Below, one piece after another: positions 1 to 64,000 of a stretch of DNA of 64,000 bases (the stretch's first letter is position 1; each line of letters opens with the position of its first letter). This DNA comes from Hemiscyllium ocellatum (taxonomy: Eukaryota). The stretch spans positions 372,001 through 436,000 of the forward strand of contig NW_026867531.1 in the NCBI RefSeq assembly GCF_020745735.1, in the 5' to 3' direction. The translations under genes were made by a program, and so were the position numbers. A model generated the notes under the pieces. The model was given only the letters and a program-made list of their open reading frames with translations, was not told the origin of the DNA and searched no databases.

Positions 1-69
1 TCTCTGTCCTATTAGATGGTGGTCACTTGCTCAGTTTCCGATGGCTCACCTCAGTGTCAGTCCTTGGAT

Positions 70-470
70 CATGTGGGAAAGAAGCAGAAGGTGACCATTC
101 GGCCCCTCGAGCCTGTTCCATCGTTCAATAAGACCAGGCCTGATCTGTTTGTGATTTGTATTCCATCTCCCCCCAACATCCCTTAACAAGAATCTATCAA
201 CCTGTGTCTTAAAATACTCAGTGAGCCCACCTTCTGGGGCAGAGAGGTCCAAAGTTGCACTGCCCTCTGATTGGAAACAAGTCTCCTCATCTCTGTCCTG
301 AAAGGGTGAACACAATTTTAAAGCAGTTCCCTCTCGTTCAGGAATGGCCCACAAGAGGAAACTTCCTTTCCACATCCTCCTTATCAAACCATTCAGGATC
401 TTAGACACTTCAGTGACGTCACCCCTCACTCTCCCAAACTCCAGCTGAAACAAACCCAGCCTGTCCAACC
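70..470 (-). mobile_element. Degenerate CR1-type LINE 3' fragment
   Basis: Minus-strand translation resembles the CR1 ORF2 C-terminus (DRLGLFQLEFGRVRGDVTEVSKILNGL, cf. LGLFSLEKRRFRGDLIEVYKMIRGL in the intact copy). Boundaries are approximate. Confidence 0.6.
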
Positions 471-2567
471 GATCCGCATTTTATTTCTGTCATGCCGGGT
501 GTGAGTGGGGATGAAATGTTATGTTTATTATGCAGTAAATGTGTTGCTTCACTCTGCTGTGTCTGAGAGTCAACATGAGCCATCCTCGCATTCCTGTCTC
601 ACTGTTGTACATATATCTTACATCACTGTCGTGTTTCCACCTCCCTCCCTCCCTCCCTCCCTCGAACCAAAAAAGGAGAGAGATCGAGAAAATCTGTCAG
701 AAAATTGGTTGTCACCTAAATGGTACTGAGTCTGATTGTAGAGATTGCATTGTAATTGTAGTAACCAGTTAATAAAAATTTACTGACAAGACATTTTGAG
801 AGGGGCTGCTGTGTTGGTGGTGGCAGTGCTGCTGGTTGGTATAAGTGAGGGCTGGGGTGAATACTTGGCTTTGGTGAGAAAGGTGAGCATGGGAAAGGCA
901 AGGTGAGATTCTTTTGTCTTCCTCAATAAGAAGAGGCAGAGATGGCAGTTCGGACAGTGTGGAGCTGTTTTAATCTTGCAGGCATTCTTTTTTTTAATAT
1001 TCATTTTCTGTGATGTGAGTGTCACTGGCTTGGCCAGCATTGATAGCCCATCCCTCTGAATAGTTCCAGAGTTGTAGAGGAAAGGATAGCAAAGATGATT
1101 CTCGATAGGAGTGAGAGAGACAGGGTAGTTCTCATGGGGCACTTCAACTTTCCAAATATTGACTGGAAACACGATAGTACCAGTACTATAGATGGGTCCG
1201 TTTTTGTCCAGTGTGTGCAGGAGGGCTTCCTGACACAGTATGTAGACAGGCCAATAAGGGGTGAAGACATATTAGATTTGGTCCTGGGTAATGAGCCCGG
1301 CCAGGTGTTAGACTTGGAAGGAGGTGAGCACTTTGGTGATAGCGATCACAATTCTGTTCTGTTTACTTTAGTGATAGAAAGGGATAGATGTATACCACTG
1401 GGCAAGAGTTACAGCTGGGGGAAAGGCAATTACCATGCGATTAGGCAAGGTTTAGGAAGCGTAGGATGGGGAAGGAAACTGCAGGGGATGGGCACATTAG
1501 AAATGTGGAGCTTATTCAAGGAAAAGCTCCTGTGTGTCCTAGATAAGTATGTACCTGTCAGGGAGGGAGGAAGCTGTAGAGCGCAAGAGCCGTGGTTTAT
1601 GAAGGAAGTGGAATCTCTGGTCAAGAGGAAGGAGAAGGCTTAAGTTAGGATGAGATGTGAAGGCTCAGGTAGGGCACTTGAGGGTTACATGGTAGACAGG
1701 AAAGACCTAAAGAGAGAGCTCGACAGAGCCAGGCAGAGACATGAGAAGTTGTTGGCGGATAGGATCATGGTAAACCCTAAGGCTTTCTATAGGTATTTAA
1801 GGAAGAAAAGAATGACAAGAGTAAGATTAGGGTCAATCAAGGATAGGAGTGGGAAGTTGTGTGTGGAGTCAGAGGAGATAGGGGAAGCACTGAATGAATA
1901 TTTTTCGACAGTATTCACTCTAGAAAATGACAGTGTTGTCGAGGAGATTACTGAGATACAGGCTACTAGACCAGTTGGGATTGAGGTTCACAAGGAAGAG
2001 GTATTAGAAATCCTGCAGAATGTGAAAATAGATAAATCTACTGGGCCTGATGGGATTTGTCCTAGGATTCTCTGGGAAGCCAGGTAGGAGATTGCCGAGC
2101 CTTTTATATTGATCTTTAAATCGTCATTGTCTACAGGAATAGTGCCAGAAGACTGGAGGATAGCAAATGTGGTTCTCCTGTTCAAGAAGGGGTGTAGAGA
2201 CAGCCCAGGTAATTATAGACCAGTGAGCCTTACTTCAGTTGTTGGAAAAGTTATAAGAGGTAGGATTTATAATCATCGAGAAAAGAATAATTTGATTAGG
2301 GATAGTCTGCACGGTTTTGTGAAGGGTAGGTCGTGCCTCACAAATCTTATTGAGTTCTTTGAGAAGGTGACCAAACAGGTAGATGAGAGTAAATCGGTTG
2401 ACGTGGTGTATATAGATTTCAGCAAGGCATTTGATAAGGTTTCCCACAGTAGGCTATTGTACAAAATCTTCGAGTAAAAAATGAGGTCTGCAGATGCTGG
2501 AGATCACAGCTGCAAATGTGTTGCTGGTCAAAGCACAGCAGGCCAGGCAGCATCTCAGGAATAGAGA

Positions 2568-2603
2568 ATTCGACGTTTCGAGCATAAGCCCTTCATCAGG
2601 AAT
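2568..2603 (-). ncRNA. Mirror copy of the minimal hammerhead ribozyme in the inverted PLE arm
   Basis: Reverse complement of 4932-4967 (ATTCGACGTTTCGAGCATAAGCCCTTCATCAGGAAT). Confidence 0.85.
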
Positions 2604-4931
2604 AAGAGAGAGAGAGCCAAGCAGGCTAAGATAAAAGGTAGGGAGGAGGGACTAGGGGGAGGGGCGATGGAGGTGGGATAGGTGGAAGGAGGTCAAGGTG
2701 AGGGTGATAGGCCGGAGTGGGGTGGGGGCGGAGAGGTCAGGAAGAGGATTGCAGGTTAGGAGGGCGGTGCTGAGTTGAGGGAACCGACTGAGACAAGGTG
2801 GGGGGAGGGGAAATGAGGAAGCTGGAGAAATCTGAATTGGTGATGAGGTCCTGGATGGTCTGGGAGATGATGGTTTGGTGGTGGGAGGTGGGGTCGTGGT
2901 CAAGGGGGCGATAAGAGGAGGCGTCCGCGAGTTGGCGTTTGGCTTCAGCGGTATACAGGTCAGTGCGCCAAACTACTACCGCGCCTCCCTTGTCTGCGGG
3001 TTTGATGGTGAGGTTGGGATTGGAGCGGAGGGAGTGGAGGGCTGCACGTTCTGAGGGTGAGAGGTTGGAGTGGGTGAGAGGGGTGGACAGGTTGAGTCGG
3101 ATCTCCCATCCACCGCCTCCAACCTCATAGTCCCACAACCCCGCACCGCCCGTTTCTACCTCCTGCCCAAAATCCACAAACCTGCCTGCCCCGGGCGACC
3201 CATTGTCTCAGCCTGCTCCTGCCCCACCGAACTCATCTCCCAATACCTCGACACGGTCCTGTCCCCTTTAGTCCAAGAACTCCCCACCTACGTTCGGGAC
3301 ACCACCCACGCCCTCCACCTCCTCCAGGATTTTCGCTTCCCCGGTCCCCAACGCCTTATTTTCACTATGGACATCCAGTCCCTGTACACCTCCATCCCCC
3401 ATCACGAAGGACTCAAAGCCCTCCGCTTCTTCCTTTCCCGCCGCACCAACCAGTACCCTTCCACTGACACCCTCCTTCGACTGACTAAACTGGTCCTCAC
3501 CCTGAATAACTTCTCTTTTCAATCCTCCCACTTCCTCCAAACTAAAGGAGTTGCCATGGGCACCCGCATGGGCCACAGCTATGCCTGCCTCTTCGTAGGA
3601 TATGTGGAACAGTCCATCTTCCGCAACTACACTGGCACCACCCCCCACCTTTTCCTCCGCTACATCGATGACTGTATCGGCGCTGCCTCGTGCTCCCACG
3701 AGGAGGTTGAACAGTTCACCAACTTTACTAACACCTTCCAGCCCGACCTGAAATTCACCTGGACCGTCTCAGACTCCTCCCTCCCCTTCCTAGACCTTTC
3801 CATTTCTATCTCGGGCGACCGACTCAACACAGACATCTATTATAAACCGACTGACTCCCACAGCTACCTGGACTACACCTCCTCCCACCCTGCCCCCTGT
3901 AAAAACGCCATCCCATTTTCCCAATTCCTTCGTCTCCGCCGCATCTGCTCCCAGGAGGACCAATTCCAACACCGCACAGCCCAGATGGCCTCCTTCTTCA
4001 AGGACCGCAGATTCCCCCCAGACGTGATCGACGATGCCCTCCACAGCATCTCCTCCACTTCCCGCTCCTCCGCCCTTGAGCCCCGCTCCTCCAACCGCCA
4101 CCAAGACAGAACCCCACTGGTTCTCACCTACCACCCCACCAACCTCCGCATACAACGTATCATCCGCCGCCATTTCCGCCACCTCCAAACGGACCCCACC
4201 ACCAAGGATATATTTCCCTCCCCTCCCCATCAGCGTTCCGCAAGGACCACTCCCTTCGTGACTCCCTCGTCAGATCCACACCCCCCACCAACCCAACCTC
4301 CACCCCCGGCACCTTCCCCTGCAACCGCAGGAAATGTAAAACTTGCGCCCACACCTCCACACTCACTTCCCTCCAAGGCCCCTAGGGATCCTTCCATATC
4401 CGCCACAAGTTCACCTGTACCTCCACACACATCATCTATTGCATCCGCTGCACCCGATGTGGCCTCCTCTATATTGGTGAGACAGGCCGCTTACTTGCGG
4501 AACGCTTCAGAGAACACCTCCGGGCCGCCCGAACCAACCAACCCAATCACCCCGTGGCTCAACACTTTAACTCTCCCTCCCACTCCACCGAGGACATGCA
4601 GGTCCTTGGACTCCTCCACCGGCAGAACACAACTACACGACGGCTGGAGGAGGAGCGCCTCATCTTCCGCCTGGGAACCTCCAACCACAAGGTATGAATC
4701 CAGATTTCTCCAGCTTCCTCATTTCCCCTCCCCCCACCTTGTCTCAGTCGGTTCCCTCAACTCAGCACCGCCCTCCTAACCTGCAATCCTCTTCCTGACC
4801 TCTCCGCCCCCACCCCACTCCGGCCTGTCACCCTCACCTTGACCTCCTTCCACCTATCCCACCTCCATCGCCCCTCCCCCTAGTCCCTCCTCCCTACCTT
4901 TTATCTTAGCCTGCTTGGCTCTCTCTCTCTT

Positions 4932-4967
4932 ATTCCTGATGAAGGGCTTATGCTCGAAACGTCGAAT
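4932..4967 (+). ncRNA. Minimal type-I hammerhead ribozyme in the PLE 3' terminus
   Basis: ATTC-CTGATGA-A-GGGC(TTAT)GCTC-GAAA-CGTC-GAAT: core CUGAUGA/GAAA, stem II, palindromic ACGT stem III, GUC cleavage triplet (after 4963), and 4-bp stem I ATTC/GAAT. Minimal HHRs in PLE termini are established. Confidence 0.85.
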
Positions 4968-6229
4968 TCTCTATTCCTGAGATGCTGCCTGGCCTGCTGT
5001 GCTTTGACCAGCAACACATTTGCAGTTGCTATTGTACAAAATGCAGAGGAATGGGATTGTGGGAGATTTAGCAGTTTGGATCAGTAATTGGCTTACTGAA
5101 GGAAGACAGAGGGTGGTGGTTGTTGGGAAATGTTCATCCTGGAGTCCAGTTACCAGTGATGTACTGCAAGGGTTGGTGTTGGGTCCACTGCTGTTTGTCA
5201 TTTTTATAAACGACCTGGATGAGGATGTAGAAGGGTGGGTTAGTAAATTTGCAGATGACACTAAGGTCAGTGGAGTTGTGGATAGTGACGAAGGATGTTG
5301 TAGTTACAGAGAGACATAGATAAGCTGCAGAGCTGGGCTGAGAGGTGGCAAATGGAGTTTAATGCGGACAAGTCTGAGGTGATTCACTTTGGTCAGAGTA
5401 ACCGGAATGCAAAGTACTGGAATAATGGTAAGATTCTTGGTAGTGTAGATGAGCAGAGAGATCTCGGTGTCCAGGTGCACAGATCCTTGAAAGTTGCCAC
5501 CCAGGTTGACAGGTTGTTAAGAAGGCATACAGTGTTTTAGCTTTTATTAATAGAGGGATCGAGTTCTGGAACCATGGGGTTATGCTGCAGCTGTACAAAA
5601 CTCTGGTGCGGCTGCACTTGAAGTATTGTGTACAGTTCTGGTCACCCCATTATAAGACGGATGTGGAAGCTTTGGAAAGGGTGCAGAGCAGATTTACTCG
5701 GATGTTGCCTGGTATGGAGGGAAGGTCTTACGAGGAAAGGCTGAGGGACGTGAGGCTGTTTTCGTTAGTGAGAAGAAGGTTGAGAGGTGACTTAATAGAG
5801 ACATATAAGATAATCAGAGGGTTAGGCAGGGTGGAAGGGAGAACCTTTTTCCAAGTATGGTGATGGCGAGTATGAGGGGGCATAGCTTTAACTTTAGGAG
5901 TGATAGATATAGGACAGATGTCAGAGGTAGTCTCTTTACTCAGAGAGTAGGAAGGGGATGGAATGCTTTTCCTGCAACGATAGTAGATTCGCCAACTTTA
6001 AGTACATTTAAGTCATCATTGGACAAGCATATGGACGTGCATGGAATAGTATAGGTTAGATGGGCTTCAGATTGGTATGACAGGTCGCCACAACATTGAG
6101 GGCCAAAGGGCCTGGACTGCAATGTAATGTTCTATGTTCTAATCCTTGGCACAACATCATCAGCTGCAGGGCCTGTTCCATGCTGTACGTTTCGATGTTC
6201 TATGTTCTGTAAGTCCAGATAATCCTCTT

Positions 6230-8735
6230 AGACCACAGCACTCCCTCAGTACTGACTGTCTGACATTGCTGTGTCCCCTCAGTACTGACCCTCTGGCAGT
6301 GGTGCATTCTGTCAGTCCTAACCTCTGACAGTGCAGCGCTCCCTCAATACTGATCCTCTGACAATGGAGTGCACATTCAGTCCTGACCTTCTGACAGTGC
6401 AGCGCTCCAGCAGTACTGACCCTCCAACAGTGAGGCACTCCCTCAGTACTGACACTCTCTCAGTACTGACTAATTCAAACAGTAGTACTCACTCAGTACT
6501 GACCCTATGACAGTGCAGCACTCCCTCAGTACTGACCCACTGACAGTATGGAGCTCTGTCATCATTGATCCTCTGACAGATCCCTCAGTAATAAACTGCT
6601 GACATGCGACACACCCACAGTACTGACCGTCTGATAGTGCATCACTCACTCAGTACTGACCCTTTGATAGTGCTGCACTACCTGAGTGCTGTCCTTCCGA
6701 CAGTGCGGCCCTCCCTCACAACTACACTCCTGACAGTGCGGCCCTCCCTCAGTACTAAACTCCTGACAGTGTGGCACTCCCTCAGAACTAAACTCCTGAC
6801 AGTGCGGCCCTCCCTCAGTACTAAACTCCTGACAGTGCAGCCCTCCCTCAGTACTAAACTCCTGACAGTGCGGCCCTCCCTCACAACTACACTCCTGACA
6901 GTGCGGCCCTCCCTCAGTACTAAACTCCTGACAGTGCGGCCCTCCCTCAGTACTAAACTCCTGACAGTGCAGCCCTCCCTCAGTACTAAACTCCTGACAG
7001 TGCGGCCCTCCCTCACAACTAAACTCCTGAAAGTGCAGCCCTCCCTCAGTACTAAACTCCTGACAGTGCGGCCCTCCCTCAGTACTAAACTCCTGGCAGT
7101 GCGGCCCTCCCTCAGTACTAAACTCCTGACAGTGCAGCCCTCCCTCAGTACTAAACTCCTGACAGTGCAGCCCTCCCTCAGAACTAAACTCCTGTCAGTG
7201 CGGCCCTCCCTCAGTACTAAATTCCTGACAGTGCGAACCTCCCTCAGTACTAAACTCCCGACAGTGCGGCCCTCCCTCAGAACTAAACTCCTGACAGTGC
7301 GGCCCTCCCTCAGTACTAAACTCCTGACAGTGCGGCCCTCCCTCAGTACTAAACTCCTGACAGTGGTGCCCTCTCTCAGTACTAAACTCCTGACAGTGCC
7401 GCCCTCCCTCAGAACTAAACTCCTGACAGTGCGGCCCTCCCTCAGAACTAAACTCCTGACAGTGCAGCCCTCCCTCAGTACTAAATTCCTGACAGTGCAG
7501 CTATCACTCAGTGCTGACACTCCAACAGTGCGGCATTCCATCAGTACTGACACCGACAGTGCGGCAACTCCCTCTGTCCTGCACCTCTGACAGTGCAGCA
7601 CTCACTCAGTACGATCACTCTGACAGTGCAGCACTCCCTCAGTACTGAACCTCTGACAGTGCAGCACTCCCTCAGCACTCATGCTACGACAGTGTTGTTC
7701 TCCCTCAGTAATAACTCTTCAACAGTGCAGTGCTCATTTTGTACTGATCCTTTGACAGTTTAGCACTCCCTCAGTACTGACCTCTGACAGTGTAACATTC
7801 CCTCAATACTGATCCTCTGGCAATGTGGTACTCCCTCAGTACTGACCCACTGACAGTGTAACATTCTCTCAATACTGATCCTCTGGCAATGTGGTGCTCC
7901 CTCAGTACTGACCTCTGACAGTGTAACATTCCCTCAATACTGATCCTCTGGCAATGCGGTACTCCCTCAGTACTGACACTCTGACAGTGCAACACTCCCT
8001 CAGTACTGATCCTCTGACAGTACAGCACTCCCTCAGTACTGACCCTCTGACAGTGCAGCACTCCCTCAGTACTGACCCTCTGACAGTGCAGCACTCCCTC
8101 AGTACTGACCCTCTGACAGTGCAGCACTCCCTCAGTACTGACCCTCTGACAGTGCAACACTCCCTCAGTACTGATCCTCTGACAGTACAGCACTCCCTCA
8201 GTACTGACCCTCTGACAGTGCAGCACTCCCTCAGTTCTGACCCTCTGACAGTGCAGCACTCCCTCAGTACTGACACCCTGACAGTGTGCACTCCCTCAGT
8301 ACTGAACATCTGACAGTACAGCACTCCCTCAGTATTGACCCTCTGACAGTGCAGCACTCCCTCAGTACTGACCCTCTGATAGTGCAGCACTCCCTCAGTA
8401 CTGACCCTCTGACAGTGTGCATTCCCTCAGTACTGAACCTCTGACAGTACAGCACTCCCTCAGTACTGACCCTCTGACAGTGCAGCACTCCCTCAGTACT
8501 GATCCTCTGACAGTGCAGCACTCCCTCAGTACTGACTCTCTGACAGTGCAGCACTCCCTCGTTACTGTTCTGCTGACAATGCAGCACTCCATCCTAACTG
8601 ACCCTCTGACAGTACAGCAATCCTTCAGTATTGACAATCCGACAGTGCAGCTTTTCTTCAGTACAGATCCTCTGACAGTGCAATACTAACGTATCACTGA
8701 CCCTCCAACGGTGTGGCACTCCCTCAGTACTGACC
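6230..8735. repeat. 33-bp minisatellite (CTGACAGTGCAGCACTCCCTCAGTACTGACCCT and variant ...GCGGCCCTCCCTCAGTACTAAACTCCT)
   Basis: The 11-aa periodicity in ORFs (TVQHSLSTDPL, TVRPSLSTKLL) equals a 33-nt unit. There are two homogenised sub-arrays (about 6700-7500 and 7950-8560) with degenerate edges. Confidence 0.95.
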
Positions 8736-9549
8736 GTTTTTTTCTCTTTCTTAATGTTTTGTGGAAATATGGAGACATTGCATTTGCAGATTCTGAGAAA
8801 GCATGAGAGAGACACACAATCCAAGCCTTGTCTGAAACTTTGCAACAATCTATTCAGAGAGATGCACAGCATGGAAACAGACCCTTCGGCCCAACTTATT
8901 CATGCCAACCAGATATCCAACTTAATTTAGTTCCATTTGCTAGCACTTGGCTGATATCCCTCTAAACCCTTCCTATTCACATATTCATCCTGATGCCTTT
9001 TAAATGTCGCAATTGTACCAGCCCCCACCATATCCTCTTGCAGCTAACTGCATGCCCTTGAATAAGTGTTCAAACATTCATAGCGACGATGCAATCTCAA
9101 ACAAACACTAACCTACGAAATGCTATCACTGTCATTTTCACCCCATCCTTTGGTTCCCTGTTACGCTGATTTAAACAGAGGTAAAGAAACAGTCTTAGTG
9201 ACCATCCACCGTCACCTTGTAATAAAAGTTACTTGCAAATTTCACTTGCATGAGATTACCACACCATCCAGTTGCCTGGAAGGTGGGGGTGAGCTGTATT
9301 CTCCTGCTATAGCCCTTGGTGTCCCACGTTGATGTTAGGGAGGGAACTCCAAGATTTTGACCTGAACCATGTAAAGAGCTCTCTTACTGGAGTGCCTTTT
9401 TAAAGTTGGGAAGTTATTATAGACCAGGAGGACCCGGGAGCTGCTGTCTTGTCAGAGAGAGGGGACTGGTGGGTCACATGCCTCAGGTGAGGGGTGAGGT
9501 TGAGAAGTTGGGGCCTTCATGGTAATTTCAGACATGATAGAAATTGAGC

Positions 9550-9775
9550 TGAAAATGTGTTGCTGGAAAAGCGCAGCAGGTCAGGCAGCATCCAAGGAAC
9601 AGGAGATTCGACGTTTCGGGCATAAGCCCTTCTTCAGGAATCAGATTCCTGAAGAAGGCCTTATGCCCGAAACGTCGAATCTCCTGTTCCTTGGATGCTG
9701 CCTGACCTGCTGCGCTTTTCCAGCAACACATTTTCAGCTCTGATCTCTAGCATCTGCAGTACTCACTTTCTCCTC
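9550..9775. mobile_element. Short palindromic PLE derivative with a hammerhead on each strand; 17-bp TSD
   Basis: ~100-bp inverted arms centred near 9643. TSD CATGATAGAAATTGAGC at 9533-9549 and 9776-9792. CTGAAGA...GAAACGTC cores on both strands. Confidence 0.9.
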
Positions 9776-10260
9776 CATGATAGAAATTGAGCCAACAATG
9801 TTGGTATCACTAACCAGTTAGCTGAGGTAACTGAGACCCCACTTTGAAGCAGAGGAATTCAATCCCTATAATAGAGCAAGCTTGGGAATTCAACACTAAA
9901 CTCAACTTGTACGGACGCACTGGAAACCTGAACCATCAATACAGAGATTGCTGAAGAAGCTAAGCATGTCCGGCAGCATCTGTGAAGGGAGAGAGAGAGA
10001 GAGTTCACCTTTCAATCCAGTGATTTCTGTGGAAACGTTCCTTCAGAACAGACCGTTTTGAGGAAGGGTCACTTGAAATGCGAATTGTTCCTCTCTCTCT
10101 TCACCGTTGCTGTCTGATCTGCTGAATTTCCCCAGCAATCTGTGCGGGTGTTTGCTTGAGAATTTGATCTGACCCAATCAAACATGTGTCACTGAGCAAC
10201 TCAGTCTGTGTTCATGCCCTGAGGTTGCTTCTGTTGAAAGTTGACAAACAGGTTTAAGGC

Positions 10261-10437
10261 TTTTAGGAGAAAATGAGGACTGCAGATGCTGGAGATCAGA
10301 GCTGACAATGTATTGCTGGAAAAGCGCAGCAGGTCAGGCAGCATCCAAGGAGCAGGAGAATCGATATTTCTGTCAACTCTCCTGCTCCTTGGATGCTGCC
10401 TGACCTGCTGCACTTTTCAAGCAACACATTTTCAGCT
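10261..10437. mobile_element. Short palindromic PLE derivative (hammerhead region deleted at the centre)
   Basis: Inverted arms GCTGGAAAAGCGCAGCAGGTCAGGCAGCATCCAAGGAGCAGGAG / reverse complement. Imperfect TSD CAGGTTTAAGGC (10249-10260) vs CAGGTTCAAGC (10438-10448). Confidence 0.8.
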
Positions 10438-10855
10438 CAGGTTCAAGCATTTGTAAGGCATTGTATTTGTAGGGTGGGGGTGCAGGGGGGAACAGATAAA
10501 GATTTACGGCACTTCACAAAGATCCTTATCAATGTAACTTTATGATGTTAATTAAGAAGGAACAGCTCAGATCTAACATTTCAGTTACTCAGCCAAGAGA
10601 AGTTTATATGTCATCATAAAGACTTGTTGTAAAGACTGTACAGAACCGAACTTTAGTTACTATGTTTGTACATAATTTTTTTTGTGAATAAAGTCTCTGT
10701 TTGAAATGAATATAAATATTTTTTAGCATCTTGAGCTTGTGGAGGCATTGTCCTTTTCCCTAATCTTTCTTAAATAAACGCTAGACAGGTTAGATACTCC
10801 CCGGGTATAGACATCAAACGGTCATCAATGGGGCGGAGATAGTGGGATTGTCACA

Positions 10856-11110
10856 GGGGCTCTGTGGTTAGCTCTGTTGCCTCACCCCACCCGGGTTCGA
10901 TTCCAGCCTCGGGCGACTGTCTGTGTGGAGTTTGCACATTCTCCCCGTGTCAGCCTCCGGGTGCTTCAGTTCCCTCCCACTGTCCAAAGATGTGCAGGCT
11001 CGGTGGATTAGCCAGAGGGAATGAAGGGATCCAGGGATAGAGTGGGGGGATGGGATGCTCTGCCGAGGGTCAGTGTGAACCTGATAGGCCGAATGGCCTG
11101 CTTCCACATT
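10856..11110 (+). mobile_element. tRNA-derived V-SINE (HE1-like), degenerate
   Basis: B-box GGTTCGATTCC, V-domain TGTGTGGAGTTTGCACATTCTCCCCGTGTC, and LINE-shared tail GGCCGAATGGCCTG. Confidence 0.8.
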
Positions 11111-11667
11111 ATATAATCAATCCAGAGACTCAAATAATGTTCTGGGCCCTGGGCTCCATCTTGGGGGTGGCTGTGGGTCACCACAGTGAGAACAGGTTTG
11201 GGGATGAACACGGTCCAAGGGGGTAACAGGTTTGTTTTCTGAGGTGTTGAGGGTATGAATGTTCTGTCGAGGTGCTTTGGGATAACATACTGAGGAGGTG
11301 CTTTCTGAGATACTGAGGGAGCAGTATCTGGCGGTACAGGGTGCAGAAGGTGGAATGGTACAGATACACTTCCCTAATCATTTCCTCAGGGTCCCCAAGG
11401 CACGCTGGTGTGGTCATCTGAGATGGAAGCCACTCCCCATTTTAGAAGATTAAATCAATAGTCAGTGAAAAATAACACAAACACATGCCTTAAACATGGA
11501 TTGGAGGAAAACTGTTATGAATCTATCATCATTTGTTGCTTGGACAAGGTTTAGAAAAGCAGGCACCCAAACAGACCAATGCTGTCGATGGACAGGAAGA
11601 TCCAAGAGGTTATTTGCAGTTGATGTCTGTCTCCCTGCAGAGGTCATCATCCGAGATCAGGGTCCAG

Positions 11668-11670
<3 letters not shown>

Positions 11671-11748
<78 letters not shown>
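11671..11748. repeat. (GT)39 microsatellite
   Basis: Perfect GT run of 78 bp. Confidence 0.98.
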
Positions 11749-11750
<2 letters not shown>

Positions 11751-12149
11751 GGTTATATTGTGTATCCAAGAAGATAAATTCCTGCTGCTGTTTCAGGTTG
11801 ATTGGTCCTTGATTTTCAAAAAACTGGCAAAGACACAAATGTAAAAGTGTGTAAAAGCTGCAGAACTCACTTCCCCGGGGTAAAGTGAATGCTGTAAAGC
11901 TCCCAAAAGAGGTTCGGATGGAAGGAAGAAAAATTAGATTGAGAAGAGACAGTGCCATTCAGGTGCAGAGGTGTTGTTGGAATGTCTATTCAGGATTAAC
12001 TCAGTCATTTCAGGAGAGGGGAAAACACCTTGGAGATAGTTTCTCAACCAACCTGTTCAGTGATGGTACGGTACTCCTCTGGACCAGGTGGGACTCGAAA
12101 CTGAATCTCCTAGCTCAGAGGTAAAGACACTACCACTGTCCCTTTCTAC

Positions 12150-14576
12150 CTTCCCCAAGCTGTACAAGGCCTCACCTTCATTCCCCTACGCTCTCGGATT
12201 AAGGAGTTCAACATGCGGCGAGACATCGAACAATTCTTCTGCCGCCTTCACCTCCGTGCCTACTTCTTCAACCAGTACTCTCCCCCACCCTCTGACGACC
12301 CCTTCTCCCACCTCCAACACACCCCATCCACCTGGACACCTCCTGCTGGCCTCTTACCTGCCCTCGATCTCTTCATAGCCAACTGCCGCCGCGACATTAA
12401 CCGCCTCAATCTCTCACCCCCTCCAACCCCTCACCCTGGGAATGTGCAGCCCTCCACTCCTTCTGTTCCAACCCCAACCTCACTATCAAACCAGCAGACA
12501 AGGGAGGCGCGGTAGTAGTTTGGCGCACCGACCTTTACACCGCTGAGGCTAAACGCCAGCTCGCGGACACCTCCTCCGACTGCCCCCTTGACCATGGCTC
12601 CACCTCCCACCACCAAACTATCATCTCCCAGACCATCCATAACCTCATCACCTCAGAGGATCTCCCATTCCCCGTCTCCAACCTCATAGTCCCACAACCC
12701 CGCACCGCCCGTTTCTACCTCCTGCCCAAAATCCACAAATCTGACTGCCCCCGGCCGACCCATTGTCTCAGCCTGCTTCTGCCCCAGAGAACTCATCTCT
12801 GCATACCTCGACACGGTCCTGACCCCCTTAGTCCAAGAACTCCCCATCTACGTTCGGGACACCACCCATGCCCTCTACCTCCTCCATGATTTTCACTTCC
12901 CTGGTCCCCAACGCCTTATCTTCACCATGGACATTCAGTGCCTGGACACGTCCAACCCCCATCACGAAGGACTCATAGCCCTCTGCTTCTTCCTTTCCTG
13001 CCGTACCAACCAGTACCCTTCCACTGACACCCTCCTTTGACTGACTGAACTGGTCCTCACCCTGAATAACTTCTCTTTCCAATCCTCCCACTTCCTCCAA
13101 ACCAAAGGAGTAGCCATGGGCACCCACATGGGCCCCAGCTATGCCTGCCTCTTCATAGGATATATCTTCCACAGCTACACTGGCACCACCCCCCACCTTT
13201 TCCTCCGCTACATCGATGACTGTATCGGCGCTGCCTTGTGGAGGCAGGTTGAACAGTTCATCCACTTTACCAGCACCTTCCACCCCGACTTCAAATTTAC
13301 CTGAATCATCTCAGACTCCTCCCTCCCCTTCCTAGACCTTTCCATTTCTATCTCGGGCGACCGAATCAACACGGACATTTGCTATAAACCGACCGACTCC
13401 CACAACTACCTAGACTACACTTCCTCCCACCCTGCCCCCTGTAAAAACGCCATCCCATACTCCCAATTCCTTCGTCTCCGCCGCATCTGCTCCCAGGAGG
13501 ACCAGTTCCAATACCGTACAACCCAGATGGCCTCCTTCTTCAAAGACCGCAATTTCCCCCCAGACGTGATCGACGATGCCCTCCACCGCATCTCTTCCAC
13601 TTCCCGCTCCTCCGACCTTGAGCCCCGCCCTTCCAATCGCCACCAGGACAGAATCCCACTGTCATCACCTACCACCCCACCAACCTCCATGTACATTGTA
13701 TCATCCGTCGTCATTTCCGCCACCTCCAAAAGGACCCCACCACCAGAGATATATTTCCCTCCCCTCCCCTAACAGCGTTCCAAAAAGACCACTCCCTCTG
13801 TGACTCCCTTGTCAGGTCCACACCCCCCCACCAACCCAACCTCCACTCCTGGCACTTTCCCCTGCAACGCAAGAAATGCAAAACTTGCGCTCACACCTCC
13901 CACCTTACTTCCTTCCAAGGCCCCAAGGGATCCTTCCATATCCACCACAAATTCACCTGCACCTCCACACACATCATTTACTGCATCCGCTGCACCCGAT
14001 GTGACCTCTTCTGTATTGGGGAGACAGGCCGCCTACTTACAGAATGTTTCAGAGAACATCTCTTGGACATCCGGACCAACCAATCCAACCACCCCGTGGC
14101 TCAACACTTCAACTCCCCCTCCCACTCCACCAAGGACATGCAGATCCGCCAGGTCATAGCAACACGACGCCTGGAGGAAGAGCGCCTCATCTTCCGCCTA
14201 GGAACCCTCCAACCACAAGGGATGAACCTAGATTTCTCCAGCTTCCTCATTTCCCCCACCTTGTCTCAGTCAAATCCCTCGAACTCAGCACCACCTTCCT
14301 AACCTGCAATCTTCTTCCTGACCTCTCCGCCCCCACCCCCACTCCGGCCTATCACCCTCACCTTGACCTCCTTCCATTTCCAACGCGCCTCCCCCAAGTC
14401 CCTCCTCCCTACCTTTTATCTTAGCCTCCTGGACACACTTTCCTCATTCCTGAAGAAGAGCTCATGCCCAAAATGTCGACTCTCCTGCTCCTTGGATGCT
14501 GCCTGACCTGCTGCCCTTTTCCAGCAACACATTTTCAGCTCTGATCTCCAGCATCTGCAGTCCTCACTTTCTCCCA
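12150..14576 (+). mobile_element. Degenerate Penelope-like element (RT + GIY-YIG + 3' terminus), same family as 2468-5027, uninverted
   Basis: Collinear with 3099-5027 and includes the RT N-terminal part that is inverted in the first copy (PADKGGAVVV region at about 12490-12660). It has many frameshifts and ends with ...CAGTCCTCACTTTCTCC. Confidence 0.9.
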
Positions 14577-14599
14577 GTGGGATCTTGCAGAGGCCAGTA

Positions 14600-16900
14600 T
14601 TGGGTCCTTGCAGTTTCGAAGTTTGTGGAAATAACTTTCACTTGAAAGTTGGAGGACTGATCAGTGAGTTCACAGATGATATGAAAACTAGTGTGGTGGT
14701 AAACAGTGAGGAAGATGGGCTTAGATCATAGGAGGACAAACATGGTAAGGGAATACATGATGAACTATAGGGCCCTGGGAAGCACTGAAGATCAGAGGGA
14801 CCTTGTTGTGCATGTCCACCAGTCACTTAAACAGCAGGGCAGGTGATAAACTCGCCTTTCCTTGTTAAGCACAGAGTTTGAGCTGGGAAGTTCTGTTAGA
14901 ACTGTCGAAAACATTGGGGATAGCTAGCTTGTTGTCTGCATTTCTGGAATCCCCATTTAAGGAGGGATGTGTTAGTACTCAAGACTTGGAAAGATGTTTT
15001 CTGAGCTGGAGAGTTTCAGTTATGAAGAGCGACTGGAAAGATTGGATCGTTTTCCTTCGACCAGAGAGATTGAGAGGGGAGTCACAGGTAGATAGGATAG
15101 TGACGAAGGCATTTGATATGCTTTCCCTTATGAGTCAGAGCATTGAGTAAAGGAGTTTGGAGGTCATGTTGTGGCTGTACAGGACATTGGTTAGTCTACC
15201 TTTGGAGTATTGTGTGCAATTCTGCTCTGAATCCTATAGAAAGGATGTTGTGAAATTTGAAAGGGTTCAGAAAAGATTTACAAGGATGTTGCCAGGGTTG
15301 GAGGGTTTGAACTACAGGAAAGGCTGAATAGGCTGGAACTGTCTTCCCTGGAGTGTCGAAGGCTGAGGAGTGACCTTCAAGAGGTTTATAAAATCATGGA
15401 TGCATGGATAGGGTAAATAGACAAGGTCTTTTCCCTGGGGTGGGGGAGTCCAGAACTAGAGGGCATAGGTTTAGGGTGAGAGGGGAAAGACTTACAAGGG
15501 TTCTAAGGGGCAAGTTTTTCATGCAACAGGCGGTGCGTGTATGCAAGAGGAAGTGCAGGCCAGTACAAGGCTAGTAACAGATAAAAGGCATCGGGAGGGG
15601 TAGAAGAAAACTCCACAACCACCTGATGAAGGAGCAGTGTTCGGAAAGCTAGTGGTTCCAAATAAACCTGTTGGATTATAACCTGATGTTGGGTGAGTTT
15701 TAATTTGAACTGGAAGGGATTAGAGGGCCAAGTGCTGGTAAATGGGACGAGGTTAATTTTGGATATCTGGTTAGCATGGACGAGTTGGGCTGAAGGATCT
15801 GTTTCTGTGTTGTACATCTGTTTGACTCTATGACATCACTGAGATGTACAAAATAATGAGAGGTGTTGATTGGGTAGACAGTAAGGAAATATTCCCCTTG
15901 ATGGAGGAACCAATTCAGACAAATGTTGTAAAGACTGGAAGGCAGTGCAGATATTTAAGGTGAGGGGCAGGAGACTTAAGGGGAATGTCAGTGATAAAGT
16001 CATACAGCATGGAAACAGACCTTTTGGTTCCCCCCAAAGTCCATGCTAACCATAATCCCAAACAAAACTAGTCCCACCACCTGCTCCTGGCCCATATCCC
16101 TTCAATACTTTCCTGTTTGTCCAAATACCTTTTAAACATTGGAACTGAACCCGCATCCATTAATTCCTCATGAACCACTCTCTGTGTAGAACAAGTTGAA
16201 CCTCATTTCCCTTTTAAATCTTTCTCCTCTCACTTTAAAAGTATGTCCCCTAGTGCTGAAGTCTAGGGGGAATAAGCTCCCTAGTCCAAGGGGAAAATTT
16301 CCCCATGATCTACCTTATGAACATCCTTCATGATTTTATACATCTCAACCATGTCATCGAATAATAGAGATATACAGCTCAGAAACAGATCCTTCGGCCC
16401 AACTCATCCATGCTGACCAGATATCCTAATTTACCCTAGTCCCATTTACCTGTCCTTGTTCCATATCTCTCTAATCACTTCCTCTTCATATACAAACCCT
16501 GAAGTCTATCACCCGAGGGAAAAGACATCTGACATTCACCTTATATATGCTCCTTATTATACTATAAACCTCTGTAAGGTCACCCCTCAACCTTCAAGCT
16601 CCTTTCCATATAACTCAAACCCTCCAGTCCTGACAACATCCTCGTAAATAATTTCTGAACAGTTTAACAATACCCCTCCTATAACAGGGAGACCAGAATT
16701 GGGCACAGTATTCTAGAAGAGGCCTGTACAACCTCCACATGATGTTCTAACTCCTATACTCATGGTCTGTATAATGAAGGGAAAAGGCTTTCACCCAGAG
16801 GGTGGTGAGAAACTGAATTCACTGCCGGAAGGGTATTACAGACAGAAGCTCTCGAATCATTGAAGAAGGATTCAGATGTGCACTTGCAATGCCAAGACAT
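14600..16900. mobile_element. Cluster of old CR1 3'-end fragments in both orientations plus a second-family PLE/HHR fragment (about 15620-15705)
   Basis: Recognisable CR1 3' motifs (GAGGTTTATAAAATCATG, GGGCATAGGTTTAGGGTGAGAGGGG, GGACGAGTTGGGCTGAAGG) and CTGATGAAGGAGC...GAAAGCTAG at 15623-15652. Boundaries are approximate. Confidence 0.65.
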
Positions 16901-18149
16901 ACAAGGTGATGAGTCTTGAAGGAGAACCGTTGCTGGTGTTTTTGAATCTGTAGTCTGTCCTGTTTGCCCGAAACGTCAATTTTCCTGCCCCTTGGATGCT
17001 GCCTGACTTGCTGGGCTTTTCCAGCACCACTCTAATCTAGACTCTGGTTTCCAGCATCTGCAGTCCTTGTTTTTACCTTATACAAGGTGATGGGCCGAGG
17101 GCTGAGAAATGAGATTACCATAGTTTGATGGTTGTTTATGACTGGCACAGAAGCAATGGGCTGAAGGGACTTGTTCTGCACTGTAGACCACTGCCATTCG
17201 ATAAACAACAGGACAATGAAGAGCCTTTGATTGAGGTGTTGGCACTAACAATTGTCAATGTGGCAGTGCCACAAGATTGAGCTTTATTCTGACACACTGT
17301 CAGACCTGGGTTTGAACTCTGTTCTCGCTCTCTGCAGATGCTTCTGCACCTGCTAAATATCTTCATCACTCAGTGTTTATTTGTGGTTACAGAGAGGATC
17401 TGAAGCTGCAGAGATGAAATCTGATGGTTTGTTAGATATGGGAAGGCGAAGCAGACACTTCCTGATTGAAAATGAAAAGTCAAACATAGAATTGTGAGGC
17501 TGTTAATCTATATTTTGTTCCACAAATCCAGACGACACAAGTTTCAGTACAACAGCAGATGCTTTATTATCGGAGTGCAGCGCGGGATTCTCCATGTCCC
17601 TGAAAGTAGTTGTGTGTCTACTTGTGGTGATACAAAAGGTCTATAATCCACATGGTTGACTGTCGTTACATTGTTTAAGATGGGCAATTATAATTTTACA
17701 AGGTCCGGTGAATGTTGATGTCCTGCAATAACGACTGATTATCGTATTCTTCATGATCATGTATCAATGGGAAGAGATTAAAACTGAAGGGTTTTGCCTG
17801 TTTTCAACGGGGAATTCACATCCCTATGCTAATATGGAGAGGAAGCAAGATAATGGGAGCAGGAGGCAGTTTAACAGGGTTGTGGCCAAGGCTATCAGTC
17901 TGGGCTGGGGAGGACAAATACCGTTGCCTGAGACTGCAGAGGAATCCACATGTGTGGCTGCAATGGATTCCTTCACGAAGATTCAGTTATCCTACTGAGA
18001 TGTTCTGTCTATTCTGTAATTGATACTGTGTGAGTCTGTTTCACAGTGGAATGTTTAAGCCTTGAGTGCCCAGTATGCCTTGAAAGAGAATTAAAGCATG
18101 AAGTGATCCTTTTCTGGCTTTATAACGTCCTCACCAAACTCCTCCTGTC

Positions 18150-20207
18150 AGATATAAACCAGCCCCTCGCTCACTGACACCAATCACCCCCTGTTGAATA
18201 TAAACCACCCCACAGACACAAATCTCCCCATGTCTGATTTCACCCTGTCCCACAGACAGTGACAACATTTTCCTCCAGTCTGATATAAACCAGCCCCACA
18301 GACACTAACACCAATCTCCCCCAGTCTGATATAAACCAGCCCCACAGACACTGACACCAATCTCCCCCAGTCTGATATAAACCAGCCCCACAGTCACTAA
18401 CACCAATCTCCCCCAGTCTGATATAAACCAGCCCCACAGTCACTGACACCAATCTCCCCCAGTCTGATATAAACCAGCCCCACAGTCACTGACACCAATC
18501 TCCCCCAGTCTGATATAAACCAGCCCCACAGACACTGACACCAATCTCCCCCAGTCTGATATAAACCAGCCCCACAGTCACTGACACCAATCTCCCCCAG
18601 TCTGATATAAACCAGCCCCACAGACACTAACACCAATCTCCCCCAGTCTGATATAAACCAGCCCCACAGTCACTAACACCAATCTCCCCCAGTCTGATAT
18701 AAACCAGCCCCACAGTCACTGACACTAATCTCTGACTGTCTGCTATAAACCAGCCCCACAGACATTGACGCCAATCTCTGCCTGTCTGATATAAACCAAC
18801 TAGTTAAAAACAAGGGCTGCAGATGCTGGAAACCAGAATCTAGATGAGAGTGGTGCTGGAAAAGCACAGCACGTCAGTCAGCATCCGAGAAGCAGGAAAA
18901 TCGACGTGTCGGGCAAAAACCCTTCATCAGGGATAGAGGCAGGGAGTCTGCAGAGTGGAAAGATCTTGTAGACAGAGGAGGAAAACTGATATAAACGAGC
19001 CCCACAGTCACCAATCTCCCCCAGTCTGATATAAACCAGCCCCACAGTCACTGACACCAATCTCCCCCTGTCTGATATAAACCAGCCCCACAGTCACTGA
19101 CGCCAATCTCTGCCTGTCTGATAGAAGAAAGTGAAGACTGCAGATGCTAGAGATCAGAGCTGAAAATGTGTTGCTGGAAAAGCGCAGCAGGTCAGGCAGC
19201 ATCCAAAGAGCAGGAGAATCGACGTTTCGGGCATGAGCCCTTCTTCAGGAATGAGGAAAGTGTGTCCAGCAGGCTAAGATAAAAGTAGGAAGGAGGGACC
19301 TGGGGGAGGGGTGTTGGAAATGCGATAGGTGGAAGGAGGTCAAGGTGAGGGTGATAGGCCGGAGTGGGAGTGGGGGCGGAGAGGTCAGGAAGAAGATTGC
19401 AGGTTAGGAAGGCGGTGCTGAGTTCAAGGGATTTGACTGAGACAAGGTGGAGGAAATGAGGAAGCTGGAGAAATCTAGGTTCATCCCTTGTGGTTGGAGG
19501 GTTCCTAGGCGGAAGATGAGGTGCTCTTCCCCCAATGATGGGGAGACAGGCTGCCTACTTGCAGAACATTTCAGGGAACACCTCTGGGACACCCGGACCA
19601 AGCAACCCAACCACCCCGTGGTTCAACACTTCAACTCCCCTTCCCACTCCACCAAGGACATGCAGGTCCTTGGACTCCTCCATCGCCAGACCATAGCAAC
19701 ACGATGGCTGGAGGAAGAGCGCCTCATCTTCTGCCTAGGAACCCTCCAACCACAAGGGATGAAACTAGATTTCTCCAGCTTCCTCATTTCCCCTCTCCCC
19801 ACCTTGTCTCAGTCAAATCCCTCGAACTCAGCACTGCCTTCCTAACCTGCAATCTTCTTCCTGACCTCTCTGTCCCCACCCCCACTCCAGCCTATCACCA
19901 TCACCTTGACCTCCTTCCACCTATCGCATTTCCAACGTCCCTCCCCCAAGTCCCTCCTCCCTACCTTTTATCTTAGCCTGCTGGACACACTTTCCTCATT
20001 CCTGAAGAAGGGCTCATGCCCGAAACGTCGATTCTCCTGCTCTTTGGATGCTGCATGACCTGCTGCGCTTTTCCAGCAACACATTTTTCAGCTCTGCCTG
20101 TCTGATATAAACCAGCCCCACAGACACTGACGCCAATCTCTGCCTGTCTGATATAAACCAGCCCCACAGACACTGACGCCAATCTCTGCCTGTCTGATAT
20201 AAACCAA
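18150..20207. repeat. 46-bp minisatellite (ATATAAACCAGCCCCACAGTCACTGACACCAATCTCCCCCAGTCTG) interrupted by PLE-derived insertions
   Basis: Unit length counted at 18421-18466. The array runs about 18150-18797, 18987-19123 and 20092-20207. Confidence 0.93.
19124..20091. mobile_element. PLE derivative with inverted 3' termini (about 400-bp minus arm + 560-bp plus arm), hammerheads in both arms
   Basis: The left arm is the reverse complement of the PLE 3' end. The right arm covers the GIY-YIG C-terminus (LAEHFREHL...EEERLIF) to ...CATTTTTCAGCTC. Flanking repeat CTCTGCCTGTCTGATA at 19108-19123 and 20092-20107; this could partly reflect the array unit. HHR core at 20002-20029. Confidence 0.85.
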
Positions 20208-21174
20208 TTAATTGAAAACAATGACTGCAGATGCTGGAAACCAGAGTCTAGATGAGAGTGGACCTGGAAAAACACAGGCAGCGTCCGAGGAGCAGGAAAA
20301 TCGACGTGTCGGGCAAAAACCCTCCATCAGGAATAGAGGCAGGGAACCTGCAGAGTGGAAAGATCTTGTAGACAGAGGAGGAAAACTTCTTCAAGACAAA
20401 AAAGACTGAGTGTATGCCTCTCATAATTTTGTACAGTTCTATAAGATCCCCTCTCAGTCTCCTAGACTGCCAAGAAAAGAAGTTCTAGCTTGTTCAGCCT
20501 CTCCTTATAACACTGAGTGCGAGCAACATCCTTAGAAATTTCTTCTGCACCTTTCCAGTTTAATAACATCCTTCCTCGAGCAAGGTGACTAAAACAGAAC
20601 ACATGCTCCAACTGCAGCCTCACCCACCTCCTGTATAACTGTCGGTTTTTGTGAAGACAGAACTAAAGGATGGATACAATTGCTCAGCTGTTTCGTTGTC
20701 CTTTGTTATACATTTCCCCAATTTCCATCTGGAGGGACCTACCATTTGTCTTCATCAATCTCTTTCTCTTCATGCACTGTAGAACCTTGTAGCGTCAGTC
20801 TTCATGCTCCCTGCAAGCTTACTTTCTTTTGGACTGTTTTCCCCATCTTAATCAATCCCTTGGTCCTTCTTTGCTGAATTCAAAACTGCTCTCAAACATC
20901 AGACCTATTATTTTTCTTGGCCCATTTCTATGCTATTTCCTTCAATTGGATGCTATCTAATTTCCTTTATAAGCCATGGATTGGCCCTGTTACCCATTTT
21001 GCTTTTGTACCAGACAGGAATAAATAGTTGTTGCAGTTCCCCCATGATTTCCTTGAATATTTGCCAATGCCTATCTACTGTCACACCTTTAAGCAACTTT
21101 CACTGATCTATCAACGCCAACTCATGCCTTATATGTCTTCATAGTTTCCTTTATTAAAATTCAGCACCCTAGTC

Positions 21175-24100
21175 TCCAAATCAGCTGGCTCACTCTCCAT
21201 CTTGATAAAAAAGTTGTATCATGTCATGGTCACTCATCCCCAAGGAGTCTCACGCAGCTAGATTGGCAATGATTCCCTTCTCATTACACAGTACCCAGTC
21301 TAAGATGGCCTGCTCTCTAGTTGGTTCATCCACATATTGGTTAAAAAACCATCCCGCATGTACTCCAGGAATTTTTCCTCTAAGACATTGTGGCTAATTT
21401 GATTTGTCCAATCTAGATGCAGATTAAAATCACCCATGATCACAGATGTCTCCATATCACATGCTTGGCTAATTTCCTGTTGAATACTATTCCGATATGA
21501 CCACTGCAGTCTGGGGGTCTGTGTATGACACCCACTAATGTTTTTTGTCCTTTGGTATTTCACAGCTCCACCCATACAGTCTCCACATTGTCAAAGCTAA
21601 TGTCCTAAAAAGAGATGAACAAAAATACATGACCAGGAATTGAGATATTTCTGCTTAATTATTGATCTTGGATTGATGCTAATTAGCCTTGTCGACTTTC
21701 AATGAATTGCTTCATAAAATCTGGGACCGCCAGCAGAAGGTGATGAGCTAGAACATTTGTGGAATTGCTTTCTCAGTAAATGAACATAGATACATTTTGT
21801 TGAGTTTTTCACAGTAGATGACAGTGCTTCTCCAGCAGGTGGAAGTGACGGCTGATAGTAGATCCTTCAACCAACACCTTCACTCATAAAAAGTTAAGGC
21901 ACACAAAAGGTTGACTGAGGCTACTTAGTTTAACATCATTTATTGAAAAAAATGGTGGAGTCTTTAAAAAAGAATGTTACAGCAGAAAACTGAGAATGGC
22001 TTTACAAAATGGAAATCTTGCCTGATAAATGTATTGGAATTCTTGGAGAAAATGGAGGAAAACATGATTGTAATATGTTTTGATTTTCTGAAGGTGTTTG
22101 ACAGCAGCCATGCATAAGATTACTGAATAAGAAAGGAGCCTTGGCTTTGGAGGGACTGTATTAACGTGGAGAGAGGATTTTTGAAATCCCAATCAGAAAA
22201 GTTTGATGAAGTGTTTTATTTTACAGGATGTCAATCTGTGGAGTACCACATAAATCTGTTCTGGGGGAGAAAAAAAATTTACAAAGTATTTTGATGACTT
22301 AGATGAGGAAAGTGAATATATTGTAGGCAAGTTTGCGAATGACACAAAAATTGGAGCAGAGACAAGTGGTGAGTATGACACAAAAAGAAGTTTGTGGAGC
22401 GATACAGATAGGACGGGAGTGAACAAGGAGCTTTGCACATTAATGTAATGTGGATTAAATAAATGAGAACAGGCATAAACAGTGAACTTGTGCATTTTAA
22501 CAGGCAAGATAGAGATTGAATTCAGAAATCTACAGGAAGTCTGCATCTCCGAACCACAAAAAGTTAGCTTTTAATTTCAACTGTCAATAAAGATGGCAAA
22601 TGTCATGTTGGGGTTTGTTTAAAAACTAATGGAATACTGAGATTAGGAACAGTCAGATAGAGCAGCGAATGTGTAGCTGAGGAGCTGCTGCAGGGGTTAG
22701 GATTCCCATTTTTCAATCATTGGGATCTCTTCAGGGATAGAAATGACCTATATAAGAGGGACCTGAATTGGAAGGGGACCGATATTCTTGTGGGGAAATT
22801 TGCTAGCAGTATGCTGAAGGTTTTAAATTAGTAAGGGGGATGGTGGGAACCAACAAGATAGTGAGAAAAGAGAAATTTTTGAGGTGAGATGTGGTGAGCA
22901 ATTCTAGGGGTCAAGGCAGACAACAGTTTGGCAAGAGCAAGGTAAGACTGCTAAACTGCATTTACTTCGATGCAAGAGATCTGACATGTGAGACAGATGA
23001 ACATAGGGCATAGATGGGAATGTGGGACAAGGATAACATTCCCATTACAGAAATGTGGGTCAGGGATGAACAGGACTGGCAATTTAATGTTCCAGGATAC
23101 AGATGTTATAGAATGTATAGACAGAGGAGCAAGAGAGGAGATGGAGTAGTGTTTTGGTTAGAAAGAACATTACAGCTGGATGTAGAGAGGACATTTCTTG
23201 GAGACTGCCCAGTGAAGTTATATGGATGAAACTTAAAAATAAGAAAGAGGTGATGACCTTGCTGGGATTGTAAAATGGGCCTCCTAATAGTCAGTGGGAA
23301 ATTTACAAGCGATTATGCTATCTGTAAGGAAAGAGGATAATGGTAGGGAATTTTAACTTTCCAAACAGAGTTTGGGGTAGTGTTTAGATCTTGGAATGTG
23401 GAGAAATTGGTTAAGTGTGTACAAGAAAACGTTGTTATTCAATATGTGGATGCACCTACTGGACAGTTCGCAATACTTGACCTTCTGTTGGGAATCAAGG
23501 CAGGACAAGTGACTGAGGTGTCTGTAGGGGCACACTTCAGGGAAAGTGATCATAATTCTATTGGTTTAATAATAATGATGAGAAAGGATAGAATTGATTT
23601 AAAAATGAAAGTTTCAAATTGGAATGTGGCCAGTTTCGAAGGTAGAAGACTTTGAGAAGTTGGTTGGGGGAGATTATTCTCAGGTAAAGGGACGGCTGAC
23701 AAGTGGGAGGCCTTTAAGAATGAGACAATGAGAGTTCAGTGATGGTATGTTTCTGTTTGTGTGAAGGGCAAGGCATGGGAAAAGCTCAATGATGAGGGAA
23801 ATTGCAACTCCTGTCCAGAAAACGAAGGGGGCATTCATCAGATATAGACAGCTGGGATTGAGTGAATCCTGAGAAGGGGATAAGGGCAGTCAGAGTATCC
23901 TTAACCAGGAAATCATGAGGGAAAAAAGGGGGCATGAAATTGCTTTGGCAAATAGAATTAAGGAGAATCCGCAAAGATTCTAAAATTATTTTAAGGTTAA
24001 AAGAATAACTAAGGAGAGAATACAGCCCTTAAAGATCAACATGGCTTTCCATGCATGGAACCACAGGAGATGGCTGAGACACTAAGCAAATATTTTGTAT

Positions 24101-24420
24101 CAATATTTACAGTAGACAGGAGCATAGAAGCTAAGGAACTTGGGAAATAAATAATGTGATCTTAAAATGAGTTCATCTTACAGAAGAGGCGGTGTTGGAG
24201 GTCTTACAGTAGAAAAATGGAAATAAATCCTGGAGACCTGGTTAGGTTTTCTCCGAACTTTGTGGGAAACTAGGGAAGAGATTCGTGGACCCCTTGCTGA
24301 GATATTTGTATCGTTGATAATCATAGATGAGATGCCAGAAGACTGGAGAGTGACTAATGTGGCAACATTATTGAAGAAAGTTGTATGGAAAAGCCAGGGA
24401 ACCATAAACTGGTGAGCCTT
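21175..24420. mobile_element. Old degenerate CR1 fragments: minus-strand APE piece (about 21175-21605), plus-strand RT piece (about 21960-22640), and plus-strand ORF1-end/APE/RT copy (about 22640-24420)
   Basis: Translated remnants SVIMGDFNLHLDW, QYVDAPT...ILDLLLG and HFRESDHNSI. The ORF1/ORF2 junction homolog is at 22815-22850. Confidence 0.75.
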
Positions 24421-25636
24421 TCACACCAGAGATGCTGCCAGACCTTCTGAACATTTCCAGCAGTTTCCGTTTTTGTTTCTGATACACAGCACCCACAGTT
24501 CTTTCAGTTTTTACTTAGTAGTCAGAGAGCATTACGTTTTGGATGGGAGGCCTGTTAGAACATAACAACATCCAAACATTAGAAATACGATCAGGAGTAG
24601 GCCATCTGACCCCATGAGTCTGCTCTTCCTTTAAATAACATCATGGATCATCTTTCAATGGATTAAGATTCCACTTACCCACCCGCTCACTATAACCCTC
24701 CATTCCTTTACTGTTAAAAAAATCTATTTTCACCTTTAAAACATTCAACAGGTTGGCCTCAGCTGCTTCACTAGGCAGGGGATTCCACAGATTCACAACC
24801 CTTTGGGTGAAGATGTTGATCCTCAACTCAGTCCTAAATCTGTTGCCCTTATTTTGATGTTATGCCCCGTCATTCTAATTTCACCCACCAGTGGAAATAG
24901 CCTCCCTGCTTCTGTCTTATCTATTCCATTTATAATTTTACAACCCCCCTCCCACATTCTTCTGAATTCCAATGAGTATAATCCCAGTCTGCTCAATCTC
25001 TCCTCACAAGCCAACCCCCTCATTTCCAGAATCAACGTAATCAACCTCCTCAGCAAACCCCACCCCAGTGCCATCTCATGTAAGGCGATGAAAAGTGTAC
25101 AGAATACTTCAGGCATGGTCACACCAGCGCCCTATACAGCTGCAACAGAAAGTCCTAATTTTAAACTCTATCCACAGCCAATGAAGGACATTATTCCATT
25201 TGTCTTCCTAATTAGCTACTGTACCTGCAAACCATACTGTTTTGTTTCATGCACAAGAACAGCCAAGTCCCCCTGCACAGCAGCATTCTGTTTGTTATTA
25301 TTCCTACCAAAATGGATGACCTCACGTTTATTAACATTGTACTCCATCTGCCAGACTCTTGCCCACTCACTTAACCTATCTATATCCACCTGCACACTTT
25401 GCTCTATCACTCATTTAAGTGCCTTCTGCAAACTACAACACACTACACTTGGATCTCTAACTCGAAGCAATCTACCTGAATTGTAAACAATTGCAGTGCC
25501 AACACTCATCCCTGAGACACACCACTCGCCACTGATTGCCAACCAGAAAAACACCCATTTATCCCCACGTTTTGCATTCTGTTAGTTAACCAGTTTTCTG
25601 TCCATGCTAATGCATTGCTCGTAACACTGTGCATCT

Positions 25637-26475
25637 GGGGTGCACCCATCTCCAGCTCCTCCAAACCCGTGTTAGGGAACTGGAGCTGGAGTTGGATGAA
25701 CTGCGGATCATTCGGGAGGCAGAGGAGGTCATAGATCGGAGCTTTAGGCAAGTAGTTACTCCGAAAGTTCAAGATAGATGGGTGACAGTGAGGGGGAGTG
25801 GGAGGAGGAAGCCAGTGCAGGGACCCCCTGCGGTCATTCCCCTCAAGAACAAGTATACCGTTTTGGATACTTGTGGGGGGGATGACTTACCAGGGGCAAG
25901 CAACGAGGTTCAGGCCTCTGGCACGGAGCCTGGCCCCGTTGCTCAGAAGGGTAGGGTGGAGAAAGGTAGAGCAATAGTTCTTGGGGACTCAATAGTGAGG
26001 GGTACAGACAGACGGTTTTGTGGGGGCGACAGGGACTCACGTTTGGTATGTTGCCTCCCAGGTGCAAGGGTACGTGATGTCGCTGATCGTGTTTTCCGGG
26101 TCCTTAAGGGGGAGGGGGAGCAGCCCCAGATCGTGGTCCACGTTGGCACCAACGATATAGGTAGGAAGAAGGGTGAGGATGTCAGACAGGCTTACAGGGA
26201 GCTAGGTTGGAAGCTCAGAGTTAGAACAAACAGTTGTAGTCTCTGGTTTGTTACCCGTGCCACGTGATAGAGAGTCGAGGAATAGGGAGAGAGAGCAGTT
26301 AAATGCGTGGCTACAGGGATGGTGCAGGAGGGAGGGATTCCGGTTTCTGGACAACTGGGGTCCTTTCTGGGGAAGGTGGGACCTCTATAAAAAGGATGGG
26401 CTACACCTGAACCTGAGGGGCACCAGTGTCCTTGGGGGGAGGTTTGCTAGTGCTCTTTGGGAGGGTTTAAACTAA
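25637..26475 (+). pseudogene. CR1 ORF1 remnant (coiled coil + SGNH esterase-like domain), 5'-truncated and frameshifted
   Basis: ORFs 25629-26267 and 26248-26475 are two frames of one ORF1 (…VRTN|RVVVSGLLPVPR expected). It ends LWEGLN-stop. Confidence 0.85.
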
Positions 26476-29360
26476 CTCCGCGGGGGCATGGGAACCAGGA
26501 CTGTAGCTTTAGGGTACAGGACCTTGAGTGTAGGGAGGTTAGGAATAATGCAGCGATCTCTAAGGAGGGTGCCTGTAACCAGAAAGGTGGATTGAAGTGT
26601 GTATACTTCAATGCCAGAAGTATAAGGAATAAGGTAGGTGAACTTGCAGCGTGGGTTGGTACCTGGGACTTCGATGTTGTGGCCATTACAGAGACGTGGG
26701 TAGAACAGGGACAAGAATGGCTGTTGCACGTTCCAGGGTTCAAATGTTTTAGTAGGATCAGACATGGGGGTAAAAAAGGGGGAGGCGTGGCATTACTTGT
26801 CAAAGACAGTATCACAGCAGTGGAATGGACGATGGAAGAGGACTTGCCATCTGAGGTAGTTTGGGCTGAGGTTAGAAATAGAAAAGGTGAGGTCACCCTG
26901 TTAGGTGTTTTCTACAGGCCTCCTAATAGTCCTAGAGAAGTAGAGGATAATATTGCGAGGATGATTCAGGAAAAGAGTGAAGGTAGCAGGGTGGTTGTTA
27001 TGGGGGACTTTAACTTCCCAGATATTGACTGGGAGAGCTATAGCTCGAGTTCATTAGATGGGTCGGTGTTTGTACAATGTGTGCAGGAGGGTTTCCTGAC
27101 ACAATATGTCGACAGGCCAACAAGAGGGGAGGCTATATTGGATTTGGTTCTAGGTAATGAACCAGGCCAGGTGTTAGACTTGGAGGTAGGTGAGCACTTC
27201 GGGGACAGTGACCACAAATCGGTGACTTTTACTTTAGTGATGGAGAGGGATAATCGTGCGCCGCAGGGCAAGAGCTATAGCTGGGGGCAGGGAAATTATG
27301 ATGCAGTGAGGCATGACTTAGGTTGTGTGGATTGGAAAAACAGGCTTCAAGAGAAGAACACTAATGAGATGTGGGGATTGTTCAAGGAGCAGCTACTGCG
27401 TGTCCTCGATAGGTATGTACCAGTCAGGCATGGTGTAAAGGGCCTTGTGAGGCAGCCGTGGTTTAGTAAGGAATTGGAGTCCCTTGTGAAAGGGAAGAAG
27501 GCGGCATATGTAAAGATGAGGCGTGAAGGTTCAGTAGGGGCGATTGAGAGTTATAAGGTAGCCAGGAAGGAGCTAAAGAGGGAGCTAAGAGAAGCGAGAA
27601 GGGGACATGAAAAGTCTTTAGCTGGTAGGATTAGGGAAAACCCAAAGGCTTTCTATAGGTATGTCAAGAATAAAAGGATGACTAGGGTAGGTATCGGTCC
27701 AGTCAAGGATAGTAGTGGGAAGTTGTGTGTGGAGGCGGAGGAGATTGGAGAGACATTAAATCAGTACTTTTCATCAGTATTCACTCAGGAACAGGACACT
27801 GTTGCTGATGTGAATATGGAATCACAAATAATTAGAATGGATGCCCTGGAAATATGCAGGGAAGAGGTTTTGGGAATATTGGAAAGGATGAATATAGATA
27901 AGTCTCCTGGGCCTGATGGCATTTACCCCAGGATCCTATGGGAAGCTAGGGAGGAGATAGCAGAGCCATTGGCCTGGATTTTTATGTCGTCATTGTCAAC
28001 GGGAATAGTACCAGAGGACTGGAGGATAGCGAATGTGGTCCCCTTGTTCAAGAAAGGGAGTAGGGATAGCCCTAGTAACTATAGGCCAGTGAGTCTGACT
28101 TCAGTGGTGGGCAAAGTCTTAGAGAGAATGGTAAGGGATAAGATTTATGAACATCTGGGTAGGAATAACGTGATCAGGGATAGCCAGCATGGTTTTGTGA
28201 AGGGCAGGTCGTGCCTCACAAACCTTATTGAGTTCTTTGAGAAGGTGACTAAGGAAGTGGATGAGGGTAAAGCAGTAGATGTTGTGTATATGGATTTTAG
28301 TAAGGCGTTCGATAAGGTTCCCCATGGTAGGCTAATGCTAAAACTTCGGAGGTATGGCATTGAGGATACATTAGAGGTTTGGATTAGGAATTGGCTGGCT
28401 GGAAGGAGACAGAGGGTAGTAGTTGATGGATTATGTTCATCTTGGAGCGCAGTTACTAGCGGTGTACCACAAGGATCTGTTTTGGGACCATTGCTTTTTG
28501 TTATCTTTATAAATGATCTAGAGGAAGGACTTGAAAGCTGGGTAAGCAAGTTTGCGGATGACACGAAAGTCGGTGGAGTTGTGGATAGTGAGGAAGGAAG
28601 TGGTAGGTTACAGCGGGATATAGATAAGTTGCAGAGCTGGGCGGAAATGTGGCAAATGGAATTCAATGTAGCTAAGTGCGAAGTCGTTCACTTTGGTAGG
28701 AATAACAAGATGATGGATTACTGGGCTAATGGTAGGCTACTTGGTAGTGTGGATGAGCAGAGGGATCTTGGTGTCTATGTACACAGATCTCTGAAAGTTG
28801 CCACCCAGGTAAATAGTGCTGTGAGGAAGGCATATGGTGTACTGGGCTTTATTGGCAGAGGAATTGAGTTCCGGAGTCCTGAGGTCATGTTGCAGTTGTA
28901 TAAGACTCTGGTGAGGCCTCATCTGGAGTATTGTGTGCAGTTTTGGTCGCCATACTATAGGAAGGATGTGGAAGCTTTAGAACGAGTGCAGAGGAGGTTT
29001 ACCAGGATGTTGCCTGGAATGGTAGGAAAATCTTATGAGGAAAGGCTGAGGCACTTGGGGCTGTTCTCATTGGAGAAGAGAAGGTTTAGGGGAGATCTGA
29101 TAGAAGTGTATAAGATGATTAGGGGTTTAGATAGGGTAGATACTAAGAACCTTTTACCGCTAATGGAGTCAGGTGTTACTAGGGGACATAGCTTTAAATT
29201 AAGGGGTGGTAGGTATAGGACAGATGTTAGGGGTAGATTCTTCACACAGCGGGTTGTGAGTTCATGGAATGCCCTGCCCGTATCAGTGGTGAACTCTCCT
29301 TCTTTATGGTCATTTAAGCGGGCATTGGATAGGCATTTGGAAGTTATTGGGCTAGTATAG
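26457..29360 (+). CDS. CR1 ORF2: apurinic-like endonuclease + reverse transcriptase (967 codons open; no AUG before the endonuclease)
   Basis: APE motifs YFNARS, AITETW, GVFYRPP, MGDFN and SDH. RT motifs NYRPVSLTS, QHGF, DFSKAFDKV, GVPQGSVLGPLLF and FADD. Confidence 0.93.
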   Translation: MGGFKLTPRGHGNQDCSFRVQDLECREVRNNAAISKEGACNQKGGLKCVYFNARSIRNKVGELAAWVGTWDFDVVAITETWVEQGQEWLLHVPGFKCFSRIRHGGKKGGGVALLVKDSITAVEWTMEEDLPSEVVWAEVRNRKGEVTLLGVFYRPPNSPREVEDNIARMIQEKSEGSRVVVMGDFNFPDIDWESYSSSSLDGSVFVQCVQEGFLTQYVDRPTRGEAILDLVLGNEPGQVLDLEVGEHFGDSDHKSVTFTLVMERDNRAPQGKSYSWGQGNYDAVRHDLGCVDWKNRLQEKNTNEMWGLFKEQLLRVLDRYVPVRHGVKGLVRQPWFSKELESLVKGKKAAYVKMRREGSVGAIESYKVARKELKRELREARRGHEKSLAGRIRENPKAFYRYVKNKRMTRVGIGPVKDSSGKLCVEAEEIGETLNQYFSSVFTQEQDTVADVNMESQIIRMDALEICREEVLGILERMNIDKSPGPDGIYPRILWEAREEIAEPLAWIFMSSLSTGIVPEDWRIANVVPLFKKGSRDSPSNYRPVSLTSVVGKVLERMVRDKIYEHLGRNNVIRDSQHGFVKGRSCLTNLIEFFEKVTKEVDEGKAVDVVYMDFSKAFDKVPHGRLMLKLRRYGIEDTLEVWIRNWLAGRRQRVVVDGLCSSWSAVTSGVPQGSVLGPLLFVIFINDLEEGLESWVSKFADDTKVGGVVDSEEGSGRLQRDIDKLQSWAEMWQMEFNVAKCEVVHFGRNNKMMDYWANGRLLGSVDEQRDLGVYVHRSLKVATQVNSAVRKAYGVLGFIGRGIEFRSPEVMLQLYKTLVRPHLEYCVQFWSPYYRKDVEALERVQRRFTRMLPGMVGKSYEERLRHLGLFSLEKRRFRGDLIEVYKMIRGLDRVDTKNLLPLMESGVTRGHSFKLRGGRYRTDVRGRFFTQRVVSSWNALPVSVVNSPSLWSFKRALDRHLEVIGLV

Positions 29361-29599
29361 GTTAGGTAGGACTCGGTCGGCGCAACATCGAGGGCCGAAG
29401 GGCCTGTACTGCGCTGTATCCTTCTATGTTCTATGTTTATCTTATGCAGCAGCCTTTTGTGCAGCACCTTGCTGAATGCCTTTTGGAAATCCAGATACAC
29501 CACGTTCACCAGTTCCCCATGGTCTACCACGCTCATTATGACCTCAAAGAATTCCAGTTAATCAGTTAAACATGACCTGCCTTTCATGAACCCAAGCTT

Positions 29600-30960
29600 T
29601 ATTAAATAAATGTGAGGTGCTGCATTTTTGTCAGGCAAACCAGGGCAAGACATATACAATTAATGGCTGGGCCTTGGGGAGTGTTGCTGAGCAAAGAAAC
29701 CAAAGGGTGCAGATGCATCATTCCTTGAAAGTGGAGTTGCAGGTAGACAGGGTGGGGAAGAAGGTGTTTGGCAGGCTTTCCTTCATTGGCCATAACATTA
29801 AGTGTAGGAGTCGCGATGCCATGTCTCAGTTGTATAGGACATTTGTGAGGCCACGTTTAGAATTATTACAGACAAATCTGGCTGACCATTTCTATGAAGG
29901 ATTTTGTGAAACTTGAGGGGATGTAGAAAAGATTTCCAAGAATGATGCTGGAACTGGAGTGTTTAAGGTATAAGGTGAAGCTGAATAGACTGGGGCTTTT
30001 CTTTTCCCTACAGTGAGAGGAAAGGAGGCTGAGGAGTGGCCTGAACAAGACCCTATAAAACCATGCAGGGCATTGATATGGTGAATAGCCAAGGCCTTTT
30101 TCCTCGAGTGGGAGAGTCCAAAACTAGAGGACAGCAGATTAAGGTGAGAGGAGAAACTGAGAAGAAGAACCTGAGGGGTAACCTTTTCACGTGCATATAT
30201 GGAAACAGCTGCCAGTGGTAGTGGGGGAGGTGGGTTCAATTACTGCATTTAAAAGGCACCTGGATGGGTGTATGAACAGGTAACATTTAGAGAAAGATAG
30301 GCCAAATGTCTGGCAAATGGTACTCAGTCAGGTTGGGATATCTGGTCAGTGCAGTTGGACCGAAGGGTCTGTTTCTGTGCTGGATATCTGTATGACTATA
30401 ATGTTTGTTTAAACTGAAAAGGACCTGTATTTTTACCACAGCTGGAATACTGTGGACTGTTCTTGGGACTCATATCACAAAGAAAAGGTACACTGGACTG
30501 TGAGACAATCCACACGAGGTTTAGCCGACTGATCCTGAGGATGGAGGGACTGTCTTGAGAGTAGAGACTGAGTCGTTTGGGCCTATACCCATTAGAACAT
30601 AGAAGATTCAGTGGTGACATTCTGAAACATCTATTATTTTCAGGAAACTTGATGGTGTAAATGCAGAAATGTTGTTTCCCCTTGTGGGAGAGGTTCGGAC
30701 CAGTGAGTAAAATCTCTGAATTAGAGGTCACAAATGTCAGGCAGAACAGAATTTTGTCTCCCAGAATGTAGTGAATCTGTGGAATTTGTTTCCATAGAAC
30801 ACTGTCGAGGCTGGGTCAGTCAGTATTTTGAAGGCTGAAATGGGCAGGTTTTGATTTGGGAATTGAATCAATGCTTACAGTTAAACGCTGAAAAGTGGAG
30901 GTGAGGATTATCAGCTCAGCTATGATGTCATTGTTTGGAAGCCCAAACCCCATTGGCTGA
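29600..30960 (+). mobile_element. Degenerate CR1 3'-end fragments (two or more)
   Basis: Motifs GTGCAGATGCATCATTCCTTGAAAGTGG, GGTTGGGATATCTGGTC and GTAGTGAATCTGTGGAATT match the 3' part of CR1 copies in this window. Confidence 0.6.
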
Positions 30961-33333
30961 ACAGACTGCTTCTGGTTCCCTCTCATTGACTTTTGCTCGA
31001 AGTTAGTCTTTTCAGAATTATATAGGTCTCATCGAAATTACCCTCCATTTCATGTTTGAAGCCCAGCTACTTCAATCCCTCCTCATCATGAAAAGAGACA
31101 GGGATCATCTTTCTCACTGTTAGATGGCATTGCATTCTGCCTCTAATGCAGTGACTACATTTATAGTCCTCCAGTTCTGTTGAATATTTGTCAAACACAA
31201 CCACGGCTGTCACAGAAAAGGTTAAAGACAGATCAAAACTACATTTAAACTACCATATCAAGCACACTGTTGGCATGTGTTGCATGGAATACACACACAT
31301 TGCATATTAAAGCTCTCTCAGTACTCATCCATTAAACACTGCAAGGGTTGTTCAGAGATGATTTGCTTATGTGTGTGTGTATGTCTATGCCTGTAGATGA
31401 TAATCTACTTGTATAACAAAGTTTTGATGCATAGTGCTGTTCCCTTTTTATTCTGGTATCAAGCATTTCAAAATCAGAAAGACAGTGGGTAGGAGTTCAA
31501 GCCCCTTTACACGGCTACATCAAATGTTTTCCGTGATTGTACAGCTCATGTAATGTGCTGGGTAAATCTCCCTCTATATTGTGTTGTCCAATGCAATCAT
31601 GTCAAATATATTTTGGTTTAGACACAGAGTAGAGCTGCATCCAGGATTCCCTAAAAAAAATCCTCCCAGAGTTGACACAAAATAAATTGACCTCTACAAT
31701 ATTAAACCTTCCATGAGATGTGCAGTGTAAGGTTAATTATAGACTAAATATGCATTACACTGAACCATTAAACATTCCTCAGACAAGAATAATAGTGCTG
31801 AGATACAATGAAAACGCGAACACAGTAAAGTCTTGCAGCCTCATTCCTATCAAGCATTTCCAGATCACTCAATACTCAGACAGATGTTTGTAAAATCTTG
31901 CTGTCCTGACTCAAATCTCTCGAAAGAAATGGATGAATTTGGCTGAGAGGCAATGTTGGTGAGGTGTTGGCTTCATGTTATTGAGGAAAACATTGTCCGA
32001 TTGTGGAGAGGCAAAACAAGGCATCAGAGATAAAGTAAAAAGGGGGCAGGCAGGAGGGGAAGAGAGAAAAAGAGACACAGAAATATTAGCTGTGCCAATG
32101 TATCTCTTAATTATAGTTTTTTGACTAAACATGACAATTGATACCTCTGTCATTCAACAATCATACAACTTATGTATTAAAAAGTCCTAACATCAATTAG
32201 TATTGGAATCCATTGAGTTATTTGCATTTTTCCACAATTCGTGTGATGTGCTTGTGGGGAAATATAAATTAGGGTTTTGTGGTTCTGTAATCTATTCTGA
32301 GAATTCTATTTCTGTGTTTATTTACATAAATGCTTAATTGGCTTCAAGGAAGTGATGATGGCAGCAAAGCCAGGTGAATGAAGTGATTTGGTGGTAAGTT
32401 TCAAATCGAAACAAGTTTATTTTAAGAATGTTGACCATTTGCAGAAGTGAATAAAAATTTATGAAGCCGAATTGCAACAGATTTTATTTATTTCTGAAAG
32501 ATAAACAATTTAAAACTTTTATTTAGGTTAACAATTCAGTGCTGAAAATTCTGCAAATTTAGAATATTCACGTGAAATACAGGAACTGCCGCAACAATTA
32601 CATTTAATTGATATAGTTGTTACGAGGTTTCGTTACACGTATTACTTAATGGTAAGGGTCAGCAATGAGTCCCTATCCCCAACTGCCCATTGAATAGCTT
32701 GCTAAAGCCACTTCAGAACACAGTCAATTACTTCCCAGTGGGTCTGGAATCTCATGTCGGCCAGACCATGTAAAGGTGACAGATGCCTTGTCATTCGTGA
32801 ACCAGCTGTTTTTGTATTTTTCCATTGACTCGGGTTACATGGTCACCATTTGCCTTCCTTTCTGATTCCAGGATTTCTTTAAATTCACATTTCACCCTGG
32901 GCAAACGATGATATTCCAAACCCTGGCCATCCAACATCAAACTGGAGTTCGAGAATACTGGTCCCATGATATCATCACTGTGATCCAAATGTTGGCAATG
33001 TACAGAAAGCACAGAAATGCAATAAATCTGACACTTTACATCATGAACAAATATTGGAGTGAAATACTGGCAAGAACTCTCTTGCTGTTCACAGCAACAT
33101 CACAGGAGACTTTGCATCCACTCACCAATCTAAAATCTGTATCGGATCTGTCTGAAGAGCCTGACTCACCGTCATTTGCATTTGTTGAATTCTTCACTGA
33201 ATTATGAAAACGTTAGTCACATATCCCAAGAAGGTGGTCATCAGCTCCCTTTTTGAAGGCCTGCCATCTTGCTCGGCTAATTATGGTTGATCTTTCTTAA
33301 GAAGCTTTATTACAACCAAATGGCTTCTCAGTC

Positions 33334-33550
33334 GAGACTGTAGTGCTGGAAAAGTACAGCAGGTCAGGCAGCATCCGAGGAGCAGGAGAATCGACGTTTT
33401 GGGCAGAAGGCCTTCATTAAGATACCTGATGTAGCTGTTATGGCTGGAACATTGATTCTCCTGCTCCTTGGATGCTGCCTGACCTGCTGTGCTTTTCCAG
33501 CACTACACTCTCAACTCAGATCTCCAGCACCTGCAGTCCTCACTTTCTCC
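33334..33550. mobile_element. Short palindromic PLE derivative (older), imperfect TSD
   Basis: Inverted arms with a longer right arm ending ...CAGTCCTCACTTTCTCC. Flanks ATGGCTTCTCAGTC / ATGGGTTTCTTAGTC. Confidence 0.75.
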
Positions 33551-33849
33551 TGATGGGTTTCTTAGTCAGGTTCGGCACAGGAAAGGAACCATCGCCTTTT
33601 TGTTGAACAGGTCAGGCAGGCCAGGTAGGAAGGTCACACATCCTCCTCTGAAGGACAATACTGAACCATGTAACATGCTTCAAAACTTTGGTAGGTCTGT
33701 GATTATCATTCGTTACTTCAGCAGTTTCGTTTCATACTCTTTCATGAATTGAAGCTACTATGGTAGAGATTGGTTCTGGAACTTTACTCCAAACCTTTTG
33801 ATTGCTTATTACATACTCATAATGCCTCCTTAACCACTTTCTCAAACTG

Positions 33850-36000
33850 TCATATTAGCTTCAATGATTGTTTTATTGACTCATGGAACACGGTGGTTGC
33901 TTTTAGTTGTCGGTAGGTGTCCTTCAGAAGATGGCAGAAAGCTGCCTTTCTGAAATAACATCTTCCAAAATGACCTGAGGAAGGGAATTCCAGATTTTGA
34001 CCCAGTTACAGTAAAAGATCGATGATGTATTTCCATGTCAGGATGCCGAATAGTTTAGAGAGGAGCTTACAGTGGTGCTGTTCCCATGTATCTGCTGTTC
34101 TTATCCATCGAGATGCAAGTGGGAGTGGGAAGGTCCTGTGTAAGGAAGTGGCTAAGTTACTGCAGTGCAGTATTTTAGACAGTGCATACGGCAGGTATGC
34201 CTGAAGAAGGGCTTATGCCCGAAACATCGATTCTCCTGCTCCTTGGATGCTGCCTGACCTGCTGCGCTTTTCTAGCAACACATTTTTCAGCATATGGCAG
34301 ATACTAAGCATCAGATTTGGAGGCAATGGACGCTTGTGGATGTGCTGCTGATCAAGTGGGATGCTTTGTCCTGGACAATGCCTAGCTTCTTGAGTGCAGT
34401 TGAAGGTGCTCCTGTCCAGTCAAAGGGTGAGCTGTGCTATTACCCTCCTGACTTCTGTCTCTTAGACAATTAATTGGCTTTGCAAGTCAGGAGGGTGAGT
34501 TACTCACTGCAGTATTCCTAGCCTCTGGCCTGCTCTTACAGCCATTGTATTTATATGGAGTGTCCAGCTCAATTTCTAATGAACAATAAAACCCAGGATG
34601 TCGATGGTGAGGGATTCCGTGATGGTAACACTATTGAATGTCAAGGGGTTTTGGTTAGATTGTCTCTTATTGTCAATGGTCATTGTCTCGCAAGTTTGTG
34701 GTGTGAATGCTATTTGCCACTTGTCAGCTCAAGGCTGGAAATTGTCCAGATTTTGTTGCGTTTGAATGTGGACTGAGCAGTCCCAAAAAAAGTGCTAGAT
34801 CAATGCAGATTTCACTTCTGACCTTCTGAGGGAGGGAAAGGCATTGCTGAAGCAGCTGAACATGATTGGGCCAAGGACACTTTCTTTAGGAACTCCAACA
34901 GAGATTTGCTTTGGCTGAGACGACTGCCCTCTAACAAGCAGAGCCACCTTCCAATGTGTGAGGTCTGACTGCAGGCAGCAGGGAGGTTGTCACCTGATAC
35001 CCATTGAATCCAGTTTTGCTAGGACTCCATAATATCACACTCTGTCGAATGTGACCTTAATGTGAAGAGCTGTCACTCTTCCCTCATTTCTGGAATTCAG
35101 TTCTTTGTCCATGTTTAAATCAACTAGGAGAAAGTGAGGACCGCAGATGCTGGAGATCAGAGCTTAAAAATGTGTTGCTGGAAAAGCGCAGCAGATCAGG
35201 CAGCATCAAAGGAGCAGGAGAATCAACGTTTTGGGCATAAGCCCTTCTTCAGGAATCAGCCTTCAGAAGGGCTTATATCCAAAACGTCAATTCTCCTGCT
35301 CCTTTGATGCTGCCTGACCTGCTGCGCTTTTCCAGCAACACATTTTTAAGCCATGTTTAAATCAAGTCTGTACTTCAGTCATGAGCTGAGTAGGCCTTGC
35401 GTAAGCCACATTTTATGTCACCAAGCAGGTTATTACTGAGCTAGTGCTGCTTGATAGCACTGTTGAAAGCACCTTCCTACACCTAACACATGATTGAGCA
35501 TGGACTGATGGAGCAGGAAGTCGCCAGGGTGGTTTGACCTATTTTCTGTGCACAGAACATGCCTGGCCTATTTTCCACATTGTCCATGCCAGTGTGGTAG
35601 CTGTACTGGGAGTGCTTGGCTAGCACAAGTCATCAGTATTATTGCCAGAATTTTGTCAGGCTCCATAGCATTTGCAGTAACCAGTGCCCCCCAGCCCAAC
35701 CGTGTCTTGATTTCACATGGAGAGAAGCGAATTCCCTGCTGACAGGTATCTGTAATATTGGTGATCTATGGAAGATGCTGAGATGGATCAGACAATTGGC
35801 ACTTCTGGCTGACGATTGCTGTGAATACTTCAGCCTTAACTTTTGCGCTGATGTGTTGTGCTCTCCAAAGCCGAGCAAGGGGATATCTGTGGAGCTTATT
35901 CCTGCAATGAGTTGTTTAATTATCAACTTTAGTTCATGACTTGATGTGGCAGCACTGCAGGCTCAGACCCCAGTTTCCTGAATTAATGGTCTAGCCACAA
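33850..36000 (-). mobile_element. Highly degenerate non-LTR retroelement RT-region fragment, containing later PLE-derived inserts at about 34200-34290 and 35124-35350
   Basis: General resemblance to common shark LINE sequence and TSD-flanked inserts. No long ORF; family not assigned. Confidence 0.45.
35124..35350. mobile_element. Short palindromic PLE derivative; 15-bp TSD
   Basis: TSD CCATGTTTAAATCAA at 35109-35123 and 35351-35365. Inverted arms with degenerate hammerhead cores. Confidence 0.9.
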
Positions 36001-37849
36001 TATCTCCAGACTATAACTCCAACTCGCACTCCATGATGTGATATGCACAACAGAAGATCGCTTATCCTTTGTATTTGTAGATTTCAACAATACATCATAT
36101 ATTCGCTTAATTTGTTAGTCTTGAAAATGCTTTACTTCACAGACTTTAGGATATAATGTTCTGTTTTCAATTTTTCTCTCCAACAGGCAAGGTCATCGAT
36201 GTCACACTGGCTTTCCTCCTCATTAATTGCAAAACCAAATGTTTTTCACCTCATCTTTGAACTTACTGATCAAAATTGCTACATTCTTGACTAGACCGTT
36301 CATATACGCTGCAAACAGCAAAGGATCCAGCACCAAGTCATATGGTAAGCCACTGGACACAAGATGTCTTCACAATGACTACCTTTGACCTTTAGCTTCT
36401 GCCAACAAATAAACCTTCGATGCATTTGCCAAACTGCACCAGATCCCATGAACCCTTAGCATATTGAAGATGCAAGATCTGGTCAAAAACCTGATTGAAG
36501 TCAAGAAGCATCACATCCACTTTTTACACCCGATGGCACATCTCATTGCCTCTGCGGAAAACAGAATCAACCACTTCCCAGATGGTCTCACTTCCACCAA
36601 AGCCCTGCTGAATTTTATTGACTAAACCTTACAATTCCAACTTTTAATGAATGCTGTCTCTTAGATTTATTTATTAACTTCCCCCAAGCTTTCTACTTTT
36701 AAACATAGGTTTATGAGCGAAACTACATATTGTCATTTCGCTCCTTTCACCCGGTGATAACTCTTTCTTATCTCTCTGACAGATAATTTACTCTCGCTGA
36801 AATAATCTTGTGTCTCTTCTGTTTCATTCTGGAAAATGGGAATGGAATTGAATACAATGTTGAGACCATCAGCAAACTGTCTGTTTGCTCTTGACACTGT
36901 CAGTGTGTTCACCCTCAGAGGTAGGAAGACTGTTTGTGCTGATAATATGGAAAGTAGCGCCTGATGTATCATTCTCAGCTGGCGCGCAACTTCCTGTTTC
37001 TATGTGCCAGCAGCAAGCCACACATCTCACTTCTGATCAGAAAATAAACCCAGGGGATACAATCTGGCAGAACCACCTGCCAATGTGGCCTATATCAGGA
37101 CACAGAGTGTGAAGTGATCACATTGAAGTGACATTTGCAAATCGACCTTTCGATCTCTATTTCACGGTCTGATTCCAGGATGTCGTTGGACGAGTCTCTC
37201 GACTATCGAACAAGCTCATTCGATTCACTAATGTCTGGAACACATTGACATGCACCTTTTCATGTCTTTGATCGTGTACTACTTGTTACTGTCTCTTCAG
37301 ATTTAATGTTCCCAGCTTTTGATTCTGTCTTCTGTATTCATCACCTTCCCAGCCGAATACATTCTGTTTGATCTATTTCCTAAATTTTGATCAATTAAAC
37401 AAATAATACAGTTTAGTACAGACAGGTCTGTTGGTGTGTCCGATTAACAGAATCAATCAATATATGGAGAGATCACCTTGGCTGTATCTAACTCTGACCG
37501 ACATTGAATTCAAATAAACCACAGCACTGTGTGGTTTCAAACTTTGCAAATCCTCTCTCTTTGATAGAGCTTGTTCTAACGGTTAATTCTTTTCTTGATT
37601 ATTTCAGAAACTATAATTAAAAATCCCTATTTTTAACCAAGTTTCAAATATTATTAAAAGTTGCAGCACTGGCATTTCCTACAGTGAGCTTTGTGGTGTT
37701 TAAATGTTCTGGTCAAAATTTGCTTCAAGCAGAAGACTGAACCATTGGTTTCTCTGAGTTCCCAGCCATTGCCCTTGCAGTTCCATAATAACTGCAAGCT
37801 ATTGATAAGCCCCAGAATGAACAGAATGTCCAGGCCCTGTACACATCCA

Positions 37850-38970
37850 AACGCCATGATGGAGGCCTCGAAGCCCTCCGTTTCTTCCTGTCACGCCAAC
37901 CCAAGCAGTACATGCTCAACCTCAACTACATTTCCTTTCAATCCTCCCACTTCCTCCAAACCAAAGGGGTAGCCATGGACACCTATATGGACCCCAGCTA
38001 TGCCTGCGTCTTCGTCAGATATGTGGAACAGTCAATCTTCCACAGCTACACCGGTATCATTGCCCATCTTTACCACCGCTACATTGATGACTGTATCAAC
38101 GCCACCTCATGCAACCACTAGGAGGTTGAACAGTTCATCTACTTTACTAAAACCTTCCACCCTGACCTAAACTTTACAGGGACCATCTCGGACACCTCCC
38201 TTCCTTTCCTAGACCTCTTCATCTCTATCTCCAGTGACCAACTAAACATTTACTACAAGCCCACTGACTCCCACAGCTACCTGGACTACACCTCCTCCCA
38301 CCCGACCTCAGGTAAAAATGCCATCCTTCATTCTCAATTCCTCTGCCTCCACCGCATCTGCTCCCAGGAGGACCAGTTCCACCATAAAACATCCCAGGTC
38401 CTTTATCAAAGACTGCAATTTCCCTCCCACGTGGTCGATGATGCCCTTGAACCCCATCCCTCCAATTGCAACAGGGAGCCCTCCTGGTCCTCACCTTCCA
38501 CCGCACCAACCTTGCATACATCATATCATCCTCTGCTGCTTCCACCACCGTAAACAGACCCCATCACTCGGGGTATATTTCCCTCCCTACACCTATCGGC
38601 ATTCCGGAGACACCATTCCCTCCACGACTCCCTCGTCAGGTCCATGCCCCCCACCAGCCCACTCCCCACCCCTGTCACCTTCCCCTGTCACCACAGGAAG
38701 TGCAAAACCTGCGCCCACACCTCCCCCCTCACCTCCGACGAGGCCCCAAATGATCCTTCCACATCCCATAGAAACTTATCTATACTTCCACAAATGTCAT
38801 CCACTGTGTCTGTTCCACCTGATGTGGTCTCCTCTGCATCAGGGAGACAGGACACTAACTTGCGGATCATTTCAGAGAACATCTCTGGGACACCCGTGCC
38901 AACCAACCCCACAGCCCCGTGGCTGAACACTTTAACTCCCCCTCCCACTCCACCAAGAACAGCCGGTCAT
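37850..38970 (+). mobile_element. Old Penelope-like RT/GIY-YIG fragment
   Basis: Remnants QSSHFLQTKGVAMDTYMDPSYAC and RYIDDCI, collinear with 3400-4600. Confidence 0.85.
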
Positions 38971-41545
38971 ATTCCTGTTTAATTCCAATGAATAAATACA
39001 AAATAACCGAGTCTGAATTTGGGATGATATTAATAGGATTTATTTCGATCTAAGCATGAACAGATTATTTTGACTGAACAGGTGGAGAGATTCACTTCCT
39101 GAAAAAGCAGCTCAAGTGATATAAGCTGGCACCAAACCGAGGTTGGTCAATACTGAGGCAAAACTACAGCATCCAGTCTTGAGTGAAATAAATAAAGAAA
39201 CTATCTTAACCCCAGAAAAAGATAGAGTGCATTAAATATGAACAAAGACACAAGTTTTTTAGGATATAATAGAAAAGTAATTTATAGTATATTGAAATGC
39301 AAACAGAGATGTGAGGTCTCTACATTCTTCCTAGCTAAATTAATCATTTCAGAAATGCCTTTGTTAATTTTCATGTATCACTCGTCGGTCCATTCCATGA
39401 ACCTTGCTAGATCCTTGTTAAATTCTGAACCATCAGGCGGTGGTTCTCAGTGGTTGTGAGTTTCATGTTATAGCAAATTGTGATGTTGTCCACTGTATGC
39501 CAATGTCTTAGTTAAAAATTTAAAGCAATCACAGCTCCAAACATTTACAAAATATCACTATGGATCTTCCTTGAGTCCAAAATAAAATGTCCCTTTGATC
39601 AATGATTTCTAAAATTTGTTCCCATATCTGTTGTGAAGGACGTTTTCAAATAACTTGAAGTGCAAATGGTTCCCATCAGTCGGAATACAGTAACATTTCA
39701 TGTGTTACCCCACACAAAAACAATCAAGCAATTTTGTTGTCACAAGTTGTTCTAAACAAGTCTAGGATGGACTGTTTTATCAAACAAAATCATTTCCAAT
39801 GTTGTGAGGACTCGTCTATCTTCTGTGCAATGTTCTGAATTTTGTATCTGAATGCAGATGTAACTGGCTGCTCTGGGTAAAAGTACAGTTTGTGCCTTTC
39901 ACATTGTTAATGTATATTACTGACTTTAGTTGAATAAAGTGATGTTGTCCCAGGCATCGTCTGGCACCATTAATTAGACCATTAATTCCCACATCGCTAG
40001 CCAGAGAGTCAGGTGGAGCTGGGATTGTTTTCAATTTTTGACCCAGACATTGGCGTATTTCCCCTATGGTGGGGGATTTCAACAATAGGGAACATGTTTT
40101 TACAATGAGAGGAGAAAATTTTTTAAAAAGATATCAGAGACAACTTTTTACACAGAGAATGGTTTGTGTGTGCGATGATCTGGTGGTGGATACTTACAAC
40201 CTATAGAAGACATTTGGATAAGTAAATGAATATCAAATGTTTGGAGGGATATGGGCCAAGTACACCCAGGTGGGATTAGTTTAGTTTGGGATTATGACTG
40301 GCATGGACTGGTTGGTCTGAAGTGTCTGTTTCCATGCTGTCTCACTCCATGACTCTATGACTATTTATCAATGTTTCTCAATATTAAACAGTGCTGTAGT
40401 GACCCTCGAATGAACTGTTGATGTTTAGGTTGTGTCTGAGACTCTGCGTATATTTCCTTCAATGAGAGGAGTGACTAGTTCTCCAAGTTTCACAACTGAA
40501 AAATAAACTTTTCTCCAGTATTGTTGCTGAGTAGATGTGTTCCTGCAGAGGCAGTGGTTATGGTTTGCAGTTTGCTTTCCACCAACTGGTCAACAGTGAG
40601 ACAAAATATCTTTGATCCACTGCAGAAACTCCACTTGCTTCCAGTAAATGAAACTGAAACTCAAGGACCTTTTCTGCAGTCAGCTTAATTGCTGCCAACT
40701 ATTGTATCTGGCCGATTAAAGGGAAAATGAATCAACTAAAGTAAAATCCTACCAAACAAACTTTATTTTCCCATTTACTCACAATGGATACATTTCACTT
40801 GGCATTTCTTCTTTAAAAAGGAAAGTCACAGAATACAGCATTCACTGTATGACTATCAGAGCCAGGACATTGAATGCAGTAACATTCTGGTTAGTTCAGT
40901 CTGTTTATTGAGTATCTTTAAAGCTCCTGAATATGAAGTTAATGGATCCAAAATCCCACATTGCAGTAACATTTGTTATCATCTCAAAGTAAATTAACAA
41001 ACTTGAATTGGTTCAAACTCACATCACTTGTTGCATCATTCTCTGATTCATGTATCTCATTAAAACTGAGTGGGCCCTTTATACATGGTCAACACTGGTG
41101 TCGTGTAACAGTGAATTTTTGCTTATTTTTATGAGTTAACTGCCCCTGTCAGAGCTATCAGTGAGCAGAGAAATGTACTGTTTATAACCTACATTCGTGG
41201 TAATGATTATTGTAATACTCTCTAATTTAACCAAACACTCCTGATGTCCCCAGGCAGTTACCTGCAATGGTTTAGATGTTGAGGATATTGAAAAAAACGT
41301 ATGGACTGTCCTGTTCTAATTCATTAGATGCTCTTTCAAAAGTTTACCTAGGCGTTATGTATCACTGCCAACTCACTTTTTGTTTCTCAGGCACACAGCT
41401 TTCCTTTACTATGCATTTTAGGGTCAGAGCAATTTGAAAAAAACGATGCAAGGAGAGACATTCTGCAATGTAAGGAGGTGCTTCTAATCTCCGGGTCCAA
41501 GCTGTTTAGTGATATCCATTCACAATCCGAACATAATGTATCGTT

Positions 41546-41856
41546 GGGGGCACGGTGGCACAGTGGTTAGCACTGCTGCCTCACAGCACCTGTAGACCCG
41601 GGTTCAATTCCCGACTCAGGCGACTGACTGTGTGGAGTTTGCACGTTCTCCCCGTGTCTGGGTGGGTTTCCTCCGGGTGCTCCGGTTTCCTCCCACAGTC
41701 ACAAAGATGTGCGGGTCAGGTGAATTGGCCATGCTAAATTGCCCGTAGTGTGAGGTAAGGGGTAAATGTAGAGGTATGGGTGGGTTGCGCTTCGGCGGGT
41801 CGGTGTGGACTTGTTGGGCCGAAGGGCCTGTTTCCACACTGTTAATCTAATCTAAT
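41546..41856 (+). mobile_element. Well-preserved tRNA-derived V-SINE (HE1-like)
   Basis: A-box TGGCACAGTGG, B-box GGTTCAATTCC, central V-domain, LINE-derived tail GTTGGGCCGAAGGGCCTGTTTCC, and (TAATC)n end. Confidence 0.92.
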
Positions 41857-42305
41857 AATCACTTTAGACCTGCTCCATATTCGGTTGCCTAAATGGAATT
41901 TAGAAACGCAGATTAGAAATGGGATGTTATTTTGTAAAGTGAGAGAGACTTTGAGTGACAGCAAAAATAAAGTCACTCATTTTGTTGGTTAATAATATGA
42001 TTGAAGTTCTTTTTAGCTTTATCTGCTTGTGGTGGAATGTAGAATTAAAGGGAGTTAACTTCAAATTGAATATTCTGAATATAATCACTTTGGACACGCT
42101 CTGTATTCAGTTGCCTAAATTGAATTTTGAAATGTTTAGTATGAATTACATGTTATTTTGTAGTGGGACAGAGACTGGCAGTGTCCTGGGAAATAAAAGC
42201 TCAATTGTTTTACTAGCTAGTAATACGTTTGAACTTTGATTTTAGTTTTATCTGCTTGTGAATGAATGTAGAAATAAAGGGAGCTAACTTTCAAATGAAT
42301 TTTTT
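41855..42305. repeat. Direct tandem duplication, 226-bp period, two diverged copies upstream of the VH promoter
   Basis: ATAATCACTTT(A/G)GAC...GTTGCCTAAAT...TTATCTGCTTGTG...AAAGGGAG(T/C)TAACTT starts at 41855 and again at 42081. Confidence 0.85.
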
Positions 42306-42566
42306 AAAAACAAAATACTTGCAACTATCATGTGAAACAGACCTGAAGCTACTCAATTTTACTCCCACCATTTAAAAAAAAACTCCCAAAGAAGCTATTC
42401 AGCAAAATAAATATCCCAAGATGTGTATATATCCATGTTTAAGCGTAACCTGGTAAATACATGAGCCCATGTGTTGGGGCTGTGCAAGCTGAGACCAGGA
42501 TCCAGTCTCAGCCTCCAGCAGGAAACCAACAGGCGGAAGCTGTAAGCCTGCCCTTTCCGATGGCCA

Positions 42567-42573
42567 TATAAAT
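42567..42573 (+). promoter_or_regulatory. TATA box of the VH promoter (no octamer upstream)
   Basis: TATAAAT 87 nt before the leader ATG. No ATGCAAAT/ATTTGCAT was seen in 42300-42660, consistent with octamer-less shark VH promoters. Confidence 0.75.
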
Positions 42574-42659
42574 CCTAGGCACTGGACCGTAATTCAACAC
42601 TCCGGGATCGGCTTTGTTTAGAAAGATCTTGACAGAACCGCTTCCCAGAAGTTATCAGA

Positions 42660-42708
42660 ATGATTGTGTCGACAATTTTTCTCAGTTTATTACTGACTTT
42701 CTTATCAT
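42660..42708 (+). CDS. IGHV: IgM VH leader exon 1 (MIVSTIFLSLLLTFLS + 1 nt)
   Basis: Hydrophobic signal peptide, phase-1 donor T|GTGAGT at 42709, and a 128-bp intron to TTAAAG|. Confidence 0.93.
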
Positions 42709-42836
42709 GTGAGTGTTTTTTGTTCAAGTCTGTCTTTGTTACTGTCTCAATGTTAGTCTACCTCAGGAATGTAAAAGACTCAGGCATCATTTCATCTGCA
42801 TTAATGCTCATGGTTTATTTCTTGTCTTTTTTAAAG

Positions 42837-43145
42837 GTGTCCACTCGGAGATTGTTTTGACCCAGCCAGAGGCAGAGACTGGCCGTCCCGACGGCAGCCT
42901 GGAACTGACCTGTAAAACCAGCGGGTTCGATCTCAGCAGCTACTGGATGTACTGGGTCCGCCAGGTTCCCGGCCAGGGTCTGGAGTGGCTGGTTAGCTAC
43001 TATAGTTCATCCAGCAGTTACTATGCACCAGCGATTAAGGGTCAATTAACTGCGTCCAAAGACACTTCAAACAACATTTTCGCATTGGACATGGGGAACC
43101 TGAAGATCGAAGACACCGCCATCTATTACTGTGCAAGAGACGGGT
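42837..43145 (+). CDS. IGHV: IgM VH exon ([26 protein letters not shown]...[13 protein letters not shown]...[12 protein letters not shown]), open frame
   Basis: Canonical V-domain Cys, Trp and YYC. Shark mu-type framework. Ends at an RSS heptamer. Confidence 0.97.
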
Positions 43146-43183
43146 CACAGTGTTGTGCACAGCGACATCCTCATACAATAACC
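43146..43183 (+). other. RSS, 22-bp spacer (CACAGTG-22-ACAATAACC)
   Basis: Heptamer 43146-43152, spacer 43153-43174, nonamer 43175-43183. Confidence 0.95.
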
Positions 43184-43486
43184 ACTGACAAGGATTTATC
43201 TCAAATTGGTGATTTCTACCGTGGCAGGAGCGAGAAATAATGTGAGATGCAATTTAAACACAATCCAGTCGGGCTAGTTTGTACAAATGTATAATTTTTT
43301 TCTACTTTCTTCGTGTTGATTGTCAAGTTAAATGCAGACCAAACCTGGAAAAGTATTCCAAGCTTTCAAAATACAATGAATAGTAAAAGCTGAAATAATG
43401 CACCAAATCATTTTTAGAGGAGTCTGAATCACTGCTTTCTGGGAAGTGAAGAAATTATTTGCATTTTACAGTTTACAGTCTGTCAT

Positions 43487-43557
43487 AGTATTTGACACAA
43501 CGTGTCTCACAGTGAGAGAGCTGGAATGGCACTGCAATTATGATCAATACAAAAACC
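43487..43557 (+). other. IGHD: DH segment AGAGAGCTGGAATGG (43515-43529) flanked by two 12-bp-spacer RSSs (D2-type)
   Basis: 5' RSS AGTATTTGA(43487-95)-12-CACAGTG(43508-14). 3' RSS CACTGCA(43530-36)-12-ACAAAAACC(43549-57). All three forward frames are open (RELEW / ESWN / RAGM). Confidence 0.9.
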
Positions 43558-43883
43558 TATTCAGCCTCCATTGTTTGAAACTAGTCAGTGATTATTTCTA
43601 CAAACCGTCTTAACTTGCAGTGCAGTATTAGTTCTGTGGGTTTTATGCCAGTATCACTATTTAATTTGGAAAAGGGTTGGGTAATTATTGATATACCAGT
43701 TGGGGATTTTGAGAATCAGCTCATGTGTTACTCTGTGAAGTATAAAACAGTATTAAAATTTATCAAGAATGATCAGAATTCACTAGCGCAATTATGTGAT
43801 GAAGATTTATCGGGACTTTATTTTGCCTGTGGTTCTGAAAATTTAAAATGATGGTAGATTTTTGATTTGTTTTATGCAGAGCT

Positions 43884-43970
43884 AGTTATTATGTGACTCA
43901 GTCCAGAGAACGTAACACTGTGAGTATCTTGATTACTGGGGCCAAGGGAGCATGGTGACTGTGACTTCAG
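43884..43970 (+). CDS. IGHJ: JH segment (43923-43970, YLDYWGQGSMVTVTS) with upstream 23-RSS
   Basis: AGTTATTAT(43884-92)-23-CACTGTG(43916-22), WGXG motif, and phase-1 donor G|GTAAGA at 43971. Confidence 0.95.
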
Positions 43971-44490
43971 GTAAGAACTTTGAACTTTCCTAGTGACTTT
44001 TTAAAAACTTTCTATCCATGTGACTAATTTCTGAATTAAATGAAGCTCAGATTCTGTGCTGAGTTTGGTTTGGTTCGGATTGATTTTTGTTCAGACTGAT
44101 TATAGACTTCAGTTAATGCTCAGCAAATAGTTAAAATGGTGATGATGGAGTCAGTTGCTCGGTGTATCTCTATTGTTTGATCAGATGGGCATTCTGTGTG
44201 GCTGGGTTACTTGAAACACCTAATGTCTCTTAATCAGTCAGCTATAAATAATGTTTAATGCCAGTGACACCCTGACTGTGAGTTTTATTATCAACAACAA
44301 ATGCTAAGAATTCAAAGATGTTCAAGATATTACCAAACATGACTAAAATATGCTAAAATATCATGATTCATTTCCTGAATATATGTTCTTACCATGATTA
44401 TATTTTCTCATTTATTTTGTTAATTTTGTTGATGACAAGCAGGTTAGAAACTGTCATAAAAGCTTCTTGCGGTGCTATATTGCATTCTGT

Positions 44491-44785
44491 TGATTAGATT
44501 CTGAGTTTGTTTTACTTGATTCTGTTGAATTGAGTTGATTGGATTTTGGCTTTGTTTTAGTTGATTGGGTTGAACTGTGTTGATTGGATTCTGACTTTGT
44601 TTTTACTTAGTTTTGTTGAATTTTGTTGATTGGTTTTTGAAATGGTTTTATTTGATTCTGTTGAATTGAATTGGTTGGATTCTGATTATGTTTCATTCAA
44701 ATCTGTTGTTTTGTGTTGATTGGATTCTGATTTTATTTTCCTGGATTCTGTTGAATTGAGTTGATTGGATTCTTATTCAGTTTGT
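44491..44785. repeat. 45-bp T/G-rich tandem repeat (about 6.5 units) at the 5' end of the J-C intron
   Basis: Units start at 44491, 44536, 44581, 44627, 44672, 44717 and 44762. Consensus is approximately TGATTGGATTCTGANTTTGTTTTACTTGATTCTGTTGAATTGAGT. Confidence 0.9.
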
Positions 44786-46394
44786 GAAATTGATCTGCGT
44801 TTTCATGCTTTCTGAATTGGTGTTTTCTTTCTGGTGAGGAGATTGACTCTCTGGATTACTTTTCATTACCAATATTTGTGAAGTTCTTTTGGTTTTCATG
44901 AATCATTTCTGCATTTGTTAAACTTATATGACACATTTTTCTCTGCTTGATTGAAAACATTACATCTATTTGTAACGGTCTGAAAAACAACTCAAGGCAG
45001 AAACCCAGAAGTGTGAGAAATGAAAAAAAAACGAGTTTTTAATGCGTTGACTTTTAAAAAAAACTCCGTTCTAATTGTAAACGAACTGAATTTTGTTTTG
45101 AATAGCCTCATTCAAAATAAAATTTGGGACTAAAATCTGAAACTGCAGAATTGATCAGATTACGTAATTGAAACTAACTTAAAATTATAATGTGGTAATA
45201 TTTGTCCATTCAGTAATTTTGTTTTGACCATGAAGTGATTAATCAATATATGCCTTCAACCCCACTCTACTGTGCACTGCACAAGATAGTCATGATCAGG
45301 AAGAGTGTGCAGGTTGGAAATAAATTGAACTATTGCCAGAAACGTTACAGCTTTAAGTGTTAAGTCCCCTACAAACAAGGTTGCTGTTATGACTTGTTAT
45401 TTCTATTCAATTTAATCATTAGTTTGGTTGATTTTAAGCAGCTTTGATAGACTTCAATTTGTTTTTTTTGTGAGGTTACGTCATGTTCTTGGTTCTGTTG
45501 AAAATGTTTGCAGAGCTAGTTCTGCTGCAAACACACCGTGTTGTGATCTGGTGATCGTTGATCTGTTGAGGAGGGACTGTGCTTGGGTAACATTAAATGT
45601 GTTATATTTGGGAAACTGTTTCTGGTTTCTACATTGTTTTTGCAATGTTAACACGGTTGGTGACAGTGAACTGCTCTTTCCTCATTCAATGCAATCAGCA
45701 TGCGAGTTAAAATTTCATAAAGTGAAATTATTTCGTTTATTAAGTGAAAGCAAATTGCAAAGTTTTAGAAATGAAGGGAAAACAGATACCTTCAGGCACC
45801 ATTTTTACTTAAAATAAATAATTAAGGATTAATCGAATCCATGCTTTACAATCCAAATTCAAAACTCAACTATCTAGTTCAATCACAAGGTCTGTCTTTA
45901 AACAGTTTGCAAGTCATAGAGAAATATAAATAGAATTTCAAAAGTCTAATGTTCTAATAGTTCTTGCTCTTGAGCAAAAATGCCATGACTGTGCTATAAT
46001 TGATCAAGAAACACCTTTCAATTCCGCTGTACACTACATACATATTTTTCTGGCTGGAAAAGATCATTGGCAAAGACCATTTGGAAATTCTGCTCAATTC
46101 TATGAAGAACAGATCAGTTTCACTGCTTTGATCAGTTTCACACATAACTTGAGTTAATTAATTGTTATGTCCCTGATTAAACTGGATTTGCAGGATAAAA
46201 ATAAAACATTAACTGAATTATTTAACCTGCACAGTACTTTAGGTGTTCCCAATCTGTGCATTTTAAATAAATAATTACATTTTACAACAAAATATCAACT
46301 GAGGAGTCATTCTTCCGGAAACAACTGCGAGAGTGAGTTATGTGACCAAGGCCAAATTTCGAATTAATTAAAGTAATCCACTCATGAACTCGCA

Positions 46395-46735
46395 GGGCAG
46401 CATGGTGGCTCAGTGATTGGCATTGCTGCCTCACAGCACCAGGGTCCCAAATTTGATTCCACCCTCGGGTGACTGCCTGTGTGGAGTTTGTACATTCTCC
46501 CTGTGTCTGCGTGGGTTTCCTTCGGGCGCTCTGGTTTCCTACCACAGTCTAAAAGAAGTGCAGGTCAGGTGATTGTGCAATTGAGCACAGCCATAGTGTT
46601 CAGGGATGTGTATGTCAGGGTGCATTAGTCAGGGGCAAATATAAATTAGGGGGAATGGGTCTGGGTGGGCTACTTACTGAACAGAGGGTCAGTGTGGAAT
46701 TGTTGGGCCAAATGGCCTGTTTCCTTACTGTAGGA
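46395..46735 (+). mobile_element. V-SINE (HE1-like)
   Basis: TGGCTCAGTGATTGG A-box, V-domain, and TTGTTGGGCCAAATGGCCTGTTTCC tail. Confidence 0.85.
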
Positions 46736-46983
46736 ACTCTCCTCTTAAAACCATGGGAGTACTTGCTGCAAACGCAGAGAATTCATTTTACATCGATGTG
46801 TTCAGACGGATGCAGAGTTCACAAATTTGCAGAAGACATGAACTAGAGGATAACAGAGCACATTGTTTATTCAGACACTGAAAATAGAGTAATATTTATT
46901 TTAATTAATATACTTGACCTATTTATTGCAATGTAGCGATCAGAAGGAATCTGCTCACGTTAGTTAAGTGTGACAATCTTTCA

Positions 46984-47272
46984 GATTAGATTTCCTGCAG
47001 TATGTATCGGGCCATTTGGCCCAACAAGTCCACACTGACCCTCTGAAGAGTAACCCACCCAGACCCATTCCCCTACCCTATATTTACCCCTGACTAATGC
47101 ACCGAACACTATAGACAATATAGCATGACCAGTTCACCTGACATGCACATCTTTGGATTGTGGGAGGAAATCCACACAGACACAGGGGAGATTGTGTAAA
47201 CTCCACATAGGCAGTCACCTGAGGCTGGAACCGAGCCTGGGTACCTGGATCTGTGAGGCAGCAGTGCCACAT
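46984..47272 (-). mobile_element. V-SINE (HE1-like), minus strand
   Basis: Reverse complement of the same SINE: tail GGCCATTTGGCCCAACAAGTCCACAC, V-domain, and head TGTGAGGCAGCAGTGC. Confidence 0.85.
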
Positions 47273-49956
47273 TTACTTAGACATCCATTAAAGTGGGCAA
47301 CTCCAGACAGAAGCATGTTTTCAATTCATACCTTTTTAAACATTTTAGTTCATTAAAAGCAGTTAACAAGAAAATAACCTTGCCCTAATTCCTTCAACAG
47401 AAATGCTTTCCACACTGGAATGCAGTATTGTTTATACAGTGCATGCAAAATCTCCACAGTTCAAGGAACATTTTAAGAATATGTAAAAATAATTTAGAGA
47501 ATAACCCATTTCCTCCAGATCTGTGCTTTAATTGGTGATATTTCCCACCTCAATAATTTATGCAATGACTTATTAAGTTTATTAATTCAGTGGTTATTTA
47601 TGTTCATTATGAACACATTCTCGTTCATATTAATCCACTGGTTAATTCTTCTGATGAATATTCAATTACAGTGAATATATTTGACGTGAGGAGTTGAGCA
47701 ATGTATCCTCTAGGATTAAGTCTGTTGTACAGTTTGTTTCAGTGCTATCTCTGACTAACTTGCCAACGGTCCTGACCATTTGTAAATTGTCCAGTTGGGA
47801 TACCTGAATCTCAGACAGTTCAATTCCATCTCGCGCTTCAAAACCACTTTTATCTGCCAGAAATACAATAGGTGCCTCAGAATTGAGAGCCCTGACTAAG
47901 TTGTTCCAATCAGAACGAACGTTTCAGGAACAAAAGGCAGATAGCAAGAGTTCTGAAATTGGTTGTTGGCAACAAGAGATATTTGATTGAGCGAGGCAGA
48001 GGGAAATATGCTGCATATTTTCTTTGTGCCTCAGTTATGCAGGACATGTTTCGTGGCACAATGCAGAATCAGAATTTTTTTGCACCTTATTATTTGAAAA
48101 CCTATTATCAGCTTTTAATGTCACTGGCAACAGTAATATTACACTTCAAAACATTTTAAACTTTCTCAAACTAAGTAGACCGTCTAGTGCAGCAACATTC
48201 ACAGCGGAAAGAGGAAGGGAGTTCGAGGTTGGAATCCAGTGACAGTGAATTGATGGCAATGCAATTCCTAGTTTTATTCCTCTGTAGTTCCCATAGAGTT
48301 TGAACAATTTGGAGCTGCTGTCAAAGTATTCTTGGATAAATGTTGAAACGTTACTTTCATTGTACAAACATTCTGGAACAATCCCTAGTTGTTGGAAGGT
48401 GTTAATAACTAACATGGTTTATGTACTGTCAAAACAGGTGGGCTATGTTCTCCGTGATAGTGTCGAGCTCATTGTGTTCAGGTCTGTTGTGAAGTTATAG
48501 GAGGGTCCCTGATTCTGTGCCAGGTGGTCTGTGTTCACTTACCACCTGTTAGAGAGGTATGTAACACCATCTCTTATCAGGTTACTTCAATGCAAGAAAG
48601 CAGATTGAGATGTTTGGGTGTTTGTTGGAATTCCACTCACAGAGGCCAGTGAAATCTATTCAATCTCTGTCCTGACTTGTGTCTCTTAGATATTAAACAG
48701 AATTTTGGTGGTTAGCAGCTTTTTCCAGATCAATATTTGTTCACAAGCTTTTGGGCATCGCTAGATGGGGTTAATGGAGTAAGTGCTCAAAGAAATCCCA
48801 GCTTTTGACTTGCTGTTCTAACAATATCATTTATAACTAATCCCGAATGAATCATTTTCAAAGTATATTTGATGAGATTATGCTGAGGCTGTTTTACTTT
48901 ATATTAAACCAGTGCTGTAGCTGAATTTGATAGTTCAGTACGGTGAGGGTTCTGCTGATCCAACACTTGCAGCAGATGGTGATAGCTTTTCTGTTGGTCT
49001 TCCATTGCTATCTCAGACCATCCAGTACCTCTGCTAAGAATTCTTTTTCCAACAGGACTCAAGCCAACGTAATCACTGTTTATCTCAACAGATGTGAGCT
49101 CTTGTGCCAAAAACATGAAAACAATTTGGTGAAGAGGGGTCTCTGGATGCGAAAGGTTAACCTTGCCTTCTCTCCACAGGAGCTGCTAGACCTGCTGAGT
49201 TTCTTCAGAAGTTTCTGTCTTTATTTTGGTTTTCTAGCATTTAAAGTTTGTTGTTTCATTGAAAAAAGTTCTGTTCGATTAAACACGTTCTTCAGAGAAA
49301 AGATGCATTTGAACAAATTGCGAATGTTCAGAGATATTATTGAATTTGAGTGCCCTGATCTCGAGCTGTAGTTTCACAAGAAACTACTATGAAGTAACAA
49401 CACACTGCAGAGTGCAGTGGCTGCTGTAATTGGGTGGAAGTTATTTTGATCACTCAAATAGAGAATGTCAATGATCCCGTTCCAAATAATCAACAGAAGT
49501 TTTTTTTTAAAGCACGTGTCAAACAATTAATTTGTTGAACAATTTTAATAACAAGTATTCACGGCCAGTGCTAGCTTAATGAATGACACAATGATAGAAA
49601 GGTAGGAACAAGAGGAGGGCACTCAGCCCCTCGAGCTGTTCCACCACTTACTTAGATCATGGTGCATCTGTGAGCTCAATCCCCAGGTCTCCCTTTGGCT
49701 AAAACTCTTTAACAAGCAAAAACTATCCCAGATTTACTGATTCGACTGCCCATAACAAAGGGAGACACTATTTCTGAAAGACATTCCTGTGAGTACAGTG
49801 ACACAATGAGGCTGGAATTAATTGCTCATGAAAGTAAACTTTAAATCTCTGACAATTTCCAATTGAAACATCCCAATCATCATATTTCATTAATTTAACA
49901 CTATACTTCCCTGGAATAAAGAAATATAATGTGTGATTGCCTTGATAAAAATGAGG

Positions 49957-50161
49957 AGGAAGTGAGGACTGCAGATGCTGGAGATCAGAGCTGAAAATGT
50001 GTTGCTGGAAAAGTGCAGCAAGTCTGGCAGCATCCAAGGAGCAGGAGAATCGACGTTTCGGGCATGAGTCCTTCTTCAGGAAGGGCTCCTTGGATACTGC
50101 CTGCTCCTTGGATGCTGCCTGACCTGCTGCACTTTTCCAGCAACACATTTTCAGCAGTTGC
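49957..50161. mobile_element. Short palindromic PLE derivative; 11-bp TSD
   Basis: TSD TAAAAATGAGG at 49946-49956 and 50162-50172. The long left arm carries a minus-strand hammerhead. Confidence 0.85.
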
Positions 50162-50256
50162 TAAAAATGAGGGAAGCTTCATTCCTATTATATGATTAAG
50201 AAATAGCTCTGTTCATTCAGTGAAAACACAGTCAAATCACACAAAAGGAAACCATG

Positions 50257-50447
50257 ATTTGGAGATGTCGGTTTTGGACTGGGGTGTACACAGTTAAAAA
50301 TCACACAACACCAGGTTATAGTCCAACAGGTTTAATTGGAAGCACACCAACTTTCGGAGCGACGCTCCTTTATCAGCAACGCTCCGAAAGCTAGTTTGTT
50401 TCCAATTAAACCTGTTGGACTACAACCTAGTGTTGTGTGATTTTTAA
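50257..50447. mobile_element. Short palindromic element of a second PLE/HHR family; 14-bp TSD
   Basis: TSD AAAAGGAAACCATG at 50243-50256 and 50448-50461. Arms TTAAAAATCACACAACAC...TCCAACAGGTTTAATTGGAA / reverse complement. Hammerhead-like GGAGC-GTC-GCTCC-GAAAG core at the centre. Confidence 0.85.
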
Positions 50448-51956
50448 AAAAGGAAACCATGTCATCTTGTGTAGACACACAAGTGCATCAAATCATTTTC
50501 AATTCTTCCAGTGGTTGTTTGAATCTCTAGACAGGTGTGGAAGTGTCAGACTTTTTATATCGCCTTGAGAAACCAGTTGTCATCAGTTTATTTGAATTGC
50601 TGAAGTTTGTGTGGTATTAGCACATTCACAGCGCTGTTAGGAAGTGAGTCCCATGGCTGTGATTGAGGAAGAGGAAACGGGCAGGGAAATAGTTGAGAGT
50701 CAAGTTGAAGTCTGATTTGGAGGCAAGCTTTACATGCATGTGTGCCCTTATCCTCAAGGATCACAATTTTGGAACATGCTGCCGAAGGGACATGTCAGCA
50801 TGCAAAATGGAAGCTGAAGAAGGCATCTCGGCCTCTCTAGAAGGCTATTCCATTCATGGGATCATGATTAATCTTGCTGCTCACCAGTTTTCCCAACACT
50901 CGATAACATTGAACCTGATTGTTTCCTGTTCAACAAAACAATGGTGAATTCTTTTGGAATTCTCCACCACAGAAATTCATAGATTCAAGACTCATCGATT
51001 CTTGAAAGCGTTGTCTCAAGTACCTAGTGTGTTGAAGGTGTTTGGCACATGTACCTTCATTGGTCAGAGCACTGAGTGCAGGAGTTAGGGCTTCATGTTG
51101 TAACTGTCCAAAACATTGGAATGAACTGCCAGAGGAAGCGGGAAGTGCAGAGATCGGTCCCACATTGAGAAGACATTTGAACAGCTACAGGAACTGGATC
51201 GGTCTGGATGGATATGGGCCAAAGGCAGGCAAGTGGAATGAGTTTAATTTGGGAACTCTGGTCAGCATGGCTGGGCTGGACCAAAGGAACTGTTTCTGTG
51301 CTGTACGACTTTATGTCTCACTGACTTTATGGTGGAGGAGGCTTAAAGTTGGAAGGTGGTGAGCAAGTGAGGGGCTAGATTGGACATGTGGGAGAGTTTG
51401 GGCTGGTAGGCTGGTAGGCTGGCTGCTGGGTAAGCTTGCGTGCACTCTGTCTGGCAAAAGGTGGCATCAAGGTAAATGGTAATGGTCACAGGATAATTTG
51501 GTTGAATTGTGCTTGGTAGGTGAGGGGTAGTTTGAGCTGAAATGCAGGAGGTCTGTCTTTGCCAGGCTGGTTTATGGAGAGGTGGGCAGGATGCCAGGCT
51601 GGTTAGTGTAGAGGTGGGCAGAGTGCCAGGATGTTTCGGGGGTGGAAGGTCACTGGAATGAAGTGACAGGTGGACGTGTTGTCAAAATGCAAAGCTCGGA
51701 GTCTGGCAAAATGGTAGGTTGTAAAGCACAGATGCCAGCGGAGCTAGGATGCAATGTGCACAGGTTGTCTTGGGTAAGATGAGAGGTCAGTGATCAAGGG
51801 CTGAGGTCATGTCTTGGGTAGTGGGCTTTTGTCAGAGGTTGTGAAAATGATGGTGCCAGGTCCAGTCAGGGCCAGATTCGCTATGGGCCAGGTGCAGGAT
51901 GGCAGGAGTGTAAATGACTGAAAGGGATTGAGATCATATGTCCATCTGGAATATAG

Positions 51957-52625
51957 AATATAGAACATTACAGTGCAGTACAGGTCCTTCAGCCCTCGAT
52001 GTTGCGCTGACCTGTGGAACCAATCTGAAGCCTATCTATCCTACACTATTCCATTTTCATCCATATGTTTATCCAATGACCTTTTAAATGCCCTTAAAGT
52101 TGGCGAGTGTACTATTGTTGCAGGCAGTGCGTTCCATGGCCCTACTACTCTCTGAGTAAAGAAACAACCTCTGACATCTGTCATCTATGTCCTCTCCTGC
52201 TAGCCATCACTATTCAAGGAAAAAAACTTTCACTGTCCACCCTCTGTTTATCTTTTATGTCTCAATTAAGTCACCTCTCAACCTTCTTCTCTCAAACAAA
52301 AACAGCCTCAAGACCCTCATCCTTTCCTCATTAAACCTTCCCGCCATACCAAACAACATCCTGGTAAACCTCCTCTGAACTCTTCCAAAGCTTCCACATT
52401 CTCTCTATAATGTGGTGACCAGAACAGTACACAATACTCCAAGTGTAGCCACACCAGAGTTTTGTCCAGCTGCAACCTAACCTCATGGTTCTGAAACTCA
52501 GTCCCTCTATCGATGAAAGCCAGCACAAAGTATGCCTTCTTAACAACTCTATCAAACTGGCTGGCAACTTTTAGGGATCTATGTACATGGGCACCGAGAT
52601 CTCTCTGCTCAGCTACACTACCAAT
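51957..52625 (-). mobile_element. CR1 3' fragment with (AGAATAT/AGAACAT)n tail
   Basis: Reverse complement of the CR1 3' end; translated LVWLHLEYCVLFWSPHY. Confidence 0.88.
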
Positions 52626-53016
52626 ATGGATTGCCTTGGATGTGTTTTGTGTGATAGGGGTTGTGTGTTCCGGGCATGAATGGGTGTATAGCAGGGTAGG
52701 GTTTGTCAATGTGAGTGGAAATTTAGGTCTAGGCAGAGTAAGTGCAGTGGTTAGTCTGAGAGATGAGGTTTGGTGGTGAACTGCGTATCAGTTTGATAGT
52801 TATTAAAGTTAAAGATTACTTGTTCATTTCTCAAATCATATTTACGTAAATACTCAGCTGTAACAGTCCAAAGTCTCTGAACCTTAATGGTCCTCCATTT
52901 TTCAGAGGCCGCCAGAATTCAGATCATTGTAAATGAGATGTTTCAACTTCCAGCCAATTGGCCTGAGTTCAGCCGTGACAGCCATCCTCCCCGTCCCAGT
53001 GCTCAGCTCCTGCCTG

Positions 53017-53017
<1 letters not shown>

Positions 53018-53050
<33 letters not shown>
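53018..53050. repeat. (GCT)11 trinucleotide microsatellite
   Basis: Perfect 33-bp run. Confidence 0.95.
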
Positions 53051-53052
<2 letters not shown>

Positions 53053-53099
53053 GACCTTCCTCCCAGAGAGAACATTCTGCCTTGCAGTGATAAGTGAGG

Positions 53100-53412
53100 A
53101 AGGCTCACTGGACCTGATTTCCAAGTATGGGGACGGCAAACACGAGGGGACACAACTTTAAAGTGAGGGGAGATAGGTATAAGACAGATGGCAGAGGTAG
53201 TTTCTTTACTCATTGAGTAGTAAGTGTATGGAATGCTTTGCCTGCAACGGGCGTAGATTTGCCAAGTTTAAATACATTTAAGTTGTCATTGGACAGGCAT
53301 ATGGATGTACATGGAATAGTGTAGGTGGGATGGGCTTCATATTAGTATGTCAGAGCAGCGCAACATCGAGGGCCAAAGGGCCTGTACTGCCCTGTACTGT
53401 TCTATGTTCTAT
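53100..53412 (+). mobile_element. CR1 3'-terminal fragment
   Basis: Matches 5830-6140 and ends in a TGTTCTATGTTCTATG tail. Confidence 0.85.
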
Positions 53413-53480
53413 GATTCACTCTGATTTCTCTCCGGGGGTACTGCCAGCTGTTGGGTATTTCCAGCAGCAGGGTACCTAGT

Positions 53481-53795
53481 GGGGCGGCATGCTGGTTCCG
53501 TGGTTAGCGCTGCTGCCTCACAGTGCTAGGGACTCGGGTTCCATTCCAGCCTCGGGTGACTGTCTGTGGAGTTGGCACTTCCTCCCCATATCTGTCTGCA
53601 TTTTCTTCCACAGTCCAAAGATGTACAAGCTGGGGAAATTGCAAATGTTGTGTTCAGTGATTGGGAGGTTAGGTGCATTAGTCAGGGTTAACTGTAGCAT
53701 AATAGGGTTGGGGAATGGGTCTGGATGTGTTTCTTTTCAGAGGGTGGGTGTGGACTTGTTGGGCCAAATGGCCTGTTTGTCTACACTGTAGAATT
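53481..53795 (+). mobile_element. V-SINE (HE1-like), degenerate
   Basis: tRNA-like head, GGGTTCCATTCC B-box, V-domain and shared tail. Confidence 0.8.
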
Positions 53796-54141
53796 TCAAT
53801 GAATCTGCATTTCCTTGGTTTGTATTTTGTGAAACTTCTCTGCTCTTCACAGCAATCCAATGAAAGTGTCAGTTGGTGAGATCTTCAAACAGTTCCTGGG
53901 GTGGGATCAGGATGTTCTTCTTCCTAAATGATATGGCAATGTTCAAGGTCGAGGGCATGTTCCTAAAGAGGGAACCAATGATCATGATCAGCAACTGGTA
54001 GGAAACAAAAATAAACTCCAGTTATGCTGTAGACTTCAGCGGGAGCATACTGGCAAACGGTTACAGCTGAGGATACATTTGAGTAACTGATAAGGTCAAA
54101 TTAACAGAAACTAACATGCTCAATTGGTCATTCTATTGTAG

Positions 54142-54450
54142 AGACACCATCTCCCCCCACGCTTTATGGCCTGGTCTCCTCCTGTGAGGGGCACAACACC
54201 GATTCGACAATCTTTGGTTGTTTGGTGATGGACTATTCCCCTGACGTCACCAAGGTAACCTGGAAGAAAGGTGGGGAGCTAATCACGGATGGATTGAAGA
54301 CTTACCCATCAGTGAGAAACAAGAAGGGAACCTACACCCTGAGCAGCCAGTTAACCCTGCCCGGGTCAGCGGTAGATTGCCCCAGCAAAATCTACTGTGA
54401 GGTTGAACACAGCGGGTCACACTCACACAAGAGCAAAGAAATGCCATGTG
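54142..54450 (+). CDS. IGHM: IgM Cmu1 exon ([E][14 protein letters not shown]...[10 protein letters not shown]...W...IYCEVEH...KEMPC)
   Basis: Acceptor TTGTAG| at 54141, open C1-set domain, and donor G|GTACGT at 54451; phase 1 on both sides. Confidence 0.93.
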
Positions 54451-54699
54451 GTACGTATTGTGGGAACTGAGATAAACAGAGCATCTGGGATTAATATGAA
54501 TAAGGCATTATTTATAACCATTTTCACAGAATCACCTTATACAGCACAGGAAAAAAGGCCCTTTGATCCATCCAGTTTACGCCTGTCAATAACAGCCACC
54601 TAACTATTCCAGTCCCATGTGCCAGCACATGATCCATTGCCTTGTGTGACTTGCCCTTGCAAGGATGCATCTCAATACTTCATACTTATTATGAGGGGC

Positions 54700-57480
54700 T
54701 CAGTTTCTACATGACTTATAGGTGCTGAGCTCCAGGCTAACACCACCCTCTGTTTGATTTTGTTTTCCCCTGAGATCCACTTGGAACCTCCTGGCCTTAC
54801 CTTCACCCTGTGCCCCTGAGGCATTGATCTCTCCATCAAGGGGAAAGGTTTGATCCAGTTTACCCAGTCTATGCCTAAAATAATTCTAGACATCATGATA
54901 ATCTTCTCCCTAACTCTCCTCTGCTCCAAGGAAAACCCCTGTCTATCTCATCTAGTTTCATAACTAAAACCCTCCAACCCAGGCAAGATCCTGGCAAATC
55001 TCATCAATACTGCCTTCAGTGTAATGTAATCACATTCCTTCGATAACATGCACACAACGCTTCAATATGGCCTAACCAGTGTTCTATTAAGTTCCAGTAT
55101 CATCTCCCTATTCTTCATTGTCAATGTCTAGGCTAATAAAAGCAAATATCCTCCCACCTTCTTAGTCTCTTTATCCAGACGACACAGTACTATAGGGGAT
55201 CGGTGGGTACATGCACCAAAGATCCTCAGGCCTTTCCAGGGTTCCACCATTCAAAATGTCATACCTCACAGATTCTTCTGCCGAATTCCATCACCTTACA
55301 TTTATCCAGAATAATTTCCATTTGCAACTTCTCTTCACATACAACCAACTCTTTTATATCCTCCTGCAATCTAAAGCCATAATGCTCATGACTTACCAAC
55401 ATGACAGTTTTCATTTCATCTGTGAATTCACTGGTTAATCCTCCTAAATTTGAGTCTCAATCATTGGTATGTCAGAGAAATAACATGGAAATCAACACCA
55501 ATCCCTACAGAACACCAGGAGACATAGATTTCCAGTCACGCAGATACCCGATGACTATTATCCCCTGCTCCCATCACTCAGGCAGTTCGAGATCCAATCT
55601 GTCAAATTAACTCGGATCCCATTGGCTCTGATTATTGCTATCATCTGTACATCGAGTTATCTCTCTGAAAACTACTATCAAATTGTTACACATGACTTTC
55701 TCTCAATAAAACCGTGCTGAAAATTGTTGATTTATCTTCCAAATGAAGACTAATTTCACTTTTCAATAGTTTCCCTACCACTGTGACTAGCTTGACAGAT
55801 CTGTGTTTTCATTATTTACCCCTTACTTTGTCCTGCGTAACAGTGCAACGTTGGCTGATCTACACTCACTTGGCACAACTGCTGTGGCCAGGCAGTAATT
55901 CTAAATTATTGTCAGCGACCCAACTATTTCATCCTTTGCATCGCTCAACCGCTTGGTATACTTTTCATCTGCCCTGGAAATATAACCACTTTTCATTCAT
56001 CAAGACAACACAGAAGATCACATCATGTGTCCTAATTTCTGAAAGTACATCACAACACCCCTCCATGATTTCTGTCCCCACATTGTCCGTCTTACTAGTG
56101 AACACTGACACAACACATTCGTTTTGACCACAACCTAATCCTTCGGCTCCACTCCAATAATAACACTTAATGGGCATTACTGTTTCCCGAATCATTCTTT
56201 TATTATGAATGAGCCTGTAACTTTTAAAAATATTTTCCTTTATTTTGACTGCTATTATTTTCTCATGGTCCCCTTTGCTCTTCTAATTCCTTTGTCTTTC
56301 AAACTCCCCCTTGCACGTTCTGTACTCCAGACTAATTTCTATTGTTTTGAGATTTCAGTATAGACCGGAAGCCTCCCTTGTTTCTCTTTATCTCACCCTC
56401 CATGCCCTTTGGTGTCCAGAGCCCGCTACATTCTTGGTCCCATTCAGTGGGTTCCTGGGAAATGTCCTCCCTGTGATTTTCCTATCTCTTTCTTAAATGT
56501 GTCACACTGCTCTGACTCAGATTTACCAATAAGTGTCAGCTTCCAATCCACTCTGGTTAAGTCATTACCTGATCTTACTAAAATTGTCCTTCCCCTTTTC
56601 AGAACTTTGGGACAATTTCTATTCCGTTGCAGTACAATCTGAAATCCAACTGATTTACGATCACTGTCTGCAAAGTGCACCACCATTGATGTTTTACCCA
56701 CTGGGTCGACTTCATTTCCAAAAGTTAAGTCCAGGTTCACCCCTTTCTTGCAAGGTCTGGATTAAAATTCTCTGTATTAACACATACTTTGTTAAAATAT
56801 TCTCCTGGGGGCATTTTCAGAATTGTGCTCCCTCTCAACTTTTGACACAATGAATATCCAAGCCTATTCTGAGGAAGTTAAAAACCTCTTTTCTCAATCC
56901 CCTATTTAATTTACATTTCTCTGAAATTTGCCCATGTATTTGCACTTGGTCTTTTGGACCTATAGTACGGTCTATCGTGTTCTCCCAGTAGTGATGTTTG
57001 CTGGATTTTGGTTTTGAGGTACTGTCCATTTGCCTTTGTTCGAGGAGGTATCCATTATTTCATTTCTATTTACAGCCTAAAATACTCTTGTCAGAATTGT
57101 GACAGAAGCAACATTCTGTGCCGCAAACCCCCGCCGCTATCCTTTTCCATCTTTCCCTGTCTCGCCTGAAGGCACTAAATCCTGGAATATTGAATAGCCA
57201 CTCCTGCCCATCTCTCAATATGTCTCCGTGATAGCAACCGCATCATTTCCTCATTTATGGCGGTAATTCATCTGCCTTGTTCATCAGACTCTGTCATTAA
57301 AACGAATACCATCCAACATTGCTATCTCCCTTCTGATGTTACCGGTCTACAGTTTCTATGCCTCCTTGACTCCCTTGCTGTGTCCTATAATTTTAGCCTT
57401 TCACATTGTCCTGATGATCTTTCTGTGTGGATCCCAGCTTCTCCAGCACTCTGCACAATTATGATTCTTGTATCCATTAA
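54700..57480 (-). mobile_element. Patchwork of old CR1 fragments in the Cmu1-Cmu2 intron
   Basis: Minus-strand remnants (NLDLTFGNEVDP...HFADSDRKSVGF; RVREKIIMMSRIILGIDWV). Boundaries are approximate. Confidence 0.55.
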
Positions 57481-57562
57481 CCACAAGAAACCTTGATATA
57501 TGAGAACTGATTGTATTTGTTATGAAATTCATCAGATAATTTATGCGATGTGTTTCCTAAAG

Positions 57563-57874
57563 GTAGAGGTCCTCTCCCACCAACTCTTCTCCTAACTGTG
57601 AGCTCCAGTGAAGAAATCGCAAGCAGCAAGTTTGCAACCATTGTCTGTTCAATCATCAATTTCCATCCGAAGTCAATCTCCGTGAGTTGGTTGAAAAATG
57701 GCCGACTCTTGGATTCTGGCTTCTTCATGTCTCCCGTGTGTGAGGCGAACGGGAACTTCTCGGTGACGAGTCGGCTGATGGTCCCTTATGGTGAATGGTA
57801 CAACAGCGCAGTCTATACCTGCCAGGTCACTCATGAAGACAACATTCAAAGTAAAAACATCACCGCACTCCAGG
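57563..57874 (+). CDS. IGHM: IgM Cmu2 exon ([G][17 protein letters not shown]...C...W...[20 protein letters not shown])
   Basis: Acceptor CCTAAAG|, donor G|GTAAGA at 57875, and canonical Cys/Trp/Cys. Confidence 0.93.
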
Positions 57875-59843
57875 GTAAGAGACACATACTGAGAGAGCTA
57901 CAAATCACTCTGAACTCTGATGTGAATCAAACACACTAATTTATCAGGCGTAGTAAACAGCAAGGTACAGCTTCTCGTTTCCCCACATGTCACGTATCTC
58001 ATTTCGGTTTGAGTGTTACATTAGCATTGCTCATAATTCAACATTTTGGCAAGTCAGAAAAGCATGTTTCCTCTCTGTTGAAGATAGATATATAGACAGT
58101 GAGCTTTGTTAAATAGTTTGTTGCCTGACCTTGCTGGGAGAGGCATTCAGAGTGCTGAATCCTTGCCTGGTAGTGGCTTCAAGGATAAGTTTGGGGGTGG
58201 AGGGGAATATTGGAGAGATATCTAATTGAAACATAAAAAATACTGAGAGACTGAGGTCGAGTGAACGTGGAATAGACGTTTTGACTGGTAGGCGAGACTA
58301 GGACCTAAGGGCACAGTCTCAGGGTCAAAGGGGCACCGTTTAGAACTGAGATGGGGAGGAATTTCTTCAGCCAGAGGGTGATGAATCTGTGGAACTTGTT
58401 GCTGCAGAGGGCTGTGGAGACCAGGCCATTGTGTATATTCAAGCCAGAGATAGTTCGGCTCTTGTTTCGTGTGGGGAGAAGACAGTAGAATGGCTTTAGC
58501 CCGAAACGTCGGTTTTCCTGCTCGTCGGATGCTGCCTGACCTGCTGTGCTTTTCCAGCATCATTCTGACCTAAACTCTGGATTGGCCGAACAGCCTTATT
58601 CTGATCCTCTATCTTATGATGATGTGGTCTCAAAATGACGTGGTTAAAATATGCAGTGACCCTTACTTGAAAGTAAATCAGAATGCGTTCAATGCTTCAT
58701 TCCCTGATCAGGAATGACCTGTTGGCCTTGGACATTGTACGACATCGATTTTTATCTGGTACTGAGCTCTTTAACTACATTTATGGGATCAGACCACAGA
58801 CCAAGTGGGTATCACATTTGATGAACTGGGATAAACGTGGTCTCACTGAGCTTCTTTAAGATGCTCTCTGTAAGTAGTGGATGAGGCAGGAGAATAAATT
58901 CTGGTAAGAATGCTACAAAAGGGATGAATGAACGAGGAACTCGAGACAGGCTGATTTAGCCTGGTTTAGGGTGGTGATGTTTACACAGTGGGTAGTGGAT
59001 GTCTGTAATATTAGTGTACATTTCCATCACGTTTGTAGATTAATTTAAGACGTTTTTGTTTGTTTTTTTTCTCCCCTGCTCTATGAAGAAATTTTTAAAA
59101 TGCAGCTTGGTAAATAAAGTGAAAGTACAGACCAGTCATGAACGAACTGAATGGAGGGAAAGACTTAAGGAGATGGGTGTCCTTCTCGATATCCAATGCT
59201 GTACTCAGTGCCTTGTTTTCAGATCTACTCCAAACGCAGCCCACGAGGAACAATGACATAAATTAGAGAATGACATCACACCAATAACGCAAAGTATTTT
59301 TGATCACGTTAAATATAATGAACAGAATTTCCATGGCTATTCACCGCTCCTGTAACACTTTAGAACTCTGCAAAGAGAATAATTATTATTTATTATAATT
59401 TGTCCGAAATTTGGGATGTGATTTAGCAGTCAGCGTGACCAGCAGCACTTACACCTAAGGGTTATGAACATGGAATTGAACTCATTATATTCAGATTACT
59501 CTTGTCACAAGTATCAATAGATGGTCTTAAGTGAGAGACAAACTCTGAAAGAAAGGTAATTCCATGGGTTACATAATGGTATCTTCGATGATTTTACTTT
59601 TTTCACAGGTGTCACTTGTTACAAAGCCAGTGTTCTTTAGGAATAATGACACAGGGTATGTCATAGGTAATCACAAATGCTTTCACAAATCAAAATACAT
59701 CAACAATAGTAAGCATCGTTTCAGCAATGGTTGGAGTTGCCATTTTGAAGGTGGTGTCTTCACCCTGTGAAGAAGTAATCTGAAGATTGGGTGTTTGTAT
59801 CATAAAGGGGCATTTTTCATTGACTTTGATTTTTGTTTCATAG

Positions 59844-60152
59844 AAGATACCGAGTGCCACCCTAACACCGTTAAAATCCTCCCACCGCCAGTAGAACAAG
59901 TCTTACTGGAGGCGACAGTGACGTTAACCTGCGTTGTGTCCAATCTTCCTTCTGGAGTCAACGTGACCTGGAAACAAGAAAAGAAGCCTCTGAAATCAGA
60001 GATTGCTGACCAGCCTGGACAGAATCCCGACAGCGTGATCAGCAAATTAGACATTTCTACTGAAGCCTGGCTGAGTGGCGTTACTTTTGAATGTGTGGTG
60101 TACCATCAGAATCTACCGACTCCGCTGAGAGACTCCATCCACAAGGAGAAAG
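59844..60152 (+). CDS. IGHM: IgM Cmu3 exon ([E][15 protein letters not shown]...[22 protein letters not shown])
   Basis: Acceptor TTTCATAG|, donor G|GTGAGC at 60153, and canonical C1-set motifs. Confidence 0.93.
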
Positions 60153-60600
60153 GTGAGCGGTGAGATTAAAACACAAAGCATCCCATGTGGAATCCAGATC
60201 CAGTTACATCAATGGCAGGCTTTCACTGGTAATGAACAAAAACCGTTGGGAGCATTAATGATGCATCTGAAGGCAGGATAGCTAAGTAGCTGATTAAGAA
60301 AAAGATGGACCAAAGGATATTGTATTCTGATTAAGTCAGATAAGGTGGGAAGTAACCTGGGTTGTGATGTCACCATCAGCAATGACAGTTGGACAGAATG
60401 CCCTTGTTGTGGGCTGGAAACATGGAGGCAACTTTCACTTTACTTTTTTTACTGAACAGAATGTGTACCATACTGCTCCTTTAGAAAAGGAAAGTGAATA
60501 AATCCCAAATTTAAAATGACGTATTTTAATATTGAGTGAAATTGTGATATTGGTTCAGGATGCTTTTGGTTGATTTATATTTGTCTCAAATATTCTGCAG

Positions 60601-60992
60601 TGATTAATCCGCTGGAGCCATCAGTGTCGGTCCTCCTGCCACCAACAGAAGAAATCTCCGCTCAGAGGTTTCTCTCCCTCACCTGTTTAGTGAGAGGTTT
60701 CTCCCCCCGAGAGATCTTCGTCAAGTGGACAAACAATGACAAGCCGGTGAATCCCAGTAACTACAAGAACACCGAGGTGATGGCGGAGAGTGACAACACT
60801 TCCTTCTTCATCTACAGCCTGTTATCCATTACAGCGGAGGAGTGGGCCAGCGGTGCTTCTTACTCCTGTGTGGTGGGACATGAAGCGATTCCATTGAAGA
60901 TCATCAACAGAACAGTCGATAAATCCAGCGGTAAACCGAGTTTCGTAAACATTTCACTTGCACTGATGGACACTGTTAATTCATGTCAATAA
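60601..60992 (+). CDS. IGHM: IgM Cmu4 exon + secretory tailpiece (...[25 protein letters not shown])
   Basis: Acceptor TTCTGCAG|, tailpiece with NIS glycosylation site and penultimate Cys, and stop TAA at 60990-60992. Confidence 0.95.
60930..60936 (+). promoter_or_regulatory. Internal Cmu4 splice donor (G|GTAAAC) for the membrane-form TM exons (TM exons not recognised in the window)
   Basis: The position at the S-S-G|K boundary before the tailpiece is the conserved secreted/membrane alternative donor in IgM genes. Confidence 0.85.
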
Positions 60993-61034
60993 AAATCTCA
61001 AAGTTGCATTTAATAATTCAACAGAAGTAATAAA
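60988..61034 (+). terminator. Secretory-form polyadenylation signals (AATAAA 60988-60993 overlapping the stop; AATAAA 61029-61034)
   Basis: Two canonical hexamers followed by a T/GT-rich downstream sequence. Confidence 0.75.
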
Positions 61035-61867
61035 GTTTCTTTTCCCTCCAGTTGTGAGGTAAATACTGAATGAGTTGTTTCTCACTCTGACTTACATTAC
61101 ATCGGTGTAGTTAAAGTGGGTTATTAACAGGTCTAGGACAAGGGTCTTGTGCAGTTAATGTTCTCTGCTCAGATACACCCTGGGTCAGAGACAGAGTAAA
61201 GCTCACTCATTGCAGGATTCCACCAAGTACCTTATCCATCCTAAATCCCTCTGTGACAAAATCTGACACTGTCCATTTTATGTCAAGGGTAGAGCACGAG
61301 GTTTGAACTTGGTGTTCTTGATTCCCCTGATTGGACATTCTAACAAAATTCATGTCAGTTTTCAACTGCCACATTGCACCAATTGGAAATGTAAATTTAA
61401 GACACTTTAAAATTAAATTTGATTGGAACATACCAATCGTAAAGAGTGCAGAACAGTTTGAATGTAACCTTTGTTTCTGGGGAACTGCCAGGGATCTTGC
61501 GCCAGCGCATGAGTTGACAGAATGTATCTTCACTTTCACACCAAAGAGAATCGACAGATAAGTTGTCGTGGAGCAGAGGGGAGGGGAACGATGAATGGTC
61601 TGTCCTCTTGCTCCCTGTGCAGAGTTTTCATGGTCGATGTCCTCTGTAATGTAACCCCGTTACTAACAGGAACAGTCAGCTTCTTGCTTACTGTCCAAAG
61701 ATTGAACATTTCCATGCAAAATAATACCTTTGAAACATGTTGGACACGCTTGGCTCTGTTAACAAATGATTAACATCGATTCCCATAATCCAAAACTGGT
61801 GTTTGCATTGTCCCGGTTTGAATTCCATAGTTTTGTCTCAGTTTTCTGGAGCACATGGGATCAATTA

Positions 61868-64000
61868 GAACATAGAACATAGAAAAATACAGCGCAGTAC
61901 AGGCCCTTCGGCCCTCGATGTTGCGCCGACCAAAGTCTACCTAACCTACACTAGCCCAATAACCTCCATATGCTTATCCAATGCCCTCTTAAATGACCAT
62001 AAAGAGGGACAGTTCTCCACTGCTACTGGCAGGGCATTCCATGAACTCACAACCCGCTGAGTAAAGAATCTACCCCTCACATCTGTCCTATACCTACCAC
62101 CCCTTAATTTAAAACTGTCCCCTAGTAACAGCTGACTCCATTAACAGAAAAAGGTTCTCAGTGTCTACCCTATCTAAACCCCTAATCATCTTGTACACCT
62201 CTATAAATCTCCCCTAAACCTTCTTTTCTCCAATAAGAACAGCCCCGAGTGCCTCAGCCTTTCCTCATGATCTTCCTACCATGCCAGGCAACATCCTGGT
62301 AAACCTCCTCTGCACTCGTTCCAATGCCTCCACATCCTTCCTATAGTATGGCGACCAAAACTGCACACAATACTCCAGATGAGGCCGCACCAGAGTCTTA
62401 TACAACTGCAACATGACCTCAGGACTCTGGAACTCAATTCCTCTTCCAATAAAGTCCAGTACACCATATGCCTTCTTCACAACTCTATTTACCTGGGTGG
62501 CAACTTTCAGAGATCTGTGTACATGGACACCAAGATCCCTCTGCTCATCCACACTACCAAGTCGCCTACCATTAGCCCAGTAATCCATCTTCTTGTTACT
62601 CCTACCAAAGTGAATTACTTCACACTTAGCTACATTGAACTCCATTTGCCACCTTTCTGCCCAGCTCTGCAACTTATCTATATCCCGCTGTAACCTGCCA
62701 CATCCTTCTTCGCTGTCCACAACTCCACCGAATTTCGTGTCATCCGCAAACTTGCTCACCCAGCTTTCAAGCCCCTCCTCGAGATCATTTATAAAGATGA
62801 CAAATATCAATGGTCCCAAAACAGATCCTTGTGGAACACCGCTAGTAACTGCACTCCAAAATGAACCTATTCCATCAACTACTACCCTCTGTCTCCTTCC
62901 AGCCAGCCAATTCCTAATCCAAACCTCTAATGCACCCTCAATGCCATACCTCTGTAGTTTTTGCTTTAGCCTACCATGGGATACTTTATTGAATGCCTTG
63001 CTAAAATCCATATACACCACATCTACCGCTTTACCCTCGTCCACCTCCTTAGTCACCTTCTCAAAGAACTCAATAAGATTTGTGAGGCATGACCTTCCCT
63101 TCACGAAACCATGCTGACTATCCTTGATCACATTATTGCTATCCAGATGTTCATAAATCCTATCCCTTACAATTCTCTCTAAGACTTTGCCCACAACAGA
63201 AGTGAGACTCACTGGCCTATAGTTACTCGGGCTATCCCTACTCCCCTTCTTGAACAAGGGGACCACATTCGCTATCCTCCAGTCTTCTGGCACTATTCCC
63301 GTAGACAATGGTGACATAAAAATCAAGGCCAATGGCTCTGCTATCTCCTCCCTAGCTTCCCAGAGGATCCTAGGATAAATGCCATCAGGCCCAGGGGACT
63401 TATCTATTTTCATCCTTTCCAGTATTCCCCAGACTTCTTCCCTACATACCTCAAGGCCATCCATTCTAATCACTTGTGACTCACTATTCACATCAGCAAT
63501 AGTGTCCTGTTCCTGAGTGAATACTGACGAAAAGTATTGATTTAGTGTCTCTCCAATCTCCTCCGCCTCCACGCACAACTTCCCACTACTATCCTTGACT
63601 GGACCGATACCTACCCTAGTCATCCTTTTATTCATGACATACCTATCGAAAGCCTTTGGGTTTTCCCTAATCCTACCAACTAAGGACTTTTCATGTCCCC
63701 TTCTCGCTGCTCTTAGCTCTCTCTTTAGATCCTTCCTGGCTACCTTATAACTCTCAATCGCCCCAACTGAACCTCACGCCTCATCTTTACATAGGCCGCC
63801 TCTTCCCTTTCACAAGGGATTCCAATTCCTTATTAAACCACGGCTCCCTCACAAGAACCTTTACTCCCTGCCTGACTGGTACATACTTATCAAGGACACC
63901 CAATAGCTGTTCCTTGAACAATCTCCACATATCATTTGTGTTCTTCTCTTGAAGCCTATTTTTCCAATCCACGCATCCTAAGTCATGCCTCACCGCATCA
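61868..64000 (-). mobile_element. Young CR1 LINE (same subfamily as 25637-29437), running off the window; RT frame open 62265-63635 but frameshifted at both ends
   Basis: The 456-aa ORF is nearly identical to ORF2 of the 26457 copy. There is a 1-nt loss near 63775 (GTGAGGTT vs GTGAAGGTT) and small deletions near the 3' end. (AGAACAT)n tail at 61868-61885. Confidence 0.93.

Follow-up and report, generated by a model that had tools for sequence, protein, structure and literature searches.

The window analyzed here is a stretch of 64,000 nucleotides of Hemiscyllium ocellatum (contig NW_026867531.1). CR1 is a major LINE of sharks, reptiles, and birds, and a short-repeat 3' tail is one of its features. 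In the window, we found a young copy of an element that we take to be CR1 from its anatomy, namely, an esterase ORF1, an ORF2 with apurinic endonuclease (APE) and reverse transcriptase (RT) domains, and a repeat tail (Table 1). It interrupts an older copy that flanks it on both sides (24722-25637 and 29438-29593). The family is very young and has at least 1629 junction copies. Intact ORF1 proteins of its relatives have 308 aa, with a CxxC zinc-finger-like N-terminus and an SGNH/GDSL esterase domain (PF13472, E = 3.5e-14, 54.1 bits in the intact copy L004). ORF2 has 969 codons from stop to stop, with an in-frame TAG upstream at 26448-50, and both of its domains exceed the Pfam cut-offs (PF03372, residues 52-255; PF00078, residues 535-758). 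Since the window copy is 5'-truncated and has a deletion in ORF1, ribosomes cannot arrive at the slip site in the ORF1 frame on this copy itself. Esterase ORF1, APE and RT domains in ORF2, and the lack of a poly(A) tail are shared with the canonical vertebrate CR1 elements in the main text of a survey, in which poly(A) is restricted to Zenon (PMC13343379).

Table 1. Coordinates of the CR1 features in the window.
Feature	Coordinates	Strand	Remarks
Junction of an old CR1 copy	22822..22831	+	TTTAAAT+TAG, then G run; inside a segmental duplication
Young CR1 LINE copy, 5'-truncated	25640..29437	+	Inserted into older minus-strand CR1; 99.4% identity to L014 across 2523 nt starting at 25640
ORF1 remnant	25640..26475	+	2-nt deletion near 26232 relative to L014
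ORF2, -1 frame	26451..29360	+	48-codon linker from heptamer, then APE endonuclease, reverse transcriptase
Second in-phase heptamer G_GGT_TTA	26463..26469	+	Lineage-restricted, 3/21 representatives
Slippery heptamer T_TTA_AAC	26466..26472	+	ORF1 phase; final two ORF1 codons Leu-Asn
ORF1 stop TAA	26473..26475	+	Immediately 3' of heptamer
Conserved G run, candidate stimulator	26482..26486	+	GGGG at nt 11-14 past heptamer
3' UTR	29361..29437	+	Two TTCTATG units at end; no poly(A) tail

ORF1 ends in GAG GGT TTA AAC TAA (26461-26475), and the window sequence confirms the initial annotation in that T_TTA_AAC lies in the ORF1 phase with ORF2 in the -1 frame, which opens five codons upstream of the heptamer. 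The literature counts U_UUA_AAC among the shiftiest sites (PMC5009743). For comparison among CR1 lineages, we used 21 representatives chosen among loci with a heptamer-like match; these are related (eight groups at 70% flank identity, four at 60%), and counts among them are not independent. Their ORF1 stop is TAG in 18 and TAA in two, and comes one codon later in the remaining one. The overlapping G_GGT_TTA, also named in the initial annotation, is in the ORF1 phase as claimed but is not conserved, and its presence in just three representatives led us to reject it as the main slip site. Canonical heptamers in phase are found at two of the 306 codon positions of one intact ORF1, both at its end, and at three of the 967 positions of an intact ORF2.

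The first in-frame ATG of ORF2 is at 26832 (codon 128) rather than at 26831 as previously annotated, and it does lie inside the endonuclease: E81 of ORF2 aligns with E43 of L1, and the AUG comes 47 codons beyond it. A search of the window family for an in-frame AUG upstream of the APE domain, which would have argued against frameshifting, found none before the endonuclease core, and an AUG overlapping or adjoining the ORF1 stop, as in SART1, is likewise absent in this family. Seventeen lineages have an intact linker, which measures 105-267 nt and is unalignable; in these, the -1 frame stays open from the heptamer onward while the other frames hold stops. Ten of them have no AUG before the endonuclease core, and seven have a Met in the linker. 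Upstream of the heptamer, the -1 frame closes after as little as one codon (L094 and the L188 family).

These patterns bear on the main rival to frameshifting, in which translation of ORF1 terminates at its stop and the ribosomes then resume on ORF2 independently of AUG, as described for mammalian L1, with the heptamer, stop, and G run acting as the signal. Precedents are on record: the AUG of L1 ORF2 can be replaced by other sense codons (PMC1965478), and SART1 uses stop-start coupling (PMC2699510, PMC3708506). Like these elements, CR1 would express ORF2 from the same bicistronic LINE RNA, and the stop adjoins the heptamer in 20 of the 21 representatives. Furthermore, the fifth ORF2 codon is ATG in four bird/reptile-type representatives, 2 nt past the stop and in the ORF2 frame, and GTG in three more, and the linker Met found in 7/17 lineages is also compatible with reinitiation. 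However, this codon is TGG, TCG, AGG, CCG, GCA, or another in the other 14, and CR1 ORFs overlap at the slippery heptamer instead of sharing a stop-start overlap such as the UAAUG of SART1. Neither an X_XXY_YYZ motif that precedes the stop in ORF1 phase nor an open -1 frame through the heptamer is required for reinitiation, and one family has shifted its stop one codon downstream yet has retained the heptamer and the G run at unchanged spacing. We regard reinitiation as unlikely, although it is the alternative to be taken most seriously.

The heptamer is conserved among copies and lineages. The initial annotation had held that loss of the heptamer among young copies would speak against frameshifting; TTTAAAC is kept in all 100 of the young junctions listed, out of at least 1629. 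Among 45 distinct loci of the same genome, fetched by an upstream ORF1 motif and not by the heptamer, 38 carry NTTAAAY at the ORF1 end (exactly TTTAAAC in 33), and a further CR1 family has the heptamer in 20/20 loci. For foreign loci (bird/reptile-type and unknown hosts), which were picked by the ORF1 end and an endonuclease motif, the heptamer is present in 25 of 28, and 18 of those 25 are in the -1 frame; among the three without a match, two resemble damaged copies and one is a doubtful motif hit. The frame is frequently lost in old copies: of 25 loci of the own genome, 12 were in -1, eight in +1, and five in 0. In the worst family, with a 149-nt linker and an apparent +1 frame, the frame tracks the length of the G run, and 7 nt gives -1. 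Lengths counted by hand from coordinates in the 100 matches listed were 5 nt in two, 6 nt in 15, 7 nt in 52, 8 nt in 18, and 9 nt in 13; we rejected a genuine +1 layout for this family because the length varies and its mode gives -1. The initial annotation was also correct that an old copy in the window has TTTAAAT+TAG at 22822. As this junction lies inside a segmental duplication (at least 40 copies, 95-100% identity), it counts as a single data point, and it was dropped as broad support after its 30 fetched matches proved to be segmental duplicates.

Conservation of the heptamer goes beyond amino-acid constraint, with synonymous positions fixed across other CR1 lineages. Position X of the heptamer is T in 20/21 representatives even though the codons that end there specify nine different amino acids (background of T at third positions, 0.25). 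The Leu codon is TTA in all 21 (background, 0.19 of Leu codons), and the Gly codon of the G run is GGG in 20/21 (background, 0.32 of Gly codons). Of 87 ORF1 homologues, 53 terminate in Leu-Asn, and none of these has K, E, Q, M, or W, the residues without an NNU codon, directly before it, compared with 25/53 one place earlier. The representative L095 has G_UUA_AAC, in agreement with G_UU(A), which is cited as an exception in equine arteritis virus (PMC5009743). At the third codon position, the junction is the window of highest identity in all of ORF2 (0.88 versus a mean of 0.52 in 13 sequences; 0.78 at the RT active site), and the G run lies within it. Chance, or protein constraint on a C-terminal Leu-Asn, which is among the eight invariant columns of the ORF1 alignment, is largely refuted by these codon counts and is scarcely credible. 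The same holds for a single ORF broken by an indel: the two-frame layout is common to at least 1629 copies, and among 512 candidates we found one longer in-frame protein, a single-locus model that reads the junction straight into the ORF2 frame. This single fused protein is weak evidence either way.

Downstream of the stop, the G tracts listed in the initial annotation are present in the window copy (GGGGG at 26482-86, GGG at 26490-92, GG at 26498-99, and GGG at 26512-14), but a conserved three-tier G-quadruplex or stem as stimulator is not supported, and the conserved feature is a lone G run at a fixed distance. Its four places are G in 21, 21, 20, and 21 of the 21 representatives. Four GGG runs within 45 nt occur in none of the representatives, and four GG runs in 10. 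Folding gave mean z values of -0.2 to +0.4, with no representative below -2 at 80 nt and +1.35 in the window copy; a stem-loop 5-9 nt downstream, as in the canonical -1 cassette, was not found in the 21 representatives (z near 0). We also rejected base pairing between the G run and the 3' tail of the element, as the tail window was best in just one of 33 query-element tests; in 11 lineages, 3'-end pairing gave shuffled-query p values of 0.09-0.95 and p = 0.85 for cognate versus swapped ends. No C-rich 4-mer common to 9 of 13 sequences was found as a conserved partner.

A G run whose nucleotides are conserved, and for which we found no pairing partner, would also fit a cis-acting RNA or DNA element of different function (protein binding, packaging, or internal entry), with ORF2 starting at a near-cognate codon of the linker. 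Such codons are present in the window linker, but none is conserved. An element of this kind would not be expected to fix the codon phase relative to both ORFs when linkers vary over 105-267 nt, or to keep the -1 frame open as far upstream as the heptamer, and we consider it improbable. Still less probable is a spliced RNA in which a junction acceptor connects an upstream start to ORF2. AG directly precedes the G run in many lineages (A at that place in 15/21), and GGTAAG motifs occur in full-length 5' UTRs. However, the window family lacks this AG, there is no pyrimidine tract, and splicing does not require a slippery heptamer. In assembled contigs of related organisms, the 15 joints listed, out of 21, include no GT..AG joint, and none was seen across the junction; the RNA status of these contigs is mostly guessed and they cannot show absence, so they do not count as evidence here.

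A programmed -1 frameshift at U_UUA_AAC is probably the best reading of the junction, and the gag-pol-like ORF1-ORF2 fusion proposed in the initial annotation is supported at the sequence level by the phase of the heptamer, the AUG-less ORF2, and nucleotide conservation. In esterase-type CR1, a fraction of ribosomes would slip by -1 at the heptamer before the stop, presumably by tandem slippage of tRNA-Leu and tRNA-Asn, and the product would be a fusion of ORF1, linker, endonuclease, and RT, predicted at about 1270 aa in the window family. The pause would likely come from the adjoining stop and from the G run, an unstructured stretch at a 10-nt distance, close to the mRNA entry channel; this run is probably recognized by a protein or by the ribosome and not as an RNA stem.

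The C-rich motif of arteriviruses also has a 10-nt spacing. The candidate stimulator of CR1 is instead G-rich. Arterivirus frameshifting with nsp1beta and PCBP likewise has a stimulator without RNA structure, and at an umbravirus site the proximity of a stop is reportedly important (PMC5009743). The coronavirus/retroviral cassette described there has the same heptamer and phase, with the structural gene first and the polymerase in the -1 frame; in contrast, no stem-loop lies 5-9 nt downstream of the CR1 site, where the RNA is purine-rich and unstructured, with one G run at 10 nt. Among APE-type LINEs, Dictyostelium TRE5-A and TRE3-A belong to another clade and have another ORF1, and a figure legend states that their ORF2 needs a -1 frameshift (PMC5911963). 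We did not find a -1 frameshift for CR1 in our literature search, which left out older CR1 papers, and in the main text of the vertebrate CR1 survey, "frameshift" and "overlap" do not occur and the recoding signal is not described (PMC13343379).

The mode of LINE ORF2 translation is settled for few elements. More tentatively, we suggest that esterase-type CR1 elements, from sharks to birds and beyond, may make their polymerase as a gag-pol-like fusion through a new kind of stimulator, in which an adjoining stop and an unstructured GGGG at 10-nt spacing are read in trans, possibly by ORF1p. If the GGGG is read by ORF1p, RT output would be coupled to the ORF1p level. If the frameshift is true, the predicted ORF2 protein would become an esterase-linked fusion with a built-in tether to ORF1p particles, and host genomes would contain a -1 site with a structure-free signal of 25 nt. 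It would also explain the AUG-less ORF2s of CR1 and inform how retrotransposition assays for CR1 are designed.

The initial annotation had placed the end of ORF1, the -1 frame of ORF2 and the first in-frame AUG of ORF2 around a T_TTA_AAC heptamer (26466-26472) in a young CR1 copy. We recovered the first two as described, and the AUG needs correction from 26831 to 26832, where it is codon 128 of ORF2. Pfam matches place the endonuclease at residues 52-255 and the reverse transcriptase (RT) at residues 535-758, and residue E81 aligns with E43, a catalytic residue of the human L1 endonuclease. Initiation at this AUG, lying 3' of both E81 and the endonuclease start, would thus truncate the enzyme, as originally argued. 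Canonical heptamers in phase occupy two of 306 ORF1 positions of an intact copy, both at the ORF1 end. The focal copy is 5'-truncated and carries a 2-nt deletion in ORF1 near 26232, and is therefore a relic of the family signal.

Features of the focal CR1 copy and its ORF1/ORF2 junction
Feature	Positions	Strand	Remark
CR1-type LINE	25640-29437	+	Sits within older minus-strand copy
ORF1 3' end, GAG GGT TTA AAC TAA	26461-26475	+	
ORF2, -1 frame	26451-29360	+	Upstream bound is TAG at 26448-50, five codons 5' of heptamer

Another fairly young CR1 ORF2 (62115-63999, minus strand; protein 87% identical to that of the focal copy) exits the window end. An old CR1 copy at 22660-23100 is part of a block that recurs at least 40 times (95-100% identity); many of these occurrences are on small contigs or close to the end of a contig, and the window seems to be located in a multi-copy segmental duplication.

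The source genome (3.98 Gb) holds at least 1629 junction copies of the young family, found by a pattern that left the 15 junction bases free. Among the matches listed, TTTAAAC is present in 100/100 and TAA in 98/100; retention in young copies, on which the initial annotation had staked its proposal, thus held in every copy listed. All 40 scored matches to the 331 nt spanning the junction are 100% identical, and 10 of the 30 fetched junction matches have the full 308-aa ORF1. The closest named ORF1 homologues come from sharks and rays. One ray protein named as a hydroxyacid oxidase 2 isoform (P0088) is in fact a CR1 esterase that continues in frame into the endonuclease; it is probably one copy that was annotated wrongly. 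Three full-length young copies (L004, L007, and L009) have a 5' UTR of some 330 nt with three GGTAAG donor-like motifs and, directly 5' of the ORF1 ATG, a U-rich tract whose last two bases are AG; together these resemble an intron in a LINE 5' UTR.

Beyond this family, own-genome loci were collected by an upstream ORF1 motif pattern without the heptamer (6275 matches, 52 loci examined, 45 distinct). NTTAAAY is found at the ORF1 end in 38 of the 45 (33 TTTAAAC, four TTTAAAT, and one ATTAAAC). Protein P0049 led to a more distant family that matches the heptamer in 20/20 loci retrieved and has its stop one codon further 3'; in loci L188-L207 ORF1 is longer by one codon (TTC TGA) with heptamer and G-run spacing unchanged, and this family offers a natural means of testing the role of stop position. 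An ORF1 alignment search yielded 80 metagenome and 17 genome-collection loci, of which 28 with an ORF1 end and an endonuclease motif were counted; the other 69 had an uncovered junction, no endonuclease motif, or were unrelated esterases. The heptamer is matched in 25 of these 28 (23 TTTAAAC, one GTTAAAC, and one TTTAAAG), with ORF2 in the -1 frame in 18, +1 in four, and 0 in three. Some appear to be bird/reptile-type, given their resemblance to P0076, a protein of a bird. Animal CR1 also occurs within bacterial-labelled genome records (L171-L183) and a Pseudomonas protein (P0006), which is host contamination of public assemblies.

The initial annotation called for a comparison of junctions across CR1 lineages, and this revealed conservation of the heptamer beyond amino-acid constraint. 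Among 21 representatives, picked from loci in which a heptamer-like match was already present (flank identity has a median of 0.53 and gives 19, 8, and 4 groups at 80, 70, and 60%), the heptamer Leu codon is TTA in 21/21 (background 0.19), the G-run Gly codon is GGG in 20/21 (background 0.32), and X is T in 20/21, its codon spanning nine amino acids. In 13 aligned elements, one misaligned at the junction, the junction has the best third-position identity of all five-codon windows of ORF2 (0.88; mean 0.52; RT active site 0.78). L-N forms the C-terminus of 53/87 ORF1 homologues; K, E, Q, M, or W, the residues without an NNU codon, precede it in 0/53 and stand one place earlier in 25/53. Linkers between heptamer and endonuclease (105-267 nt) are intact in 17 lineages, with the -1 frame open from the heptamer and, in two of them, closed one codon 5' of it. 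Conserving F-K-L as ORF2-frame residues would already presuppose that ribosomes switch into this frame at the heptamer.

Translation of ORF2 could alternatively proceed by reinitiation, which we consider unlikely overall. It is still viable, mainly for bird/reptile-type elements, because a Met lies in the linker in 7/17 lineages and an ATG in the ORF2 frame lies two bases 3' of the stop in 4/21 representatives. Other explanations, taken jointly, appear quite unlikely. Counting against a frameshift, old copies are frequently out of frame (12/25 in -1); in the family with most out-of-frame copies the modal G-run length is the one giving -1 (52/100 among the matches listed). Contigs of related organisms spanning the junction list no other letters at the heptamer; being contigs, they carry little weight.

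A conserved downstream stem found no support: mean z over the 21 representatives is -0.22, +0.43, and +0.22 at 50, 80, and 120 nt (z < -2 in one, zero, and zero), and the window junction folds without a stem (z +1.35). Four GGG runs within 45 nt of the heptamer occur in 0/21 and four GG runs in 10/21, and a run of at least four G starts 9-10 nt after the heptamer in 20/21. At nt 8 (26480 in the window and its homologous place), a third codon position of ORF2, 19/21 have G, and part of the signal may reach this far. Pairing of post-heptamer sequence with the element 3' end, compared in 11 lineages with full-length copies, gave no gain over shuffled queries, nor did cognate pairs outdo swapped ones (p 0.85), and no C-rich 4-mer was common to 9 of 13 elements. 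Frameshifting may be stimulated by a pause at the ORF1 stop together with the G run, the latter read by a protein or the ribosome.

TRE5-A and TRE3-A require a -1 frameshift, according to PMC5911963. Our literature search found no paper proposing frameshifting for CR1, and older CR1 papers may hold an earlier suggestion. Such a proposal was absent from the searched portions of PMC5006619, PMC1965478, PMC2699510, PMC4837594, PMC3708506, PMC13405545, and PMC4255032; CR1 is not mentioned in the first 300,000 characters of PMC5009743, nor frameshift or overlap in the main text, as distinct from the supplements, of PMC13343379.

Judged from sequence, a -1 frameshift at the junction is probable. The arrangement may be likened to a gag-pol cassette, but is set apart from the canonical form because the usual RNA structure appears to be missing here. 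The junction signal of esterase-type CR1 LINEs is real and deeply conserved, and its layout is that of a -1 frameshift site.

Follow-up and report, generated by a model that had tools for sequence, protein, structure and literature searches.

A probable germline-joined VD1-D2-J IgM heavy-chain cluster in the shark Hemiscyllium ocellatum

The IgM cluster and its recombination signals

The stretch of Hemiscyllium ocellatum DNA analysed here, 64,000 nucleotides long and called the window, carries in its 3' third one complete IgM heavy-chain cluster on the + strand, as read directly in the sequence. Leader, V, J and Cmu1-4 all lie on this one strand and make up a complete IgM mini-cluster, secretory tail included. 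The leader exon (42660..42708, +) reads directly as MIVSTIFLSLLLTFLS plus the first base of a Cys codon and is followed by a GTGAGT donor. The V exon (42837-43145, +) ends TGTGCAAGAGAC followed by GGGT, that is, TAT TAC TGT GCA AGA GAC GGG T. Its V-derived part (42837..43141, +) ends TGT GCA AGA GAC and matches the Pfam V-set domain with E = 2e-14; the final C could have come equally well from V or from D1, and the V coding end is otherwise full length. The four bases GGGT (43142..43145, +) abut V without N bases and are the last 4 nt of D1.

Behind these four bases lies a recombination signal (RSS; 43146..43183, +), the 3' signal of D1, which consists of the heptamer CACAGTG (43146-43152), the 22-nt spacer TTGTGCACAGCGACATCCTCAT and the nonamer ACAATAACC (43175-43183). 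The first-pass annotation of this DNA had described a V end GAC GGG T with CACAGTG-22-ACAATAACC behind it, and direct reading found both in place. The D1-D2 intersegmental DNA (43184..43486, +) falls inside a heptamer-to-heptamer span of 362 nt (43146-43507). It is followed by the D2 5' RSS (43487..43514, +), with the nonamer AGTATTTGA, a 12-nt spacer and a heptamer that reads CACAGTG on the + strand (43508-43514), by the D2 coding segment AGAGAGCTGGAATGG (43515..43529, +), and by the D2 3' RSS (43530..43557, +), which reads CACTGCA, a 12-nt spacer and ACAAAAACC. The J RSS (43884..43922, +) is made up of the nonamer AGTTATTAT (43884-43892), a 23-nt spacer and the heptamer CACTGTG (43916-43922); the JH coding segment YLDYWGQGSMVTVTS (43923..43970, +) comes next and ends at a GTAAGA donor.

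Recombination signals were scanned for over 42800-44100 on both strands, with CAC required, up to two heptamer and three nonamer mismatches allowed, and spacers of 11-13 or 22-24 nt. Beyond the signals after V, flanking D and before J, none was found in this range on either strand. The degenerate D2 3' heptamer CACTGCA fell below the scan threshold; its nonamer is perfect and the signal is conserved in related clusters. A single D between V and J, with 12/12 spacers, is thus seen here, as had been noted before.

The intron between J and Cmu1 is ~10 kb long. The Cmu1 exon (54142..54450, +) has an AG acceptor and a GTACGT donor and matches the Pfam C1-set domain with E = 9e-15. Cmu2 and Cmu3 lie within open frames (57526..57936, +, C1-set E = 2e-17; 59771..60160, +, E = 6e-11), and Cmu4 with the secretory tail lies in the open frame 60540..60989 (+, E = 3e-22). 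An exact Ig octamer was absent within ~360 bases upstream of the start codon (42301-42700 searched). The nurse shark 'mem1' primer had no match in the window, and membrane exons may lie beyond position 64,000 or be too diverged for it. Just 3' of Cmu4, in the expected place of the membrane exons, a retroelement with a shorter open frame and a strong reverse-transcriptase match is found on the opposite strand (62268-63773, -).

The 40 kb upstream of the cluster are repeat DNA, with CR1-type LINEs, other reverse-transcriptase fragments and a minisatellite. One CR1/LINE-like retroelement (26451-29357, +) appears intact, having an open frame of 969 aa with endonuclease and reverse-transcriptase domains; a second (3061-4776, +) has a shorter open frame with a weak reverse-transcriptase match. 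The minisatellite (6236-8735) extends over 2.5 kb with ~76 copies of a 33-nt unit at 79% matches, and gives rise to long spurious open frames on both strands.

Related clusters and the V-D1 joint

The best protein match to the V exon of the window is a VH of C. punctatum (brownbanded bamboo shark), with 86% amino acid identity, and no H. ocellatum gene model was found among the V matches of 56-178 aa. The comparison was made with the contigs behind four C. punctatum V proteins and one whale shark protein, aligned by BLAST to window positions 42400-44300; the unjoined comparators accordingly come from a related species, C. punctatum, and not from the H. ocellatum genome itself. Two clusters have V apart from D1, L001 (C. 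punctatum BEZZ01001580) and L004 (C. punctatum BEZZ01002017), and the window is 90-93% identical to them in non-coding DNA. The leader exon of the window is collinear with that of C. punctatum P0001/L001. In L002, which holds two clusters, and in L003 (C. punctatum BEZZ01001741 and BEZZ01002062), V runs directly into the D2-J interval, the arrangement of a joined VD1D2-J gene. Germline joining is frequent in this IgM family: three of the five C. punctatum clusters read are VDD-J, with differing junctions, and the whale shark cluster L005 (Rhincodon typus NC_063338) is fully VDJ joined.

The two L002 clusters (L002:1470-3561, -, and L002:10402-13733, +) lie ~7 kb apart on one contig in opposite orientation; they are ~88% identical in V and upstream DNA, and their junction sequences are unlike. 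In the whale shark chromosome assembly the joined VDJ of L005 (L005:10465-10540) reads CARDWGGSLHYWGQETMVTVTA, then a GTAAGA donor, and this cluster may correspond to IgM1gj of the nurse shark.

In L001, V ends GCAAGAGAC and is followed by CACAGTG, a 23-nt spacer (AGAGGAGCC...) and the nonamer TCAAAAACA. Its D1, ATACTACAGTGGGT, lies ~440 bp 3' of V and is followed by CACAGTG-TTGTGCATAGCGACATCCTCAT-ACAAAAACC. The layout of L004 is the same, with ATGCGACAGCGGGT as D1 and ACAATAACC as the D1 3' nonamer. The D1 segments of these unjoined relatives end ...CAGTGGGT and ...CAGCGGGT, both finishing in GGGT, and the V end GCAAGAGAC is common to five V genes of three species (L001, L003, L004 and L005 included).

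Relative to window 43515-43725, a deletion in L001 (L001:11289-11320) has taken away half of D2 on its 3' side, the 3' RSS of D2 and ~190 bp of the D2-J interval; its D2 reads ATATAGCTG and then directly ATGTGTTACTCTGTG, a deletion without an RSS boundary. Since the D2 3' RSS is gone, L001 is probably unable to complete the D2-to-J join. In L004 (L004:10380-10520) the V heptamer is CGCAGCG and not CACAGTG, and a 1-nt deletion in FR3 puts protein model P0020 out of frame, so that this closest relative of the window cluster looks like a pseudogene. Transposon content upstream also differs between the window and L001/L004, which bears on orthology. The DNA upstream of the V promoter (window 35604-41288 against L001:2395-9028) is entirely different, with lineage-specific insertions, and further upstream (window 32777-35604) the window is collinear with L001 again.

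A three-way alignment of the window with L001 and L004 locates the joint. The window tracks its relatives as far as GCAAGAGA(C), resumes at (C)GGGT CACAGTG and remains collinear through D2. What is missing by comparison is the V RSS, the V-D1 interval of 370-440 bases, the D1 5' RSS and 9-10 bases of D1. From 43141 onwards, collinearity with L004 extends across J and 3 kb of intron (92% identity over 4 kb). The D2 5' RSS is identical in all three clusters, the D2 segment is homologous to that of L004, ATATAACTGGGGTGA, and the D2 3' RSS is conserved in L004 as well as in L002 and L003, where it follows the VDD joints. The J RSS is conserved in L001 and L004.

Over 38 nt (43146-43183) the signal behind V agrees with the D1 3' RSS at 36/38 positions in L001 and 37/38 in L004, against 25/39 and 20/39 for the V RSS of the same clusters, to which the likeness is confined to the heptamer and a portion of the nonamer. 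The first-pass annotation had assigned GGGT to the end of D1 and the 22-spacer signal to D1, and this comparison favours both assignments. It had also proposed an alignment with the V-D1 and D1-D2 intervals of unjoined clusters. The 362-nt span (43146-43507) matches the D1-D2 interval at 337/363 positions in L001 and 330/362 in L004 (91-93%), whereas its match to the V-D1 interval (247/442 and 221/367) is at the chance level for a global alignment. Likewise, a 383-nt alignment between window 43142-43523 and the D1-D2 region of one related cluster has 92.7% identity (E = 9e-162). Malecek et al. (2008, PMC2435157) describe a nurse shark primer, 'RSS-D1', for sequence 3' of D1; in the window it matches at one place only, 43159-43176 (15/18), inside the 22-nt spacer.

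The V genes of L001 and L004 end in GCAAGAGAC, that is, at GAC and not in GACGGGT, an ending that would have spoken for a germline V end in the window. The junction GAC|GGGT is accounted for wholly by V and D1, and no N base is needed. The earlier proposal of an untrimmed V end without N additions holds as regards the N bases; V itself is either full length or one base short, the last C being ambiguous. Judged by sequence comparison, the V/D/J arrangement is far beyond chance, and the comparison supports a fusion of V to the final 4 nt of D1, with the 22-spacer RSS as the 3' signal of D1.

Origin of the join

The reading we favour, at a probability of roughly 0.8, is that the V(D)J recombinase joined V to D1 in a usual V-D1-D2-J-Cmu cluster and that the product, VD1-D2-J, was inherited. 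The RAG cuts would have fallen at the 23-RSS of V and the 5' 12-RSS of D1, with loss of the V RSS, the ~370-440-bp V-D1 interval and the D1 5' RSS. The V end would have been kept full length or minus one base, D1 trimmed by 9-10 of its 14 bases, and the two ends ligated without N bases. The product would be a V exon ending GCAAGAGAC-GGGT that now bears D1's own 3' signal with its 22-nt spacer.

The positions of the breakpoints are the evidence for this enzyme. The 5' breakpoint coincides, to within one base, with the border between V coding sequence and heptamer, the 3' breakpoint lies inside the 14-nt D1, and no RSS bases are left. Breakpoints so placed, with neither signal nor N bases between them, are characteristic of RAG coding joints formed in the absence of TdT, and it is from them that we infer RAG as the probable maker of the joint. 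The trimming of D1 by 9-10 nt is on the large side. The same pattern of joint has been described for germline-joined shark light-chain genes, which show 'little evidence of TdT activity' (Lee et al. 2000, PMC2193156).

The alternative that survives best, though we hold it to be unlikely, is a somatic one: a '1R' VD-D-J rearrangement in a lymphocyte or thymocyte would have found its way into the assembly consensus, and the germline allele itself would be V-D1-D2-J. The nurse shark '1R' genes have the configuration seen in the window cluster and, like it, retain the 3' signal of D1. In the nurse shark, VD-D-J often arises somatically in lymphocytes, especially thymocytes, and in the thymus ~60% of Group 2+4 IgM genes are rearranged, mostly to intermediates (Malecek 2008, PMC2435157). 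The nurse shark molecules are, however, somatic, polyclonal and usually furnished with N additions, whereas the window joint is an assembly consensus without N bases. Polyclonal cells carry many junctions per locus, and a consensus assembly should therefore keep the germline majority. Shark blood DNA, moreover, comes mainly from nucleated erythrocytes, which counts against a somatic joint in the assembly. Somatic shark joints typically contain N bases (Lee 2000, PMC2193156); their absence from this joint is suggestive, not proof. Three VDD-J clusters are found in 200-340-kb contigs of the independent C. punctatum assembly, and inherited joins thus appear to be common in the family. Taking these points together, we regard the inherited origin of the join as probable.

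Less probable again is an ordinary deletion, by replication slippage or the repair of random breaks, which would have removed the ~400 bp between V and D1 with no part played by RAG. Plain deletions do occur in such clusters, as the deletion in L001 that is not bounded by an RSS attests, and, had the ancestral D1 ended CGGGT like that of L004, one junction base (C) could be a microhomology. Against it, the chance that random breakpoints in ~400-nt intervals would hit both the V border and D1 is estimated at about 1 in several thousand to 10^-4. The particular forms of slippage can be followed to their products. Slippage between the two direct CACAGTG heptamers, or an assembly collapse, would leave no GGGT, and slippage on ACAGTG, which the V heptamer and D1 have in common, would give CACAGTGGGT; neither the heptamer-heptamer nor the ACAGTG product is seen in the window, and both candidates were rejected.

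A natural one-D cluster, or a simple loss of D1, in which the RSS behind V is V's own and GGGT the germline V end, would suit the single 12/12 D between V and J, which a V with a 22/23 signal could legally join, but is extremely improbable and was rejected, since unjoined V genes end at GAC and both the signal and the next interval are homologous to the D1 3' RSS and the D1-D2 interval rather than to the paralogs' V RSS (25/39, 20/39) and V-D1 interval.

Age, predicted function and known relatives

The polarity of the join was examined with a maximum-likelihood tree of 3.2 kb of the J-Cmu intron from the window, L001, L004, L002 and L003. The topology obtained was ((window, L004) 100/100, L001) 95/96, with L002 and L003 outside; pairwise identities were 93.0%, 90.8% and 89.6%, and the terminal branch of the window is ~0.03 substitutions per site. 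V(D)J joining is irreversible. Since L004 and L001 are both unjoined, the window join arose on the cluster's own terminal branch, and the joined state is, by this tree, derived and fairly recent. The converse, that the split state derives from a joined one, was rejected on the tree together with the irreversibility of joining. The VDD joints of L002 and L003 have other junctions and sit on other branches, which indicates that joining has been recurrent in the gene family.

As far as can be predicted, the VD1-D2-J gene could work: its reading frames are all open, no fault is seen at the splice sites of leader, V, J and Cmu1, and its four signals are plausible. It is presumably expressed. Behind VD1, the heptamer matches the consensus perfectly, while the nonamer departs from it at one position, as does that of L004. 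The remaining segments are unrearranged and 12/23-compatible (22-RSS, 12-D2-12, 23-J). A lymphocyte would need two joins, VD1 (22/23-type) to D2 (12) and D2 (12) to J (23), while a direct join of VD1 to J breaks the 12/23 rule. The first-pass annotation had likewise counted two 12/23-compliant joins instead of three, and this count stands, no further RSS having been found. In practice the cluster would behave like a one-D cluster. With one junction fewer and most of D1 gone, its CDR3 should be shorter and less varied. The earlier suggestion that the gene hard-wires ARDG at the start of CDR3 is overstated: every cluster of the family has A-R-D encoded in its V, and the GGGT end would be opened, trimmed and extended at the VD1-to-D2 join, so that Gly would be retained only in untrimmed products.

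Germline-joined antibody genes are the main evidence for RAG action in the germ cells of cartilaginous fish, and they are one proposed source of 'innate-like' receptors such as IgM1gj. The window cluster probably belongs to the partly germline-joined shark antibody genes, a class known since the 1980s. Lee et al. (2000, PMC2193156), with reference to Kokubu et al. 1988, report germline VD- and VDD-joined IgM genes for the horned shark Heterodontus francisci, and reviews describe shark IgM clusters as 'partially (VD-J, VD-DJ) or fully (VDJ)' joined (PMC5192425, PMC4279169). As far as that account of the horned shark genes goes, they resemble the window in having V fused to D in genomic DNA with the other segments split and RSS-flanked, and their joins are likewise attributed to RAG activity in germ cells. 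They differ in that the window represents another order and family and has only D1 joined, with 4 nt left.

Closer to hand are L002 and L003 of C. punctatum, which belong to one gene family with the window (73-88% non-coding identity) and carry the D1 remnants CAGTGGG and ACGTGGG right behind V. They are a step ahead of the window cluster: D2 has been joined as well, and the joint ends in the D2 3' 12-RSS. Their junctions are unlike that of the window, which points to independent events. Nurse shark IgM1gj (PMC5192425, PMC4279169) and whale shark L005 are inherited V(D)J products in an IgM cluster, as the window gene probably is, and have the V end GCAAGAGAC, but they need no recombination, whereas the window gene still needs two joins. 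Chicken VH pseudogenes, discussed by Lee et al. (2000, PMC2193156), are also germline V-D fusions; these, however, are gene-conversion donors without RSS, leader or C exons, whereas the window holds a complete cluster that could still recombine.

In the literature searched, no paper describing IgM cluster organisation in hemiscylliid sharks was found. A protein search with the junction and RSS read-through gave no candidate for the same joint in a database that holds few shark proteins. The description of the gene as a distinctive IgM, given in the first-pass annotation, is overstated, as VD- and VDD-joined germline IgM genes are a described shark class (PMC2193156, PMC5192425, PMC4279169). 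Because such genes have already been described, the window cluster is a further example that leaves the picture unchanged, and specialists already accept VD, VDD, VD-DJ and VDJ forms in shark germlines. What it adds is a well-documented single-join (VD1-D2-J) example in a hemiscylliid shark. Close unjoined clusters supply the V end, D1 and both intervals, so that the join can be dissected base by base, and by the tree the joined state is derived and recent. It is possible, though we put it forward tentatively, that RAG activity in the germ cells of hemiscylliid sharks is ongoing and frequent, with some joins still polymorphic in the population. If so, one could measure directly, across individuals and species, how often and in what order V(D)J joins are made in the germline.
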